Below the pieces are notes generated by a model, which saw nothing but the letters and a program-made list of their open reading frames with translations, had not been told where the DNA came from and did no database searches. Both the position numbers and the translations under genes were made by a program. Source: Escherichia coli (lineage in GTDB: Bacteria > Pseudomonadota > Gammaproteobacteria > Enterobacterales > Enterobacteriaceae). Taken from it: a stretch of DNA of 64,000 bases. Positions 1 through 64,000 of this stretch are shown here, one piece after another. The DNA lies in the NCBI RefSeq assembly GCF_003018255.1, contig NZ_CP027440.1; one strand, written 5' to 3'. Within the stretch, counting starts at the first letter, position 1; each line of letters starts with the position of its first letter.

Positions 1-289
1 ACGATTCATTAGTGAATTCTTAAACGAGGCATTTTCAAACAATTATCTTACAGATAAAAAAACCACAGTCGCAATTAAGAATCAGAACAATTCACTACAT
101 AACATTAATTACTAAGCATATACACCTCATTATTTTGCCACTATTAAGTTATTAACAGCACAATCGAGTCTTCCCCTCTGGCAAAATCTTATTCTGCAGA
201 CCTTCAAAACGCCGTCCTGGGGGAGTACATTGTTCTAAGCTGACTTCCACGGCAGGGAGTGGCGATAACAGCAAAAAAGGTCAAGATTC

Positions 290-1507
290 ATGTCCCCCAT
301 TGAAAAATCCAGCAAATTAGAGAATGTCTGTTACGACATCCGTGGTCCGGTGCTGAAAGAAGCAAAACGCCTGGAAGAAGAAGGTAACAAGGTACTGAAA
401 CTGAACATCGGCAACCCTGCCCCGTTCGGTTTTGACGCGCCAGATGAAATCCTCGTTGACGTGATTCGCAACCTGCCTACCGCTCAAGGGTATTGCGATT
501 CCAAAGGGCTTTACTCCGCGCGTAAAGCCATCATGCAGCACTACCAGGCTCGTGGCATGCGTGATGTTACCGTGGAAGATATTTACATCGGAAATGGTGT
601 ATCGGAGCTTATCGTTCAGGCAATGCAGGCATTGCTGAACAGCGGCGACGAAATGTTGGTTCCTGCACCTGATTACCCACTATGGACCGCGGCGGTTTCG
701 CTCTCCAGCGGTAAAGCGGTGCATTATCTTTGCGATGAATCCTCTGACTGGTTCCCGGACCTTGATGATATTCGCGCTAAAATTACGCCTCGTACGCGTG
801 GGATCGTTATTATCAACCCAAATAACCCAACCGGCGCGGTATATTCCAAAGAGCTTTTAATGGAGATAGTGGAGATTGCACGTCAGCATAATCTCATTAT
901 CTTCGCCGATGAAATTTATGACAAAATTCTCTACGACGACGCTGAGCATCACTCAATTGCGCCGCTGGCACCTGATCTGCTGACCATTACCTTTAACGGC
1001 CTGTCGAAAACATACCGCGTTGCAGGCTTCCGTCAGGGGTGGATGGTGTTGAACGGGCCGAAAAAACACGCCAAAGGCTACATCGAAGGTCTGGAAATGC
1101 TGGCTTCAATGCGCCTGTGTGCTAACGTTCCTGCGCAACACGCCATTCAGACCGCGCTGGGCGGTTATCAGAGCATCAGTGAATTTATTACCCCTGGCGG
1201 TCGTCTTTATGAGCAGCGTAACCGCGCATGGGAATTGATCAATGATATTCCGGGCGTTTCCTGCGTGAAACCTCGTGGTGCGCTGTACATGTTCCCGAAA
1301 ATCGACGCCAAACGCTTTAATATTCACGACGATCAGAAAATGGTGCTGGATTTCCTGTTGCAGGAAAAAGTTCTGTTGGTGCAAGGGACGGCATTCAACT
1401 GGCCGTGGCCGGATCACTTCCGCATTGTCACGCTACCGCGTGTCGATGATATCGAGCTGTCTTTGAGCAAGTTCGCGCGTTTCCTTTCTGGTTATCATCA
1501 GCTGTAA
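290..1507 (+). CDS. alaA: Glutamate-pyruvate aminotransferase AlaA (PLP-dependent class I aminotransferase)
   Basis: 405-aa ORF; translation recognised as AlaA/YfbQ; K-12 synteny (upstream of yfbR). Confidence 0.93.
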   Translation: MSPIEKSSKLENVCYDIRGPVLKEAKRLEEEGNKVLKLNIGNPAPFGFDAPDEILVDVIRNLPTAQGYCDSKGLYSARKAIMQHYQARGMRDVTVEDIYIGNGVSELIVQAMQALLNSGDEMLVPAPDYPLWTAAVSLSSGKAVHYLCDESSDWFPDLDDIRAKITPRTRGIVIINPNNPTGAVYSKELLMEIVEIARQHNLIIFADEIYDKILYDDAEHHSIAPLAPDLLTITFNGLSKTYRVAGFRQGWMVLNGPKKHAKGYIEGLEMLASMRLCANVPAQHAIQTALGGYQSISEFITPGGRLYEQRNRAWELINDIPGVSCVKPRGALYMFPKIDAKRFNIHDDQKMVLDFLLQEKVLLVQGTAFNWPWPDHFRIVTLPRVDDIELSLSKFARFLSGYHQL

Positions 1508-1590
1508 TCTTAATTTCACTGCCGGAGATTGCATCCGGCAGTGTTATCCCGCCACAATGACCTGATGATGTCATCATACGTAAGGTCACT

Positions 1591-2190
1591 ATGAAACAGA
1601 GCCATTTTTTTGCCCATCTCTCCCGCCTGAAACTCATTAACCGCTGGCCGCTAATGCGCAATGTGCGGACGGAAAATGTGTCCGAACACAGTTTGCAGGT
1701 AGCGATGGTCGCCCATGCGCTGGCAGCTATCAAAAATCGTAAATTTGGCGGTAATGTCAACGCCGAACGTATCGCTTTACTGGCGATGTACCACGATGCC
1801 TCAGAAGTGCTTACCGGCGATCTCCCTACCCCGGTGAAATACTTCAATTCGCAAATCGCTCAGGAATACAAGGCGATTGAAAAAATCGCTCAGCAAAAAC
1901 TGGTCGATATGGTTCCGGAAGAGTTGCGGGATATCTTTGCGCCGTTAATTGACGAGCATGCATATAGTGATGAAGAAAAATCACTGGTGAAACAGGCAGA
2001 TGCACTATGTGCATATCTGAAATGTCTGGAAGAACTCGCGGCGGGAAATAATGAATTCTTGCTGGCAAAAACGCGACTGGAAGCGACGCTTGAAGCGCGC
2101 CGCAGCCAGGAGATGGACTACTTCATGGAAGTCTTTGTTCCCAGCTTCCATCTTTCGCTCGATGAGATTAGCCAGGATTCACCGCTGTAA
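1591..2190 (+). CDS. yfbR: HD-domain 5'-deoxynucleotidase YfbR
   Basis: 199-aa ORF; HD motif context (..[16 protein letters not shown]..); synteny. Confidence 0.9.
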
Positions 2191-2198
2191 GCAGCCGG

Positions 2199-2245
2199 AG
2201 TCTGCGTCGCATCAGGCAATAAGCGCCGGATGCGACATCAGGCTC
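2199..2245. repeat. REP-like palindromic hairpin between convergent yfbR and yfbS
   Basis: gcgtcgcatcaggc ... gccggatgcgacatcaggc inverted repeat read in sequence. Confidence 0.5.
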
Positions 2246-2248
2246 TTG

Positions 2249-4081
2249 TCAAAACGGAAACAGCATCGGGATCATCACCACACAAACCGCCATCACGATA
2301 ATGGTGAACGGTACCCCCAACTTCACAAAGTCACTGAAGCTGTAATTTCCCGGACCTAAAACCAGTGTGTTAACAGGTGAAGAAACCGGCGTCATAAAGG
2401 CGGCGGATGCTGCCATCGCCACGACCATCGCGAATGGGTAAGGCGACACCCCCATCGTTTTAGCAGCAGCCAGCGCAATCGGAGCCATCAACACCGCCGT
2501 CGCGGTATTAGAAATAAATAGCCCAATAACCGCCGACAAGACAAACAAACAACCCAGCATCATATGTGGCCCGTAACCGCCGCCAATGTCCATCAGCCCT
2601 TTCACCGCCAGCGCAACACCTCCCGTTTTCTGTAATGCCACAGCAAACGGCATCATCCCAACGATCAAAATAATGCTCGGCCAGTGTATGGATTTATAGG
2701 CGCTTTCAGCATCGATACAGCGGAATTTCCCCATCAGCAGGCAGGCGATGATAGCGGCAACAGGATTAGGAATTTCATCGGTCAGCATTAACGCCACCAT
2801 TAGCACCAGACAGAAAATGGCATGGGGTGCCTGACTGTGCGCGGGCGATGCTTCACTCACCTCTTCCGGTAAGTTCAGCGCTACGAAGTCGCGGCCCTGT
2901 TTGGCCAGCATACCGATCAGTTTCCAGTTACCCACAACCAGGATGATATCGCCCAGCAGCAGAGGCTCATCCGCCAGCGAACCTTCCAGCGCCACGCCAT
3001 TGCGCTTTAGCCCCACTACATTCAATCCGTAGCGGGTACGAAAACCAATTTCGCGCACCGATTTACCAATAAGTTCTGACTCAGGAATTAATGAAATCTC
3101 TGCCATGCCCACATCAAGGGCCTGGTCAGAAAAATACTCGCCGCGCAGTACCATCGGCTCCAGCAATTGCTCACTACAAAATTGCCGGAGATCGACATCA
3201 GCCGCAGACATATCAATAAGCAAAACGTCACGCGCGCGAAATTCAGAAACCCCATTAACGTTCACGATAACGCGACGAAAACGCCGCCAGCGTTCAACAC
3301 CGATGACGTTAGCACCATAACGTTCACGTAATTTGAGATCGTCCAGTCGTTGACCAATCATTGGCGATCCGGGGCGAATAGCCAGACGTCGCGCACGCCC
3401 GGTCAGTCGATATTCACGGATAAGATCGCGAAAGGTTCGGCGCGTCCAGCCTTCGCGTTGTGGGGTCTGGGTATCCCCTTTCAGCATGAAACGCATCACT
3501 AACATATACAAAATACCCAGCACCAGCACGACCAGGCCAATAGGTGTTACGCTAAAGAAACTGAAGCCGTGATAGCCTTCACGCAGCAATTCACTGTTGA
3601 CTACCAGGTTCGGCGGCGTCGCCACCAGCGTCATCATGCCGCTTATCAGCCCGGCAAAACTTAACGGCATCATCAGACGCGACGGCGACGTTTGCATACG
3701 CATGGCAACGCTTAACACCACGGGAATAAAGATAGCGACAACGCCGGTTGAACTCATAAACGCGCCAAGCCCCGCGACGGTCAGCATCAACAAAACCAAC
3801 ATTTTGATTTCACTGTTGCCCGCCACTTTGACCAGCCATGTCCCCATTACAGTGGCAACACCGGTACGGACCAAACCATCGCCAATAATGAACAAGGCGG
3901 CAATCAGGACAACGTTAGGATCGGAAAAGCCGGAAAATACTTCGGGGACCGTCAGCGTTCCGCTTAATGCAAACGCGACAATAACAAACAAAGCGACCGC
4001 ATCCATACGCACTCTGCCCGTCGCAAACAAGACGATGGCAACGGCCAGTAATGAAAGAACCCAAATCAATTCACCGTTCAC
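2249..4081 (-). CDS. yfbS: Putative transporter YfbS
   Basis: 610-aa ORF, many hydrophobic segments with a central soluble region; recognised as YfbS; synteny. Confidence 0.88.
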
Positions 4082-4123
4082 AACTTATCCTTGTTAATTG
4101 AGGGGGATAACTTGATTCTGCCA

Positions 4124-4148
4124 TAAAAAAGCCCCGACGAGACGGGGC
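4124..4148 (-). terminator. Rho-independent terminator downstream of yfbT
   Basis: GC hairpin gccccgacgagacggggc; on minus strand followed by T-run. Confidence 0.75.
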
Positions 4149-4167
4149 TAAATCATGATCAGGTGTT

Positions 4168-4818
4168 TCACTGAATAATAACATCGCCATTTGGCTGTTT
4201 GGTCACAGTAATTTGCTCCAGACTGTGGAGGACCAAATCGACCTCATTCAGGCGCGGGGTATCTGCCGGAGCGTTAACCGCAATGACATGGCAACCCGCC
4301 GCCAGGCCAGAAAGCACGCCAGCGGGAGCATCTTCCACCACTACACACTCCTGCGGCGCAAGCCCCAGCAGCTGCGCGCCTAGCAGATACGCATCAGGTT
4401 CTGGTTTTCCGCGCTTCACTCGCTCAGCGGTCACAAACACCTCTGGCGCGGGAAGCCCAGCTATTTTATGGCGCGCTCGCGCTACCGGCATGGAGCCAGA
4501 AGTCACAATGGCCCACGGAATACCTGCTTTATTCAAATGATTGAGTAAGGCGATTGCCCCCGGAAGTGCGGTAATACCCTCGGTTTCCGTGGCCTCGATT
4601 TGCTCCAGACGCGTAAACTCGGCGGCAATATCAGCCTCGGATTTGCCCGCCATAAAATGGCGCAAAGAGGTGATCGCCTGTTTACCGTGAATAAAAGCCA
4701 GCACCTCTTCCGGCGCTAACCCATGACGTCTGGCCCAGTTGCTCCACGCCCGTTCTACCGCAGGCAGGGAATCCACCAGCGTTCCATCAAGATCAAACAG
4801 AAAACCTTTGCACCGCAC
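4168..4818 (-). CDS. yfbT: HAD-family sugar-phosphate phosphatase YfbT
   Basis: 216-aa ORF; HAD motif FDLDGTLVDS at N-terminus. Confidence 0.9.
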   Translation of the reverse strand: MRCKGFLFDLDGTLVDSLPAVERAWSNWARRHGLAPEEVLAFIHGKQAITSLRHFMAGKSEADIAAEFTRLEQIEATETEGITALPGAIALLNHLNKAGIPWAIVTSGSMPVARARHKIAGLPAPEVFVTAERVKRGKPEPDAYLLGAQLLGLAPQECVVVEDAPAGVLSGLAAGCHVIAVNAPADTPRLNEVDLVLHSLEQITVTKQPNGDVIIQ

Positions 4819-4828
4819 GCGGGCCTCC

Positions 4829-5386
<558 letters not shown>

Positions 5387-5406
5387 TATGCGTAATCAGG
5401 GGTCAA

Positions 5407-5862
5407 TTACAAATCATCAAGGAAAGTTTTATCCAGTTGTTTGAAGGCGCGCTTAAGCGTGTCAGCTAATGCCTGGTAATCAGGCTTGCCTTCAACGGGT
5501 GCCAACACCTGTCCAGACTCCTGCAATTTACCGCGAACTTCATAAAACCAGTTAAGGATTGCAGGGGGTAATGGCGTTACAGAACGTTTGCCCAGCCACC
5601 ACAATCCCTGCATGGGTAAACTTAAGGCGAACAGCGCAGTGGCAACTGCCGGCCCAAGCTGACCGCCCAGGGCAATCTGCCAGCAGAGAGTAAATACGGC
5701 GATCGGCGGCATAAAACGGATCGCATAACGCGTCATCTTGATAACGCGATTTTCGACAAAGACCGGGGCAAGGCGTTTTTCCAGCGGCCACGTCTTTGAG
5801 TAATGCTGTCCCCGGCGAAACAAGCTAAAAAAATTAACAGAACGATTATCCGGCGTTGACAT
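5407..5862 (-). CDS. yfbV: Inner-membrane protein YfbV
   Basis: 151-aa ORF; divergent from ackA as in K-12. Confidence 0.88.
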
Positions 5863-6199
5863 GCTTCACCTCAACTTCACATATAAAGATTCAAAAATTT
5901 GTGCAAATTCACAACTCAGCGGGACAACGTTCAAAACATTTTGTCTTCCATACCCACTATCAGGTATCCTTTAGCAGCCTGAAGGCCTAAGTAGTACATA
6001 TTCATTGAGTCGTCAAATTCATATACATTATGCCATTGGCTGAAAATTACGCAAAATGGCATAGACTCAAGATATTTCTTCCATCATGCAAAAAAAATTT
6101 GCAGTGCATGATGTTAATCATAAATGTCGGTGTCATCATGCGCTACGCTCTATGGCTCCCTGACGTTTTTTTAGCCACGTATCAATTATAGGTACTTCC

Positions 6200-7402
6200 A
6201 TGTCGAGTAAGTTAGTACTGGTTCTGAACTGCGGTAGTTCTTCACTGAAATTTGCCATCATCGATGCAGTAAATGGTGAAGAGTACCTTTCTGGTTTAGC
6301 CGAATGTTTCCACCTGCCCGAAGCACGTATCAAATGGAAAATGGACGGCAATAAACAGGAAGCGGCTTTAGGTGCAGGCGCCGCTCACAGCGAAGCGCTC
6401 AACTTTATCGTTAATACTATTCTGGCACAAAAACCAGAACTGTCTGCGCAGCTGACTGCTATCGGTCACCGTATCGTACACGGCGGCGAAAAGTATACCA
6501 GCTCCGTAGTGATCGATGAGTCTGTTATTCAGGGTATCAAAGATGCAGCTTCTTTTGCACCGCTGCACAACCCGGCTCACCTGATCGGTATCGAAGAAGC
6601 TCTGAAATCTTTCCCACAGCTGAAAGACAAAAACGTTGCTGTATTTGACACCGCGTTCCACCAGACTATGCCGGAAGAGTCTTACCTCTACGCCCTGCCG
6701 TACAACCTGTACAAAGAGCACGGCATCCGTCGTTACGGCGCGCACGGCACCAGCCACTTCTATGTAACCCAGGAAGCGGCAAAAATGCTGAACAAACCGG
6801 TAGAAGAACTGAACATCATCACCTGCCACCTGGGCAACGGTGGTTCCGTTTCTGCTATCCGCAACGGTAAATGCGTTGACACCTCTATGGGCCTGACCCC
6901 GCTGGAAGGTCTGGTCATGGGTACCCGTTCTGGTGATATCGATCCGGCGATCATCTTCCACCTGCACGACACCCTGGGCATGAGCGTTGACGCAATCAAC
7001 AAACTGCTGACCAAAGAGTCTGGCCTGCTGGGTCTGACCGAAGTGACCAGCGACTGCCGCTATGTTGAAGACAACTACGCGACGAAAGAAGACGCGAAGC
7101 GCGCAATGGACGTTTACTGCCACCGCCTGGCGAAATACATCGGTGCCTACACTGCGCTGATGGATGGTCGTCTGGACGCTGTTGTATTCACCGGTGGTAT
7201 CGGTGAAAATGCCGCGATGGTTCGTGAACTGTCTCTGGGCAAACTGGGCGTGCTGGGCTTTGAAGTTGATCATGAACGCAACCTGGCTGCACGTTTCGGC
7301 AAATCTGGTTTCATCAACAAAGAAGGTACCCGTCCTGCGGTGGTTATCCCAACCAACGAAGAACTGGTTATCGCGCAAGACGCGAGCCGCCTGACAGCCT
7401 GA
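6200..7402 (+). CDS. ackA: Acetate kinase
   Basis: 400-aa ORF; N-terminus [22 protein letters not shown]; followed by pta. Confidence 0.97.
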
Positions 7403-7476
7403 TTTCACACCGCCAGCTCAGCTGGCGGTGCTGTTTTGTAACCCGCCAAATCGGCGGTAACGAAAGAGGATAAACC

Positions 7477-9621
7477 GTGTCCCGTATTATTATGCTGATC
7501 CCTACCGGAACCAGCGTCGGTCTGACCAGCGTCAGCCTTGGCGTGATCCGTGCAATGGAACGCAAAGGCGTTCGTCTGAGCGTTTTCAAACCTATCGCTC
7601 AGCCGCGTACCGGTGGCGATGCGCCCGATCAGACTACGACTATCGTACGTGCGAACTCTTCCACTACGACGGCCGCTGAACCGCTGAAAATGAGCTACGT
7701 TGAAGGTCTGCTTTCCAGCAATCAGAAAGATGTGCTGATGGAAGAGATCGTCGCAAACTACCACGCTAACACCAAAGACGCTGAAGTCGTTCTGGTTGAA
7801 GGTCTGGTCCCGACACGTAAGCACCAGTTTGCCCAGTCTCTGAACTACGAAATCGCTAAAACGCTGAATGCGGAAATCGTCTTCGTTATGTCTCAGGGCA
7901 CTGACACCCCGGAACAGCTGAAAGAGCGTATCGAACTGACCCGCAACAGCTTCGGCGGTGCCAAAAACACCAACATCACCGGCGTTATCGTTAACAAACT
8001 GAATGCACCGGTTGATGAACAGGGCCGTACTCGCCCGGATCTGTCCGAGATTTTCGACGACTCTTCCAAAGCTAAAGTAAACAATGTTGATCCGGCGAAG
8101 CTGCAAGAATCCAGCCCGCTGCCGGTTCTCGGCGCAGTGCCGTGGAGCTTTGACCTGATCGCGACTCGTGCGATCGATATGGCTCGCCACCTGAATGCGA
8201 CCATCATCAACGAAGGCGACATCAATACTCGCCGCGTTAAATCCGTCACTTTCTGCGCACGCAGCATTCCGCACATGCTGGAGCACTTCCGTGCCGGTTC
8301 TCTGCTGGTGACTTCCGCAGACCGTCCTGACGTGCTGGTTGCCGCGTGCCTGGCTGCCATGAACGGCGTAGAAATCGGTGCCCTGCTGCTGACTGGCGGC
8401 TACGAAATGGACGCGCGCATTTCTAAACTGTGCGAACGTGCTTTCGCTACCGGCCTGCCGGTATTTATGGTGAACACCAACACCTGGCAGACTTCTCTGA
8501 GCCTGCAGAGCTTCAACCTGGAAGTTCCGGTTGACGATCACGAGCGTATCGAGAAAGTTCAGGAATACGTTGCTAACTACATCAACGCTGACTGGATCGA
8601 TTCTCTGACGGCCACTTCTGAGCGCAGCCGTCGTCTGTCTCCGCCAGCGTTCCGTTATCAGCTGACTGAACTTGCGCGCAAAGCGGGCAAACGTATCGTT
8701 CTGCCGGAAGGTGACGAACCGCGTACCGTTAAGGCAGCCGCTATCTGTGCTGAACGTGGTATCGCAACTTGCGTACTGCTGGGTAATCCGGCAGAGATCA
8801 ACCGTGTTGCAGCGTCTCAGGGTGTAGAACTGGGTGCAGGCATTGAAATCGTTGATCCAGAAGTGGTTCGCGAAAGCTATGTTGGTCGTCTGGTCGAGCT
8901 GCGTAAGAACAAAGGCATGACCGAAACCGTTGCCCGCGAACAGCTGGAAGATAACGTGGTTCTCGGTACGCTGATGCTGGAACAGGATGAAGTTGATGGT
9001 CTGGTTTCCGGTGCTGTTCACACTACCGCAAACACCATCCGTCCGCCGCTGCAGCTGATCAAAACTGCACCGGGCAGCTCCCTGGTATCTTCCGTGTTCT
9101 TCATGCTGCTGCCGGAACAGGTTTACGTTTACGGTGACTGTGCGATCAACCCGGATCCGACCGCAGAACAGCTGGCAGAAATCGCGATTCAGTCCGCAGA
9201 TTCCGCTGCGGCCTTCGGTATCGAACCGCGCGTTGCTATGCTCTCCTACTCCACCGGGACTTCTGGTGCTGGTAGCGACGTAGAAAAAGTTCGCGAAGCA
9301 ACTCGTCTGGCGCAGGAAAAACGTCCTGACCTGATGATCGACGGTCCGCTGCAGTACGACGCTGCGGTAATGGCTGACGTTGCGAAATCCAAAGCACCGA
9401 ACTCTCCGGTTGCAGGTCGCGCTACCGTGTTCATCTTCCCGGATCTGAACACCGGTAACACCACCTACAAAGCGGTACAGCGTTCTGCTGACCTGATCTC
9501 TATCGGACCGATGCTGCAGGGTATGCGCAAGCCGGTTAACGACCTGTCCCGTGGCGCACTGGTTGACGATATCGTCTACACCATCGCGCTGACTGCGATT
9601 CAGTCTGCACAGCAGCAGTAA
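7477..9621 (+). CDS. pta: Phosphate acetyltransferase
   Basis: 714-aa ORF; recognised Pta; ackA-pta operon. Confidence 0.97.
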
Positions 9622-9661
9622 TCTCGTCATCATCCGCAGCTTTACGCTGCGGATATCTGAA

Positions 9662-9690
9662 CCGGAAATAGTCACTATTTCCGGTTTTTT
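9662..9690 (+). terminator. Rho-independent terminator of ackA-pta
   Basis: hairpin ccggaaatagtcactatttccgg followed by tttttt. Confidence 0.85.
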
Positions 9691-9810
9691 ATTCTCTTAA
9701 TTTGCATTAATCCTTTCTGATTATCTTGCTTAACTGCGCTGCATCAATGAATTGCGCCATCTCAATTTGCATACTTACCACTTTGTTTTGTGCAAGGGAA
9801 TATTTGCGCT

Positions 9811-11331
9811 ATGTCCGCAATCACTGAATCTAAACCAACAAGAAGATGGGCAATGCCCGATACGTTGGTGATTATCTTTTTTGTTGCCATTTTAACCAGC
9901 CTTGCCACCTGGGTAGTTCCGGTGGGCATGTTTGACAGTCAGGAAGTGCAGTATCAGGTTGATGGTCAAACAAAAACACGCAAAGTCGTAGATCCACACT
10001 CATTTCGCATTCTGACTAACGAAGCAGGCGAACCTGAGTATCACCGCGTACAGCTGTTCACGACGGGCGATGAACGCCCGGGTCTGATGAACTTCCCGTT
10101 TGAAGGGTTAACCTCAGGATCGAAATACGGGACAGCCGTTGGCATCATCATGTTTATGCTGGTGATTGGCGGCGCGTTTGGCATTGTGATGCGTACAGGA
10201 ACCATTGATAACGGTATCCTGGCGCTTATTCGCCATACCCGCGGAAATGAAATTCTCTTTATTCCTGCGCTCTTTATTCTGTTTTCACTTGGCGGCGCGG
10301 TATTTGGTATGGGAGAAGAGGCCGTCGCCTTTGCCATTATCATCGCACCGCTAATGGTCCGGCTGGGCTATGACAGTATTACCACCGTCCTGGTGACCTA
10401 TATCGCCACGCAAATCGGTTTTGCCAGTTCGTGGATGAACCCGTTTTGTGTGGTTGTTGCTCAGGGGATTGCCGGCGTTCCGGTGCTTTCTGGCTCCGGG
10501 TTGCGCATCGTGGTGTGGGTTATCGCCACTCTGATTGGCCTGATCTTTACCATGGTGTACGCCTCACGAGTGAAAAAGAATCCTCTTCTGTCACGCGTGC
10601 ATGAGTCCGACCGCTTCTTTCGTGAAAAGCAGGCGGATGTTGAACAACGTCCGTTTACCTTTGGTGACTGGCTGGTATTGATTGTCCTGACCGCCGTAAT
10701 GGTCTGGGTGATTTGGGGCGTGATCGTTAATGCCTGGTTTATTCCAGAAATTGCCAGCCAGTTCTTCACCATGGGTCTGGTGATTGGCATCATCGGCGTT
10801 GTTTTCCGCCTTAACGGCATGACGGTTAATACCATGGCTTCATCCTTTACCGAAGGGGCGCGAATGATGATCGCCCCTGCCCTCCTGGTGGGTTTCGCCA
10901 AAGGGATTTTGCTGCTGGTCGGTAATGGTGAAGCGGGTGATGCCAGCGTGTTAAATACCATCCTCAACAGCATTGCCAATGCCATTAGCGGTCTGGATAA
11001 CGCGGTCGCGGCCTGGTTTATGTTGCTCTTCCAGGCGGTATTTAATTTCTTCGTGACATCTGGTTCTGGTCAGGCGGCGTTAACCATGCCGTTACTGGCA
11101 CCGCTTGGCGATCTGGTCGGTGTAAACCGTCAGGTTACCGTTCTGGCGTTCCAGTTTGGTGATGGCTTCAGCCACATCATTTACCCGACCTCAGCTTCGT
11201 TAATGGCAACGCTCGGTGTTTGCCGGGTGGACTTCCGTAACTGGCTGAAGGTGGGCGCGACACTGCTTGGACTGCTGTTTATTATGTCCAGCGTCGTGGT
11301 GATCGGCGCTCAGTTGATGGGCTACCACTAA
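9811..11331 (+). CDS. yfcC: Putative C4-dicarboxylate-type transporter-family membrane protein YfcC
   Basis: ORF track 513 aa from upstream ATG; likely start MSAITESKP (506 aa). Confidence 0.88.
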   Translation: MSAITESKPTRRWAMPDTLVIIFFVAILTSLATWVVPVGMFDSQEVQYQVDGQTKTRKVVDPHSFRILTNEAGEPEYHRVQLFTTGDERPGLMNFPFEGLTSGSKYGTAVGIIMFMLVIGGAFGIVMRTGTIDNGILALIRHTRGNEILFIPALFILFSLGGAVFGMGEEAVAFAIIIAPLMVRLGYDSITTVLVTYIATQIGFASSWMNPFCVVVAQGIAGVPVLSGSGLRIVVWVIATLIGLIFTMVYASRVKKNPLLSRVHESDRFFREKQADVEQRPFTFGDWLVLIVLTAVMVWVIWGVIVNAWFIPEIASQFFTMGLVIGIIGVVFRLNGMTVNTMASSFTEGARMMIAPALLVGFAKGILLLVGNGEAGDASVLNTILNSIANAISGLDNAVAAWFMLLFQAVFNFFVTSGSGQAALTMPLLAPLGDLVGVNRQVTVLAFQFGDGFSHIIYPTSASLMATLGVCRVDFRNWLKVGATLLGLLFIMSSVVVIGAQLMGYH

Positions 11332-11338
11332 AAATGTT

Positions 11339-11366
11339 AAGAGCCGCAATTGCGGCTCTTTTTTCA
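11339..11366. terminator. Bidirectional terminator between yfcC and yfcD
   Basis: hairpin agagccgcaattgcggctct + tttttt; overlaps yfcD stop codon. Confidence 0.7.
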
Positions 11367-11906
11367 TTCTGCCGTTTCAGTCTCTACGGCTTCATTTTTG
11401 GCATTGCGCTTCATCCACAACGCCAGCGCTTTCAGCGAGTCTGGAGTGAACTCATCGCAGCGTGCGGTGATTTCTTCCGGCGTCAGCCAGCAAACTTCGC
11501 TGACTTCATCTTCCTGTAGGGCGAAGGGACCGTGAGAGACGCAGCTGAACAACGCGCCCCAGACACGGCAATTTTTATCTTCGAAATAGAACTGCCCGTG
11601 CTCGGCAAAGGGGACACCGGCAATGCCCAACTCTTCTTCCGCTTCGCGACGCGCGGATTCCAGCAGTTGCTCATCGGCCTGGACTACACCGCCTGCGGTC
11701 GCATCTAACATGCCGGGTAAAAAGTCTTTTGTCTCGGTACGACGCTGGACCAGAATTTTGCCCATGCCATCATGCACGACGATGTAAGTTGCACGATGAC
11801 GCAGACACTGTGCCCGCATTTGTTCCCGGCTGGCTTGTGCAATGACTTCGTTCTCTTCATTGACAATATCCACCCATTCAGTACTTGCCAAACGACGCTG
11901 TTCCAT
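11364..11906 (-). CDS. yfcD: NUDIX hydrolase YfcD
   Basis: 180-aa ORF; Nudix box-like REAEEELGI. Confidence 0.88.
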
Positions 11907-11963
11907 TATCAGGAAACCTTCTTTTTCTGGCGCTCTTACGGCGCATTTTGAGTTGTGGGTAAA

Positions 11964-12518
11964 TTACGGATTAATCGCGACCTGCGCAATGATACTTTGA
12001 TCATTGAGTGCGATTACACTAAGTACGTCATTATCCAGCATGCCATAACTCGCCGGATTACCGCCTTTAGGAATACTCACCGAGCCGGGGTTGAAGTGGA
12101 AAATCTCCCCCCGCTGTTCTGCCACTGGCAGATGGGTATGACCGTACACCAGCACATCGTTCTGGTTTAAAGCAGGTAGGTTTTCCGGGCCAAACAGATG
12201 ACCATGCGTCAAAAACAGACGTTGTTTTTCCAGTAATACCTGTTGCCACGGCGCGGTTATCGGGAAATGCAAAAGCATTTGATCCACTTCGCTGTCGCAA
12301 TTGCCGCGCACAGCGATAACCTTATGTGCCACTTCATTAAGCCGTTCAGCGACTTTGGCTGGCGCGTAACCCTCCGGTAAAGCATTACGCGGGCCGTGAT
12401 TCAACACGTCGCCAAGGATCACCAGCCACTGGGCACCACTTTGGGCAAACAACTCCAGAACACGTTCCGTCGCCGGTAACGACCCATGAATGTCCGATGC
12501 AAACATCAGTTTCATCAC
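11964..12518 (-). CDS. yfcE: Metallophosphoesterase (phosphodiesterase) YfcE
   Basis: 184-aa ORF; MKLMFASDIHGS and GDVLNHGPRN calcineurin-like motifs. Confidence 0.9.
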   Translation of the reverse strand: MMKLMFASDIHGSLPATERVLELFAQSGAQWLVILGDVLNHGPRNALPEGYAPAKVAERLNEVAHKVIAVRGNCDSEVDQMLLHFPITAPWQQVLLEKQRLFLTHGHLFGPENLPALNQNDVLVYGHTHLPVAEQRGEIFHFNPGSVSIPKGGNPASYGMLDNDVLSVIALNDQSIIAQVAINP

Positions 12519-12521
12519 TCA

Positions 12522-13998
<1,477 letters not shown>

Positions 13999-14054
13999 CA
14001 GAAACAGGTTCTCGTGTATTATTTCATCCTAAGTAAAACAACGGAGAACCTGCA

Positions 14055-14417
14055 ATGGCACAACCTGCCGCTATTATTCGTATAAAGAACCTTCGTTTAC
14101 GTACGTTTATCGGAATTAAGGAAGAAGAAATTAACAACCGTCAGGATATTGTTATCAATGTGACTATCCACTACCCCGCCGATAAAGCGCGCACCAGCGA
14201 AGATATCAACGATGCGCTGAATTATCGCACCGTGACGAAAAACATTATTCAGCATGTAGAGAATAACCGTTTCTCTTTGCTGGAAAAATTAACTCAGGAT
14301 GTGCTCGATATCGCACGTGAACATCACTGGGTGACGTATGCTGAAGTGGAGATCGATAAACTGCACGCGCTGCGCTACGCCGATTCGGTATCCATGACCT
14401 TAAGCTGGCAGCGTTAA
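14055..14417 (+). CDS. folX: Dihydroneopterin triphosphate 2'-epimerase
   Basis: 120-aa ORF; FolB/FolX fold family; synteny. Confidence 0.9.
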
Positions 14418-14437
14418 CCGCCATATCGGGAGGCTGC

Positions 14438-15331
14438 ATGAAGATAGTGATCACCGGAGGGACAGGATTAATTGGTCGCCATTTGATTCCACGTTTGCTG
14501 GAGCTGGGCCATCAAATCACGGTAATGACGCGTAACCCGCAGAAAGCCAGTTCTGTTCTCGGCCCTCGGGTGGCACTATGGCAAGGGCTTGCCGATCAAA
14601 GCAACCTCAACGGCGTTGATGCGGTAATCAACCTGGCCGGAGAACCGATTGCTGATAAACGCTGGACTCACGAGCAAAAAGAGCGTCTCTGCCAAAGCCG
14701 CTGGAATATCACGCAAAAACTGGTCGATTTGATTAATGCCAGCGACACGCCGCCGTCGGTACTCATTTCCGGCTCGGCAACGGGCTATTATGGCGACTTA
14801 GGTGAAGTGGTGGTTACCGAAGAGGAACCGCCGCATAACGAATTTACTCATAAACTCTGCGCCCACTGGGAAGAAATTGCCTGCCGGGCGCAAAGTGACA
14901 AAACGCGAGTGTGCCTGCTGCGTACCGGCGTAGTGCTGGCACCGGATGGCGGTATTCTCGGTAAAATGCTGCCGCCGTTTCGTCTTGGCCTGGGCGGGCC
15001 GATTGGTTCCGGTCGGCAGTATCTGGCCTGGATTCATATTGATGATATGGTCAACGGCATTCTCTGGCTGCTGGATAACGAGCTGCGCGGGCCATTTAAT
15101 ATGGTTTCGCCCTACCCGGTACGCAATGAACAATTTGCCCATGCGCTCGGTCATGCGCTGCATCGCCCGGCTATTTTGCGCGTCCCCGCAACCGCCATTC
15201 GGCTGTTAATGGGCGAATCTTCAGTACTGGTATTAGGTGGACAACGCGCGCTGCCTAAACGGCTGGAAGAAGCGGGTTTTGCGTTTCGTTGGTACGATTT
15301 AGAAGAGGCGCTGGCGGATGTCGTTCGCTGA
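14438..15331 (+). CDS. yfcH: NAD-dependent epimerase/dehydratase-family protein YfcH
   Basis: 297-aa ORF; Rossmann motif ITGGTGLIG. Confidence 0.88.
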
Positions 15332-15378
15332 TGTGGTTTACTGCAAACATCCGCCAGTTAACTCCCGGTGTTACAGGG

Positions 15379-16281
15379 TTAGTGGCTTTGCGCGATAAGA
15401 TCGTCTGGTGAAAGTCGGGTCACCATCATAACTAACTCTCGGTCTAAACCTCTCTCCAGCATCTCCTGAGCAATACGCAGGGCTTCTTCGCGTTTGCCAA
15501 GAATTAATCCATCATTCCGCCCTTCTTCACGTAATCTGTCAGCAATAGTCATCAGTTTCTCCTTTTCTTGTGGTGCGCGTTCCGCTATCTCACCAATAAA
15601 TGCACGGAAACGCTGGGCATCCCCCGTTTGTAATACGTAATTAAACAGGGCTTTTAGCTGTCTGTCATTAGTGTTCCCTGTAACTAGCAGCGAAACAATT
15701 TGGTCGACTAATCCCAACAGATCGCGCTGACGAATATGTTTCTGAATTAACTCCAACAGCGCCATTTTGCGATGTTGCATAATCTCGTCATCCGGCACCA
15801 CGGTAATATCTACCAGCGGAAAAGCCGATGAATAAATTTTGCGGGCTATAGCAGGCTCGGCAAATTCATCAAGCCAGCAAAGTGAATAAGGATAAGGACT
15901 TCTGCAACCATGATAAAACAGCATCGGGATCACCAATGGAAGCTCTTTATAGCCTGCATCAAGATGGTTTTGCATCGCCGCAATGGAATAGCGCATCATG
16001 CGAAAAGCCATTAATTCTTCCGGCTTACTTTGGTGCTCTATCACTACATAAATATAACCCGCTCCCTCCTGCGTTTTCACAGACCACAAGAGGTCGGAAT
16101 AATATTGCCGCAGGTCTTCATCAATAAAACTGTTTGGTTCCAGTTTTAGCGTTGTTAAATCACACAGTTTGCGCAGCGGCGCGGGAAGATGAATATCAAT
16201 AAAATCCCGCGCGGTGTCTGGATGGCGTAAAAAAGATTTAAATACCGCATCATGCGGCGTGGAAGTTGTCGATATTGTCAT
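15379..16281 (-). CDS. rpnB: Recombination-promoting nuclease RpnB (YhgA-like PD-(D/E)XK family)
   Basis: 300-aa ORF; recognised as YfcI/RpnB; synteny between yfcH and hisP. Confidence 0.85.
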
Positions 16282-16477
16282 GGCGTTCCGTCACCCCTCA
16301 AATTTAAGATGACGCGACAATAACCACGATTAATACCCAATGCAGCAGGCAGTTTTTATCTTTGGACAGCGAATTCAGAACTATTTTTAGCGGACTGCAA
16401 CTTTTACATTTCAGCGGAAGCTGACTCGCAAATTCCCCTTGAAAATACTCCGGCAGCGTTAGCCACCGGAGGGGGAA

Positions 16478-17251
16478 TTATTTCAGCGATCCCTTAAGGA
16501 ACTGTTGCAGACGAGGGCTTTGCGGGTTACCAAATAACTGTTCTGGCGCGCCCTCTTCTTCTATTTTCCCCTGATGGAGGAAAATGACGTGAGTAGAAAC
16601 ATGGCGAGCAAAGCCCATTTCGTGAGTCACTACCACCATGGTTTTCCCCTCTTCTGCCAGTTGCTGCATAATACGTAACACTTCGCCTACCAGTTCAGGA
16701 TCGAGCGCCGAGGTAGGTTCATCAAATAGTAAAACTTCCGGTTCCATTGCCAGCGCCCTTGCGATGGAAACACGCTGTTGCTGACCACCGGACAGGTGCA
16801 CCGGGTATTTCCCCTGCGCACGTTCGTCTATCCCGACTTTTGCCAGATATTTCACCGCCCGCTCGCGCGCTTCCTGCTTGCTCAGGCCCAACACCTGAAT
16901 CGGCGCTTCCATGACGTTTTCCAGCACCGTCATATGGCTCCAGAGATTGAAGTGCTGGAATACCATCGTCAGGCGTGTGCGCAATAAGCGCAGCTGATTT
17001 TTATCGGCGACTTTGAGTTGACCGTCTTTATCGCGCACCAGATTGATCGTCTGGCCATTGACCACGATCGATCCTTCGCTCGGTTTTTCGAGGAAGTTAA
17101 TGCAGCGCAGAAAGGTACTTTTCCCCGATCCCGACGATCCGATGATGCTTATGACATCTCCGGCATTCGCTTGCAGTGAGACCCCTTTCAGCACTTCGTG
17201 TTCGCCGTAGCGTTTGTGCAAATCGATAACGTTTAATTTATTCTCGGACAT
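16478..17251 (-). CDS. hisP: Histidine/lysine/arginine/ornithine ABC transporter ATP-binding protein
   Basis: 257-aa ORF; Walker [10 protein letters not shown]; LSGGQQQR signature. Confidence 0.95.
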
Positions 17252-17258
17252 CGTATTC

Positions 17259-17975
17259 TCAGTGCGTTGAAGAAGGTTTCACATGCTGCAACCAGCGTTT
17301 TTCCGCTCTGCGAAAGAGGCTGATCAGGACATAAGAGATGATTAAATAGAGCACCGCGGCAATGCCGAAGGCGGTAAAAGGTTGATACGTGGCGGCGTTA
17401 ATATCGCGGGCAATTTTCAGCAGATCCGGCACCGTGGCCGTAAACGCCAGCGCAGTAGAGTGCAGCATCAGGATCACTTCGTTGCTGTATGCCGGTAACG
17501 CAATACGCAGCGCAGAAGGCAAAATAATGCAGCGATACATTTTAAAGGTCGAGAAGCCATAGGCTCTGGCGGCTTCAATTTCCCCATGCGGCACTGAACG
17601 GATTGCCCCGGCAAAAATCTCGGTAGTGTAAGCGCAGGTGTTAAGCGTCAGCGCCAGCACGGTACAGTTCAGACCACTGCGAAAAAAGGCGTTAAGGAAC
17701 TCGGTTCCCTTAACAATCTCCAGCGTGTACATGCCGGAATAAAACACCAGCAACTGAACATACAGCGGCGTACCGCGAAAAATATAGGTAAATAACCAGA
17801 TTGGAAACTGGATGTATTTATTACTTGAGACGCGACCAATCGCCAGAAACAGCGCCAGAACTCCGCCTATCACTACCGACAAAATCAGCAGCCACAGGGT
17901 GATTGCCACGCCAGTAAAGCGATAACCGTCAGTCCACAGCAGTGGTTTCCAGTATTCATGTAAGATTTCGATCAC
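17259..17975 (-). CDS. hisM: Histidine ABC transporter permease
   Basis: 238-aa ORF; 4-bp overlap with hisQ. Confidence 0.93.
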
Positions 17976-18658
17976 AGGTCAGACCTCTTCACACCCACGG
18001 AGTAGCGGCGCTCAAGGAACAGCAGCACACCATTGGAAACAGTGGTAAAAACCAGGTAAATCACGCCACAGACGATGGCGAAATAGAACGGTTCCCAGGT
18101 ACTTTTGCCTGCCAGCTGAGTGGCTTTGACCACATCTTCCAGGCCGAGTAACGAAACGAGTGCGGTAGATTTGAGGATCACCTGCCAGTTGTTGCCAATG
18201 CCTGGCAGGGCGTAACGCATCATCGCCGGAAACATGATCCGCCGAAACACTTGCCCACGAGTAAAACCGAACGCCGTCGCCGCCTCTATATGTCCTTTCG
18301 GCACTGCCATAAAAGCACCACGGAACGTTTCGGTAAAATAAGCACCGTAGATAAAACCGAGAGTGATAATACCTGCGACCATCGGATCAATATCAATCTG
18401 CCCGACGCCCATCGCCTCCGTCACCGTGTTTAGCGCAATCTGCAAACCGTAGAAAATCAGCAGCATCAACACCAAGTCCGGCACGCCTCGAATCAGCGTG
18501 GTGTACCCTTCGAAAATCAGCCCCGAAAGCCGATTTTGCGAGAGCTTACCGCCAGCGCCAATTAAACCGATAATTACAGCGAGCACTACAGAGCTGATAG
18601 CCAGCTCCAGCGTGACGAGCGCACCCTGTAAAATAACACCTGAAAACCCATACAACAT
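17972..18658 (-). CDS. hisQ: Histidine ABC transporter permease
   Basis: 228-aa ORF. Confidence 0.93.
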   Translation of the reverse strand: MLYGFSGVILQGALVTLELAISSVVLAVIIGLIGAGGKLSQNRLSGLIFEGYTTLIRGVPDLVLMLLIFYGLQIALNTVTEAMGVGQIDIDPMVAGIITLGFIYGAYFTETFRGAFMAVPKGHIEAATAFGFTRGQVFRRIMFPAMMRYALPGIGNNWQVILKSTALVSLLGLEDVVKATQLAGKSTWEPFYFAIVCGVIYLVFTTVSNGVLLFLERRYSVGVKRSDL

Positions 18659-18699
18659 GCTGCCTGTCCTGTCGTGTGTGGTGAATTACCGCCTCTTGT

Positions 18700-18723
18700 C
18701 TCCCTCCGGTTACCCGAAGGGAG
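18700..18723 (-). other. Intercistronic stem-loop between hisJ and hisQ
   Basis: imperfect hairpin ctccctccggttacccgaagggag read in sequence; location matches the classical hisJ-hisQ intergenic REP-type stem-loop. Confidence 0.45.
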
Positions 18724-18747
18724 CGGACCTTCTTTCACCGATGGCGA

Positions 18748-19530
18748 TTAACCACCATAAACATCAAAATCGAAGTACTTTTTCGCTAATTTCTCGTAAG
18801 TACCGTCAGCGCGCATTTCGGCAAAGGCTTTGTTCAGTGCCTCGCGCAGTTCGTTATCTTCTTTACGCAGGCCCATGCCGGTCCCTACGCCAAACAGTTT
18901 TTCATCTTTAACAGACGGACCACCGAATTTGTAATCTTTACCGACGGGTTGTTTGAGGAAACCTTCGCTGGCAGCGACCTCATCCTGGAACGCGGCATCA
19001 ATACGTCCGGCAGTCAGGTCAGAATAAATGTTGTCCTGCCCCTGATAAGAAACGATTTCAATGCCTTTTGGTGCCCAATGTTCGTTACCGAACGTCTCCT
19101 GGGTGGTGCCCTGCAATACGCCTACCCGTTTGCCTTTCAGCGACTCGACTGTCGGCTGAATGTCGGAATTTTTCGCCACCACCAGACGAGAATCGGCAGC
19201 GTACAGTTTGTCGGTGAAGGCAATTTCTTGCTGACGTTTTTCCGTAATGGAAAGCGATGACATGATGGCGTCAATCTTCTTCGCTTTTAAGGACGGGATT
19301 AACGCATCCAGTGGGTTTTCGACAAACGTACATTGCGTATTGATGCGTTTGCACAACTCCTTCGCCAGATCGATATCGAAGCCAACCAGTTCGCCTTGTG
19401 AATTTTTTGATTCAAATGGCGCATAGGTCGGATCGGTACCGATGCGGATGTTTTGCGGAATCGCAGCAAACGCAGCAGTTGCGCTGGAGAAGGCCAGAAC
19501 CAGAGAGAGCGATAGCACCAGTTTTTTCAT
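18748..19530 (-). CDS. hisJ: Histidine-binding periplasmic protein
   Basis: 260-aa ORF with signal peptide; tandem paralog of argT. Confidence 0.95.
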
Positions 19531-19750
19531 AATGTCCTCAACTGACAGTCTTTTTATAGGGAATATTTACAGGTTTGTTACACTTATCGTGCCATAAAAT
19601 TGACCATCAAGGCAAAATATCCCGCCCCGTTAGACGTATTATTTTTCATTAAAAATGCTTAAGTATGCATTTCAATGCACCACGATAGTGCAACAAACCT
19701 GGCGTGCACCATGATGATCATTCCATCAGGTACAGTTTCCCTGCGACGTA

Positions 19751-20533
19751 TCAGTCACCGTAGACATTAAAGTCGAAATACTTTTTCGCCATCTTGTCGT
19801 AGGTACCGTCCTGACGCAGCTCGCCAAGCGCCTTATTAAACGCCGCCGTCAGTTCAGCATCATCTTTACGTAGCCCTACACCGGTACCGTCACCGAAGTA
19901 TTTTTTGTCTTTCACTGATGAGCCAGCAAAAGCGAACTCTTTACCGGCTGGTTGCTTGAGGAATCCTTCACTGGCAGCAACTTCATCTTGTAACGCAGCA
20001 TCCAGACGTCCTGCAGCCAGATCGGAATAAACCAAATCCTGGTTGGCATAGGCCACCACATCCACGCCTTTGCTACGCCAGGTCTCGTTAGCGTATGCTT
20101 CCTGGGTTGATCCCTGCAGCACACCCACATGTTTACCTTTCAGTGAATCCAGCGTTGGCTGAATCGGTGAACCTTTGGCGGCAATCAAACGAGAATCTGC
20201 GGCGTACAACTTGTCGGAGAAAGCAATCTCCTGCTGACGTTTATCGGTAATGGAGAGCGACGAAATAATGGCGTCGATTTTTTTCGCTTTTAGTGAGGGG
20301 ATCAGCGCGTCAAAGTCACTGGCAACCCAGGTACATTTCACCTGCATCCGTTTGCACATCTCGTTACCGAGATCGATATCAAAGCCAACAAAGTCACCTT
20401 TGGCATCTTTCGATGAGAACGGCGCATAGGTGGTATCGGTTCCGATACGTACCGTCTCCGGTAGCGCCGCATAGCTGGAAGCCGCTGCGGAGAGACCGAC
20501 TAACAAAGACAGAGCGAGAATCGACTTCTTCAT
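19751..20533 (-). CDS. argT: Lysine/arginine/ornithine-binding periplasmic protein
   Basis: 260-aa ORF with signal peptide. Confidence 0.95.
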
Positions 20534-20600
20534 ACATAACCCTCAAGTGAAAATGGCTTTTTTATGTTGTGTATTGTGTTGTGTGTTTGCAGGCTCTTTC

Positions 20601-20617
20601 ATGCAGGTCTTATGCCA
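20601..20617 (-). promoter_or_regulatory. Candidate sigma-54 (-24/-12) promoter for argT
   Basis: minus-strand tGGcataagacctGCat: GG and GC separated by 10 nt, ~70 nt upstream of argT start; argT is Ntr-regulated. Confidence 0.45.
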
Positions 20618-20798
20618 TCTTTACGACAACAGTAACATTCAACGTTAAATATGTTAATAAGACGTTGCATTATTGTCCTAAAGTTGAAGATAGCAGGTAT
20701 GGCGGTTGAATCGCAGCGTTTCGATTCATCGAAAGGAACAAAATGTCGAGGATTTGATCGCGGTTGCAAAATTGCCCTGAAACAGGGCAACAATGAGG

Positions 20799-21368
20799 TT
20801 ATGCGCCCTGCCAGCGGGCAAAGAGATCTTCAGGAAGGGTTATCGCAAACTGGTCAAGAACACGATTAACCGTCTGATTTATCACATCATCAAGGGATTG
20901 TGGGCGATGATAAAACGCCGGAACGGGAGGCATAATCACCGCACCGATTTCTGCCGCCTGAGTCATTAAACGCAGATGGCCTAAGTGCAGTGGCGTTTCA
21001 CGCACGCAGAGCACCAACGGGCGACGCTCTTTCAGCACCACATCTGCCGCACGGGTCAGTAAGCCATCAGTATAGCTATGGACAATGCCGGACAGGGTTT
21101 TGATTGAACAGGGTAAAATCACCATCCCCAACGTCTGGAAAGAACCGGAAGAAATGCTGGCAGCAATATCGCGCGCATCGTGTGTCACATCAGCTAACGC
21201 CTGCACTTCGCGCAGGGAAAAATCCGTTTCGAGGGATAAGGTCTGGCGCGCTGCCTGGCTCATTACCAGATGCGTTTCGATATCTGTGACATCGCGCAGA
21301 ACCTGTAATAAACGCACGCCATAAATCGCGCCGCTGGCACCGCTGATGCCTACAATGAGTCGTTTCAT
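20799..21368 (-). CDS. ubiX: Flavin prenyltransferase UbiX
   Basis: 189-aa ORF; MKRLIVGISGASGAIYG. Confidence 0.94.
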   Translation of the reverse strand: MKRLIVGISGASGAIYGVRLLQVLRDVTDIETHLVMSQAARQTLSLETDFSLREVQALADVTHDARDIAASISSGSFQTLGMVILPCSIKTLSGIVHSYTDGLLTRAADVVLKERRPLVLCVRETPLHLGHLRLMTQAAEIGAVIMPPVPAFYHRPQSLDDVINQTVNRVLDQFAITLPEDLFARWQGA

Positions 21369-21462
21369 AAATAGTTGCCCTGTCAGACTTGCAGGCAGAC
21401 TTTGCAGGATTTCGACGGGAGTTGCAAGTCAGGGTGCCAGACCGGCACCCTGAGCGAAGGCA

Positions 21463-22981
21463 TCATCCTTCGTTATGCATTTCGAGATTTTCCACTTCGT
21501 TCTGACGTTGCACTGCTTTGGCGTCGTCATTACGTAAAGTATCGAGGAAATCGAGGTAGCCCTGATCAACGTCTTTGGTGACGTAGACGCCGTTGAATAC
21601 CGAGCATTCAAACTGCTGGATATCCGGGTTTTCAGCGCGAACGGCTTCGATCAGATCGTTCAGATCCTGGAAAATCAACCCGTCAGCACCGATGATCTGG
21701 CGAATTTCATCTACTTCGCGACCGTGAGCGATCAGTTCCGTGGCGCTCGGCATATCGATACCGTAAACGTTCGGGAAGCGAATTTCCGGTGCCGCAGAAG
21801 CGAGGTACACTTTCTTCGCTCCGGCTTCGCGTGCCATCTCGATAATCTGCTCAGAAGTGGTGCCACGGACAATGGAGTCGTCGACCAGCAAGACGTTTTT
21901 ATCGCGGAACTCGGCGCGGTTGGCGTTCAGTTTACGGCGCACGGACTTACGACGCAGCTGCTGGCCCGGCATGATGAAGGTGCGGCCAACATAGCGGTTT
22001 TTAACGAAGCCCTGGCGGTACGGTTTGCCCAGAATACGAGCAATTTCCAGCGCGATATCACACGAGGTTTCCGGAATAGGGATCACCACGTCGATATCCA
22101 GATCTTCCCATTCGCGGGCAATTTTCTCGCCCAGTTTGGTGCCCATATTCACGCGCGCGCTGTAAACGGAAATTTTGTCGATGAACGAGTCCGGGCGGGC
22201 AAAGTATACATACTCAAACAGGCACGGATTGCTGACCGGATTGTCAGCACATTGACGGGTAAACAACTGCCCTTCTTCAGTGATGTAAATCGCTTCGCCC
22301 GGCGCGACGTCACGCAGGAAATCAAAGCCCAGCGTATCGAGCGCAACGCTTTCGGAAGCGACCATATATTCTGTACGGTTCTCGTCAATATCACGTTTTC
22401 CCAGTACCAACGGACGAATACCGTTTGGATCGCGGAAAGCAACCATACCGTGGCCGATGATCATCGCCACACAGGCATACGCGCCGCGGATTAAGCGGTT
22501 TGTAGCAGCGATGGCGGCGAAAATGTTGTCGGCTTCCAGCGGATAGTGGCGGAAGTTGTCCAGTTCGCTGGCAAAGATATTAAGCAGAATTTCCGAGTCG
22601 GAAGTGGTGTTGATGTGGCGGCGTTTTTCTTCAAACAGTTTTTTTACGCAACTCGTGAGCGTTGGTCAGATTGCCGTTGTGGGCAAGCGTAATGCCATAC
22701 GGGGAGTTAACGTAAAACGGCTGCGCTTCAGAGGCGCTGGAGCTGCCAGCCGTAGGGTAACGCACATGACCAATGCCCATATTGCCCTGCAAACGCTGCA
22801 TATGGCGAGCTTCAAATACATCGCTCACCAGCCCGTTCGCTTTACGCAAACGGAAGCAGTTATTGGCATCTATGGTGATGATGCCGGCGGCATCCTGACC
22901 GCGATGCTGAAGCACCGTTAAGGCATCATAAATCGACTGGTTAACCGGCATAACACCGGCGATACCGACAATACCGCACAT
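21463..22981 (-). pseudogene. purF: Amidophosphoribosyltransferase gene purF, disrupted by +1 frameshift in a homopolymer run
   Basis: N-terminal ORF 22631..22981 ends ..[10 protein letters not shown]; the native frame ([19 protein letters not shown]..) resumes one base out of frame and runs to 21463; plus-strand T7 run at 22639-22645. Confidence 0.8.
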
Positions 22982-23017
22982 ACGTCTTTTTCCTCGTTAA
23001 GCCACATCTCAGAGCAC

Positions 23018-23506
23018 TTACGCTCTGGGCAAGAAACTTGACGAGCTTTGCAGATAATCAAAAAACCATCTGATGATAAAACTGAACTGCGGGATCAGCT
23101 GTGATTTGCTCCAGTCTTCGCTTTTCGACACCCCGGTAAAGGAGTCGAGAAAGAAGAGAATGGCGGCAACAATCAACACACCGCGCAACGCACCGAAACA
23201 GACGCCCAGCACCCGATCGGTGCCTGACAACCCCGTTTTCTCTACCAACTGGCCTATCACGAAGTTCACGATAGCACCAACGATCAGGGTAGCGATAAAC
23301 AGTACCGCGATGGCAATCCCATTTCGAACCAGTTCGTCTTCAAAGCCCGTAAACCAGACTGACAGGTAAGTGTAGTAATGACTGGCAACAAAGAAAGCAC
23401 AACCCCATGTCACCAGCGATAACGCTTCACGAACAAAGCCGCGGATCAGGCTAACCAGAGAGGAAAAAGCAATCACCGCGATTATGGCGTAATCAATCCA
23501 GACCAT
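23018..23506 (-). CDS. cvpA: Colicin V production membrane protein CvpA
   Basis: 162-aa ORF; first gene of cvpA-purF-ubiX. Confidence 0.93.
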   Translation of the reverse strand: MVWIDYAIIAVIAFSSLVSLIRGFVREALSLVTWGCAFFVASHYYTYLSVWFTGFEDELVRNGIAIAVLFIATLIVGAIVNFVIGQLVEKTGLSGTDRVLGVCFGALRGVLIVAAILFFLDSFTGVSKSEDWSKSQLIPQFSFIIRWFFDYLQSSSSFLPRA

Positions 23507-23563
23507 ATGTGTCCCACGATTTTACGCCCTGTCATCCTGTTCGGGGCGCATTCTAACAGAAAA

Positions 23564-23579
23564 AGAAAACGTTTGCGTA
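23564..23579. promoter_or_regulatory. PurR operator (PUR box) upstream of cvpA-purF
   Basis: agaaaacgtttgcgta matches the palindromic PurR consensus; ~60 bp upstream of cvpA start. Confidence 0.75.
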
Positions 23580-23662
23580 GGGATTTCCTTCCCGCGCATC
23601 AATAAAAATGGCGCTGAAAAAACATTCAACGCCATCGACTTTTTATGCCTTTGCGGCATCGG

Positions 23663-23755
23663 GCAATGCGTGTCGGATGCGGCGTGAACACCTTATCCGA
23701 CCTACGGTTCTACCCCTGTGTAGGCCTGATAAGACGCGCCAGCGTCGCATCAGGC
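23663..23755. repeat. BIME (pair of inverted REP elements) between cvpA and dedD
   Basis: cggatgcggcgtgaacaccttatccgacctac and gtaggcctgataagacgcgccagcgtcgcatcaggc. Confidence 0.75.
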
Positions 23756-23764
23756 AAGACCGTA

Positions 23765-24415
23765 TTAATTCGGCGTATAGCCCATTACCACGCCACTTAA
23801 GCCAGAAAGTTGCTTCAACTCACCCAGCGATCCTTTCAGCTTATCTTTCGAGGCATCAGGCCCAACCAGAATACGGGTAATTTTACCCTGCACTGGCGTG
23901 GATGGCGACGTATAAACCCGATAACCGGCACCGCGCAGCTTACCGACAATCTCATTCACTTTATCGGCATTTTTCAGCGCGCCCAGTTGCACAACATAGG
24001 CTTTACCCGTTGGCGCTGCTTTTTCTTCCACGACCGGCTTCGACGCAGGTGGTGCTTCAACCTTCGGTTTAGGCGACTCCACCGGTTTCGGCTTCGGTGG
24101 GGCGACCGGTGCAGGTTCCGGTTCAAACTCGGTGTTATTGACTGCAATAGTGGCCGGATCGAGCGACGGTGCTGCGGCATCACCTGCCCGCACCTCTTCC
24201 GCTGCGCCTTCCGGCGGCTGCGTCGGCAGCGCCTGGGTGGCGGCTGGCATCATATCAGGCTCATCGCGATCGCCCGCTTTCGGCACCAGCGGGATAGCCG
24301 CGAACTCATCCTGATAATGTTTTTTCTGCCCGTCCAGCAGCCCTGGAAGTACAATCACCCCCAGCGCCACCAGCACGATCGTGCCCACTAACCGATTCTG
24401 AAACTTACTTGCCAC
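23765..24415 (-). CDS. dedD: Cell-division protein DedD (SPOR domain)
   Basis: ORF track starts at upstream TTG; GTG at 24413-24415 gives VASKFQNRL.. start; overlaps folC 3' end. Confidence 0.85.
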   Translation of the reverse strand: MASKFQNRLVGTIVLVALGVIVLPGLLDGQKKHYQDEFAAIPLVPKAGDRDEPDMMPAATQALPTQPPEGAAEEVRAGDAAAPSLDPATIAVNNTEFEPEPAPVAPPKPKPVESPKPKVEAPPASKPVVEEKAAPTGKAYVVQLGALKNADKVNEIVGKLRGAGYRVYTSPSTPVQGKITRILVGPDASKDKLKGSLGELKQLSGLSGVVMGYTPN

Positions 24416-25673
24416 CGCTTCTCCTCGCGTCAATCACTTCCATGACATGTGCGACCGTGTGGAACGAACCACACACCAGCACGGTATCTTCCGCTTTAGC
24501 GTCCGCCATTGCGGCATCCCATGCCTGCGCCACGCTATCAAATGATTTGCCGTTACCCAAATGCTCAAGCAGTTGTTCTGCCGTGGCACCGCGCGGCCCT
24601 TCCAGTGGCGCACAATACCAGTCATCAACCACGCTTTTCAACCAGGCCAGAGTTCCGGCAATATCTTTATCATGTAGCATACCGATAACCGCCAGCACGC
24701 GCCCGTTTTTCGGTAGCGCTTTCATACGCCCGGTGAGATATTCCGCCGCATGTGGATTATGCGCGACATCAAAAATAACGCGTGGCGACTCGCTCACAAT
24801 CTGGAAACGTCCCGGCAAAATTGCGCTGGCAATCCCGTCGCGAATGGCATTTTCACTGACCTCCAGCCCGCTGGCACGCAGTGCCGCCAGCGCCGTTGCG
24901 GCATTCGGTTGCGGGACAAGCGGCAACGGCAGATTTTTCAGCGTGCCGTGAGCATCGCTAAACGCCCAGTCATGATCGGTGACGGAATAGTTCCACTCAA
25001 CGCCCCGACGTTGTAACAGTGCACTTTTTTCCTGCGCCACATCAGCAATGGTAGAAGGCATTTCCGGCTCACCGACAATTGCCGGTTTTTCGCTGCGGAA
25101 GATGCCTGCTTTCTCGCGACCAATGCTTTCGCGATCTGGCCCCAGCCAGTCGGTATGATCCAGCGCAATGCTGGTTACTACCGCAACATCGGCATCGACA
25201 ATATTGGTTGCGTCCAGACGACCGCCCAGCCCTACTTCCAGAATCACCACGTCAAGTTGTGCCTGTTTGAACAGCCACAACGCCGACAGCGTACCGTACT
25301 CGAAATAGGTCAGGGAAATATCACCGCGTGCCGATTCAATCTCCGCAAAAGAGGCGGTGTGGGCCGATTCCGGCAATTCCTGGCCCTGCACACGTACGCG
25401 CTCGGTATAACGCACCAGATGCGGCGAACTGTAGACGCCCACTTTGTACCCTGCCGCCATCAGAATCGACTCCAGCGTACGGCAAGTGGTGCCTTTGCCA
25501 TTCGTACCCGCAACGGTAAACACAAATGGCGCAGGTTTCAGGACGCCAAGACGCGCCGCGACCTGGCTCACGCGCTCAAGGCCGAGATCGATAGTTTTAC
25601 TGTGCAGGTTTTCCAGATAAGAAAGCCACGAAGCCAGAGGCGACGCGGCTTGAGGAGTGCGTTTGATAATCAT
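24405..25673 (-). CDS. folC: Dihydrofolate synthase / folylpolyglutamate synthase
   Basis: 422-aa ORF; MIIKRTPQAASPLASWLSYLENLH. Confidence 0.95.
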   Translation of the reverse strand: MIIKRTPQAASPLASWLSYLENLHSKTIDLGLERVSQVAARLGVLKPAPFVFTVAGTNGKGTTCRTLESILMAAGYKVGVYSSPHLVRYTERVRVQGQELPESAHTASFAEIESARGDISLTYFEYGTLSALWLFKQAQLDVVILEVGLGGRLDATNIVDADVAVVTSIALDHTDWLGPDRESIGREKAGIFRSEKPAIVGEPEMPSTIADVAQEKSALLQRRGVEWNYSVTDHDWAFSDAHGTLKNLPLPLVPQPNAATALAALRASGLEVSENAIRDGIASAILPGRFQIVSESPRVIFDVAHNPHAAEYLTGRMKALPKNGRVLAVIGMLHDKDIAGTLAWLKSVVDDWYCAPLEGPRGATAEQLLEHLGNGKSFDSVAQAWDAAMADAKAEDTVLVCGSFHTVAHVMEVIDARRSGGK

Positions 25674-25702
25674 GGTATCCGCTGATTCGTTACGGTGAGA
25701 AT

Positions 25703-25732
25703 AGCAAAAGGGCAGAGCCAGTGGCCCTGCCC
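25703..25732 (-). terminator. Putative terminator downstream of accD
   Basis: hairpin gggcagagcc/ggccctgccc followed by T-run on minus strand. Confidence 0.5.
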
Positions 25733-25742
25733 TTATCAGTTA

Positions 25743-26657
25743 TCAGGCCTCAGGTTCCTGATCTGGTACCGGTGGCACCACTACGCCTTCACGCGGCGCT
25801 TCAGGATTCGGCGCTGGCAGATTCATCAACTTCGCCAGAATGCTCGCCAGTTTCAGGCGCATTTCCGGACGACGGACGATCATGTCGATCGCGCCTTTCT
25901 CGATCAGGAATTCACTGCGCTGGAATCCTGGCGGCAGTTTTTCGCGAACGGTCTGTTCGATAACACGCGGACCGGCAAAGCCGATTAACGCTTTCGGTTC
26001 AGCGATGTTGAGATCGCCCAGCATGGCGAAACTTGCAGAAACACCGCCCATGGTAGGGTCGGTCAGCACGGAGATGTACGGCAAGCCGCGCTCCTGCATT
26101 TTTGCCAGCGCCGCAGAGGTTTTCGCCATCTGCATCAGCGACATCAGTGCTTCCTGCATACGTGCGCCACCAGAGGCGGAGAAGCAGATCAGTGGGCAGT
26201 TATCTTCCAGCGCCTGCTCAACGGCACGCACGAAACGTGCACCTACCACAGACCCCATGGAACCGCCCATAAAGGCGAACTCGAATGCCGCAGCGACAAC
26301 TGGCATTCCATACAGGGTGCCTTTCATCACCACCAGCGCATCTTTTTCGCCGGTTTCTTTCTGCGCAGATGCCAGACGGTCTTTATACTTCTTGGAGTCA
26401 CGAAACTTCAGCACATCTTTCGGCTCAAGCTCGCTACCCAGCTCCACAAGGCTTCCTTCATCTAACAGGCTATGCAGGCGATTACGCGCTGTCATACGCA
26501 TGTGATGGTCACACTTCGGACAGACCTCAAGATTACGTTCCAGCTCAGCGCGGTATAAAACCTGACCGCAGCTATCACACTTAGTCCACACCCCTTCAGG
26601 AATGCTCGCCTTGCGGGTGGGAGTAATGTTGCTTTTAATTCGTTCAATCCAGCTCAT
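25743..26657 (-). CDS. accD: Acetyl-CoA carboxylase carboxyltransferase beta subunit
   Basis: ORF track 332 aa; start at [10 protein letters not shown] (304 aa); Zn-finger CDSC..CPKC. Confidence 0.93.
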
Positions 26658-26812
26658 TAGGGACCTTTCTGTCTGAACCTGGTTCGATGCCAGTTTTATC
26701 TTTGGGGACGCATAATGCCATTTTTGCCCCCAACAGACCATGAATGTTGCACATTAAAACATAACAGCCCGAAACTTTGGATAAAAAAGTGGTCGAACCG
26801 CGGAGTTACTTT

Positions 26813-27472
26813 TTATTTTGCGGCGCGTGCCGCAGCGCGTTTGTGGCGAATAAATTCGAAAACACCTGGCAATATTGAAACAAAAATAATGCCAACAATC
26901 ATCAGTTTAAGGTTGCTCTGAATGAAGGGGAGCGTTCCGAAGAAATAACCCGCGTAGGTAAAAATCAGTACCCATAGCAACGCGCCGATGACGTTAAAAG
27001 CGGCGAAATGACGATACGACATGTGGCCCATTCCCGCAACGAACGGCGCGAACGTTCTGACGATCGGCACAAAACGGGCGAGAATAATCGTTTTGCCGCC
27101 ATGTTTCTCATAAAACTGATGAGTCTTATCAAGATAACTGCGACGAAAGATTTTCGAATCCGGATTACTGAACAGTTTGTCACCAAATAACCGTCCAATG
27201 GTGTAGTTCACCGCGTCACCCACAATCGCGGCGATCAGCATCAGCACCACCATCATATGGACGTTGAGATCGTTGGTTTCCAGTGATGCCAACGCACCGG
27301 CAACAAACAGCAATGAATCACCCGGTAAAAACGGCGTTACCACCAGACCGGTTTCACAGAACAAAATTAAGAACAAAATGGCATAAACCCAGACGCCATA
27401 CTCCGCGACCAGTTCTGCCAGATGCACGTCAATGTGCAGGATAAAATCGATGAGGAAATAAATCAGGTCCAT
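26813..27472 (-). CDS. dedA: DedA-family inner membrane protein
   Basis: 219-aa ORF. Confidence 0.92.
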
Positions 27473-27554
27473 ATTAGCCTATGCCTTGTACTCGTCATCT
27501 TTCAGGCTGTAACTACGTTGGCTACAGCCTGAAATGTTCCGAGCATTATTCTTG

Positions 27555-28367
27555 TTAGTCCGCCAGAAATAGCGGGCCCATTGGCGGTTTTGGAAGATCA
27601 TACCGGTCAGGGTAATCCACCGCGACCAGATACAGCCCTTCCGCTTTTGCCGTTGCTGCCGCCAGCGTTCTGTCCTTTGCCGCCAGCAACTCTGCTATCC
27701 AGCTCTCCGGCTGGTTGTGGGCACCGACTTCCATCAGGCTGCCGACAATATTCCTGACCATATGATGTACAAAGGCATTCGCTTTGATATCTACCACCAC
27801 ATAAGGACCGTGACGCGTGACATTAATATGCATAACGTTGCGCCACGGGGTTCGGGACTGGCACTGCACCGCACGGAACGAGGTGAAATCATTCTCGCCC
27901 AGCAAGCATTGCGCAGCCCGATGCATCCGTTCAGCGTCCAGCGGTTCGTAAAAATGGGTTACCCCTTTACTCAGTACCGCCGGGCGCAGCCGATGATTGT
28001 AGATGATGTAGCGATAACGGCGAGCCGTGGCGCTAAATCGGGCATGAAAATCATCAGGTACAGCTTTAACCCAACGCACGGCGATGTCACCAGGTAAATT
28101 CGCATTTACGCCCAACGTCCACGCAGCGTCTTTGCGCTGTGCGGTCGTTTCGAAATGCACAACCTGCCCGGTACCGTGTACACCGGCGTCAGTACGCCCG
28201 GCGCAGAAGACGGTGATGGGTTCGTTCGCCACCTGGGAGAGCGCCTTTTCCAGCTTCTCCTGCACACTGCGGACTTCATTCTGCCGTTGCCAGCCGTAAT
28301 ACCTACTGCCGTCGTACTCAATGCCCAGCGCAATTTTATAAACTGGCGGTTGTTGCTGGTCGGACAT
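27555..28367 (-). CDS. truA: tRNA pseudouridine(38-40) synthase
   Basis: 270-aa ORF; 1-nt overlap with usg. Confidence 0.94.
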
Positions 28368-29380
28368 TAGTACAGATACTCCTGCACCAGTTTCTCGGCG
28401 ATTTTTACTGCCATCAGCGCGCCGCCAAAGCGAACGTTATCGGCCACCGACCAGAACTGAACTTGCTCCGGCATACCGTAGTCATTACGTACGCAGCCAA
28501 CAGAAAGATGCGGCGTACCAGAAGCATCTCCTACCTGAGTCGGGAATTCGTTCTCTTCAGAGAGCACAATATCTTCGCCCTGAGCAAACGCATCACGCGC
28601 TTCTTCTGCCGCCAGCGGACGCAGTGCTTCAAAGTTGACCATCTGGGCATGACCGTAGAATACCGGTGCCTGGACGACGCTTGCCGAAATCATCAGCCCT
28701 TCGTCCTGCAGGATTTTGCGTACTTCGTCAACGATACGACGTTCTTCACGCACGCTACCTTCGCTATCCGGCAGTAACGGCAGCATGTTGAACGCCAGCT
28801 GACGCCCGAAGAAATCTTCTTCGTCAATCGGAATGCCATTGAGTAATTTAGCACTCTGCCCCGCTAACGCATCGACCGCTTTTTTGCCCTGGGCGGAGGC
28901 TGAAATCAGGCTGGTAACGCTGATACGTGATAAACCGCCCTGATCAATTAGCGGTTTCAGTGCCGCCAGCAGCTGGCTGGTCAGACTGTCCGGTACGGCG
29001 ATGACATTCCGGTTGCGGTAATCGGTCAGTACAAACGGGTTTACTTCCGGCACTACCAGCGGTACGTCAGGTTCGAGAGCAAACAATCCGCTGCTGTCGA
29101 TCACCAGACAACCTGAGTTGGTCGCTTCTTCAACCCAGGCAGCGGTAGCTTCTTTGCCTGCGACAAAAAATGCCAGCTGCGCCTGCGTCCAGTCAAATTC
29201 AGCGGCATCCTGCACGGTGATTGTCTTACCACCAAAGCGCAGTTGTTCGCCTGCGCTTTCGTTACGTGCCAGTGCATAAATTTCCCCAACCGGGAACTGA
29301 CGTTCAGCCAGCGTTTCAAGCAGGGCTTCGCCCACAGCGCCAGTTGCGCCCAGGACGGCAATGTTCCAGCCTTCAGACAT
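28367..29380 (-). CDS. usg: USG-1 (aspartate-semialdehyde dehydrogenase homolog)
   Basis: 337-aa ORF; N-terminal Rossmann motif [10 protein letters not shown]. Confidence 0.9.
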
Positions 29381-29445
29381 GGTGGTTTACTCCAGAAATA
29401 GCAAAGCTCCCTGCCAATGTTACAGCAGAGAGCATGAAGAAGAGA

Positions 29446-30582
29446 TTAACGTGCCGGATGATGAACGGCGTTAAAACCCAGTTTACACAGCAATGATGCC
29501 GCACTGGCGTCATCACAAATTACATACAGAGATGACCATTCACGGCGCTCAAGATAGTTTTTGCGCAGTTTATCGAACTCACCCGGTATCCCGGCGACTT
29601 TACGCAGTGGCGCATCATCGCGGCGCACATCATACACCAAATGCACCAGCCTTTTCAGCGTCGGTTGATCGAGCGGACCATGCAGCGTAATGCGACCAAA
29701 CTCTGGCGCGGGCAGTAATGTATCCAGCGCAACGTGTTGTTCATGCCCAATGAATTTGCTATAGGCTTCAAACACTTGCGTAGTACCGCGTGCTTTACCT
29801 TCCAGGGTATAGCCTGCAATATGCGGCGTGCCGATATCCACTTTTGTCAGCAATTCCACATTAAGTTCCGGCTCGCCTTCCCAGACATCCAGCACCACGC
29901 TTAACTTCTGGCCTTCATTCAGGCAGGTCAGCAGCGCGGTATTATCGACGACTGCGCCACGGCAGGCGTTAATCAGAATCGCTCCGGGCTTCAGGCTACG
30001 GATCAGTTTTTCATCCGCCAGATGTCGCGTTTTGTACGGACCATCTTTAAAGAGTGGCGTATGGAAAGTCAGAATATCCGCATGCTGGACTAATTCATCC
30101 AGCGAGCGGAAATCGCCCTCATCCCCACGGTCGGCGCGAGGCGGATCGCAAAGCAAGGTTGTAATCCCTAACGCTTCCAGTCGTGCCTGTAAACGCCGAC
30201 CAACGTTACCAACGCCCACGATCCCCACGGTACGCTCGTGCAGTGAAAATCCATCGCGTTCAGCAAGCATCAGCAGTGAGGAGAAAACATATTCCACTAC
30301 TGCAATCGCATTACAGCCAGGTGCAGCGGAAAAACCAATTCCCGCCTGCTTTAACCATGTGTCATCAACATGGTCTGTCCCCGCGGTGGCAGTGCCAACA
30401 AATTTAATGGGTTTTCCTGCCAGCAAAGATTCATTCACTTTCGTGACCGAACGCACCATCAGCGCATCCGCGTCTGCCAGTTGAGCCACGGGGATGGGAC
30501 GCCCGGGAACCGCGGTCACCTCACCCAAACGGCTAAATAAGTCGCGGGCATAAGGCATATTTTCATCAACAAGGATTTTCAC
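29446..30582 (-). CDS. pdxB: Erythronate-4-phosphate dehydrogenase
   Basis: 378-aa ORF; [12 protein letters not shown]. Confidence 0.94.
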
Positions 30583-30680
30583 GTTTGTGTTACCTGTATG
30601 AGACGAGAGTTAACCGGACAAGTGTGCCATAATCTCGCGGCCAGGCATACTTGCGAAGATTTCAGGTATAAGGATACGTA

Positions 30681-32854
<2,174 letters not shown>

Positions 32855-33013
32855 TTACTCCAGAATGCAGCGCAAGGCGAGGAGTATCCCCGTCTCATCT
32901 CTCTGGTTTCAGGGTTACGGTGCGTTGGCAGGAATTAACGCGTACGTCTTTTCAGAAGGAAATCGACAAAGCGGGAAGTTTGCCTGGTACAGGCGGCGAT
33001 TGTCAATGATGTG

Positions 33014-33036
33014 AAAAAGGGAACCATAGGGTTCCC
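33014..33036 (-). terminator. Rho-independent terminator downstream of fabB
   Basis: hairpin gggaacc-atag-ggttccc; on minus strand followed by ttttt. Confidence 0.7.
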
Positions 33037-33075
33037 TTATTCTTTAGTACCGGAGGCAGCATTGCCGCATATCGT

Positions 33076-33110
33076 CGGATGCGACGCTGACGCGTCCTAT
33101 CCGACCTACT
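33076..33110. repeat. REP element downstream of fabB
   Basis: cggatgcgacgctgacgcgtcctatccgacctac. Confidence 0.7.
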
Positions 33111-33115
33111 CCGAA

Positions 33116-34336
33116 TTAATCTTTCAGCTTGCGCATTACCAGCGTGGCGTTGGTGCCGCCGAAGCCGAAGCTGTTAGACATAACGGTGGTCAGTTCGCGA
33201 TCGGTCGTTTCGGTCACGATGTTCAGACCCGCAGCCTGCTCGTCCAGCTCTTCAATGTTGATGCTCGGGGCGATAAAGCCGTGTTCCAGCATCAGCAGAG
33301 AGTAGATAGCTTCCTGTACGCCAGCAGCGCCCAGAGAGTGACCGGTCATTGCTTTGGTTGCAGAAATCGCCGGGCTCTTATCGCCGAACACTTCACGGAT
33401 AGCAGCCAGCTCTTTCACGTCGCCAACCGGAGTCGAAGTACCGTGGGAGTTCAGGTAGTCGATTGGGGTATCAACACCGTGCATCGCCATCTTCATGCAA
33501 CGCACTGCGCCTTCGCCAGACGGAGCAACCATGTCTGCGCCATCAGACGTTGCGCCGTAGCCAACGATTTCAGCGTAGATATGAGCACCACGTGCCAACG
33601 CGTGTTCCAGTTCTTCGACCACCACCATACCGCCGCCGCCAGCGATAACGAAACCGTCACGGTGAGCGTCATAAGTACGGGAGGCTTTTTCCGGGGTGTC
33701 GTTGTATTTGGTAGACAGCGCACCCATCGCGTCGAATTCACAAGCCATTTCCCAGCACAGCTCTTCGCCGCCACCAGCAAACACGATGTCCTGTTTGCCC
33801 AGTTGGATCTGCTCTACTGCGTTACCGATACAGTGTGCGGAGGTCGCACACGCGGAGCTGATGGAGTAGTTTACACCGTGAATTTTAAACGGCGTGGCGA
33901 GACAGGCAGAAACGCCGGATGCCATCGCTTTGGTGACCACATACGGGCCAACCGCTTTCAGGCCGCGCGGGCCGCGCATTGCGTCAGCGCCGAACACCTG
34001 AAAACGCGGGGAACCGCCGCCGGAACCTGCAATCAGGCCAACGCGCGGGTTATTCTGGTAAGCTTCCGGAGAGAGGCCAGCATCTGCAATTGCCTGCTCC
34101 ATAGAAAGGAATGCATAAATGGATGCGTCGCTCATAAAGCGCACAACTTTGCGGTCAATGAGGCCAGTGGTATCCAGTTTTACGTTGCCCCAGACGTGGC
34201 TACGCATGCCGGAATCCTTCAGCTCCTGAGAGAAAGTGATCCCTGAACGTCCTTCACGCAGAGATGCCAGGACTTCCTGCTGGTTATTACCGATGCTGGA
34301 AACAATGCCCAGGCCAGTAATCACTGCACGTTTCAT
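33116..34336 (-). CDS. fabB: 3-oxoacyl-ACP synthase I
   Basis: 406-aa ORF; recognised FabB. Confidence 0.96.
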
Positions 34337-34383
34337 TCAATACCTCTGTAAGTCGCACATAGAGTAAGTTTCGAATGCACAAT

Positions 34384-34400
34384 AGCGTACACTTGTACGC
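34384..34400. promoter_or_regulatory. FabR operator in fabB promoter
   Basis: palindrome agcgtacacttgtacgc ~50 bp upstream of fabB start; matches the known FabR box. Confidence 0.65.
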
Positions 34401-34401
34401 C

Positions 34402-34417
34402 GAACAAGTCCGATCAG
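34402..34417. promoter_or_regulatory. FadR activator site in fabB promoter
   Basis: minus-strand ctgatcggacttgttc resembles FadR consensus; position adjacent to the FabR box. Confidence 0.6.
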
Positions 34418-34428
34418 CCAATTAATAG

Positions 34429-36501
<2,073 letters not shown>

Positions 36502-36519
36502 TCAGCTCTGGCATTGCTT

Positions 36520-36552
36520 GCCGGATATGGCGTGAACGCCTTATCCGGCACA
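36520..36552. repeat. REP element between convergent mnmC and yfcL
   Basis: gccggatatggcgtgaacgccttatccggcac. Confidence 0.75.
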
Positions 36553-36556
36553 TTAC

Positions 36557-36835
36557 TTACTGCTGTGACGCCTTCTGAAACAGGTTTTCCCACATATCGG
36601 TCACCAGCGCCTGGTCACGCGGCGACAACTCACCGGCACCAATCGCTTTTTCCAGACTCTGGCTAACGGTTGTATGTACCGCCTGGGCGGAGTGGTCATC
36701 ACCACTTTCCAGTTCTGCGATGGCTAATGTCAGGTGGCCACGCAAATACCCACTGGCAAACAACTCATCATCACTGGCATGGTCAACCATACCGTCGATT
36801 AATGCCAGAATGCGTGATTCAAACTCCGCGATCAT
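36557..36835 (-). CDS. yfcL: Uncharacterised protein YfcL
   Basis: 92-aa ORF; synteny. Confidence 0.85.
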
Positions 36836-36868
36836 CTTCTTTCCTCATTGTAAAACGTGGCGCTGGCT

Positions 36869-37417
36869 TCAGTTGAGCGCTTCCGGCCACGGGAACTGTT
36901 CCGCCGTAAGTTCCGGCGTGTGATAATAATTTTGTAGTGCTTTAATGAAGCGTGCCGGACGTTCGGGAATGCCGTTTGCCAGATAATCCATTACCTGCGC
37001 ATGTACCCGCCGTTGAAACACCACGCGGTCCGGTTCGAAATCCCCTTCCAGATTGTCGCAGCTAACATTAAACGGATATCCCGCCGCCACGCAGAACAAC
37101 CAGTCCAGCGCCTGCGGCTTCACTTCAACATCTTCAAACTGGCTTTGCGTCTGGGCATCGCGACCGTCCGGGCAATACCAGTAGCCGAAATCAACCTGCT
37201 CACGGCGCGCTTTTCCGGCAATACACCAGTGCGAAATCTCATGAATTGCGCTGGCATAAAAGCCATGAGCAAAGACGATTCGGTTATACGGTACTTCCGC
37301 ATCAGCAGGAAGATAGATCGGTTCGTCGTCGCCTTTAATCAGACGGGTATTAAATTCATCGGCAAAGCAGCTATTAAAAATCTCAATCAACTGCTCATAG
37401 TGGTGTGTACTGTTCAT
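36869..37417 (-). CDS. epmC: Elongation factor P hydroxylase
   Basis: 182-aa ORF (YfcM); synteny. Confidence 0.88.
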   Translation of the reverse strand: MNSTHHYEQLIEIFNSCFADEFNTRLIKGDDEPIYLPADAEVPYNRIVFAHGFYASAIHEISHWCIAGKARREQVDFGYWYCPDGRDAQTQSQFEDVEVKPQALDWLFCVAAGYPFNVSCDNLEGDFEPDRVVFQRRVHAQVMDYLANGIPERPARFIKALQNYYHTPELTAEQFPWPEALN

Positions 37418-38226
37418 TAGTTCATCCCCAACCAGTGGAGGATCTCCTGTCCGTGGCTATCGTAAAGTAATTTTGCACTCATCACCGCCGAGACGATAAC
37501 GATCATCGGGCGGATCAGCTTTTGTCCTTTGCTCAACACCAGTCTTGAACCCATGCGCGCGCCGAGGAACTGCCCCACCAGCATCACAAAGCCCGTCGCC
37601 CAAATCACTTTGCCGCCGAGAATAAACAGCAGCAGACCGCCAATGTTTGACGTTGCGTTGAGTAATTTGGCGTGAGCCGTGGCTTTGGCGAGGTTGAATC
37701 CGCACAGCGTAACGAAGGCCAGCGCGTAAAACGATCCGGCAGCTGGCCCAAAGAATCCATCGTAAAAACCGACGCAGCCCCCCGCCACCAGCGCAAATGG
37801 CAGTCCATACATCCGGCGCTGGCGATCTTCTTCACCCAGCTTTGGCATCAGCAAGAAATAGAGGCCGATACAAATCACCAGAATGGGCAGAATCTGCCGT
37901 AAGACATCAGCCTGAACATACTGCACCAGTAATGCGCCGCTCATTGAGCCGACAAAGGTCATGGCGATATTGAGTTTCTGATCGCTTAAACTAACCACTT
38001 TGCGGCGAATAAAGTAGATAGTGGCGGAAATAGAGCCGCCGCAGGCTTGCAGTTTATTGGTTGCCAGCGCGTTAGCCGGAGACATCCCCGCCGCCATCAA
38101 TGCCGGAATGGTGAGTAACCCACCGCCACCGGCAATCGAGTCGATAAATCCCGCCAGCATGGCGACAAAAAAGAGAACTCCCAGCAGCAGCGGGGAAACC
38201 ATAAACAGGCTATTAAACGTTTCCAT
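37417..38226 (-). CDS. yfcA: TauE/SafE-family inner membrane protein YfcA
   Basis: 269-aa hydrophobic ORF. Confidence 0.88.
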   Translation of the reverse strand: METFNSLFMVSPLLLGVLFFVAMLAGFIDSIAGGGGLLTIPALMAAGMSPANALATNKLQACGGSISATIYFIRRKVVSLSDQKLNIAMTFVGSMSGALLVQYVQADVLRQILPILVICIGLYFLLMPKLGEEDRQRRMYGLPFALVAGGCVGFYDGFFGPAAGSFYALAFVTLCGFNLAKATAHAKLLNATSNIGGLLLFILGGKVIWATGFVMLVGQFLGARMGSRLVLSKGQKLIRPMIVIVSAVMSAKLLYDSHGQEILHWLGMN

Positions 38227-39050
38227 TAGATCACGTGCTCATCCAGTAGCGCCTGGCAGGAAGGCGGCAACGGAGGCGGTGTCTTCTTCTCAGGCTTTGT
38301 TGTTCCCGGTTTTGGTGGTTCAAACCAGCTTTGCAGTTCTGCCCCGCAACCATCGCCCGGTGGCGGTAAAGGTTGATCTTCACACTCCAGGCTATCGGCA
38401 GGACAACGTAGTCGTACATGCATATGGGCGCGATGCTGGAACCAGGGCCGCACTTTGCGTAACCAGTCGCGATCGGTGCCCGCATCAAGGCAAAGTTGTT
38501 GTTTAATCGCCGGATTAACAAAAATGCGCGTGACGTCTTTGTCCTGCGCGGCGAGTTTAATCAAGCTGAAAATTTCCGGCTTCCACAGCGTCGGGACAAC
38601 GTGTTTACCGTCGCGGGAAACTAAATCTAACGCTTGCGGGCGCAAGAGCTGCGCGGAGGTCCAGCGTGTTTTTGGCAGTTGCAGGAAGATATCGACATCC
38701 AGTCCAGTCTGGTGGCTGGCGTGACCGCCGTTGAAACGACCACCAGCAGGCATCCCCATATCGCCAATCAGCACCGTACCCATACCCAGATTGCTCACCT
38801 GGCGACTCAGACGCTGGATAAACATCACCAGATCCGGGTGTCCGAAATAGCGACGCTGATCGGTACGCATGACCTGATAATGTTCGGACTGTATCGGCAG
38901 CGTGTCAGCACCGACGATACAGCCATTTGAAAAACTGCCTATCGATTGTGCACTACCCGGCACAGGTTGGGTTATTTTTTGCCACGGCGTCGCTGCCAGG
39001 CTGGCGCTACTGGCAAGCAGGGCCAGCAGCACAATCGCAGTTTTGTTCAT
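38226..39050 (-). CDS. mepA: Penicillin-insensitive murein DD-endopeptidase
   Basis: 274-aa ORF with signal peptide. Confidence 0.92.
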
Positions 39051-39052
39051 TT

Positions 39053-40138
39053 TTACCAGCGTGGAATATCAGTCTTCACATCAGCATTTTGCGCCCGTTG
39101 CCGTAACAGGTGATCCATTAAAACGATCGCCAGCATCGCTTCAGCGATCGGCACCGCGCGGATCCCAACACACGGATCGTGACGGCCTTTGGTGATCATC
39201 TCAACTTCTTCGCCAAAGCGGTTAATCGTGCGCCCCGGCACAGTAATGCTTGAGGTCGGTTTCAGCGCCATATGGGCAATGATTTGCTGCCCGCTGCTGA
39301 TACCACCAAGAATGCCGCCCGCATGGTTGCTCTGGAAACCGTCTTTGGTGATTTCGTCACGGTTCTGGCTGCCACGCAGCGCTACCACGTCAAAACCATC
39401 ACCAATTTCCACACCTTTCACCGCGTTAATGCTCATTAGCGCATGGGCGATGTCGGCATCCAGGCGGTCAAAAACCGGCTCGCCAAGTCCGGCGGGTACG
39501 CCACTGGCAACGACGGTGACTTTCGCGCCGATGGAGTCACCCTCTTTTTTCAGCGCGCGCATCAGTTCATCTAACGCGTCGATTTTGTCCGGGTCCGGGC
39601 AGAAAAACGGATTTTGCTCGACCTGCGACCAGTCTTTGATTTCCAGCGGAATATCACCCATCTGGGTCAGGCAGCCGCGAATCTCAATGCCAAATTTCTC
39701 GGCGAGATATTTTTTGGCAATCGCCCCTGCTGCAACGCGCATAGCGGTTTCGCGGGCGGAAGAACGTCCACCGCCGCGATAATCGCGCAGGCCGTATTTT
39801 TGTTCATAGGTGTAATCGGCATGACCTGGACGGAAAACGTCCTTAATCGCACTATAATCCTGAGAACGCTGGTCGGTATTTTCGATCAACAATCCGATGC
39901 TGGTGCCAGTAGTAACACCTTCAAAAACACCGGAGAGAATTTTGACCTGATCCGGCTCGCGGCGCTGGGTGGTATAGCGCGATGTCCCAGGTCGACGACG
40001 ATCAAGGTCATGTTGCAAGTCCGCTTCCGTCAGCGGAATGCCTGGCGGAACACCATCGACGATGCAGCCGAGCGCCAGCCCGTGCGATTCGCCGAAGGTG
40101 GTTACGCGAAAGAGTTGTCCAATTGTGTTTCCAGCCAT
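39053..40138 (-). CDS. aroC: Chorismate synthase
   Basis: 361 aa from [20 protein letters not shown]. Confidence 0.95.
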
Positions 40139-40172
40139 CACGGCTCCGTTATTGTTGTGTTTGCGTGTTTAC

Positions 40173-41105
40173 TTAATCTTTATAAATCGCGAAATGTTCT
40201 CGTGCGGCAATAAGCTGCTCTTTAGTGAGCATAAACACACCATCGCCGCCGTTATCAAACTCCAGCCAGGTGAACGGAACATCCGGATATTGTTCCATAA
40301 GATGTACCATGCTGTTGCCCACTTCACAAATCAGCACGCCATCATCAGCGAGGTAATCTGCCGCGTTACCAAGAATGCGACGCGTCAGTTTCAGGCCGTC
40401 AGTGCCAGATGCCAGACCGAGTTCCGGCTCGTGGCGGTATTCGTTTGGCAGGTCGGACATATCTTCCGCATCGACATACGGCGGGTTGGTGACAATCAGG
40501 TCGTACTGCACTTTCGGCAAATCACGGAACAAGTCGGAACGAATCGGAATGACGTTGTGGATCAAACCGTGTTCTTCGATGTTCTGTTCAGCAACCGCCA
40601 GCGCGTCGGGAGAGATGTCTACCGCGTCGACTTCCGCTTCCGGGAAGGCATAAGCACAGGCAATGGCGATGCAGCCGCTACCGGTACACATATCTAAAAT
40701 GTGCTGCGGTTGCTTGCTGATGAGTCCGGCAAATTTATTGTTGATCAGTTCACCAATCGGCGAGCGCGGCACCAGCACGCGTTCATCGACGTAAAATTCA
40801 TGGCCACAGAACCAGGCTTTATTGGTCAGGTAAGCCACCGGAATGCGTTCGTTGACGCGGCGGATCACGCGCTCAACAATACGGTGTTTTTCGCTGGAAG
40901 TCAGACGCGCGGTGCGCATATCTTCCGGAATATCCAGCGGCAGGTAGAGTGAAGGCAACACCAGTTGCACGGCTTCATCCCACGGGTTATCGGTGCCGTG
41001 GCCGTACCAGATATTCGCCGCGCTGAAGCGGCTCACCGACCAGCGCAACATGTCCTGAATGGTTTGCAGCTCATTTACTGCTTCATCAACGAAAATTTTA
41101 TCCAC
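40173..41105 (-). CDS. prmB: Ribosomal protein uL3 glutamine methyltransferase
   Basis: 310 aa from GTG at 41103-41105 ([13 protein letters not shown]..); NPPY motif; ORF track is over-extended upstream. Confidence 0.9.
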
Positions 41106-41270
41106 GTATTCCTCCAGGGCATGATCGCAATAATTTCGGCGGCTAGTTTGCCATGAAGATGACGATAAATCAGCATTCACGCGCTGTGAGTGAGGAAAAA
41201 TACGTTTAAAACGATCGATTGTGCTACGAGTCAGGTAAACTGTAGGAAAATTAGAAATAGAGACAGTTAA

Positions 41271-41822
41271 ATGAAAAAGAAAACAACACTTAGCGAGGAG
41301 GACCAGGCGCTGTTTCGCCAGTTGATGGCGGGGACTCGCAAGATTAAGCAGGACACGATTGTCCACCGACCGCAGCGTAAAAAAATCAGCGAAGTACCGG
41401 TCAAGCGGTTGATTCAGGAGCAGGCCGATGCCAGCCATTATTTTTCCGATGAGTTTCAGCCATTATTAAATACCGAAGGTCCGGTGAAATATGTTCGCCC
41501 GGATGTCAGCCATTTTGAAGCGAAGAAACTGCGGCGCGGTGATTATTCACCGGAGTTGTTTCTTGATTTGCACGGTCTGACGCAGTTGCAAGCCAAACAG
41601 GAACTGGGGGCGTTGATTGCCGCCTGCCGCCGTGAACATGTGTTTTGTGCCTGCGTGATGCATGGTCACGGGAAGCATATTTTGAAGCAGCAAACGCCGC
41701 TGTGGCTGGCGCAGCATCCACATGTAATGGCATTTCACCAGGCACCAAAAGAGTATGGTGGCGATGCGGCTTTGTTGGTGTTGATTGAAGTGGAAGAGTG
41801 GCTGCCGCCTGAATTGCCCTGA
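41271..41822 (+). CDS. smrB: Smr-domain protein SmrB (ribosome rescue endonuclease)
   Basis: 183-aa ORF (YfcN); divergent from prmB. Confidence 0.88.
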
Positions 41823-41937
41823 ATGCTGGCATCGAATGCTGTAGAGGGAAAGTTCGCCTTAGCCATCATATCATAAAACAGACGCCGGAAATGACGACAG
41901 GGCCAGATGGCCCCGTCGACTTGTGAAAATATCGTCA

Positions 41938-42780
41938 CTACAATTCATTCAGTACATACTGGAATCGGCACGTAGAATCAATCGGTTGTCGGCTACTGGT
42001 GTTCACATTTACCACGATATCATGTAGCTGTTTATCGGTTACCGGATGCCGTGTGGGAGAAACCGTTACCGTTGATTTATCGCAACCGTAGGAGGTAAAG
42101 GTTAACAGTTCCGAGACCACGCGGCAGTATGCACCTCTGCTATCAAAAACGCTGCCATCACAGAGTTTGCCATCTTCCATCAGGTAGGTCGAAAGCGTGG
42201 TGGTGATTGTCGAGCCATTGGATTGCAACTGTAACGCCTTATTGTGGCTGACGTAATTCTCACTCCACGAGATGTCATACGACGCGACAGGGATCGTCGG
42301 ACATACTGTGGCATGGTTCGTTGGCCCAGTATATCTCCCGAATCCGGGTTGATCTGTGATCGTATAAAAAGAAGCGAGCCACGGGCAACCATAACTGTCG
42401 GACTGAACGGTTATCTTAAACGTCTCATATGCACACTGAAATGTCGCCGTATTTATCCCAGGACAATTCGAGCTATCAGCATTACCGTAGTCAGTTAAGA
42501 TCAACACTGGCGCTGGTCCCGACCCCGTCCACGAAATAACGCTGGCTTGCTCGTTCTTCCTTATGGCATCGTTGTACACCCCATAGGCCGCCTCGTTGGG
42601 AGTTAACACCGTGACATACAAACCTCCGGTGTTATGAATAGACATTTTCCCCTTCCCATAATAAATCTTCACACTGTCGAAACTCGCGCTGGTGAGTTTA
42701 TCCCCGGCATAGCTCTTTGGAACGCTCGCACTCATCACCAGCAACACCAGGCTCGCAAAAATCATTGTCCATTTTTTCAT
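41938..42780 (-). CDS. yfcO: Yfc fimbrial operon protein YfcO (likely tip/adhesin-like component)
   Basis: ORF track 295 aa; likely start at MKKWTMIFASLVLLV signal peptide; exact start uncertain. Confidence 0.75.
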   Translation of the reverse strand: MKKWTMIFASLVLLVMSASVPKSYAGDKLTSASFDSVKIYYGKGKMSIHNTGGLYVTVLTPNEAAYGVYNDAIRKNEQASVISWTGSGPAPVLILTDYGNADSSNCPGINTATFQCAYETFKITVQSDSYGCPWLASFYTITDQPGFGRYTGPTNHATVCPTIPVASYDISWSENYVSHNKALQLQSNGSTITTTLSTYLMEDGKLCDGSVFDSRGAYCRVVSELLTFTSYGCDKSTVTVSPTRHPVTDKQLHDIVVNVNTSSRQPIDSTCRFQYVLNEL

Positions 42781-42781
42781 G

Positions 42782-43306
42782 TTAAAAATACTCAAAGGTT
42801 GCCGTCGCCGTAGCGCTGAAATCACCGGACGTCACATCCCGCCCGCCCTTCGCCTGTAGCCAGGCATTAAAATTGAGACTGTTATTGCCCTGGTTTAGCG
42901 GGAACGTGACACCCGTTGTGCTGTTGACTGGCACCGCCGCGCCTGCCGCCGTTTCAATACCAATCCCAGCTCCGGATGCAGAAGATGAGGCGTCAAAGGC
43001 CAGAAATCCGGGCAGTTCGCTATCTTCCGTTCCCGTCAGCGTTACCCTGACGCTAAACAGCGTGGAGCTTTTGCAATCCTTCAATTGAAATACCAACGGT
43101 ACTCGCTCTGACTGCCCGAGGTTCATTAAATCGCTGGCGGCAATGGTGGGAAAGTGCACCTCCGCCAACAGGCTACCGTTGATCACTGGCGTACAGGATT
43201 TACCGAGCAAATTACCGGTAAAGTGCAGGTTGTCGACCGCCGGGGCAGTAACGCTGTACAACAGCATCAGGCTACAGATAAAAACCAACGCACGCTTTTT
43301 CTTCAT
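42782..43306 (-). CDS. yfcP: Fimbrial minor subunit YfcP
   Basis: 174-aa ORF with signal peptide, fimbrial-subunit-like C-terminus. Confidence 0.85.
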   Translation of the reverse strand: MKKKRALVFICSLMLLYSVTAPAVDNLHFTGNLLGKSCTPVINGSLLAEVHFPTIAASDLMNLGQSERVPLVFQLKDCKSSTLFSVRVTLTGTEDSELPGFLAFDASSSASGAGIGIETAAGAAVPVNSTTGVTFPLNQGNNSLNFNAWLQAKGGRDVTSGDFSATATATFEYF

Positions 43307-43773
43307 TGATAATCCACCTGTAACGTGGCCCAGGCTTCAAAGTCTGCCTCAGGCAAATCGACACCGCTCTTTTTGACCGGTACTGCGGTTAACACCGGTA
43401 AGGCCGTTTCATTCACCACCAGTGCCGTATTGAGCTTAAAGCTCTGCCCTGCCTGTTTAAGCCGAATCGCCAGGCCAGAGATATCGGTGCTAACCGCGGC
43501 ATCGTCAAAGTCGCTCTGCGTACCGCTCCAGCTCAATTTCATTTCCATTGATGGGTCGCGAACCGCCGTATCACAGGTAATGGAATACGGCACGGTTTGC
43601 TCATAGTTACTGCCATTAATGTCATCAACAAAAACATCCTGAAAGGTTATTTCAATGGTTTTACCGTTGCTAATAGTGCAGTTAGGTGGCTGCACTAAAT
43701 AGCCGTGAAAAGAGACATTTGAGAGTGCCATCGAGCTAAAGCCCCACAGCATAAGAAGTGAGATCCGTTTCAT
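43303..43773 (-). CDS. yfcQ: Fimbrial minor subunit YfcQ
   Basis: 156-aa ORF; signal peptide. Confidence 0.85.
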   Translation of the reverse strand: MKRISLLMLWGFSSMALSNVSFHGYLVQPPNCTISNGKTIEITFQDVFVDDINGSNYEQTVPYSITCDTAVRDPSMEMKLSWSGTQSDFDDAAVSTDISGLAIRLKQAGQSFKLNTALVVNETALPVLTAVPVKKSGVDLPEADFEAWATLQVDYQ

Positions 43774-44276
43774 TGGTAATCCACCACAATTGTGGCACTG
43801 GCGTTAAATTCCGCTGCCGATAAGGTTGTACCACTCTGTTTCACCGGCACTGCTTCGAGTGCAGGGACGCCCGAGGAAAAATTAAACGGCAACCATGAAC
43901 CAGACGTTAAGTCGAGTGTTGAGTGATCACTACTTTTCTGAACCCGAATACCAAACCCTGAAATACCTGTGCTGATAACTGTTTCACCGTTGATCACAAC
44001 CGTTGTTGCCCGCATCTGTAAACGCAGGTCATCCATTGCCAGGTTGTTACAAACAAGCGAGTAATCAATGGGTTGTTTATAACCTACCCCATCGATCTTA
44101 TTGATGAATACATTACCAAACTCAACCGTCGCACCATTAACCGTGCAAGGAGGAGGGGCATCAACGAGCACTCGTAAACTCAAATTTACTGATTTACTCC
44201 CTGCAACTGCAAAGTCGCTACCAATACAACACATCAGTAACCATGTTCCCGCCCAGACTGAACAAGATCTTTTCAT
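43770..44276 (-). CDS. yfcR: Fimbrial minor subunit YfcR
   Basis: 168-aa ORF; signal peptide. Confidence 0.85.
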   Translation of the reverse strand: MKRSCSVWAGTWLLMCCIGSDFAVAGSKSVNLSLRVLVDAPPPCTVNGATVEFGNVFINKIDGVGYKQPIDYSLVCNNLAMDDLRLQMRATTVVINGETVISTGISGFGIRVQKSSDHSTLDLTSGSWLPFNFSSGVPALEAVPVKQSGTTLSAAEFNASATIVVDYQ

Positions 44277-44292
44277 ACTTACTTCCCCGTCA

Positions 44293-45042
44293 TTAACCTT
44301 TGCGGCTCAGCTCTTCATCAACCTGACAACTGTTGCCGCTACAGGTGAAAAAGAGTGGCATCCGTGCGCCATAGTCGTTGACATAGGTCAGCACCGGCAC
44401 GCTAGCCATCTTCACCTTGAGCGGTGCGGAGGTTTTTGGCGACATCACTATCGGCGAGAAACCGTCTGCCGGATTGCCATTTTTTTGCGCGCTGGCATTA
44501 CTGAAAATGACGTAATACGGAGTAGGGTTATTGACGGTAAATTCCTGACCGTTACGGGTTAAGGTCACTTTATGCTGCCATGGGTTTTGCATGCTAGCTT
44601 TTTCCAGGGCTTTAGGTCGCCAGAAAAGTTTGATGCGTGTCTGCAGCGCAATTTGTAACGTATTGGCTTTGTTCGATTTCGGCGGAATTTCACGCACATT
44701 GAAATAAAATATCGATTCACGATCGGCAGGCAATTTATGGATATCTGGCAATCCCTGAATTTTCACCTGACCATTCATCATTGCATCAATGCGCTGTACG
44801 GGGGGCAATACTGCCAGCGGCGAACTAATCTTGACGCCCTTTTCATCTTCGATCCAGCTTTGTGCCAGATAAGGCTGTTTCGGGTCGTTATTACGCAGCG
44901 TGACGCTGATGGATTTATCGCTTTCATTAAAAATCAGGCGAGTACGATCGGGCGTTACTGACGCCAGAGCAGAAAAACTTACCGTTGCAGCCAGTAACGA
45001 CAGTACCGTTGCCAATGTTTTGACAGAGAGATGTTTAGTCAT
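44293..45042 (-). CDS. yfcS: Periplasmic fimbrial chaperone (PapD-like)
   Basis: 249-aa ORF; signal peptide. Confidence 0.9.
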   Translation of the reverse strand: MTKHLSVKTLATVLSLLAATVSFSALASVTPDRTRLIFNESDKSISVTLRNNDPKQPYLAQSWIEDEKGVKISSPLAVLPPVQRIDAMMNGQVKIQGLPDIHKLPADRESIFYFNVREIPPKSNKANTLQIALQTRIKLFWRPKALEKASMQNPWQHKVTLTRNGQEFTVNNPTPYYVIFSNASAQKNGNPADGFSPIVMSPKTSAPLKVKMASVPVLTYVNDYGARMPLFFTCSGNSCQVDEELSRKG

Positions 45043-45061
45043 GGATCATTCCTTAATCACG

Positions 45062-47701
45062 TTATTGGTTCGATGAAACAGACATCGGCGGTTCCATTGG
45101 TGTCACCTGTTGTGTCTGCTCCTGAATTACAGGTTGAATATCATGCGTTATGACGGGAGCACTTCCCCCTTTTTGCTGGCATGGCAACAACAAGCCATTG
45201 AACAGGTCATTCGGTAACGGATCTGGCAGGCTGATATCGCAGTGAGATTCTCCCTCCCAGAAAACGGTCATATGTTCACCCGGCTTAACGCCTGCAAGAT
45301 AAACATTACCTTCGTCATCAACCAGCCCAACTTGTTGTTGATTATCGTTTTTCACTTCCGCCCCAAATGGCGGATGGCTGCCATCCTGCAAGCGCAGCAC
45401 TACCATCGCCTTCTCACCGCTGATCACCGCAAATTTACGGTAGCCAATAGCGCCTTCCGTCAGCGTTGCCTGGACCACCGATTGGGTAGCTTCGGCGTTT
45501 TCCGGTAGTTTGTTCAAATCGATATAAGCCTGGTTACGGTAGTAATCATTAACATCTGCCACCACCGCTTTCCCGAACATGTTGGTATAAACGGCGGAAC
45601 CATTACCTTCGACCGGCACATTAGCAACGCCATCGGCGTCGATTAGCAGACGTGTGCCTCCCATATTTTGCGTACGATGCAACGCCCCGCCGTGAGCAGT
45701 CAGTGTTACACCGCCCTGTAAGGAGACCCCCGCAGATGTGTATTGCCCCTCATGGTAGTTTGCACTCAGGTCAACTTTTGCCAGCGTACCGTCATGACTG
45801 TAATAACCATCAAGACTGGTGTGATTTTCACTGGTTCCGGCGCTCAACGTATAGTGGCTAGCGTCATCGATGCGGTGATACAAACTCGCCTGGCTGCTGT
45901 CGGCACCACTGCCATAATTGCCGTTGTAACTGATGGTGCTGTTGTCACCCCATGGCAAACTCAAGGACAGATAAACACCTTTGTCGGCACTTTTATCATA
46001 TTCGTAGCGATAACCGGTGAGAGAAACGCTCAGGTTGCGAAGACTTCCTAAATTGAAATAATGAGAAAGCATCATGTTGTAGTTGGTCTGATCCTCGCGA
46101 TCCCAATAGGTATGGTGAGAATAATTGAGATAGACCGAAACGCGCGCATCCCTAAAGTTCTGGTTGTAAGTGACCGTGTACATTTCCTTGTCGTTACCCG
46201 TGCGCGCACGGTCGGTGTCGTTCGCATCCAGATACTCACTCATGGTCATGTAGTTTTTTTCAGAGAAGCGATATCCGGCAAACGTCACCCGACTGTTGAG
46301 TTCATCGAAATCTTTGGCATAGCTGACGCGATAAGAGTTGCCGTCCAGCGTTTTGTTGCCATACACGCTGTTATCGTCGAGTTGAACACGAGAGTGAGTG
46401 ACATCAAACGCTAGCGCTCCGAACAGCGCGAGGTCACGACCGAGGCCTAACGCTGCCGACTGGTAGTTTTCATCGGCCAATGCCCCGCCGTAGAGCGACC
46501 AGCCATTCGCAATCCCCCATGACGCCTCACCGCCCGAGAAGAAGCTGCCTGCAACCTGATGGTCCCAGTTTTGTGGACGCCCCATTGTCACTTTGTAACG
46601 CACCTGACCGGGGCGGGTCAGAAACGGCATGGACGCCGTGCTGACGTCATATTCCTGTACCTGACCGTTTTGTTCTTCAATGCGGACATGCAGCGTGCCA
46701 GATACGGAATCGCCAATATCCTGAATGCGGAATGGACCTGCGGGCACCTGGGTTTCGTAAATGACACGGCCCATTTGGGTTACGGTCACTTTAGCGGTAG
46801 TGTGTGCAACGCCGGAAATATCGGGTGCGTAGCCGCGCATGTTTGGCGGTAACATTTGATCATCGGTACTGATGCTGCCGCCAATGTAACTGAAGCCATC
46901 AAAAATATCGGAGTTGAGATAATCTTCACCCAGCGAAAGTTTGGCTTTTAATGACGGCAAGGCGCGCCAGGCGTAGTAACGGCTCCACTCCCAGTTTTTT
47001 TGCGTACCGCTATCATCAGTGTCGCCGTCATCGTTACTGCGGGTATGTTGGTAATCGCTCTGCCAGTCGGCTCGTAAGCGCCACGGCCCCACGTTAACGC
47101 CGACCGTACCATTACCGCTGATGTCGTTAGTGTCATCCCCCCCATTTTCATGTCGGGTTTGTGCGTTGATACTGTAATCGGCAATAAGCCCAGGAATCCC
47201 CTCATCCCAACGCGAAGGTGGGTCCCAGTCATCGTCAGTGTATTCGAGATATGCCTGTGGCACAGAAACTAAGAGCGCAGATTGACTTAAATCGCCCTTA
47301 ATTTCCATACCTCCTATTTGGTCAGTTTTCAGACATTGTCCATCATGACCCCATTGCAAACTCTTCGCAAAATCATCTTTGAAGCCAAACTGGGCTATCA
47401 GTTCAGGTGGTAAGCAGGCATATGATTTATTCGGATCGTTTTCAGCTACATACCAATAGATATCGTATTCATCAGGTAATGGGTGATTATTTACATGAAC
47501 ACGTAAATTGTATTTCCCTGGTTCAACATACCCTTTTTGAGAAAAACGCCCCAGATCAATTTTGGTATTTCCTTTTAACTCCAGAAATCGAGCATCAAAT
47601 TGAATGGTATCATCTGCCAGTACATTAAAAGGACTCCCGGAAATTGCCAGAGCAATCCACCATGAAAGCCCCCGTAAACGAAGAAAAGAATGTTCAGGCA
47701 T
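45062..47701 (-). CDS. yfcU: Outer-membrane fimbrial usher, intact
   Basis: 879-aa uninterrupted ORF; FimD/PapC-like usher; interrupted in K-12. Confidence 0.9.
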   Translation of the reverse strand: MPEHSFLRLRGLSWWIALAISGSPFNVLADDTIQFDARFLELKGNTKIDLGRFSQKGYVEPGKYNLRVHVNNHPLPDEYDIYWYVAENDPNKSYACLPPELIAQFGFKDDFAKSLQWGHDGQCLKTDQIGGMEIKGDLSQSALLVSVPQAYLEYTDDDWDPPSRWDEGIPGLIADYSINAQTRHENGGDDTNDISGNGTVGVNVGPWRLRADWQSDYQHTRSNDDGDTDDSGTQKNWEWSRYYAWRALPSLKAKLSLGEDYLNSDIFDGFSYIGGSISTDDQMLPPNMRGYAPDISGVAHTTAKVTVTQMGRVIYETQVPAGPFRIQDIGDSVSGTLHVRIEEQNGQVQEYDVSTASMPFLTRPGQVRYKVTMGRPQNWDHQVAGSFFSGGEASWGIANGWSLYGGALADENYQSAALGLGRDLALFGALAFDVTHSRVQLDDNSVYGNKTLDGNSYRVSYAKDFDELNSRVTFAGYRFSEKNYMTMSEYLDANDTDRARTGNDKEMYTVTYNQNFRDARVSVYLNYSHHTYWDREDQTNYNMMLSHYFNLGSLRNLSVSLTGYRYEYDKSADKGVYLSLSLPWGDNSTISYNGNYGSGADSSQASLYHRIDDASHYTLSAGTSENHTSLDGYYSHDGTLAKVDLSANYHEGQYTSAGVSLQGGVTLTAHGGALHRTQNMGGTRLLIDADGVANVPVEGNGSAVYTNMFGKAVVADVNDYYRNQAYIDLNKLPENAEATQSVVQATLTEGAIGYRKFAVISGEKAMVVLRLQDGSHPPFGAEVKNDNQQQVGLVDDEGNVYLAGVKPGEHMTVFWEGESHCDISLPDPLPNDLFNGLLLPCQQKGGSAPVITHDIQPVIQEQTQQVTPMEPPMSVSSNQ

Positions 47702-47786
47702 CTACGTATCCATCCATGATTATTATAATTTAGTTATCTTTTATTTATAAACCCCATAACATTGCAGTTATGGGGGAACAGCATAA

Positions 47787-48353
47787 TTAGAGATATGTAA
47801 TCTGGAACGTCGTTAGCGTTTCAAACGGCGCTGGGGTTGGTGTTACCGCTGCAGTTTCACCTACTAACCAGGCTTTAAAGTTCAACGTTTGTTTCTGTTT
47901 GCCTTTTCCTGTTGAACTGTCCATCGCGATGTCCTGATCGATGCCTGCCCCCAGGTCATAACCAGTACCACGTTGGTCGCCAATCACCAGACTTACATTT
48001 GGAATTTCAGTTCCATTATCCATGTTAGACAGGGAATAGTTTTTTGAGTTGCCGGAGTACGGATTACCAGTGAATGTCGTGGTCATTGTCGTTTCAGTAT
48101 TGAAATTACAATCCTGTAAACGAATCTGGAAATCTTTAGGTGTGGTAGTCTTGCCACCGGTTAAAGAACCTGTACCAATGCTGCCCATATCCACTTCCAG
48201 TTTATGATCGTCAGGAACAATCGAGCACGGAGAGTCTTCAATTGTGCCGTAAAATCTCACTGTACCGTTGTTACCTGCGGCAACGACTGATGCTGAAGTC
48301 AGCGCCCCCATGAGCATTGCCGTGGCAACTGCTGCTTTTACAAACTTACTCAT
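47787..48353 (-). CDS. yfcV: Fimbrial major subunit YfcV
   Basis: 188-aa ORF; signal peptide; C-terminal ..TFQITYL donor-strand motif. Confidence 0.88.
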   Translation of the reverse strand: MSKFVKAAVATAMLMGALTSASVVAAGNNGTVRFYGTIEDSPCSIVPDDHKLEVDMGSIGTGSLTGGKTTTPKDFQIRLQDCNFNTETTMTTTFTGNPYSGNSKNYSLSNMDNGTEIPNVSLVIGDQRGTGYDLGAGIDQDIAMDSSTGKGKQKQTLNFKAWLVGETAAVTPTPAPFETLTTFQITYL

Positions 48354-48960
48354 TATTTGTCCTTAAATCATAAATAATTAGAATATAAGCCAACTGAAAT
48401 ATTGACGCAGAGCTTCTTCAATTTTTACAGCGACTTTTAACCAGCCAATGAACAGATTTTCAGCTCCTGAAAAAACAGGTTCCTTGATATAATATTCTTT
48501 GGCGTGCCGAACATATTGATATTTTAATATGACTGACGCAATTTAGATTTTCTAACATTCAAAGTTAGAAATGCTTAATTAATAGGCAGGAATAATAATT
48601 ACTGAAATTTTTCATCTCAATCATGAAGAATAAGTTCAAAAAAACGGCAAATGCAAAAACCCAGTGAATAAATTAAAGTCAAAAACAATCACATGGCAAT
48701 GACTATCTTGTGATATTAATTTCGCAACGATATAATATTAAAACACTATAATTAATATAAAATCAAGACCCAATTATATTTTTCACTTTAGTCATTATTT
48801 ACCTAAAAATGCTTCCAGAAAAATAATTTATGAATAAAAGTAAATTCTCTTTCAATATGTAAATTTTTACAAATAAAAGCGTCATGCCGTATAAAATAAA
48901 GACCATTCGATCACAAGCGGATCATTGTTAGTACAATAAGATTGAATAAATTCAACATTG
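48354..48960 (-). promoter_or_regulatory. AT-rich upstream regulatory region of the yfc fimbrial operon
   Basis: ~600 bp strongly AT-rich non-coding sequence 5' of yfcV; typical of nucleoid-protein-silenced fimbrial promoters. Confidence 0.5.
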
Positions 48961-48961
48961 C

Positions 48962-49000
48962 CAGAAAAAATAAAGGCCCGATAGCTTACGCCAGCGGGCC
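48962..49000 (-). terminator. Rho-independent terminator downstream of sixA
   Basis: hairpin ggcccg..cgggcc followed on minus strand by tttattttttc. Confidence 0.7.
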
Positions 49001-49013
49001 TTGTGCATGCGTA

Positions 49014-49499
49014 TTAAATCGCCTTTGCCATCTTCAAATTACATGGGCTCATCTGCCAGTTAAATGTGCCGTTTCCGCTTTCATCAAGCGTTACGCTGGC
49101 AATGGCCGAGGTGGTAAACATAGGCGGCGTTTCGCCCGGACATAACTCAGCAACCAGATACCCGACTAAGGGTAAGTGGGAGATCACCAGTACCGAAGCA
49201 ACACCTTCATTGGTCAACGCCTGCAAATAGGCACTGACCAGACCAACATCGCCGCAGGGCGTTAACTCCGGCAGAACTTCTGCACTGGAAGGCAGGTTCA
49301 GACAATCCCCTACTTCTTCAAGTGTTTGCTCGGCTCGCAGGAACGGGCTCACCAGAACGCGTTCGATTTCCACTTTTTGACCTTTCAGCCAGTTCGCCAT
49401 CAGGCGAGATTCGTCACAACCGTTAGTGGTCAGAGGACGAACCGAATCACTGGCGGCATCGAGGGCTGCGTCGCCGTGACGCATGATAAAAACTTGCAT
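49014..49499 (-). CDS. sixA: Phosphohistidine phosphatase SixA
   Basis: 161-aa ORF; MQVFIMRHGDA (RHG motif). Confidence 0.94.
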   Translation of the reverse strand: MQVFIMRHGDAALDAASDSVRPLTTNGCDESRLMANWLKGQKVEIERVLVSPFLRAEQTLEEVGDCLNLPSSAEVLPELTPCGDVGLVSAYLQALTNEGVASVLVISHLPLVGYLVAELCPGETPPMFTTSAIASVTLDESGNGTFNWQMSPCNLKMAKAI

Positions 49500-49701
49500 A
49501 TTGCACCGCTTTTGTTAACCAGATTCGCCCGTTTTCTTTCATCTGAAACCAGAGAAAGAAAACGGTGGCCGGCATTGTGCCTTATCCATTCACCGAATGA
49601 AACGCTGTTTTTTACCTCAATGGCGTAAGTATAGTCAATATGCGTTTACATTTTGAGCAACACTCCGCCATTCAGCGCGGATTCATATAGCTTTGACCTT
49701 C

Positions 49702-51846
49702 TTATTGCAGGTCAGTTGCAGTTGTTTTCCAAAAACTTTCCCCACGCTTGCTCATCTCGACTAAACGCTCGCAAGGGGTAAAACGGGAACCATACTGCGT
49801 GGCCAGTCGTTGCATTATTGCAACCACTTCACCCGCACCGAGAGAATCGATGTAGCGGAACGGACCACCGAGAAATGGCGGAAAACCAATGCCAAATACC
49901 GCGCCAATATCTCCGTCACGCACGCTACGGATAACCTGCTCGTCCAGACAACGTACTGCTTCATTCAGCATCAACATCACACACCGTTCAGCTACCTGCG
50001 GTGCGGAGAGTCGCCCCTGCCCTTGTGTGCCAATGAGCGGGTAAATGGCGGGATCGACCTGTTTTTTGCTTTTACGCCCTTTCTGACCATAAAGATAGAA
50101 ACCCCGGCCATTTTTTCTGCCTTTGCGATCGTCGTTCAAAATTGAAGAAACAACATTTGCAGGCGCGCTAAAACGTTCTCCATAAGCGGCTTCCAGTACA
50201 GGAATAATTTTAGTCCCGGTGTCGATTCCTACCTCATCCAAAAGTTGGATTGGGCCTACCGGAAAACCAAATTTCACCAGCGCGGTATCAATGTGCTCTA
50301 CCCGTTCACCTTCGGTCAACATGCGGATAGCTTCATTAATGTAAGGCGCTAAGATGCGATTGACGTAAAACCCGGCTTTGTCACGCACGACAATTGGCGT
50401 TTTGCCCTGTTTTTTCGCCAGTTTTACTGTGGTGGCGATGGTTTGCGCCGATGTACCGGCATGGGGAATAATTTCTACCAACGGCATTTTTTCCACCGGA
50501 CTGAAGAAATGCAGGCCAATAACTTGCTCAGGTCGCGCGGCGTGAGCGGCGATATCGCCAATCGGTAAAGATGACGTGTTCGAAGCAAAGATGGTATGAG
50601 CGGCGCAATTTTGCTCAACTTCCGCCACCATTTGTTGTTTTAATTCGAGATTTTCAAACACCGCTTCAATAATCAGATCGCGATGGGCAAAGCCGCAATA
50701 GTCCGTCGTTCCGGAGATTAATGCCAGCTGTCTGTCACGTTCGCTGGCTTTGAGATGACGACGGCGAACTTTGCCCTCCAGCTGATCCCAACTGTACTTC
50801 AGCGCATGATTTATGCCCTGCGGGTTGATATCTTTAATTCTGACCGGAAGCCCCGCTTTACAAGCAGTGACATAAGCAATACCGCCGCCCATCAAGCCAC
50901 CACCTAAAATTCCCACGCTGTTTAATGGCGCAGGCGGCGCATCACTGCCAGGATCTTTCTTCACGTCCGTACTGGCAAAAAAGATACTACGCAGCGCCTG
51001 CGATTGCGGCGTCATCACCAGTTCGCCAAAAGCACGGGCTTCAGCGTCATAGCCGCCACTGGTGCCCTGCGCTAATCCCGTTTCGACAACCTCCAGGATG
51101 CGTTCTGTCGCCGGATAGTTACCTTGAGTTTTGTGTTCTGTTTTCTTACCGACCATTTTGAACAGCAGCGCACGACCTAACGGCCCCGCCAGAATACGCT
51201 CGCGTACAGGTAGAGGGCGTGAAGATGGGCGATCCTGCTTTGCCAGCTCAACAGCGGCTTCCAGTAAAATGGATTGCGGAACGACGTCATCCACCAGCCC
51301 CAGCTTTAATGCCTGTTTCGCCCGAAGTTGTTTTCCAGTGAGGATCATCTCCAATGCTGTGCTGACACCTATCAGGCGCGGTAAACGCTGGGTGCCGCCT
51401 GAACCGGGTAATAATCCAAGTTGTACTTCAGGCAAACCGAGCACCGTTTTAGGATCGTCAGTACACATGCGACCGTGGCACGCCAGCGCCAACTCCAGCC
51501 CACCGCCCAGGCAAGCGCCATGAATAGCCGCGATAACCGGAACGGGCAAAGCATGAATCTCCGCCATCAACTGTTGGCCCTGCCGCGCCAGTGCTTCCGC
51601 TTCTTGCGCCGTTTTGCAGTTGGCGATCATGTTGATGTCTGCGCCAGCAATGAAGTTGTCTGGTTTCGCGGAGATAAACACCACGCCGCGCAACTCTTTG
51701 TTTTCACGGAGTTGCTTAATAATGGCGCGCACCTGCGAGGCAAACTCCGCCTTCAGGGTATTCATTTTCTCACCCGGTACGTCGATGGTGATAACAGCAA
51801 TGTTGTCCAGACGGACATTAAGGGTAAACGCTGATGCCATTTCCAT
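49702..51846 (-). CDS. fadJ: Anaerobic fatty-acid oxidation multifunctional enzyme (enoyl-CoA hydratase / 3-hydroxyacyl-CoA dehydrogenase)
   Basis: 714-aa ORF. Confidence 0.95.
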
Positions 51847-53156
51847 TATTCCGCCTCCACAACCATTGCCGCGCCAAGCCCACCCGCAGCACAGGCGGTC
51901 ACTAAACCAAATCCACCGCCGCGACGGCGAAGTTCATGCAATGTCTGGGTAATCATCCGCGCGCCGGTCGCCGCGAAGGGATGCCCGTAAGCAATCGAAC
52001 CGCCAAGCACGTTAAATTTGCTATCGTCCATTTCGCCAGTGGCATGTGCACGCCCCAGTACATCACGAGCAAAACGTTCGCTACCCAGCAACTGAATATT
52101 CGCCAGTGTCTGAGCTGCAAAGGCTTCGTGCATATCGAGCAATGTCAGATCGCTCATTGTCAAACCGGCACGTTCCAGCGCCAGCGGCGTTGACCAGGCC
52201 GGACCGAGCAACATGTCCTGCCAGACATCTATCGCAGTAAATGCGTAACTGCGCAGATACCCCAGCGGTACCAGCCCTAATTCTTTCGCCCGCGATTCGG
52301 TCATCAGGATCACCGCCGCTGCGCCATCGGTCAGCGGCGTACTGTTTGCTGCCGTTACCGTCCCGTGTTTACGATCAAACGCCGGACGCAACTTTGCGTA
52401 ATCAGCAAGCGAGGAATTACCGCGAATATTGTTGTCTTCGGCAAGCGGTTGTTTATAAGGAGGGATAAAGGCAGTCATCACCTCTTCTTTGAGTTTACCG
52501 TCTGACCACGCCTGAGCGGCTCGCTGATGCGAACGGTGCGCTAATGCATCTTGCTGTTCGCGAGTAATACCGTAGGTTTTCGCCATTTGTTCAGCGGTGT
52601 CGCCCATCCGCAAGCCAGTAGAGTATTCCGCCACTGCCGGAGGCACCGGCATTAAGTCGCGCAAACGCAGGCGAGAGAAGAGTTTCAGGCGCTGGCTCAT
52701 GGTTCGAGCTTTGTTGACATCAACCAGCACGCGCGCCAGTTTTTTACTGACGCCAATTGGCAATACGGAAGAGGAATCGGCCCCACCGGCAATCCCCGCG
52801 CGAATAGTTCCCGCCATCAGGCTTTCTGCGACGTTTGCAATCGCCTGGAAACTGGTAGCGCAAGCGCGGCTGACGCTGTAAGCATCGGTATGCACATTCA
52901 TTCCGGTACCGAGAACAATTTCACGCGCAATGTTGGGGGCTTCAGGCATTTGTACGACCTGACCAAAAACCAGTTGTTCAATCACTTCGGCGGGGATCTC
53001 GCTGCGTGCCAGCAGTTCGCCTACCACCATCTTCCCCAAATCAACAGCAGGAATGCCATGAAAAGCCGTCGCCTGGCGGGCAAAAGGCGTACGTAAACCG
53101 CTAACAATGGCGATACGATCGCCCTGGCGGGTAACCAGCGGTAAAACCTGACCCAT
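51846..53156 (-). CDS. fadI: 3-ketoacyl-CoA thiolase (anaerobic)
   Basis: 436-aa ORF; stop overlaps fadJ start. Confidence 0.95.
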
Positions 53157-53183
53157 AACACTCCCCTGTAAAATAATAAATAA

Positions 53184-53200
53184 AGTGGTCTGACCTGATC
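53184..53200. promoter_or_regulatory. Putative FadR operator in fadIJ promoter
   Basis: agtggtctgacctgatc resembles FadR consensus (..TGGTCnGACcTGtt); ~30-45 bp upstream of fadI start. Confidence 0.55.
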
Positions 53201-53336
53201 ATAGTCTTAACCATTTTTTTACATTTAGCCAAGTGGAGAAAAGGGAAAGTGGGAGCTATGACACAGAGAGAAAAGTAGAAGAGAAAAGAAAACGCCCCTG
53301 CCAGCAACTGACAGGGGCGTATGTACCCGAGAGGAA

Positions 53337-53621
53337 TTAACGCAGACCCAGCTGGAAGATCAGCATTTCAGCTTCGCAGGCAAAAGTGAAATCGATATCC
53401 AGGCGCACACCGTCAGACTCTTCAGTGAAAGTCGGGGTGATTTTGCACGGTTCGGATTCCACGCTACGGGCTTTTTCAGTCAGCGCCGCCAGCGTTTGTT
53501 CTGCTTCTGCGCGGTTTGCAAACACACGGCTGTAAGACGCGGTGCAGTCGGAGTTGTCCATAATGGTGCCAACATCCATACAGCAGCAAACCGGGGTTTC
53601 ATCAGCACTACATTTACTCAT
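53337..53621 (-). CDS. yfcZ: Small protein YfcZ (UPF0381)
   Basis: 94 aa from MSKCSADETPVCCC; ORF track starts at an upstream ATG. Confidence 0.85.
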   Translation of the reverse strand: MSKCSADETPVCCCMDVGTIMDNSDCTASYSRVFANRAEAEQTLAALTEKARSVESEPCKITPTFTEESDGVRLDIDFTFACEAEMLIFQLGLR

Positions 53622-53866
53622 CGTTGATTTCCTCTGTATGTGCACCCAAGGTGCCAGATAAACGTTGTGGATATTTTACGCTTCCGGAAAGTGCTGCTCC
53701 AGTTGTTAATTCTGCAAAATCGGATAAGTGACCGAAATCACACTTAAAAATGATCTAAAACAAAATTCACCCGAATCCATGAGTGCGCCACCTCCCAATT
53801 TTGCCAGCTGGATCGCGTTTCTTAGATCATATCTGAAAAAAGATAGAAACATACTTGCAACATTCC

Positions 53867-53907
53867 AGCTGGTCCGACCTATACTCTCGCCACTGGTCTG
53901 ATTTCTA
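53867..53907. promoter_or_regulatory. Two FadR operators in fadL promoter
   Basis: agctggtccgacctata and cactggtctgatttcta, ~85-125 bp upstream of fadL start. Confidence 0.7.
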
Positions 53908-53992
53908 AGATGTACCTCAGACCCTACACTTCGCGCTCCTGTTACAGCACGTAACATAGTTTGTATAAAAATAAATCATTGAGGTTATGGTC

Positions 53993-55333
53993 ATGAGCCA
54001 GAAAACCCTGTTTACAAAGTCTGCTCTCGCAGTCGCAGTGGCACTTATCTCCACCCAGGCCTGGTCGGCAGGCTTTCAGTTAAACGAATTTTCTTCCTCT
54101 GGCCTGGGCCGGGCTTATTCAGGGGAAGGTGCAATTGCCGATGATGCAGGTAACGTTAGCCGTAACCCCGCATTGATTACCATGTTTGACCGCCCGACAT
54201 TTTCTGCGGGTGCGGTTTATATTGATCCGGATGTAAATATCAGCGGAACGTCTCCGTCTGGTCGTAGCCTGAAAGCCGATAACATCGCGCCTACGGCATG
54301 GGTTCCGAACATGCACTTTGTTGCACCGATTAACGACCAATTTGGTTGGGGGGCTTCAATTACCTCTAACTATGGTCTGGCGACAGAGTTTAACGATACT
54401 TATGCAGGCGGTTCTGTCGGTGGTACCACCGACCTCGAAACCATGAACCTGAACTTAAGCGGTGCATATCGCTTAAATAATGCATGGAGCTTTGGTCTTG
54501 GTTTCAACGCCGTCTACGCTCGCGCGAAAATTGAACGTTTCGCAGGCGATCTGGGGCAACTGGTGGCTGGTCAGATTAGGCAATCTCCTGCTTGGCTGAC
54601 TCCTCAGGGGCAAGCATTAGCAGCTACCGCCAACGGCATCGACAGTAATACCAAAATCGCTCACCTGAACGGTAACCAGTGGGGCTTTGGCTGGAACGCC
54701 GGTATCCTGTATGAACTGGATAAAAACAACCGCTACGCATTGACCTACCGCTCTGAAGTGAAAATTGACTTCAAGGGTAACTACAGCAGCGATCTTAACC
54801 CGGCTTTTAATAACTACGGTTTGCCAATTCCTACCGCGACAGGTGGCGCAACGCAGTCGGGTTATCTGACGCTGAACCTGCCTGAAATGTGGGAAGTGTC
54901 GGGTTATAACCGTGTTGATCCGCAGTGGGCAATTCACTATAGCCTGGCTTACACCAGCTGGAGTCAGTTCCAGCAGCTGAAAGCGACCTCAACGAGTGGC
55001 GACACGCTGTTCCAGAAACATGAAGGCTTTAAAGATGCTTACCGCATCGCGTTGGGAACCACTTATTACTACGATGATAACTGGACCTTCCGTACCGGTA
55101 TCGCCTTTGATGACAGCCCAGTTCCGGCACAGAATCGTTCTATCTCCATTCCGGACCAGGACCGTTTCTGGCTGAGTGCAGGTACGACTTACGCATTTAA
55201 TAAAGATGCTTCAGTCGATGTTGGTGTTTCTTATATGCACGGTCAGAGCGTGAAAATTAACGAAGGCCCATACCAGTTCGAGTCTGAAGGTAAAGCCTGG
55301 CTGTTCGGTACTAACTTTAACTACGCGTTCTGA
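53993..55333 (+). CDS. fadL: Long-chain fatty acid outer-membrane transporter
   Basis: 446 aa from [18 protein letters not shown]; C-terminal ..NFNYAF. Confidence 0.95.
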
Positions 55334-55351
55334 TAACGCGTTCGCTTAATA

Positions 55352-55386
55352 AGAAAAAAGGTGAGTTTTGCGACTCACCTTTTTTG
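55352..55386. terminator. Bidirectional rho-independent terminator between fadL and mlaA
   Basis: aaaaaa-ggtgagttttgcgactcacc-tttttt. Confidence 0.85.
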
Positions 55387-55394
55387 TTTGTTTC

Positions 55395-56150
55395 TTATTC
55401 AGAATCGATATCTTTTAAATCATCCTGAATCGCTTGCGCGTTCGGATTTTCCTGCGGTTTGAGTTCGCCGCCATTAGCGATGAAATCATGACGCTGGAAG
55501 TACGCTTCGCGCACCATAATATAAGGATCGGACGACTGACGCAGCAGACCATCGGAATCCAACAACTGCGCACGAGTTTCTATCCCTTCAAGCGTCCATT
55601 TACCCACAGACATCGGCCAGGTCAGCCAGGAAAGAACCGGGTAAAGACCATCCGCCATATCACCACCGTCATCACGCAGCGTGAAGCTACCGTAGAACGG
55701 TAACTGAACGTATGGCCCATAACCCACACCATAATGACCAAGCGTACTACCGAAGCGGTGAGGTTCAGTCCGTTGCAGTTTCGGGTTCGCCATCCCTGCA
55801 ACATCAATAAAGCCGCCCATCCCCAAAATGGTGTTCAGGAAAAAGCGGGTAAAGTGGACCATCCCCTGATAAGGGTCGCCCTGCAAGAAGTAGTTAACCA
55901 TCACCGCAGGTTCTTCAAGGTTGCCAGTAAAGTTGCTCAAACCGTTACGCGCCGGTTGCGGAACATAATCACGCCAGGCGACAGCGACCGGTCGAACAAT
56001 ATACGGGTCTAATACATTGAAATTGAAGTTGTACATGGTGCGGTTGAACCCTTCTAGCGGGTCAGAACGCCCTTGCTGATCTGTACCGGAACTCGCACAC
56101 CCCACCAGAAGCGTAGTTCCCAGAGCAAGCGCCGACAGGCGAAGCTTCAT
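55395..56150 (-). CDS. mlaA: Outer-membrane lipoprotein MlaA (VacJ)
   Basis: 251-aa ORF; lipobox LLVGCASS. Confidence 0.93.
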   Translation of the reverse strand: MKLRLSALALGTTLLVGCASSGTDQQGRSDPLEGFNRTMYNFNFNVLDPYIVRPVAVAWRDYVPQPARNGLSNFTGNLEEPAVMVNYFLQGDPYQGMVHFTRFFLNTILGMGGFIDVAGMANPKLQRTEPHRFGSTLGHYGVGYGPYVQLPFYGSFTLRDDGGDMADGLYPVLSWLTWPMSVGKWTLEGIETRAQLLDSDGLLRQSSDPYIMVREAYFQRHDFIANGGELKPQENPNAQAIQDDLKDIDSE

Positions 56151-56443
56151 AAATGTCTCCCTGTTTTTTTATGGCTTATGCAGTTTGCCATCCATGACGG
56201 AACGATACCGTATCCGCCTGTTTAGGTGTGGGCGATTGTAACAGCACGTCAACTGATGTCCAGACGCCCTGATTTGCTGATTTGATCATAGCCTGGTAAT
56301 CGCCGCCCTGTAGGCTACTTGATTCTATAGAAACAGAAAAAGGCAAACGCAGCCTTTTCTACATTTTCAGAGTAACTCCCGCCAGTTGCGAGCAAAAAAG
56401 CCGCTACGCTTTAGCTATACGTGCTAATTCAAGAGAAGAGACC

Positions 56444-57376
56444 ATGGACAACGACAAAATTGATCAACACAGCGACGAAATTGAAGTTGAGAGCGAAGAA
56501 AAAGAGCGCGGCAAAACAATAGAAATAGATGAAGATCGACTCCCCTCCCGGGCGATGGCAATTCATGAGCATATCCGCCAGGATGGTGAAAAAGAGCTGG
56601 AACGCGACGCAATGGCACTACTGTGGTCAGCCATTGCGGCGGGTCTGTCGATGGGCGCTTCGCTACTGGCAAAAGGGATATTTCATGTCGAACTGGAAGG
56701 CGTGCCGGGCAGCTTCTTGCTGGAGAATCTCGGTTATACCTTTGGTTTTATTATCGTCATTATGGCCCGCCAGCAATTATTTACCGAAAACACCGTGACT
56801 GCGGTACTACCCGTCATGCAAAAACCGACAATGAGCAACGTTGGCTTACTTATGCGGTTATGGGGCGTCGTGCTGCTGGGTAATATTCTCGGGACAGGTA
56901 TTGCGGCGTGGGCATTTGAATATATGCCAATCTTCAATGAAGAAACTCGCGATGCATTTGTCAAAATCGGCATGGATGTGATGAAGAACACCCCCAGCGA
57001 GATGTTTGCCAACGCGATCATTTCCGGCTGGCTGATCGCCACTATGGTTTGGATGTTTCCTGCAGCGGGTGCGGCAAAGATTGTGGTGATTATATTGATG
57101 ACCTGGCTTATTGCCCTGGGTGACACCACTCACATCGTTGTCGGTTCTGTTGAAATCCTCTATCTGGTGTTTAACGGTACGCTGCACTGGAGCGATTTCA
57201 TCTGGCCCTTCGCACTACCTACTTTAGCGGGGAACATCTGCGGCGGCACCTTTATCTTCGCGTTAATGAGTCATGCACAGATCCGTAACGACATGAGCAA
57301 CAAGCGCAAAGCAGAAGCACGCCAAAAAGCAGAACGTGCGGAAAACATTAAGAAAAATGATAAAAACCCGGCATAA
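56444..57376 (+). CDS. yfdC: Formate/nitrite transporter-family inner membrane protein YfdC
   Basis: 310-aa ORF; synteny immediately upstream of argW. Confidence 0.88.
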   Translation: MDNDKIDQHSDEIEVESEEKERGKTIEIDEDRLPSRAMAIHEHIRQDGEKELERDAMALLWSAIAAGLSMGASLLAKGIFHVELEGVPGSFLLENLGYTFGFIIVIMARQQLFTENTVTAVLPVMQKPTMSNVGLLMRLWGVVLLGNILGTGIAAWAFEYMPIFNEETRDAFVKIGMDVMKNTPSEMFANAIISGWLIATMVWMFPAAGAAKIVVIILMTWLIALGDTTHIVVGSVEILYLVFNGTLHWSDFIWPFALPTLAGNICGGTFIFALMSHAQIRNDMSNKRKAEARQKAERAENIKKNDKNPA

Positions 57377-57451
57377 ATGGCGAGGGTTTAAGCAATCGAG
57401 CGGCAGCGTACTTACCCCGCAGTCCATTAGCGGGTATACTCATGCCGCATT

Positions 57452-57526
57452 GTCCTCTTAGTTAAATGGATATAACGAGCCCCTCCTAAGGGCTAATTGC
57501 AGGTTCGATTCCTGCAGGGGACACCA
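57452..57526 (+). tRNA. argW: tRNA-Arg (anticodon CCU)
   Basis: 75-nt sequence read directly, matches argW as recalled; anticodon loop cuCCUaa; ends ..ACACCA. Confidence 0.95.
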
Positions 57527-57646
57527 GATACCCTTCAAACCAAATCTACCTTCACCCCGTAAAAGATGGGTTTGGCAGCACACTTGCCCTATATCTACTC
57601 ATTTTTACTGCAACAGGTTGAAATCTCAGCACTGTCAGAAAGCGCT

Positions 57647-57888
57647 GATGACTAAACAGCCCTGGGCCGGGCGATGTAACCATCATACAGAATCCTGATA
57701 GCGAAATATGGCGTGACTCGATACTTCACTCTGCAATGCATTCCTTGATGAATTCGCAGGCCCGTGATACACGGGACACGTGGCTGAATGACGACAATGT
57801 CCTGGAAATCAGCGAACCGCGTATCCGGAGTACATTTGAGCGACTGTACCAGAACATGAATGAGGCGTTTGGATTAGGTGATTATTAG
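57647..57888 (+). other. Orphan reading-frame fragment of unknown origin
   Basis: open frame of ~79 codons ending ..NDDNVLEISEPRIRSTFERLYQNMNEAFGLGDY*; no convincing start or RBS identified. Confidence 0.3.
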
Positions 57889-57967
57889 CAGGGGTAAGCA
57901 TTTTTGTATTATTATTTTCCGGTTGAGGGATATGGAGATATCGACAACAACCGGAAAAAGTTTACGT

Positions 57968-59215
57968 CTATATTGCTGAAGGTACAGGCGTTTCCATAAC
58001 TATTTGCTCGCGTTTTTTACTCAGGAAGAAAATGCCAAATAGCAACATCAGGCAGACAATACCCGAAATTGCGAAGAAAACTGTCTGGTAGCCTGCGTGG
58101 TCAAAGAGTATCCCAGTCGGCGTTGAAAGCAGCACAATCCCAAGCGAACTGGCAATTTGAAAACCAATCAGAAAGATCGTCGACGACAGGCGCTTATCAA
58201 AGTTTGCCACGCTGTATTTGAAGACGGATATGACACAAAGTGGAACCTCAATGGCATGTAACAGCTTCACTAATGAAATAATCCAGGGGTTAACGAACAG
58301 CGCGCAGGAAAGGATACGCAACGCCATAATCACAACACCGATAAGTAATGCATTTTTTGGCCCTACCCGATTCACAAAGAAAGGAATAATCGCCATGCAC
58401 AGCGCTTCGAGTACCACCTGGAATGAGTTGAGATAACCATACAGGCGCGTTCCTACATCGTGTGATTCGAATAAACCTGCATAAAAGACAGGAAAGAGTT
58501 GTTGATCAAAAATGTTATAGAAAGACCACGTCCCCACAATAAATATGACAAAAACCCAGAAGTTTCGATCCTTGAAAACTGCGATAAAATCCTCTTTTTT
58601 TACCCCTCCCGCATCCGCCGCTATGCACTGGTGATCCTTATCTTTAAAACGCATGTTGATCATCATAAATACAGCGCCAAATAGCGAGACCAACCAGAAG
58701 TTGATATGGGGACTGATACTAAAAAATATACCAGCAAAGAACGCGCCAATAGCATAGCCAAAAGATCCCCAGGCGCGCGCTGTTCCATATTCGAAATGAA
58801 AATTTCGCGCCATTTTTTCGGTGAAGCTGTCAAGCAAACCGCATCCCGCCAGATACCCCAGGCCAAAAAAGAGCGCCCCCAGAATTAGACCTACAGAAAA
58901 ATTGCTTTGCAGTAACGGTTCATAAACGTAAATCATAAACGGTCCGGTCAAGACCAGAATGAAACTCATACACCAGATGAGCGGTTTCTTCAGACCGAGT
59001 TTATCCTGAACGATGCCGTAGAACATCATAAATAGAATGCTGGTAAACTGGTTGACCGAATAAAGTGTACCTAATTCCGTCCCTGTTAATCCTAGATGTC
59101 CTTTCAGCCAAATAGCGTATAACGACCACCACAGCGACCAGGAAATAAAAAAGAGAAATGAGTAACTGGATGCAAAACGATAGTACGCATTTCTGAATGG
59201 AATATTCAGTGCCAT
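57968..59215 (-). CDS. cscB: Sucrose:H+ symporter (MFS)
   Basis: 415-aa ORF; MALNIPFRNAYYRFASSYSFLFF.. recognised as CscB. Confidence 0.93.
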   Translation of the reverse strand: MALNIPFRNAYYRFASSYSFLFFISWSLWWSLYAIWLKGHLGLTGTELGTLYSVNQFTSILFMMFYGIVQDKLGLKKPLIWCMSFILVLTGPFMIYVYEPLLQSNFSVGLILGALFFGLGYLAGCGLLDSFTEKMARNFHFEYGTARAWGSFGYAIGAFFAGIFFSISPHINFWLVSLFGAVFMMINMRFKDKDHQCIAADAGGVKKEDFIAVFKDRNFWVFVIFIVGTWSFYNIFDQQLFPVFYAGLFESHDVGTRLYGYLNSFQVVLEALCMAIIPFFVNRVGPKNALLIGVVIMALRILSCALFVNPWIISLVKLLHAIEVPLCVISVFKYSVANFDKRLSSTIFLIGFQIASSLGIVLLSTPTGILFDHAGYQTVFFAISGIVCLMLLFGIFFLSKKREQIVMETPVPSAI

Positions 59216-59286
59216 AATTACCTGCCTGTCGTTAAAAAATTCATGTCCTATTTAGAGATAAGAGCGGCCTCGCCGTTTACTTCTCA

Positions 59287-60201
59287 CTATTCCAGTTCTT
59301 GTCGACATGGCAGCGCTGTCATCGCCCCTTTCGCCGTTACTGCAAGCGCTCCGCAACGTTGAGCGAGATCGATAATTCGTCGCATTTCTCTTTCATCTGT
59401 AGATAATCCCGTAGAGGACAGACCTGTGAGTAACCCGGCAACGAACGCATCTCCCGCCCCCGTGCTATCGACACAATTCACAGACATTCCAGCAAAATGG
59501 TGAACTTGTCCTCGATAACAGACCACCACCCCTTCTGCACCTTTAGTCACCAACAGCATGGCGATCTCATACTCTTTTGCCAGGGCGCATATATCCCAAT
59601 CGTTCTGTGTTTTTCCACTGATAAGTCGCCATTCTTCTTCCGAGAGCTTGACGACATCCGCCAGTTGTAGCGCCTGCCGCAAACACAAGCGGAGCAAATG
59701 CTCGTCTTGCCATAGATCTTCACGAATATTGGGATCGAAGCTGACAAAACCTCCGGCATGCCGGATCGCCGTCATCGCAGTAAATGCGCTGGTACGCGAA
59801 GGCTCGGCAGACAACGCAATTGAACAGAGATGTAACCATTCGCCATGTCGCCAGCAGGGCAAGTCTGTCGTCTCTAAAAAAAGATCGGCACTGGGGCGGA
59901 CCATAAACGTAAATGAACGTTCTCCTTGATCGTTCAGATCGACAAGCACCGTGGATGTCCGGTGCCATTCATCTTGCTTCAGATACGTGATATCGACACC
60001 CTCAGTTAGCAGCGTTCTTTGCATTAACGCACCAAAAGGATCATCACCGACCCGACCTATAAACCCACTTGTTCCGCCTAATCTGGCGATTCCCACCGCA
60101 ACGTTAGCTGGCGCGCCGCCAGGACAAGGTAGTAGCCGCCCGTCTGATTCTGGCAAGAGATCTACGACCGCATCCCCTAAAACCCATACTTTGGCTGACA
60201 T
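59287..60201 (-). CDS. cscK: Fructokinase (PfkB family)
   Basis: 304-aa ORF; ribokinase-family motifs (..DSTGAGDAF..). Confidence 0.9.
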   Translation of the reverse strand: MSAKVWVLGDAVVDLLPESDGRLLPCPGGAPANVAVGIARLGGTSGFIGRVGDDPFGALMQRTLLTEGVDITYLKQDEWHRTSTVLVDLNDQGERSFTFMVRPSADLFLETTDLPCWRHGEWLHLCSIALSAEPSRTSAFTAMTAIRHAGGFVSFDPNIREDLWQDEHLLRLCLRQALQLADVVKLSEEEWRLISGKTQNDWDICALAKEYEIAMLLVTKGAEGVVVCYRGQVHHFAGMSVNCVDSTGAGDAFVAGLLTGLSSTGLSTDEREMRRIIDLAQRCGALAVTAKGAMTALPCRQELE

Positions 60202-60306
60202 TTTTTTCCCTTAAATTCATCTGACTTACGCATAGTGATAAACCTCTTTTTCGCAAAATCGTCATGGATTTACTAAAACATGCATATTCGATCACAAAAC
60301 GTCATA

Positions 60307-60318
60307 GTTAACGTTAAC
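60307..60318. promoter_or_regulatory. Putative CscR operator 1 (perfect 12-bp palindrome)
   Basis: gttaacgttaac in the cscK-cscA divergent intergenic region. Confidence 0.5.
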
Positions 60319-60370
60319 ATTTGTGATATTCATCGCATTTATGAAAGTAAGGGACTTTATTTTTATAAAA

Positions 60371-60382
60371 GTTAACGTTAAC
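60371..60382. promoter_or_regulatory. Putative CscR operator 2 (same 12-bp palindrome)
   Basis: second exact copy of gttaacgttaac, 64 bp from the first, ~35 bp upstream of cscA start. Confidence 0.5.
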
Positions 60383-60416
60383 AATTCACCCAATTTGCTT
60401 AACCAGGATGATAAAA

Positions 60417-61850
60417 ATGACGCAATCTCGATTACATGCGGCGCAAAACGCACTAGCAAAACTTCACGAGCGCCGAGGTAACACTTTCTATCCCCATTTT
60501 CACCTCGCGCCTCCCGCCGGGTGGATGAACGATCCAAACGGCCTAATCTGGTTTAACGATCGTTATCACGCGTTTTATCAACATCACCCGATGAGCGAAC
60601 ACTGGGGGCCAATGCACTGGGGACATGCCACCAGCGACGATATGATCCACTGGCAGCATGAGCCTATTGCGCTAGCGCCAGGAGACGAGAATGACAAAGA
60701 CGGGTGTTTTTCAGGTAGTGCTGTCGATGACAATGGTGTCCTCTCACTTATCTACACCGGACACGTCTGGCTCGATGGTGCAGGTAATGACGATGCAATT
60801 CGCGAAGTACAATGTCTGGCTACCAGTCGGGATGGTATTCATTTCGAGAAACAGGGTGTGATCCTCACTCCACCAGAAGGCATCATGCACTTCCGCGATC
60901 CTAAAGTGTGGCGTGAAGCCGACACATGGTGGATGGTAGTCGGGGCGAAAGATCCAGGCAACACGGGGCAGATCCTGCTTTATCGCGGCAGTTCATTGCG
61001 TGAATGGACTTTCGATCGCGTACTGGCCCACGCTGATGCGGGTGAAAGCTATATGTGGGAATGTCCGGACTTTTTCAGCCTTGGCGATCAGCATTATCTG
61101 ATGTTTTCCCCGCAGGGAATGAATGCCGAGGGATACAGTTACCGAAATCGCTTTCAAAGTGGCGTAATACCCGGAATGTGGTCGCCAGGACGACTTTTTG
61201 CACAATCCGGGCATTTTACTGAACTTGATAGCGGGCATGACTTTTATGCACCACAAAGCTTTTTAGCGAAGGATGGTCGGCGTATTGTTATCGGCTGGAT
61301 GGATATGTGGGAATCGCCAATGCCCTCAAAACGTGAAGGCTGGGCAGGCTGCATGACGCTGGCGCGCGAGCTATCAGAGAGCAATGGCAAACTTCTACAA
61401 CGCCCGGTACACGAAGCTGAGTCGTTACGCCAGCAGCATCAATCTATCTCTCCCCGCACAATCAGCAATAAATATGTTTTGCAGGAAAACGCGCAAGCAG
61501 TTGAGATTCAGCTGCAGTGGGCGTTGAAGAACAGTGATGCCGAACATTACGGATTACAGCTCGGCACTGGAATGCGGCTGTATATTGATAACCAATCTGA
61601 GCGACTTGTTTTGTGGCGGTATTACCCACACGAGAATTTAGATGGCTACCGTAGTATTCCCCTCCCGCAGGGTGACATGCTCGCCCTAAGGATATTTATC
61701 GATACATCATCCGTGGAAGTATTTATTAACGACGGGGAGGCGGTGATGAGTAGCCGAATATATCCGCAGCCAGAAGAACGGGAACTGTCGCTCTATGCCT
61801 CCCACGGAGTGGCTGTGCTGCAACATGGAGCACTCTGGCAACTGGGTTAA
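60417..61850 (+). CDS. cscA: Sucrose-6-phosphate hydrolase / invertase (GH32)
   Basis: 477 aa from MTQSRLHAAQN..; GH32 N-terminal motif WMNDPNG. Confidence 0.93.
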   Translation: MTQSRLHAAQNALAKLHERRGNTFYPHFHLAPPAGWMNDPNGLIWFNDRYHAFYQHHPMSEHWGPMHWGHATSDDMIHWQHEPIALAPGDENDKDGCFSGSAVDDNGVLSLIYTGHVWLDGAGNDDAIREVQCLATSRDGIHFEKQGVILTPPEGIMHFRDPKVWREADTWWMVVGAKDPGNTGQILLYRGSSLREWTFDRVLAHADAGESYMWECPDFFSLGDQHYLMFSPQGMNAEGYSYRNRFQSGVIPGMWSPGRLFAQSGHFTELDSGHDFYAPQSFLAKDGRRIVIGWMDMWESPMPSKREGWAGCMTLARELSESNGKLLQRPVHEAESLRQQHQSISPRTISNKYVLQENAQAVEIQLQWALKNSDAEHYGLQLGTGMRLYIDNQSERLVLWRYYPHENLDGYRSIPLPQGDMLALRIFIDTSSVEVFINDGEAVMSSRIYPQPEERELSLYASHGVAVLQHGALWQLG

Positions 61851-61857
61851 CATAATA

Positions 61858-62853
61858 TCAGGTGGAACAACGGATCAACAGCGGGCAAGGGATCCGCGTC
61901 ACTCTTCCCCCTTCACGATCTTCAATAATATGCAATGCAGCTTCCCGCCCGATAATGTCATGTGGAAGCTGAATTGTGGTCAGCGGCGGTAAAAACAGAT
62001 GCCCGACGCCAACCAGATTATCAAAGCCCATTACGGCGACATCCTGCGGGATACGTACCCCCTTCGCCAGGAGAACCTGATAAGCGACAAAGGCTGCGCG
62101 ATCGTTACCACATATCAGAACATCAAAATCTGGTTTGCCCGATTTGAAGTGGTCATTGAGTAAACTTGCGAGATCGGTGTAGTGATCATCACCTGTTGCC
62201 ATGTGAAATTGTTTCACCTCAGCCAGATCTCGTCCAGCATCACGCCAGGCCTGCTCAAATCCCTGCCGACGATACCCTGTTGCCAACGCACTTTCCGGTA
62301 GCCAGAAGCATAACGGTTGACGATAGCCCGCCGCGAGCAAATGCTGTGTTGATTCATATTGTGCAGTGTAATCATCAGGGATATAACTGGGTAACGCTGG
62401 GTCATCCGCCACACAGTTCGCCAATACAATATTTTCACCATACAGAGACTCAGGCAGCGAGATATGTCGCAGCCCCATTGTAGTATAGATAATGCCATCC
62501 GGACGGTGGGCAAGCAGCTGACGTGCCGCGCGGGCAGCGTCATCTTCAGAAAAAATATTGATTAAAAAACTATTCCAGCCAAACTCGCTGGCGGTTTGCT
62601 CAATGGCAAGCAGAATATCAACAGAGAAAGGAGTGGTGGCCGTGTCCTGCGCCAGCACGGCGAGAGTCGACGGCTTACGTCCTTGAGCGCGCATCTTACG
62701 GGCGGAAAGATCAGGAACATAATTCAGGGTCTGGATTGCCTGCAATACGCGGTCACGCGTTGCAGGACGCACAGATTCTGCATTATGCATCACCCGGGAG
62801 ACTGTCATCATCGACACTCCCGCCAGGCGTGCGACATCCTTTAATGAAGCCAT
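61858..62853 (-). CDS. cscR: LacI-family sucrose operon repressor
   Basis: 332 aa from MASLKDVARLAGVSMMTVSRV (HTH); ORF track over-extended upstream to 63051. Confidence 0.9.
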   Translation of the reverse strand: MASLKDVARLAGVSMMTVSRVMHNAESVRPATRDRVLQAIQTLNYVPDLSARKMRAQGRKPSTLAVLAQDTATTPFSVDILLAIEQTASEFGWNSFLINIFSEDDAARAARQLLAHRPDGIIYTTMGLRHISLPESLYGENIVLANCVADDPALPSYIPDDYTAQYESTQHLLAAGYRQPLCFWLPESALATGYRRQGFEQAWRDAGRDLAEVKQFHMATGDDHYTDLASLLNDHFKSGKPDFDVLICGNDRAAFVAYQVLLAKGVRIPQDVAVMGFDNLVGVGHLFLPPLTTIQLPHDIIGREAALHIIEDREGGRVTRIPCPLLIRCST

Positions 62854-63095
62854 ACCCAAGCCGTTTGCCGTAAAACGGGCACTGTAGCAGAAACAGACGT
62901 CACTGGCGAGATCCAACGATATTCTCAACGCCCTATCACCCGACACGGCAATACAATAAAAAATAACAATAATTCCCGGACAATTGTACCCAATTCCGCC
63001 TCTGTTCTCGCCAACGAGTAACCATGTAGGCAAGTAGGTAAAACATGCCAACTGGCATCGCCAACCTGGAGAAGAAAATATAAATATGGATCATT

Positions 63096-63314
63096 GTGCT
63101 GCCGCTGTATCCCGACATCAGTCCGGAAATTATTGCGATTGCTATCGGTTCAGGTGCGATTGGCTGCACGATCGTTACGGACTCGCTTTTCTGGCTGGTG
63201 AAGCAATATTGCGGCGCTACGCTCAATGAAACATTTAAATACTATACGACAGCGACATTTATCGCTTCAGTCGTCGCTCTGGCGGGCACATTCCTGCTGT
63301 CATTTATCATCTAA
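63096..63314 (+). pseudogene. dsdX: 3' remnant of D-serine transporter gene dsdX (last ~72 codons)
   Basis: translation ..[71 protein letters not shown] matches DsdX C-terminus; no N-terminal part upstream. Confidence 0.85.
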
Positions 63315-63331
63315 GCGCAAAGAGACGTACT

Positions 63332-64000
63332 ATGGAAAACGCTAAAATGAACTCGCTCATCGCCCAGTATCCGTTGGTAAAGGATCTGGTTGCTCTTAAA
63401 GAAACCACCTGGTTTAATCCTGGCACGACCTCATTGGCTGAAGGTTTACCTTATGTTGGCCTGACCGAACAGGATGTTCAGGACGCCCATGCGCGCTTAT
63501 CCCGTTTTGCACCCTATCTGGCAAAAGCATTTCCTGAAACTGCTGCTACTGGGGGGATTATTGAATCAGAACTGGTTGCCATTCCGGCTATGCAAAAACG
63601 GCTGGAAAAGGAATATCAACAACCGATCAGCGGGCAACTGCTACTGAAAAAAGATAGCCATTTGCCCATTTCCGGCTCCATAAAAGCACGCGGCGGGATT
63701 TATGAAGTCCTGGCACATGCAGAAAAACTGGCTCTGGAAGCGGGGTTGCTGACGCTTGAAGATGACTACAGCAAACTGCTTTCTCCGGAGTTTAAACAGT
63801 TCTTTAGTCAATACAGCATTGCTGTGGGCTCAACCGGAAATCTGGGGTTATCAATCGGCATTATGAGCGCCCGCATTGGCTTTAAGGTGACAGTACATAT
63901 GTCTGCTGATGCCCGGGCATGGAAAAAAGCGAAACTGCGCAGCCATGGCGTTACGGTCGTGGAATATGAGCAAGATTATGGTGTTGCAGTCGAGGAAGGA
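63332..64000 (+). CDS. dsdA: D-serine dehydratase (5' partial; continues past window end)
   Basis: [31 protein letters not shown]..; PLP-lysine region ..SGSIKARGG. Confidence 0.95.

Follow-up and report, generated by a model that had tools for sequence, protein, structure and literature searches.

The block of 5.57 kb that separates the tRNA gene argW from a 3′ stump of dsdX in the window, the whole 64,000-nucleotide stretch of the Escherichia coli contig NZ_CP027440.1 that was analysed, is with high confidence the chromosomal (non-PTS) csc regulon for sucrose utilization in its usual E. coli site. The csc island at argW is already known and the window adds no new system. The additions are modest and refine the history of a known locus: a putative island relic that would account for a boundary placed exactly at the tRNA end, evidence that the junctions predate a split between Escherichia lineages, and the recognition that csc genes in "phage genomes" are an artefact of prophage prediction. 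It is tentatively suggested, with somewhat less than even confidence, that csc and dsdCX represent an old polymorphism that arose once and has been kept across Escherichia lineages, and that the 373-bp filler on the argW side is the fossil of a collapsed Ag43/CbtA-type island. The features are listed in Table 1.

Table 1. Features of the argW–csc–dsdX region, in window coordinates.
Feature	Position	Strand	Description
argW, tRNA-Arg(CCT)	57452–57526	+	ARAGORN; Rfam tRNA 63.4 bits
66-bp stretch	57527–57592		directly past the tRNA; resembles the attL arm of the argW island in 2013C-3513
DUF4942 pseudogene fragment	57593–57888	+	frameshifted; about residues 38–151 of a protein of about 281 aa
csc core module	57900–62894		common to Citrobacter amalonaticus, same gene order
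Inverted repeat TTTTCCGGTTG...CAACCGGAAAA	57915–57958		just past the cscB stop
cscB	57968–59215	-	intact; 415-aa sucrose:H+ symporter of the oligosaccharide MFS, LacY-type
cscK	59287–60201	-	fructokinase, 304 aa, intact
Divergent control region	60202–60416		cscK–cscA intergenic, 30% GC
cscA	60417–61850	+	intact; 477-aa GH32 invertase (cytoplasmic sucrose hydrolase)
cscR	61858–62853	-	intact; 331-aa csc repressor of the LacI family
Right filler, 202 bp	62895–63096		upstream of cscR
dsdX 3′ remnant, pseudogene	63097–63314	+	codons 374–445 of 445; NF007395 positions 374–445 of 445
dsdA (D-serine ammonia-lyase)	63332–64000	+	first 223 codons open; cut by the window end; annotated in locus L001

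Boundaries of the Block

Upstream of argW the window carries fadL, mlaA and yfdC, and an earlier note, made from the sequence alone, had stated that this core synteny stops at the 3′ end of the tRNA. Alignment bears this out: the window and a prophage-free genome of the dsdCXA type are identical through the final tRNA base, 57526, and unalignable thereafter, and high-identity homology to K-12 ends at the same last base of argW. The left edge of the block therefore lies exactly at a tRNA 3′ end, as in tRNA islands of the integrase type. Homology restarts at 63097 (TGCTGCCG...), where codon 374 of the 445 codons of dsdX lies. The resumption of dsdX in mid-gene had been recognized correctly but was placed one base early, at 63096, which is the G of a fortuitous GTG at which the RefSeq pseudogene also starts.

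The last 15–23 nucleotides of argW (57504/57512–57526) constitute the attachment core, which is repeated as attR where argW holds a prophage or an island; matches in element-bearing genomes begin at 57504 or 57512, and attR was read directly in two loci (L005 and L018). A search through the block for the last 14–25 nucleotides of argW, allowing up to three mismatches, found no copy and no attR at the far boundary. No tyrosine integrase is present in 57527–63096, where the only open reading frames are the four csc genes and a 296-bp DUF4942 fragment, and there is no room for an integrase or an IS element because the csc genes leave merely 976 bp of non-coding DNA, in five pieces. The reported lack of an integrase, an IS element and an argW 3′ repeat thus holds, but the block is not free of any trace of mobility, since the DUF4942 pseudogene fragment is the vestige of a mobile element. 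BLASTN and TBLASTN comparisons of K-12 CPS-53, intS, dsdC and 5′ dsdX with the whole window returned nothing but the dsdX tail, in agreement with the reported absence of CPS-53, intS and dsdC; K-12-like dsdC–dsdX sequence between argW and dsdA, which the earlier note had named among the evidence that would count against it, was looked for and is not present. The GC profile that it had proposed does not mark the block: its GC content is 48.1%, compared with 51.1 ± 2.2% for windows of equal size (rank 33 of 234), and low GC is limited to cscB (43.5%) and the control region (30%).

The csc Genes and Their Control Sites

All four uninterrupted reading frames that occupy the block are csc genes by homology, as proposed for these approximately 5.6 kb, and the reading frames, NCBIfam scores and RefSeq identities agree on this. 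CscB scores 594.6 bits against TIGR00882 (oligosaccharide MFS transporter; cut-off 220), residues 9–399 lying on profile positions 1–396, and is identical at 414 of 415 residues to the RefSeq protein "cscB sucrose MFS transporter." CscK reaches 505.9 bits with the NCBIfam equivalog NF006957 (cut-off 450; 303/304 residues identical to RefSeq cscK), and CscA 478.1 bits with TIGR01322, the sucrose-6-P hydrolase family (cut-off 356.4; 470/477 identical to RefSeq "cscA sucrose hydrolase"). The matches of CscR in NCBIfam are to LacI-family regulators only, each below its equivalog cut-off, and 329 of its 331 residues are identical to RefSeq "sucrose operon repressor CscR." Overall, the four proteins are 98.5–99.8% identical to RefSeq proteins named CscB, CscK, CscA and CscR. 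The start of cscA is taken as annotated in locus L001; another in-frame ATG lies three codons upstream, at 60408.

The layout is that of the csc regulon, with cscB–cscK, a divergent cscA and a convergent cscR. A repeat search and reading of the sequence located two 12-bp palindromes, GTTAACGTTAAC, in the cscK–cscA spacer (60307–60318 and 60371–60382). They are putative operators for CscR. A CRP-like site, TGTGATATTCATCGCA, was read at 60322–60337. A 2024 paper describes a cscA promoter flanked by two 12-bp inverted repeats, plus a Crp site. The inverted repeat past cscB is probably the cscKB terminator, and it forms the left end of the conserved csc module: its distal arm, CAACCGGAAAA, is kept in all five loci aligned, and its proximal arm in the window, Citrobacter and locus L005 but not in L004. 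From family membership and the literature, CscB would import sucrose coupled to protons, CscA would cleave it to glucose and fructose in the cytoplasm, and CscK would phosphorylate the fructose. CscR would repress the divergent cscKB and cscA promoters, probably via the two GTTAACGTTAAC operators, and cAMP–CRP is expected from the literature to add catabolite control.

Relation to Other Sucrose Systems

The same configuration, with csc between argW and a 3′ dsdX stump and dsdC gone, has been described for strains EC3132, W and O157:H7, and the match to the known argW–dsdCXA variable island that had been recognized from the sequence stands: in this variant, dsdC and 5′ dsdX are replaced by csc, which has argW on one side and dsdA on the other. 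Papers that describe the locus attribute it to Jahreis (2002) and Moritz and Welch (2006). The genes, their order and their orientation are the same as in the known regulon (Bockmann, 1992; Jahreis, 2002) of the argW–dsdCXA region (Moritz and Welch, 2006). The operator palindromes are shared as well, and so is the site, bounded by argW and by a truncated dsdX; there is no difference of substance.

Outside Escherichia, two GTDB representatives of Citrobacter amalonaticus (L006 and L010) share the order and orientation of 57900–62894, at 80–83% nucleotide identity (BLASTN) and 84–90% amino acid identity, with the putative terminator hairpin kept. Their csc genes, however, are flanked by yjfF on one side and by an MCP gene and then fbp on the other. 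Neither a tRNA nor dsd genes occur in the vicinity, and both the DUF4942 relic and the right filler of 202 bp are missing. The Cf_csc cluster of Citrobacter freundii and the Rosenbergiella clusters encode homologous CscB, CscK, CscA and CscR (about 62% identity for the CscB of Rosenbergiella), but neither can be aligned to the window at high DNA identity; the Rosenbergiella genes are arranged R-A-B-K, cscK being inverted, and in Cf_csc, according to the literature, cscA and cscR are each inverted. The PTS-dependent scr regulon (scrK, scrY, scrA, scrB, scrR) shares with csc the substrate, a GH32 hydrolase, a fructokinase and a LacI-family repressor, whereas the window has neither scrA nor scrY. 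In scr systems, which occupy other chromosomal or plasmid sites, uptake proceeds through a PTS enzyme II and a porin, sucrose-6-phosphate is hydrolyzed, and growth is fast.

The Spacer Between argW and the csc Module

The 373-bp spacer consists of the 66-bp stretch followed by the decayed DUF4942 gene fragment. The fragment matches Pfam PF13708 (E = 1.6e-8) over model positions 5–62 of 190 and is 47–49% identical to two full-length E. coli DUF4942 proteins (TBLASTN, E 1e-17 to 4e-18), a second piece of it lying in a different frame and containing stops. RefSeq annotates a small argW–cscB reading frame, which corresponds to the relic, as DUF4942. The relic is probably also Z3622 of EHEC, given that z3622 adjoins the csc locus (O'Boyle et al.). 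Its best match to full-length DUF4942 genes among 5426 E. coli genomes is 72–75% at the nucleotide level, and no full-length DUF4942 protein closer than about 50–55% identity was found among 1.84 billion representatives, which fits a long decay.

In Ag43/CbtA–CbeA (CP4-44-like) islands beside tRNA genes, a full-length DUF4942 gene comes last, and the relic is homologous to this terminal gene. The window differs from such islands in having no integrase, Ag43, toxin–antitoxin pair or attR, and it keeps about 40% of the one gene, frameshifted and at about 48% amino acid identity. At ileX and serX the DUF4942 gene adjoins the tRNA and reads towards it, opposite to the relic relative to argW, so that orientation alone is not diagnostic. 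In strain 2013C-3513, an Ag43/CbtA-type island at argW has its genes oriented as the relic is and is followed by attR and then by the same filler and csc; this island breaks off within its yeeU homologue and does not itself include a DUF4942 gene. The 66-bp stretch shows a weak but colinear similarity to the attL arm of that island, the one next to argW, with a local alignment score of 16 against 8.9 ± 1.6 in 1000 shuffles and an equal offset from the tRNA end, and the BLAST match between the window and 2013C-3513 runs 38 bp beyond the tRNA. Neither the CPS-53 arm of K-12 nor the argW–dsdC spacer of the dsdCXA type is significantly similar to the stretch. Together, the DUF4942 fragment and the 66-bp likeness suggest a collapsed island.

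Origin and Age of the Junctions

An Ag43/CbtA (CP4-44-like) island would formerly have resided at the argW attachment site, and its integration there would have set the left boundary at the tRNA end. Illegitimate recombination may then have replaced the distal end of the island (the 3′ half of its DUF4942 gene and attR), together with dsdC and 5′ dsdX, by the csc module. Of the remaining island, deletion would have spared 66 bp of the arm and part of the last gene. Such a history would explain how a block without an integrase ends exactly at a tRNA; its base is a decayed fragment of 296 bp and a weak 66-bp likeness to a single island. Ordinary homologous recombination in the conserved flanking DNA would since have spread or maintained the old haplotype. 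In a divergent Escherichia genome (L005), the left and right junctions are the same, with further deletions, and the csc genes are 89–93% identical to those of the window, the flanking genes being 91–92% identical (dsdA 91.9%, emrY 90.6%). In L004 the corresponding values are 95% for csc and about 95–96% for the flanking yfdY–lpxP region. The event looks old because csc in L005 is as diverged as its flanking genes, an equality that could also have arisen by old introgression of the whole locus.

On a different account, there was no resident island: 57527–63096, relic included, was built in another species and entered E. coli once, as a linear fragment, by recombination in argW and an illegitimate join in dsdX. 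The relic could in that case have travelled with csc from the donor, which would fit its lack of a close full-length relative, and csc modules do occur in other genera at unrelated sites (yjfF–fbp in C. amalonaticus; Rosenbergiella). This account is nevertheless considered rather unlikely, since the Citrobacter module shares 57900–62894 alone and neither the relic nor the right filler, the 66 bp resemble the arm of an island at E. coli argW itself, and the GTDB species representatives include no donor in which a relic is joined to csc. Citrobacter homology extends about 40 bp upstream from the start of cscR and no farther, and distant BLASTN searches found the right filler in 2691 genomes, a number close to that of csc carriers, at a median of one place each and never on plasmids.

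Carriage of csc by argW-integrating phages, through specialized transduction after aberrant excision, is very unlikely. Integration at argW is known for P22-like, lambdoid and KpLE1-like prophages and for Stx2a phages, which in many genomes are immediate neighbours of csc, and csc appears in four GenBank "phage genomes." These four records, however, are PHASTER-predicted prophage regions cut from bacterial assemblies, and csc stands at the end of each, past the excisionase and attR, which indicates boundary overruns and not packaged DNA; csc is in no other phage record, and the prophage is always separated from the right filler by attR. The converse order of events, in which csc was ancestral at argW and dsdC with 5′ dsdX was inserted later in other lineages, could claim the occurrence of csc with the same junctions in a divergent lineage, but it is effectively refuted: the csc haplotype holds a headless dsdX that begins with codon 374 and lacks both start codon and promoter, and a dsdA orphaned from its activator, and a truncated dsdX must derive from an intact gene. 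The remnant is 98.6% identical to K-12 DsdX (TBLASTN), was also aligned to intact dsdX, and is marked "missing N-terminus" in RefSeq.

Distribution and Predicted Phenotype

The same argW–csc–dsdX block is present in 2645 of 5426 complete E. coli genomes, and eight sampled E. coli genomes with the full stretch are 97.5–99.9% identical to it at the DNA level. Being carried by about half of the sequenced strains, the block is ordinary. In the window argW directly adjoins it, whereas many strains have a prophage or an island in between. Since the activator gene dsdC is missing and the transporter gene dsdX has lost its first 373 codons, the downstream dsdA is expected to be silent and the strain is predicted to fail on D-serine. 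It should use sucrose only slowly; according to the 2024 paper, many csc-positive isolates grow slowly or not at all on sucrose, and some without obvious defects fail to grow. Published work links the exchange of dsdCX for csc to niche specificity, diarrhoeagenic and LEE-positive strains tending to csc and D-serine sensitivity and uropathogens keeping dsdCXA, and csc genes are used to engineer sucrose-fed production strains. The csc block had been called the only clearly accessory block in the window, which is overstated: K-12 yfdF is missing, and the yfc fimbrial operon (41823–49017) is a divergent allele, either 77–81% identical to K-12 or unalignable.

The csc locus between argW and dsdX

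The block at 57527–63096 carries four csc genes between argW, whose upstream neighbours are fadL, mlaA and yfdC, and a 3′ remnant of dsdX (see table). This content, which the earlier note had read from the sequence, is confirmed by NCBIfam scores, by alignments and by RefSeq identities, and its interpretation as a csc island is supported: CscB, CscK, CscA and CscR are identical to their RefSeq-named counterparts in isolate NRZ104446 at 414/415, 303/304, 470/477 and 329/331 residues, respectively, and none of them contains an internal stop.

Features of the csc locus and of the divergent fimbrial operon, in window coordinates
Feature	Position	Strand	Evidence or description
yfc chaperone-usher fimbrial operon	41823–49017 (ORFs 41938–48353)	−	Divergent from K-12
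argW, tRNA-Arg(CCT)	57452–57526	+	Sole tRNA in the window by ARAGORN and Rfam
DUF4942 relic	57593–57888	+	Pfam PF13708, E=1.6e-8, model positions 5–62 of 190
cscB	57968–59215	−	Long ORF; oligosaccharide MFS transporter (NCBIfam), 594.6 bits against a cut-off of 220
cscK	59287–60201	−	Long ORF; fructokinase equivalog (NCBIfam), 505.9 bits against a cut-off of 450
Palindrome GTTAACGTTAAC	60307–60318 and 60371–60382		In the cscK–cscA spacer
cscA	60417–61850 (alternative ATG at 60408)	+	Sucrose-6-phosphate hydrolase family (NCBIfam), 478.1 bits against a cut-off of 356.4
cscR	61858–62853	−	Long ORF; LacI-family regulator matches only, every one under its equivalog cut-off (NCBIfam)
Right filler	62895–63096		202 bp long; upstream of cscR
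dsdX stump	63096–63314	+	72-codon ORF; DsdX profile positions 374–445 of 445
dsdA	Start 63332, reading frame open up to window end	+	Translation

When the window was aligned with a prophage-free genome of the order argW-dsdC-dsdX-dsdA (L002), the two sequences were identical through the last tRNA base (57526) and unalignable thereafter, so that homology indeed stops at the tRNA 3′-end; on the right side of the block, identity restarts at 63097 (TGCTGCCG...). Megablast searches of the 5426 complete E. coli genomes, and of K-12, reproduced both break points. The earlier placement of the dsdX resumption at 63096 is right in that the gene resumes internally and wrong as to the base, which is the beginning of the ORF and not that of the identity. 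No match to K-12 CPS-53, intS, dsdC or dsdX codons 1–373 was obtained by BLASTN or TBLASTN in the whole window; the reported absence of CPS-53, intS and dsdC is therefore borne out, and K-12-like dsdC and dsdX 5′ sequence is not present. A search for the last 14–25 nt of argW, allowing up to three mismatches, found no copy inside the block, including its far boundary, and only 976 bp of the block are non-coding, split over five pieces, so that an integrase or IS element could not fit; the lack of a terminal repeat and of mobility genes described previously thus holds. The GC content of the block (48.1%) ranks 33 of 234 against equal-sized windows (51.1 ± 2.2%), the low GC being limited to cscB (43.5%) and the control region, and a compositional signature was rejected because the block is no outlier.

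The csc locus at argW is already known. In E. coli W, the reported csc insertion separates the variable argW region from dsdX, with loss of D-serine use; in O157:H7, csc substitutes for dsdC and part of dsdX, at a site that is a recombination hotspot. Papers describing the argW-csc-dsdX arrangement attribute it to Jahreis et al. (2002) and Moritz and Welch (2006). Since published papers describe exactly this arrangement, the finding is correct and not new. The csc genes have been reported in ~35–37% of isolates, with almost all members of phylogroups B1, D and E positive and phylogroups A and F lacking them; csc-bearing isolates grow slowly on sucrose, and their dsdA is intact and silent, but becomes active again when a deletion fuses the gene with the promoter of cscA or z3622. 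What is added here amounts to three small refinements, namely a relic of an island, junctions common to divergent Escherichia lineages, and a prophage-prediction artefact in phage databases.

At least 80% of 57300–63500 is present in 2645 of the 5426 complete E. coli genomes. Among 15 csc-bearing genomes taken as an evenly spaced sample of the megablast ranking, identity was 95.4–99.9%, the top match being strain JNE112863 (99.9%). In eight of these 15, argW is contiguous with the block, as in the window, and in the other seven the match starts at 57504 or 57512, corresponding to the tRNA end repeated as attR on the far side of a prophage or island.

Extent of the csc module and its control region

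When one genome for each GTDB species was scanned with CscB, Escherichia and Citrobacter amalonaticus were the only taxa with close relatives; farther relatives (~62% amino acid identity, gene order different) were found in Rosenbergiella. In Rosenbergiella spp. (L007–L009, L011, L012) the csc-like clusters are arranged cscR-cscA-cscB-cscK, and the orientation of cscK is opposite to that in E. coli. The Citrobacter module aligns with 57900–62894 at 80–83% identity, starting at the hairpin that follows cscB and ending ~40 bp upstream of cscR. Its neighbours in Citrobacter are yjfF on one side and, on the other, an MCP gene and then fbp, and the vicinity contains no tRNA. Because the homology is confined to this interval, the relic and the right filler lie outside the csc module. 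The right filler, which presumably carries the cscR promoter, occurs nearly always at one place per genome in 2691 E. coli genomes, approximately the number carrying csc; no second copy was found in E. coli genomes, Citrobacter lacks it, and neither a homologue outside csc loci nor a recognisable coding remnant was detected.

The cscK–cscA spacer (30% GC) contains the palindrome GTTAACGTTAAC twice, with a CRP-like sequence, TGTGATATTCATCGCA, between the two copies, in agreement with the published layout of two 12-bp inverted-repeat operators on either side of the cscA promoter and an adjacent Crp site. A simple sigma-70 promoter scan yielded fewer matches than in shuffled sequences and none at the csc promoters, and an Rfam search over 56000–64000 returned the tRNA alone, with no other RNA genes or regulatory RNAs.

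A decayed DUF4942 gene beside argW

The 373-bp left filler between argW and the csc genes contains a small ORF annotated by RefSeq as “DUF4942 domain-containing”. When two full-length DUF4942 proteins of E. coli were used as TBLASTN queries, their residues 76–151 matched the relic at 47–49% identity (E 1e-17 to 4e-18), and residues 38–70 matched the region in a different frame that includes stops, indicating a frameshifted internal fragment of a ~281-codon gene. Full-length DUF4942 genes are 72–75% identical to the relic at the nucleotide level and are the terminal genes of Ag43/antirestriction/RadC/CbeA-CbtA islands abutting tRNA genes, e.g., ileX, and serX in UTI89. A word-indexed search for a closer full-length relative that might point to a donor returned nothing but these short E. 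coli fragments, and an exhaustive HMMER search of 1.84 billion cluster representatives found no full-length DUF4942 protein more than ~50–55% identical to the relic, which fits a pseudogene of long decay.

An Ag43/CbtA-family island occupies argW itself in strain 2013C-3513, in the order argW, IS600-split integrase, ~26 kb island, Ag43, YeeU homologue, attR (TTCaTTCCTGCAGGGGACACCA), the same filler and csc, and its genes share the direction of the relic. The 66 bp following the tRNA (57527–57592) resemble the argW-proximal arm of this island at an equal offset from the tRNA (alignment score 16 vs. 8.9 ± 1.6 in shuffles), and BLAST carries the match 38 bp beyond the tRNA; no significant similarity was found between this stretch and the K-12 CPS-53 attL arm or the dsdC-type spacer. 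In the 2013C-3513 sequence (L018/L020, NZ_CP027555.1 4749000–4776700), where the roughly 26-kb Ag43/antirestriction/YeeU island with its IS600-disrupted integrase lies between argW and csc, homology to the ileX island ends within yeeU and is followed by ~140 bp of AT-rich sequence and then attR. Separately, a 54-bp match to the end of the relic (57846–57899) was observed at NZ_CM176496.1 1440083–1440136, beneath the annotation of a P22 gp4-like gene in a genome otherwise without the filler, and may have been left when csc was deleted beside an argW prophage.

Origin and age of the arrangement

The most likely history comprises three steps. An Ag43/CbtA-type island would have entered argW of a dsdCXA ancestor; the csc module would then have taken the place of a segment comprising the 3′-half of the last gene of the island, attR, the 95-bp spacer, dsdC and dsdX codons 1–373; and a second deletion would have extended from just within the left arm of the island to about codon 38 of the DUF4942 gene. 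Such a sequence of events would explain the tRNA-exact left boundary, the missing right attR and the absence of mobility genes. Against it, the arm similarity is short and has a single island behind it, DUF4942 faces the tRNA at ileX and serX, the reverse of the relic relative to argW, and no DUF4942 gene is found in the 2013C-3513 island itself. The relic might instead have come in together with csc.

Two divergent Escherichia genomes bear on the age of the locus. In L005, which is labelled E. coli and is the representative of its own GTDB species, a KpLE1-like prophage, terminated by torI and attR, is followed by a shortened form of the same filler, csc and the same right junction, after which the dsdX stump has an additional 104-bp deletion; its csc genes are 89.4–93.0% identical to the E. 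coli copy, as compared with 91.9% for dsdA and 90.6% for emrY. In Escherichia sp. MOD1-EC7003 (L004), both the csc genes and the flanking yfdY-lpxP segment are ~95–96% identical to E. coli, and the right side of csc is joined to lpxP. In positions 1–1437 of the L004 locus, homology to the right filler ends at ~62963 and the sequence then runs into yfdY-lpxP, a segment that lies ~15–20 kb further along the K-12 map; this junction implies either a deletion of dsdX′, dsdA, emrYK, evgAS and neighbouring genes or a rearrangement. Together with the decay of the relic, the junctions and divergence in L005 and L004 suggest that the event happened once and long ago, neither recently nor repeatedly; the same pattern would be expected if the entire locus had been introgressed at an early date.

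Carriage of csc by phages was rejected, because the four GenBank “phage genomes” concerned are PHASTER-predicted prophage regions whose border overruns the excisionase and attR into csc. These records, ON470594.1 (L021) and three sibling “complete phage genomes”, derive from argW prophages and have csc at one end. The csc genes reported from coliphage genomes therefore probably reflect artefacts of annotation. Plasmid carriage was likewise rejected: “plasmid” records containing the full block are 0.37–4.9 Mb in size, and both of the gene-annotated ones include dsdA and so look like pieces of chromosome, while genuine plasmids match a GH32 gene only, at 73%.

Other differences from K-12

The description of csc as the sole accessory block is too strong, in view of the divergent yfc operon and the missing yfdF. 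The former is a strongly divergent allele: compared with those of K-12 and 2013C-3513, it either reaches only 74–81% identity or cannot be aligned, whereas its flanks are 95–98% identical. Its usher ORF (45062–47701, 879 aa) has no interruption, in contrast to the yfcU pseudogene of K-12. The latter (~1.5 kb, K-12 2462659–2464203) is missing between fadL and mlaA at window ~55346, where one unaligned base is found; it is present in 2013C-3513 and missing from the closest genome, JNE112863. The gap between mnmC and yfcL is 7 bp in the window (36548–36554) vs. 72 bp in K-12 (2443817–2443888), which may be a small repeat-element difference.

Follow-up and report, generated by a model that had tools for sequence, protein, structure and literature searches.

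The csc regulon of Escherichia coli lies between the tRNA gene argW and a truncated dsdX (Jahreis et al. 2002; Moritz & Welch 2006, cited in PMC11251922 and PMC3032704). The argW-dsdCXA/csc interval is described as a variable region and recombination hotspot of this species, and the argW site is also used by lambdoid or P22-like prophages, for example CPS-53 (PMC11251922, PMC3032704). The locus considered here, part of a 64,000-nt stretch of E. coli DNA that is called the window below, is the same one, and the mapping of csc in it agrees with the published arrangement. PMC11251922 and PMC3032704 deal with the csc genes and the hotspot and contain no description of the 441-bp spacer between argW and cscB or of its DUF4942 content.

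The closest described counterparts of that content are found in CP4-type islands, which integrate at tRNA genes and of which DUF4942 genes are characteristic. The full-length gene has 281 codons and is the last gene of CP4-44/CP4-57-type islands, where it closes a module in the order DUF932, antirestriction, JAB/RadC-like, DUF987, YeeU/CbeA antitoxin, CbtA toxin, DUF5983, DUF957 and DUF4942. The references used for CP4-44/CP4-57/CP4-6-type islands are full-length copies at ileX in strain 135 (WP_001564112.1), at serX in UTI89 (WP_001280460.1) and in one island of Nissle 1917 (WP_001529401.1). Full islands of this type have an integrase and may carry cargo after DUF4942, as with the kps genes in Nissle. 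A 46-kb CP4-type island at ileX in strain 135 (NZ_CP080260.1; locus L024, 28333–37732) carries raffinose/sucrose-type cargo that consists of a carbohydrate porin, a fructokinase-like kinase, a GH32 hydrolase, an MFS transporter and an alpha-galactosidase; CP4-type islands can, therefore, ferry sugar-utilisation genes.

On the basis of profile, protein and nucleotide comparisons, the spacer in the window contains an interrupted and still diverging internal fragment of a DUF4942 gene, on the plus strand at approximately 57577–57880, which is most likely a functionless relic riding with csc; we put the probability of this reading at about 0.88. The relic resembles the island genes in that it is homologous to their codons 33–66 and 85–152, adjoins a tRNA gene and scores above the Pfam cut-off. 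It differs from them in that only 36% is left, without a start codon and with a frameshift and an internal deletion, and in that the neighbours DUF957, DUF5983, CbtA and CbeA are missing. The whole upstream module (antirestriction, JAB/RadC, DUF987, CbeA, CbtA, DUF5983, DUF957), which is present in three of the island loci compared (L003, L004 and L025), is absent beside the relic, where argW lies directly upstream. Furthermore, the relic is co-directional with argW, whereas DUF4942 is convergent with the tRNA gene in the two islands in which the orientation was checked (ileX and serX), and none of the full-length copies found comes near its lineage, the closest reaching about 55% amino acid identity. 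No new mechanism or system is involved and the feature matters little in that respect: it is already annotated, RefSeq labelling the ORF "DUF4942 domain-containing protein", and it is an ordinary pseudogene relic.

Limits of the spacer and the argW attachment site

The tRNA-Arg(CCU) gene argW was located by ARAGORN and Rfam (tRNA, 63.4 bits) at 57452–57526 on the plus strand, and the ORF list places cscB, encoding the 415-aa sucrose permease (in RefSeq an MFS transporter within the csc locus), at 57968–59215 on the minus strand, with its stop codon at 57968–57970 as the right limit of the spacer. These two features fix the spacer at 57527–57967, 441 bp, in agreement with the preliminary description. 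The same description saw no recognisable gene in the interval. No ORF with a start codon exceeds 50 aa there; a DUF4942 gene relic is present. It also reported one frame staying open for some 79 codons at 57647–57888. The frame that starts at 57647 is full of stops; the open one, on the plus strand, is 57652–57888 (78 codons and a TAG), and the peptide that had been quoted, ending in DTWLNDDNVLEISEPRIRSTFERLYQNMNEAFGLGDY before the stop, is indeed found on translation. The first nine or so codons of this frame belong to the first segment of the relic, read out of frame.

Within the frame, the longest ATG-initiated ORF of the ORF list is 57736–57888 (50 aa), which corresponds to WP_001317963.1, a "DUF4942 domain-containing protein" called by PGAP in a 99.8%-identical RefSeq genome. 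When the sequence upstream of the ATG at 57736 was read directly, no Shine-Dalgarno-like motif was seen, and consensus scans for promoters and terminators gave results at chance level. A scan of 57350–58050 against Rfam 15 (E ≤ 1) returned the tRNA only. In 441 bp, an open frame of 78 codons is unremarkable alone, and homology is what counts.

Homology to K-12 stops exactly at 57526, with the final base of argW, which bounds the csc-type segment on the left, and restarts at 63097 within dsdX. The csc-type segment, 57527–63096 (5.57 kb), stands in place of the 95 bp that follow attR, of dsdC and of 1,120 nt from the start of dsdX. Immediately past argW the csc-type flank already differs from the dsd-type one, and foreign DNA begins exactly at the tRNA end, which is one of the features of a CP4-type island. 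Where argW is occupied by an integrated prophage or another inserted element, the first 50 nt after argW (57527–57576) are found directly after the attR core copy, CTGCAGGGGACACCA. Since the spacer comes after the attR copy of the tRNA end, it represents the bacterial side of the attachment site, of which these 50 nt are the immediate flank. They are also the most variable part of the spacer in the allele alignment. Compared with the 5' part of the DUF4942 gene and the DNA upstream of it, they gave scores of 8–10 against a shuffle mean of 8.5, which is not significant; a single collinear 18-nt match to the DUF4942 side in the allele of MS15236 is only suggestive. Neither the 50 nt nor the rest of the spacer has a counterpart in the 95 bp that separate attR from dsdC in K-12.

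Other elements at argW were encountered in the course of these comparisons. P22-like prophages leave a 15–16-nt core at this site. The O157:H7 strain SS52 (locus L002) has a different argW element with a recombinase-family gene and hypothetical genes, the distal repeat of which (3979–4000; 22 nt, TTCGATTCCTGCAGGGACACCA) has one G fewer than argW. Four "complete phage genome" records of argW-integrating phages, ON470594.1 (L014, 5837–11565), ON470589, ON470608 and ON470622, run past the attR core (L014 5837–5851) and go on for approximately 5.7 kb through the relic and cscB, cscK, cscA and cscR. Either the limits of these prophages were drawn too wide, or the records represent specialised-transduction-like carriers of csc.

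DUF4942 homology and anatomy of the relic

The 78-aa conceptual peptide matches the Pfam family DUF4942 (PF13708) with 35.4 bits, against a gathering cut-off of 25, and an E-value of 1.1e-8. The match spans profile positions 5–62 of 190 and so falls close to the beginning of the domain; the whole 190-position domain is not encoded in one intact frame. When two full-length DUF4942 proteins were compared with the spacer by tblastn, two collinear segments in different frames were obtained, one covering residues 76–151 (47% identity, E = 4e-16) and the other residues 38–70 (42% identity, E = 0.004), the latter with two in-frame stops. The DUF4942 homology found by tblastn, blastn and Pfam is significant and, as the preliminary description had surmised, the spacer contains part of a protein-coding gene and not random sequence.

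Alignment of the DNA resolves the two segments further. Segment 1, 57577–57679 on the plus strand, corresponds to nucleotides 97–198 of the gene (codons 33–66) with 71.6% identity in a global alignment, and contains a 1-nt insertion at 57584 in addition to the in-frame stops; its local alignment score is 37, against a shuffle mean of 11.2 with a standard deviation of 1.9. Segment 2, 57680–57880 on the same strand, corresponds to nucleotides 254–454 (codons 85–152), with 72–74% identity by blastn and local alignment. Between the segments, 55 nt of the gene (nucleotides 199–253) are deleted, which shifts the frame; in the parent gene, the stretch that was lost lies between two short repeats, GCGATGAAA and GCAATGAAA. 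The DNA alignment score reaches 97 where shuffled sequences attain a maximum of 14–15, and identity is 72.6% over 303 nt, compared with 47% in protein. About 36% of the 846-nt gene survives; the start is lost and the coding sequence is cut off at codon 152.

No DUF4942 homology was found by alignment past 57880. The next 19 nt, 57881–57899, form a junction that is homologous to neither the relic nor the csc module, its left limit being taken from the DUF4942 alignments and its right limit, the start of csc at approximately 57900, from the comparison with Citrobacter described below. The last two codons of the open frame and its TAG (57886–57888) fall into this junction, and the stop codon is an accident of the joining to the csc module. 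The ending of the frame had led the preliminary description to propose the C-terminal fragment of a protein rather than random sequence. A real gene fragment it is, but an internal one, because the match covers positions 5–62 of the 190 in the Pfam profile and lies within residues 33–152 of 281. By these comparisons the relic is to be regarded as homologous to the DUF4942 family, but as a pseudogene fragment and not as a member protein.

Several large resources were searched for the full-length parent. A word-indexed search of 5.8 billion proteins returned only the same fragment, in versions of 44–131 aa, and an exhaustive search of 1.84 billion cluster representatives returned full-length relatives only at approximately 40–51% identity. 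In tblastn searches, the best genuine match among plasmids was 55%, and matches above 90% among phages came exclusively from records that extend into chromosomal DNA. In 100,044 species-representative genomes, peptide patterns from the fragment revealed no relative, a search in which exact 8-mers detect close relatives only. Hence, a close full-length parent is not found in the resources searched, where the nearest full-length genes stand at approximately 50–55% amino acid identity, and the parent lineage is unsampled. The matches above 90% in the plasmid collection belong to records of 0.37–4.9 Mb, far above the usual size of a plasmid and in two cases chromosome-sized, which look like chromosomal DNA deposited under the wrong heading.

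The csc module and two possible histories of the relic

A search for CscB in species-representative genomes led to loci in two Citrobacter species (L017 and L021) that share with the window a block of approximately 5 kb, 57900–62894, at 80–83% nucleotide identity; we take this block as the csc module. It occupies 2320–7319 in L017 and 2323–7318 in L021, and is flanked by two ABC-permease genes (yjfF-like) on one side and by an MCP gene on the other, beyond which follow fbp, mpl and a gene of the pmbA/tldD family. No tRNA gene, DUF4942 gene or mobility gene is present at either of these two csc loci. Since the block shared with Citrobacter starts at approximately 57900, the relic lies outside the csc module, with the 19-nt junction between them. 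At the opposite end, the shared part stops at 62894, 41 nt upstream of cscR, leaving 202 bp (62895–63096) between the end of the module and the truncated dsdX; this stretch was found only in csc-positive E. coli genomes, without paralogues. Two truncated genes bracket the csc segment, the left end of which directly adjoins argW, and 57900–62894 can be given as the limits of the transferable csc module, which should be useful to those moving csc into production strains.

The cscB-side end of the module, 57900–57967 on the minus strand, consists of 68 nt common to both Citrobacter loci. It contains a hairpin at 57915–57958, likewise on the minus strand, which begins 9 nt past the cscB stop codon and has an 11-bp stem, TTTTCCGGTTG pairing with CAACCGGAAAA, and an inner 5-bp stem. 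Folded as RNA on the cscB strand, it reaches –18.5 kcal/mol (z = –4.0), and none of 200 shuffled sequences was as stable. Between E. coli and Citrobacter the stem does not change, while the loop varies. The 3' tail is UAAUAAUACAAAAAU, with no U-run; the hairpin has a long loop region and was not called by the consensus terminator scan. It is probably the transcription terminator of cscB and, as part of the csc module, the only element of the spacer that is likely to be functional.

The relic and the csc genes are completely linked. Among 5,426 complete E. coli genomes, the relic with its spacer is present in 2,644 and the adjacent 3' end of cscB in 2,645, in every case on the chromosome, and in no csc-negative genome was the relic or the first 143 nt of the spacer found. 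The relic, as judged from these searches, is fixed in essentially every csc-positive E. coli. Such linkage fits arrival of the relic together with csc, and equally a bystander gene that was cut when csc arrived.

The course of events that we propose has three steps. A CP4-type island, or a piece of one, would once have lain beside argW, with DUF4942 reading away from the tRNA gene; one deletion would have taken everything from the tRNA junction through the 5' part of DUF4942; and the event that installed csc would have cost DUF4942 its 3' part on one side and, on the other, eliminated dsdC with the first 1,120 nt of dsdX. The former island is deduced from the relic itself, because neither an integrase nor a second argW 3' end accompanies it. 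The ORF list contains no tyrosine integrase between argW and cscB, and a search of the 64-kb window for the attR core with up to three mismatches found no copy other than argW. A match at 45098 was considered as attR and set aside as chance-level, and the 13-mer GCAGGGGTAAGCA at 57888–57900, which agrees with the att sequence at 10 of 13 positions here and at 9 of 13 in most alleles, was not counted as a copy. Because the relic is co-directional with argW where the island genes are convergent, one has to suppose either that the island had another geometry or that a rearrangement took place. The preliminary description had suggested a scar of the element that delivered the island. To speak of a mobile-element scar is fair, because DUF4942 is characteristic of tRNA-integrating CP4-type islands and the relic is island-derived; that this element delivered csc is unproven, the Citrobacter module being without the relic.

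Two histories account for the present arrangement. In the first, to which we give slightly less than an even chance, the island was resident at argW, and csc replaced the stretch from the middle of DUF4942, across attR and dsdC, to the middle of dsdX by illegitimate or flank-guided recombination, a separate deletion having shortened the island from the side of the tRNA gene. The truncated genes that bracket the csc module, the DUF4942 fragment and the dsdX fragment, are what such a replacement would leave behind; the module boundary near 57900 is the same in Citrobacter, which places the relic outside the transferred unit, and no attR is left. The history has to accommodate, however, that none of the 5,426 E. 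coli genomes has a csc-free precursor, whether recognised by the DUF4942 lineage of the relic or by the 143 nt that open the spacer, and it requires a second, independent deletion that ended exactly at the tRNA gene.

In the second history, which we consider tenable but rather doubtful, a CP4-type island that had the csc genes among its cargo, downstream of DUF4942, integrated site-specifically at argW, after which deletions took its integrase, most of its body and its distal end. The csc-type sequence leaves the K-12 type exactly after the last base of argW, as site-specific integration predicts, and the complete linkage of relic and csc, together with the absence of the relic from csc-negative genomes, is what joint arrival would produce. 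The relic also stands apart from all resident E. coli paralogues (72–74% nucleotide identity), which suggests a foreign source, and both the kps genes of Nissle and the sugar-utilisation cargo described above illustrate what islands of this type can hold. Against this, the 5-kb csc module is found elsewhere in Citrobacter without relic, tRNA gene or mobility gene, such that a vehicle is not needed; the cut through the middle of DUF4942, 19 nt from the module, looks like illegitimate replacement and not like the carriage of cargo; and on its right the segment stops within dsdX instead of at an att repeat. The more specific proposition that 57527–63096 as a whole came into Escherichia as cargo of a CP4-type island with an unsampled DUF4942 lineage, and decayed in place, we regard as unlikely. 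If it were true, the relic would be the only surviving marker of the vehicle and donor of the chromosomal sucrose pathway of E. coli.

Decay of the relic and its annotation

The spacer is far more variable than cscB: with a threshold of at least 99% identity to the window, cscB is found in 2,467 genomes and the spacer in only 82. When blastn was run in a mode suited to distant similarity, the spacer itself was recovered in 2,623 of the 5,426 complete E. coli genomes, and matches of approximately 200 nt at 71–77% identity to annotated full-length DUF4942 genes were obtained in 1,779 further genomes. Decay was analysed on ten aligned alleles that span 90–100% identity. Variable sites in the frame fall on codon positions 1, 2 and 3 in the numbers 10, 15 and 11, without a third-position excess. 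Three of the ten alleles have a premature TGA (..PRI*STF..), and the allele of strain F11 has a different stop and a 6-nt deletion, such that stops precede the end of the frame in four of the ten. The pattern of variable sites, the stops and the deletions, together with the lack of a Shine-Dalgarno motif and of any RNA family in the spacer, argue for a neutrally decaying pseudogene, and we infer that the relic is neutral and non-functional.

It is accordingly very improbable that the ORF, which has 50 aa counted from the ATG at 57736 and is longer in some alleles, gives a functional small protein retained from DUF4942 by domestication. The window and many genomes do have an uninterrupted frame, PGAP annotates a CDS in it, and variable columns are somewhat fewer in segment 2 (16%) than in the initial 125 nt of the spacer (24–27%), all of which such a protein would explain. 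The distribution of variable sites and the early stops run counter to it, and the ORFs called at the site in public data start at varying positions and range from 44 to 85 aa. Moreover, in an evenly spaced sample of the match list, PGAP annotated no ORF in 12 of the 29 genomes that have the whole spacer, and neither a Shine-Dalgarno sequence nor a promoter-like site lies upstream. Neither purifying selection nor an ORF intact across strains, the marks of a functional small gene, was found. Lastly, that the interval is an ordinary non-coding spacer with a chance protein similarity, as its unremarkable GC content (45.6%, beside 43.5% in cscB and 49.1% in yfdC) would allow, is refuted by the homology statistics and has next to no probability, given a Pfam match above the curated cut-off, the tblastn E-value of segment 2, the DNA matches to DUF4942 genes in 1,779 other genomes and scores far outside those of shuffled sequences.

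The decay bears on how the site is annotated. The small "DUF4942 domain-containing protein" CDSs in RefSeq, such as WP_001317963.1 (50 aa), WP_371289776.1 (60 aa) and WP_224922710.1 (68 aa), represent the same locus in other genomes, and the family label is thus already public. PGAP mostly presents them as intact short proteins and only some as partial or pseudo, whereas here they are read as pieces of a pseudogene. Thousands of RefSeq genomes list proteins of 44–85 aa under this name at the site; as pieces of one pseudogene, they should be flagged.

In some lineages the erosion has gone further, which also speaks against a functional small protein. The relic of a divergent Escherichia genome (L016) is the same one, but additional deletions have removed most of the region. 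In an ETEC genome (L006, NZ_LR882990.1), an intS-like integrase fragment and ISEc46, an IS200/IS605 element with tnpA and tnpB, lie between argW and cscB (2957–4960), and only the last 79 nt of the spacer are left; the loss of the relic there looks like an IS-associated deletion.

Follow-up and report, generated by a model that had tools for sequence, protein, structure and literature searches.

The intergenic region between the divergently transcribed genes cscK and cscA of Escherichia coli contains the same short palindrome twice. This locus raises the question of which regulator recognizes the two copies, and of what a pair of such sites may do that a single site would not. We addressed this in a stretch of E. 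coli DNA of 64,000 nt (in the following called the window), which we compared with the published work on csc regulation and with the loci of related regulators in other genera.

In the account of Jahreis et al. 2002 that is given in PMC11251922 and PMC3938415, a 12-bp inverted repeat is present twice between cscA and cscK, and both copies are putative operators of the repressor CscR; PMC11251922 cites the same work for a derepressing up-mutation located in one of them. According to PMC11251922 (2024), the putative operators flank the -35 and -10 elements of the cscA promoter, with the downstream one reaching over the transcription start; beside the cscA -35 element lies a putative CRP site, and these operator and CRP elements are conserved in five species. 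Dependence on cAMP and putative CRP sites have been reported in both sources, and PMC3938415 cites two cAMP-CRP sites for the bidirectional csc promoter. Deletion of cscR derepresses the regulon, and operator mutations have the same phenotype (PMC11251922, PMC3938415). PMC3938415 recovered, as a spontaneous event, a mutation of the putative cscKB operator that, according to this source, had been observed earlier and shown to permit growth on low sucrose. The unit affected by the operator mutation differs by source, being cscA in PMC11251922 and cscKB in PMC3938415. In the accessible literature we found no direct CscR-DNA binding assay (EMSA or footprint); the evidence cited there is genetic and consists of operator up-mutations and cscR deletion. 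The only full-text hits for the 12-mer itself were cloning papers on other subjects.

Two copies of a 12-bp palindrome in the csc island

The gene arrangement is that of a sucrose utilization island, with cscK and cscB facing away from cscA and with the repressor gene cscR in the same locus (Table 1). The island is flanked by a tRNA-Arg(CCU) gene (argW) at 57452-57526 on one side and by a truncated dsdX followed by dsdA (62900-64000) on the other, which is the known argW/dsd insertion site (PMC3032704). This site is a recombination hotspot, at which the utilization of sucrose and of D-serine has been reported to be mutually exclusive, and a small DUF4942 gene fragment adjoins the tRNA gene at the island edge. 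Of 5426 complete E. coli genomes, 2660 carry the cscK-cscA intergenic region at an identity of at least 95%, in each case on the chromosome. In one genome, that of E. coli UTAK-5 (NZ_CP157152.1), it matches two separate places, the better of which covers 64% of the query; this suggests that the csc promoter region was split there by an insertion or a rearrangement.

Table 1 Genes, palindromes and promoter elements of the csc region in the window (strand given as a dot for sites without orientation).
Feature	Position	Strand	Basis and remarks
cscB, sucrose permease (oligosaccharide MFS transporter)	57968-59215	-	TIGR00882, E = 8.6e-179
cscK, fructokinase	59287-60201	-	NF006957, E = 4e-152
cscK and cscB, divergent regulated operon	57968-60201	-	Profile matches
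Candidate cscKB -10 element TATCAC	60235-60240	-	Predicted only; TGATAA at 60236-60241 invariant in the E. coli-type alignment
Distal CRP-like site TGCATATTCGATCACA	60281-60296	.	3 mismatches, good match in the right half only; separated from O1 by 10 nt
O1, cscK-proximal palindrome copy	60307-60318	.	Exact match; distal member of the pair kept in ~15 genera; putative operator in the literature
Proximal CRP-like site TGTGATATTCATCGCA	60322-60337	.	1 mismatch to TGTGAN6TCACA; 3 nt downstream of O1
Alternative candidate cscA -10 element TATTTT	60358-60363	+	Predicted, read from the sequence
Candidate cscA -10 element TATAAA	60364-60369	+	Predicted, read from the sequence
Conserved extension of O2, AAAGTTAACGTTAACAAT	60368-60385	.	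Invariant block in the alignment
O2, cscA-proximal palindrome copy	60371-60382	.	Exact match; ends 34 nt before the cscA ATG
cscA, GH32 sucrose hydrolase/invertase, downstream of O2	60417-61850	+	scrB_fam TIGR01322, E = 2.3e-143; RefSeq annotation
cscR, LacI-family repressor of 331 aa, with O1 and O2 as presumed binding sites	61858-62853	-	LacI-family matches; annotated as LacI family regulator

A search of the 64-kb window yielded exactly two exact copies of the palindrome GTTAACGTTAAC, which we call O1 and O2 and whose distance is 64 bp from start to start; O1 corresponds to what the literature names the 'cscKB operator'. The sequence is self-complementary and consists of the palindromic hexamer GTTAAC in tandem, with a CG step at its center. 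A sequence-only reading of this DNA had described the two as identical palindromes placed between the divergent cscKB and cscA units, the second about 35 bp before the cscA start. The copies match exactly, the gene coordinates agree with this placement, and O1 and O2 end 98 and 34 nt before the ATG of cscA, respectively. That a chance origin is improbable, as had also been claimed, was borne out by 100 dinucleotide-preserving shuffles, in which the 12-mer occurred on average 0.00 times and at maximum 0 times. Allowing up to two mismatches, nine matches were observed in the window against 2.2 expected.

The stretch common to O1 and O2 is identical over 14 nt (AGTTAACGTTAACA) and 94% identical over 17 nt. 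Outside this repeat of 14-17 nt the flanks are unrelated, so the two copies are not part of a larger duplication, and a segmental duplication around them was rejected on this ground.

Two further sequence features of the window touch on the motif. The hexamer GTTAAC, an HpaI site, occurs 27 times in the whole window against 12.8 occurrences expected from shuffles, and the four copies within the operators account for only part of this excess. A copy of the 12-mer with one mismatch, GTTATCGTTAAC, lies at 7984-7995 and is the same variant as the distal operator of Cedecea- and Klebsiella-like loci. It is situated inside long open reading frames on both strands, 7477-9621(+) and 7405-9675(-), and was dismissed as an operator, being probably a chance match within coding sequence.

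The two 12-bp inverted repeats of the window, together with their gene context, match the published csc operators in the description of PMC11251922, against which we compared them. The comparison with published operators that the earlier reading had called for thus ended in agreement with Jahreis et al. 2002, in the form in which that work is cited there. Locus, elements and feature are the same as in the csc operators of E. coli EC3132/W (Jahreis et al. 2002; Sabri et al. 2013; Stephens et al. 2024, PMC11251922). The palindromes are real and non-random, but they are already-published putative CscR sites, revisited in 2024; because these operators have been in the literature since 2002, their confirmation adds no new biology.

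Conservation of palindrome, regulator and target promoter

Operators of the LacI family follow general rules of form and position: they are even-length palindromes with a central CG and typically lie 30-140 bp before the start codon (PMC4052901). O1 and O2 follow these rules in form, as perfect palindromes of even length centered on CG, and in their distances from the cscA ATG. To examine the link to the cognate regulator, we collected CscR orthologues, many at 54-79% identity, and used an alignment of 21 of them to retrieve 80 genomic loci. These encode CscR orthologues of 54-96% identity, stem from about 15 genera and comprise 1.26 Mb in total. The loci were assigned to Escherichia, Citrobacter, Pluralibacter, Tatumella, Pectobacterium, Samsonia, Cedecea, Rosenbergiella, Yersinia, Rahnella, Ewingella, Serratia, Providencia, Proteus, Moellerella, Pantoea, Zobellella and Gilliamella. 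The gene order varies among them. Divergent from cscA lies cscK, as in E. coli, or cscB, or cscR itself, and in some loci a different MFS transporter gene is located upstream of cscA within one operon.

Throughout these gene orders the exact 12-mer stays with the csc genes. We counted 104 exact copies in the 80 loci, all in non-coding DNA and all less than 400 bp from a csc-like gene, and none was found away from csc genes within the 1.26 Mb. Those copies whose position was determined lie in the promoter region of the operon that contains cscA. Defining a pair as two sites, each with no more than one mismatch, in front of the operon that contains cscA, we obtained 65 paired regions, 64 from the loci plus the window. 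The spacing is 64 bp in 40 of these, 63 bp in five and 62 bp in three; nine regions, all from Gilliamella, have 57 bp and eight, all from Proteus, have 68-69 bp. One exact copy is kept in Providencia and Moellerella. Among the loci lacking the 12-mer, three end before the promoter and five have the regulator but no cscA. The two-site geometry is not obligatory, as follows from the spacings in Gilliamella and Proteus and from the single exact copy in Providencia.

Within the alignment of E. coli-type intergenic regions the mean column identity is 76%, yet GTTAACGTTAACA and AAAGTTAACGTTAACAAT are fully invariant. In the 20 representatives with the 64-bp spacing that were compared across the loci, O2 is followed by AAT. 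This conservation bears on two explanations in which no protein would bind. One of them takes the two copies for the product of chance or of a neutral local duplication without function, and the segment common to both copies is indeed a direct repeat of 14-17 nt as well as a palindrome. We regard it as extremely improbable: no copies are expected by chance, the flanks are unrelated, both copies are invariant across genera in which the intervening sequence cannot be aligned, and every one of the 104 exact copies lies in non-coding DNA beside csc genes.

The other holds that the palindromes work through nucleic-acid structure, as a hairpin in the leader RNA of cscA or as a DNA cruciform. Perfect palindromes would lend themselves to this, and O2 could form part of the 5′ UTR; but O1 lies upstream of the cscA promoter, the predicted hairpin has a 4-bp A/U-rich stem of -0.8 kcal/mol and is no better than those of shuffled sequences, and it is the sequence itself that is conserved, with no compensatory variation or covariation. 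We rejected a role as hairpin or cruciform on the shuffle-level fold and the absent covariation, and give it next to no weight.

The regulator is conserved together with its presumed sites. The recognition segment of the CscR helix-turn-helix, VS[LM]MTVSR, is invariant in every operator-bearing locus. CscR aligns to residues 5-313 of the 360 residues of LacI and is probably a dimer, because the alignment ends before the C-terminal tetramerization helix. Its best NCBIfam match by score is the model for CytR, with 139.9 bits, far under the 436-bit cut-off of that model. The full length of CscR is covered by a match to the PDB entry 6ndi ('Transcriptional regulator', 334 aa; E = 8e-113), which is therefore a close structural template for modeling the CscR-operator complex.

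The core AACGTT is common to many LacI-family operators. This, together with the general rule of a central CG, would also fit operators of another LacI-family repressor encoded elsewhere, such as Cra/FruR, TreR or RbsR, with CscR acting at a different site. Such an assignment is very unlikely, since the exact 12-mer co-occurs with a neighboring CscR orthologue in about 15 genera under any gene order, the recognition helix of CscR is invariant wherever the motif is invariant, and the literature reports the same phenotype for cscR deletion and for operator mutations. Joint conservation of a regulator, its motif and the target promoter is what comparative analyses ordinarily rely on to identify an operator. 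With cscR in the same locus, its orthologues accompanied by the exact copies and its recognition helix unchanged, the best explanation is that O1 and O2 are, with high confidence, putative operators of CscR.

Some loci depart from the common arrangement. In the cscA-cscK intergenic region of Providencia (L031, L034, L036, L038, L040, L041 and L043) there is only one exact GTTAACGTTAAC, and about 45-55 nt past it a conserved near-palindrome, AACGCACGCGTTA (or ending in GAATTA), precedes TCACA and could represent a second operator that has diverged, or else the site of another regulator. In Gilliamella (L069-L080, around positions 7820-7860), two overlapping near-operators, TTTAACGTTAAC and GTTAATGTTAAC, lie 14 bp apart in the intergenic region that separates cscR from a cscB-like gene; this position suggests that the permease is regulated and that cscR controls its own expression. 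Five loci (L028 from Yersinia similis, L037 from Y. pestis, L044, L045 and L059) encode a CscR-like regulator without cscA and without the operator pair, and a lone ATTAACGTTAAC is found about 6 kb upstream in L028 and L037. In these two Yersinia loci, in which cscA was lost, the recognition helix of CscR carries a V18A change; together with the missing cscA and operator pair, this suggests remnants of a decaying system.

CRP-like sites and promoters around the operator pair

To delineate the architecture around the operators, the promoter regions were stacked in the direction of cscA and matches to the CRP consensus TGTGAN6TCACA were scored. From this comparison a conserved module emerged. 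It begins with a distal CRP-like site, followed after 10 nt by O1, after a further 3 nt by a proximal CRP site and after about 30 nt by O2; O2 is continued by AAT, and about 35-45 nt later the start codon follows. Across the loci the proximal CRP site has the consensus tGTGATTAACATCACA. A CRP-like site with at most two mismatches lies 3 nt from O1 in most loci and 4 nt from it in Gilliamella. In the window, the center of O1 is 17 bp from that of the proximal and 24 bp from that of the distal CRP-like site, and the two CRP centers are 41 bp apart.

The distal site is less uniform. Its part GATCACAAAAC is invariant in the alignment of E. coli-type intergenic regions, and in Yersinia and Serratia a site with no or one mismatch is present at the same offset from O1. 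The distal site is thus close to consensus in these two genera, in contrast to the decayed half-site of the E. coli-type locus.

Yersinia and Serratia are also informative with respect to gene orientation, as the nearest upstream gene is co-directional with the operon there, yet the complete set of two operators and two CRP sites is found. The sequence-only reading had taken the palindromes for CscR operators and had implied one operator for each divergent unit. The first part is upheld by the published assignment, by phylogenetic footprinting and by the form of the sites. The second part is probably too simple: since the pair is kept at the unidirectional promoters of Yersinia and Serratia, it does not simply provide one operator per divergent promoter. 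The operator pair probably predates the E. coli arrangement and appears to serve a single promoter in many genera.

A consensus scan of 60150-60470 detected no strong sigma-70 promoter and no terminator, and the absence of a sigma-70 consensus is as expected for a CRP-dependent promoter. Two candidates for the -10 element of cscA can be read from the sequence (Table 1). With TATAAA as the -10 element, transcription would possibly start near 60376 with the CRP site near -47, which matches the description in PMC11251922. With TATTTT, a start near 60371 is possible and would place the CRP site at -41.5, in class II geometry. For cscKB, TATCAC on the opposite strand is the only conserved -10-like element that we saw. 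If used, it would place the distal CRP-like site near -61 and O1 near -85 of the cscKB promoter, and these distances suggest that O1 acts there via CRP and not by occlusion of the polymerase.

Possible roles of the two operators

From these elements a mechanism can be proposed in which each 12-bp core, with its central CG and weak A/T flanks, would bind one presumably dimeric CscR. O2 would lie over or just past the transcription start of cscA, and bound CscR would block binding of RNA polymerase or promoter escape; this should hold under either reading of the cscA -10 element, because O2 covers the start region in both. At O1, CscR would most likely prevent or neutralize the activation of the cscA and cscKB promoters by cAMP-CRP. 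An operator of 18 bp at O1 and a proximal CRP site of 22 bp would overlap by 3 bp, and O1 is one helical turn away from the distal CRP-like site. A putative inducer derived from sucrose would release CscR from its sites.

A more specific version of this mechanism is tentative. In it, O1 and O2, together with the two CRP sites and the promoter, would form an ancestral module, rigid to the base pair, that serves one promoter in many genera; CscR at O1 would mainly exclude or mask cAMP-CRP at two tandem sites, resembling the anti-activation by CytR; and the cscKB promoter of E. coli would have been grafted onto the module, controlled only through the CRP-coupled route.

CytR opposes CRP at promoters of the deoP2/cdd type, where the site of this LacI-family repressor lies between two tandem CRP sites. 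The position of O1 is similar, between a distal CRP-like site (with three mismatches in E. coli) and a proximal one, at offsets that are conserved to the base pair across many genera. The two systems differ in several respects. The CRP centers are 41 bp apart at csc but about 52-53 bp at CytR promoters, the csc operator is strong and perfectly palindromic in contrast to the weak, CRP-dependent sites of CytR, and csc has a second operator, O2, at the transcription start, unlike CytR promoters. We know of no contact between CscR and CRP. The strength and perfect symmetry of the csc operator argue against a need for CRP, and we did not assign the feature to the CytR type.

A different role of the pair would be that O1 and O2 act as one unit through a CscR-CscR DNA loop around the cscA promoter and the proximal CRP site, as at lac and gal. 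With lac O1/O3 and gal OE/OI, the csc locus has in common that paired palindromic operators of the LacI family bracket a CRP-dependent promoter. The spacing of 64 bp, about 6.1 helical turns, is kept to the base pair in 40 of the 65 paired regions, and the pair persists at the unidirectional promoters of Yersinia and Serratia, both of which would be consistent with a loop. LacI, however, is a tetramer and GalR loops with the help of HU, whereas CscR lacks the C-terminal tetramerization helix, and the operators at lac and gal are spaced by 92 and 113 bp, against 64 bp at csc, which would make for a very tight loop. In Gilliamella (57 bp) and Proteus (68-69 bp), the two operators do not keep the helical phase of the 64-bp spacing, and the conserved CRP site and promoter between the operators explain the fixed spacing equally well. 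A loop is therefore rather unlikely, and a strict requirement for looping was downgraded on the out-of-phase spacings and the missing tetramerization helix. Given the strict 64-bp spacing elsewhere, we treat O1-O2 looping as a secondary possibility beside the CRP-coupled mechanism described above.

The sucrose repressor ScrR offers a further comparison. Like CscR, it is a LacI-family repressor of sucrose genes, with operators O1 and O2 at the scrY promoter of pUR400/Klebsiella (Jahreis and Lengeler 1993, as described in PMC11251922). It belongs to a non-orthologous group of the family whose motif is different from that of CscR (PMC4052901), and its operators are 14-bp repeats compared with 12 bp for csc. 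The pathway under ScrR control is of the PTS type, and the repressor responds to fructose or fructose-1-phosphate.

Sucrose-feedstock engineering in E. coli W builds on the csc regulon, which is variable across pathogenic and commensal strains of the species, and knowledge of the exact sites of CscR action is useful for the design of derepressed or tunable strains. Whereas PMC11251922 reported conservation in five species, the present comparison extends it to about 15 genera, and the distal CRP-like site and O1 are found to persist without a divergent operon. The added value is modest and lies in the breadth of this conservation, which covers the exact core, the 64-bp spacing and the fixed offsets to two CRP sites. 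The conserved layout suggests a putative coupling between CscR and CRP at O1.

Follow-up and report, generated by a model that had tools for sequence, protein, structure and literature searches.

The window analysed here, a 64,000-nucleotide stretch of an Escherichia coli contig (NZ_CP027440.1), ends in a set of sucrose utilization (csc) genes joined to the remains of the D-serine (dsd) locus. The left boundary of this arrangement is argW, a tRNA-Arg(CCU) gene on the plus strand (57452-57526) identified by ARAGORN and by the Rfam tRNA model (63.4 bits). Searches with the K-12 left flank (blastn) revealed that the mlaA-yfdC-argW synteny of K-12 extends to the 3' end of argW, with 57526 as the last matching base, and blastn comparison of K-12 MG1655 with the window located the end of homology at this same base and its restart at 63097. 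The intervening 5.57-kb block (57527-63096) contains a DUF4942 remnant followed by cscB, cscK, cscA and cscR. The remnant, a short plus-strand ORF with a DUF4942 domain (57706-57888), occupies the position of z3622 in EHEC, is annotated equivalently in the closest complete genome and is colinear with O157:H7; it is the remnant of a mobile element and constitutes the left end of the inserted block. Within the window, no distal copy of the argW 3' end that could bound the block as an att-like repeat was found with up to two mismatches allowed, and an Rfam search of positions 56000-64000 returned no RNA elements other than argW.

The four csc genes are full length, adjoin argW and follow the order B-K / A / R of the csc regulon, with profile scores that pass or approach the family cut-offs. 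On the minus strand, cscB (57968-59215, 415 aa) encodes a sucrose:H+ symporter of the oligosaccharide MFS transporter type (TIGR00882, 594.6 bits against a cut-off of 220), which some RefSeq genomes annotate as cscB, and cscK (59287-60201, 304 aa) encodes a fructokinase (NF006957, 505.9 bits against 450). They are followed by cscA (60417-61850, plus strand, 477 aa), whose assignment as sucrose hydrolase (invertase) relies on TIGR01322 (478.1 bits against 356.4) and on annotation, and by cscR (61858-62853, minus strand, 331 aa), which encodes the LacI-family repressor of the csc genes according to the ORF list, LacI-family profiles and the RefSeq name "sucrose operon repressor CscR". Among these genes, cscA is the sole upstream gene sharing the strand of dsdA, while cscR faces cscA in convergent orientation and points away from the dsdX fragment and dsdA. 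Growth on sucrose has been reported for strains carrying the csc locus (PMC3032704, PMC13054288). A TTG-initiated ORF of 397 aa on the minus strand (61858-63051) was also considered and rejected as a separate or longer gene, since it is cscR, with its ATG at 62853, extended in frame upstream.

The right end of the inserted block consists of the cscR upstream region (62854-63095), which alignments and blastn showed to be devoid of homology to K-12 dsd DNA. The csc block meets dsdX codon 374 at a breakpoint between 63096 and 63097 that is the same in every csc-positive genome examined, with the joined sequences (...GGATCATTG on the csc side, TGCTGCCG... on the dsdX side) matching base for base in the window, its closest relative, O157:H7 493/89 and O128:H27 90-9281. 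Two overlapping terminator-like hairpins followed by T runs lie on the minus strand upstream of cscR (63045-63066), within the csc block and 30-50 bp from its right end, and they may once have terminated a gene of the donor context that has been lost. Some csc-positive genomes, O128:H27 90-9281 and E105 (loci L004 and L011) among them, carry a 12-bp deletion in the cscR-dsdX fragment intergenic region (window 62919-62930), and their match to the junction spans 469 bp as against 481 bp in the window.

Immediately beyond the breakpoint lies a plus-strand dsdX fragment (63096-63314) comprising the last 72 codons and the stop, as supported by the ORF list, profile search and alignment to K-12, and described by PGAP as "incomplete; missing N-terminus". 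The best-scoring profile for this fragment is that of DsdX, ahead of GntP, GntT and other gluconate-transporter profiles, and the alignment to the DsdX equivalog NF007395 covers profile positions 374-445 of 445 (E 1.6e-42). The score of 146 bits lies far below the whole-protein cut-off of 618, as five-sixths of DsdX are missing, and the fragment hence does not qualify as a full-length DsdX. Its orthology to DsdX is nonetheless well established by identity to K-12 DsdX residues 374-445 at 71 of 72 positions, by the 98.5% DNA identity of the segment 63097-64000 to K-12 dsdX-dsdA and by its syntenic location directly upstream of dsdA. The only difference from K-12 is a GTG (Val) in place of the internal Met374 ATG. 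Given that homology begins at 63097, the G at 63096 derives from the inserted side and the GTG start is a by-product of the junction, which bears out the description, in an earlier note on this DNA, of the last ~72 dsdX codons preceded by an incidental GTG.

The fragment is a C-terminal pseudogene piece rather than a functional DsdX member, and PGAP flagged it as a pseudogene in all ten csc-positive genomes inspected. The frame is open, has a GTG start, contains hydrophobic segments and yields a protein sequence common to eight of the ten sampled csc-positive genomes, as might be expected if it were translated into a small membrane protein serving some independent function. We regard this as scarcely credible, because the frame is simply inherited from dsdX, no Shine-Dalgarno-like sequence precedes the GTG (upstream sequence AAATATGGATCATTGTG), the annotation is that of a pseudogene and the EC581 lineage presents five amino acid changes in the first 20 codons. 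These substitutions in EC581 (locus L010, 1737-1955), compared with at most one in each of the other nine csc-positive genomes, are consistent with relaxed constraint or with a small recombined patch.

The pseudogene fragment is followed, after the same 17-bp spacer as in K-12, by dsdA, which encodes D-serine ammonia-lyase and starts with an ATG at 63332 on the plus strand. The window end cuts the gene, leaving the first 223 of about 442 codons (63332-64000). K-12 DsdA residues 1-223 align to this segment at 99.6% identity (tblastn), and the N-terminal half of the protein exceeds the cut-offs of both TIGR02035 (386.9 bits against 368.25), which places it in that family, and NF002823 (359.6 bits against 246). 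The PLP-binding lysine, Lys118, is present in the SGSIKARGG motif. The earlier impression of an intact dsdA thus holds for the 222 complete codons that run without a stop, but only half of the gene lies within the window; judging from its closest relatives, the gene is probably complete beyond this point, and the closest relative has a full-length dsdA. In JNE112863 (locus L001, 9933-11264), dsdA has 443 codons versus 442 in K-12, being 3 bp longer, and ends in ...EEMEQYLAKGRS where K-12 has ...EEEMNQYLAKGR, in the region past the window end. Among sampled csc-positive genomes, dsdA is intact in nine out of ten; in the exception, O111:H8 05-3004 (locus L008, 1973-3301), dsdA is interrupted by a stop at codon 197 and annotated as a pseudogene, which shows that the orphan gene decays in some lineages.

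The remainder of the D-serine operon is absent. No match to K-12 DsdC was detected by tblastn anywhere in the 64-kb window, no second dsdX was found there beyond the fragment with K-12 DsdX as the tblastn query, and blastn with K-12 DNA did not find the dsdC-dsdX intergenic promoter region in it. The K-12 dsdC-dsdX DNA matches only 63097-64000, and the locus consequently lacks the composition of a dsdCXA operon. These results substantiate the reported absence of dsdC. The two observations that would have spoken against the truncation, a fragment that failed to align to dsdX and a dsdC or full-length dsdX adjacent to this dsdA, were both looked for, and the fragment does align to dsdX while the window contains neither of the latter.

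Comparison with intact dsdCXA loci delimits what has been lost. The window shares with K-12 and the UPEC strain CFT073 the 3' end of dsdX, the 17-bp spacer and the 5' half of dsdA, at 98.5% identity to K-12, but is without dsdC, the divergent dsdC-dsdX control region and dsdX codons 1-373. In K-12 the CPS-53 prophage is located between argW and dsdC, and none of the content of the K-12 argW-dsdX interval (CPS-53, dsdC, the control region and dsdX codons 1-373) was found in the 64-kb window by tblastn or blastn. In contrast, EC3132, E. coli W and O157:H7 EDL933 present the same order of argW, remnant ORF, cscB, cscK, cscA, cscR, dsdX fragment and dsdA, with the same breakpoint at dsdX codon 374, an arrangement for which PMC4366372, PMC3032704 and PMC13054288 cite Jahreis et al. 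2002 and Moritz and Welch 2006. The window differs from this type of locus by allelic changes only, and its segment 57527-64000 is colinear with O157:H7 493/89 at 98.6% DNA identity over 6.47 kb. The argW-csc-dsdX fragment-dsdA arrangement is an already known and experimentally characterised polymorphism of E. coli.

Two further genomes illustrate other events at the locus. In O157:H7, argW is separated from the DUF4942 remnant by an extra element carrying a recombinase gene, which the window does not have. In O157:H7 493/89, homology to the window begins inside a 23-bp copy of the argW 3' end (locus L003, 1146-1168), and the recombinase element upstream of this copy indicates that the argW site has been used repeatedly. 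In 22AR0118 (locus L005, 1067-3181), an IS1A element in dsdX has also left a 3' dsdX fragment before an intact dsdA; the breakpoint and the mechanism differ from those in the window, as dsdC and the 5' part of dsdX are kept and there are no csc genes. This independent IS1A hit indicates that E. coli has undergone more than one kind of disruption at the dsdX locus.

The distribution of the junction was assessed with a 481-bp query (62860-63340) on 5426 complete E. coli genomes. The query was covered at 80% or more in 2658 of them, O157:H7 included, and in the other genomes with a match the alignment is confined to the part after the breakpoint, starting at query position 238 (window 63097). K-12 dsdC and the 5' part of dsdX, in turn, were found in 2771 of the 5426 genomes. 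With 2658 genomes bearing the junction and 2771 bearing dsdC, the two states are nearly mutually exclusive and each accounts for approximately half of the species, the window strain belonging to the csc-positive half. The closest complete genomes are JNE112863 and DETEC-S792 (99.9% over 6.6 kb and 99.7% over 25 kb), and the best match to the window among the complete genomes of the collection is 99.7% over 25 kb. The identical breakpoint and the colinear block point to a single ancestral event, followed by spread or by inheritance.

The two counts add up to 5429, three more than the genomes searched, implying that at least a few genomes hold both states. Two-copy strains do exist: UTI89 has two places matching the junction query, CE10 has two copies according to PMC7486766, and PMC3032704 and PMC7486766 cite Moritz and Welch 2006 for second intact dsdCXA copies in K1 strains. 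A second, intact dsdCXA elsewhere in the genome would render the window strain D-serine-positive despite its truncated copy, yet the overlap of csc and dsdC states in the population amounts to at most a few percent, and JNE112863 and DETEC-S792 each have one place matching the query with the dsdX fragment and dsdA. We thus consider a second locus in this strain highly improbable. Even DsdC supplied in trans would leave the window copy of dsdA without the DsdC-dependent promoter.

Taken together, these results make it very nearly certain that csc genes have replaced dsdC and most of dsdX, leaving a dsdX stub and a regulator-less dsdA, with sucrose use but no D-serine use as the expected phenotype. 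Under the proposed history, a single ancient recombination at the argW hotspot would have exchanged dsdC, the dsdC-dsdX control region and dsdX codons 1-373 for the 5.57-kb block. In the intact locus, as reflected in PMC4366372, dsdX and dsdA are co-transcribed from a DsdC- and D-serine-activated promoter situated between dsdC and dsdX. With both the dsdC gene and the promoter upstream of dsdX deleted, inducible expression of dsdA in cis is impossible. The claim that dsdA had lost its activator and its native promoter context is accordingly correct for DsdC and the DsdC-dependent promoter, but the 236 bp directly upstream of dsdA (63096-63331) are native dsdX sequence. Any remaining transcription of the gene would be weak and constitutive at best, and the cell would be expected to use sucrose but neither to grow on D-serine nor to detoxify it.

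Experiments published for E. coli W and EHEC EDL933/TUV93-0, which carry the same junction, agree with this reading. In EDL933 the csc locus substitutes dsdC and part of dsdX, and wild-type EHEC does not grow on D-serine as sole carbon source unless dsdA is provided in trans (PMC4366372). E. coli W carries the same csc insertion and has lost D-serine use (PMC3032704). A triplex PCR on cscR, dsdX and dsdA types the two states, and D-serine use consistently tracks the dsd configuration (PMC13054288). PMC7486766 further reports that D-serine inhibits the growth of EHEC, that wild-type EHEC dsdA is "inactive", with native-upstream reporter fusions at background (63-134 RFU), and that CscR does not directly repress dsdA. 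By analogy with these strains, the strain from which the window derives is expected to be sucrose-positive and D-serine-sensitive. Little or no inducible deaminase and sensitivity to D-serine, as predicted in the earlier note, are hence what identical-junction strains display (PMC4366372, PMC3032704, PMC13054288 and PMC7486766). The trade-off between sucrose and D-serine use that it invoked is likewise supported, both by the presence of csc in place of dsdC and the 5' five-sixths of dsdX and by the published strains. This csc/dsd switch at argW is a textbook metabolic trade-off shaping E. coli niche and pathotype, in which the use of sucrose in the gut is weighed against the tolerance of D-serine in urine and brain; repression of the LEE type III secretion system by D-serine also belongs to it.

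Whether dsdA is expressed had been left as an open question, with read-through from the cscR promoter region offered as an example. The latter is geometrically impossible, since cscR (61858-62853) is a minus-strand gene whose transcription proceeds away from dsdA. The broader question has largely been answered in EHEC, where dsdA is silent unless deletions bring cscAp or z3622p upstream of it (PMC7486766). According to the same paper, spontaneous deletions of cscR or of the whole csc block place dsdA under cscAp or z3622p, with reporter fusions then reaching 2001 RFU for cscAp and 257 RFU for z3622p, and the cells regain D-serine catabolism but forfeit the use of sucrose.

An orphan dsdA that is not fully silent could nevertheless be envisaged by either of two routes, sucrose-induced read-through from the CscR-repressed cscA promoter or a weak dsdA-proximal promoter retained in the fragment, and either would yield some D-serine deaminase activity and explain the retention of an intact dsdA in nine of the ten sampled csc-positive genomes. 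The first route benefits from the layout of the locus, as cscA and dsdA share a strand and no plus-strand terminator-like site occurs between the cscA stop (61850) and 63280; the sole such site (63280-63299) belongs to native dsdX and recurs in the dsdXA operon of K-12, whose genes are co-transcribed. Moreover, PMC7486766 shows that cscAp can drive dsdA once the intervening DNA is shortened, and its wild-type reporter was assayed in MEM-HEPES, with sucrose going unmentioned in the relevant passages. Against this, transcripts from cscAp would have to traverse approximately 1.48 kb of untranslated RNA antisense to cscR, facing convergent cscR transcription, and over this distance they would probably be terminated prematurely in a Rho-dependent manner. 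No sigma-70-like promoter was detected in 60150-63340 by a crude consensus scan, which weak promoters could escape. Wild-type EHEC, with the same arrangement, shows only background reporter activity and no D-serine catabolism (PMC7486766). We therefore deem residual expression by one route or the other unlikely, and expression of dsdA in wild-type csc-positive E. coli through sucrose-induced cscAp read-through across antisense cscR and the dsdX fragment somewhat less likely still.

The substitution pattern of dsdA might also be taken to argue for continued expression, as the pairwise dN/dS among dsdA alleles of the sampled csc-positive genomes is approximately 0.11. The dsdX fragment, used as a pseudogene control, yields a similar pN/pS of 0.20, albeit on very few sites, and the dsdA ratio was consequently rejected as evidence of selection after the insertion; it may largely reflect ancestral or recombined variation. 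If read-through were to take place, the csc insertion would have rewired D-serine deaminase from D-serine to sucrose control instead of silencing it, and sucrose-driven read-through would account for the intact dsdA of most csc-positive genomes. Replacement with silencing of dsdA remains our preferred reading. With regard to the reactivating deletions of EHEC, the 8-bp repeat CCGGATAA of one of them reads CCGGACAA in the window.
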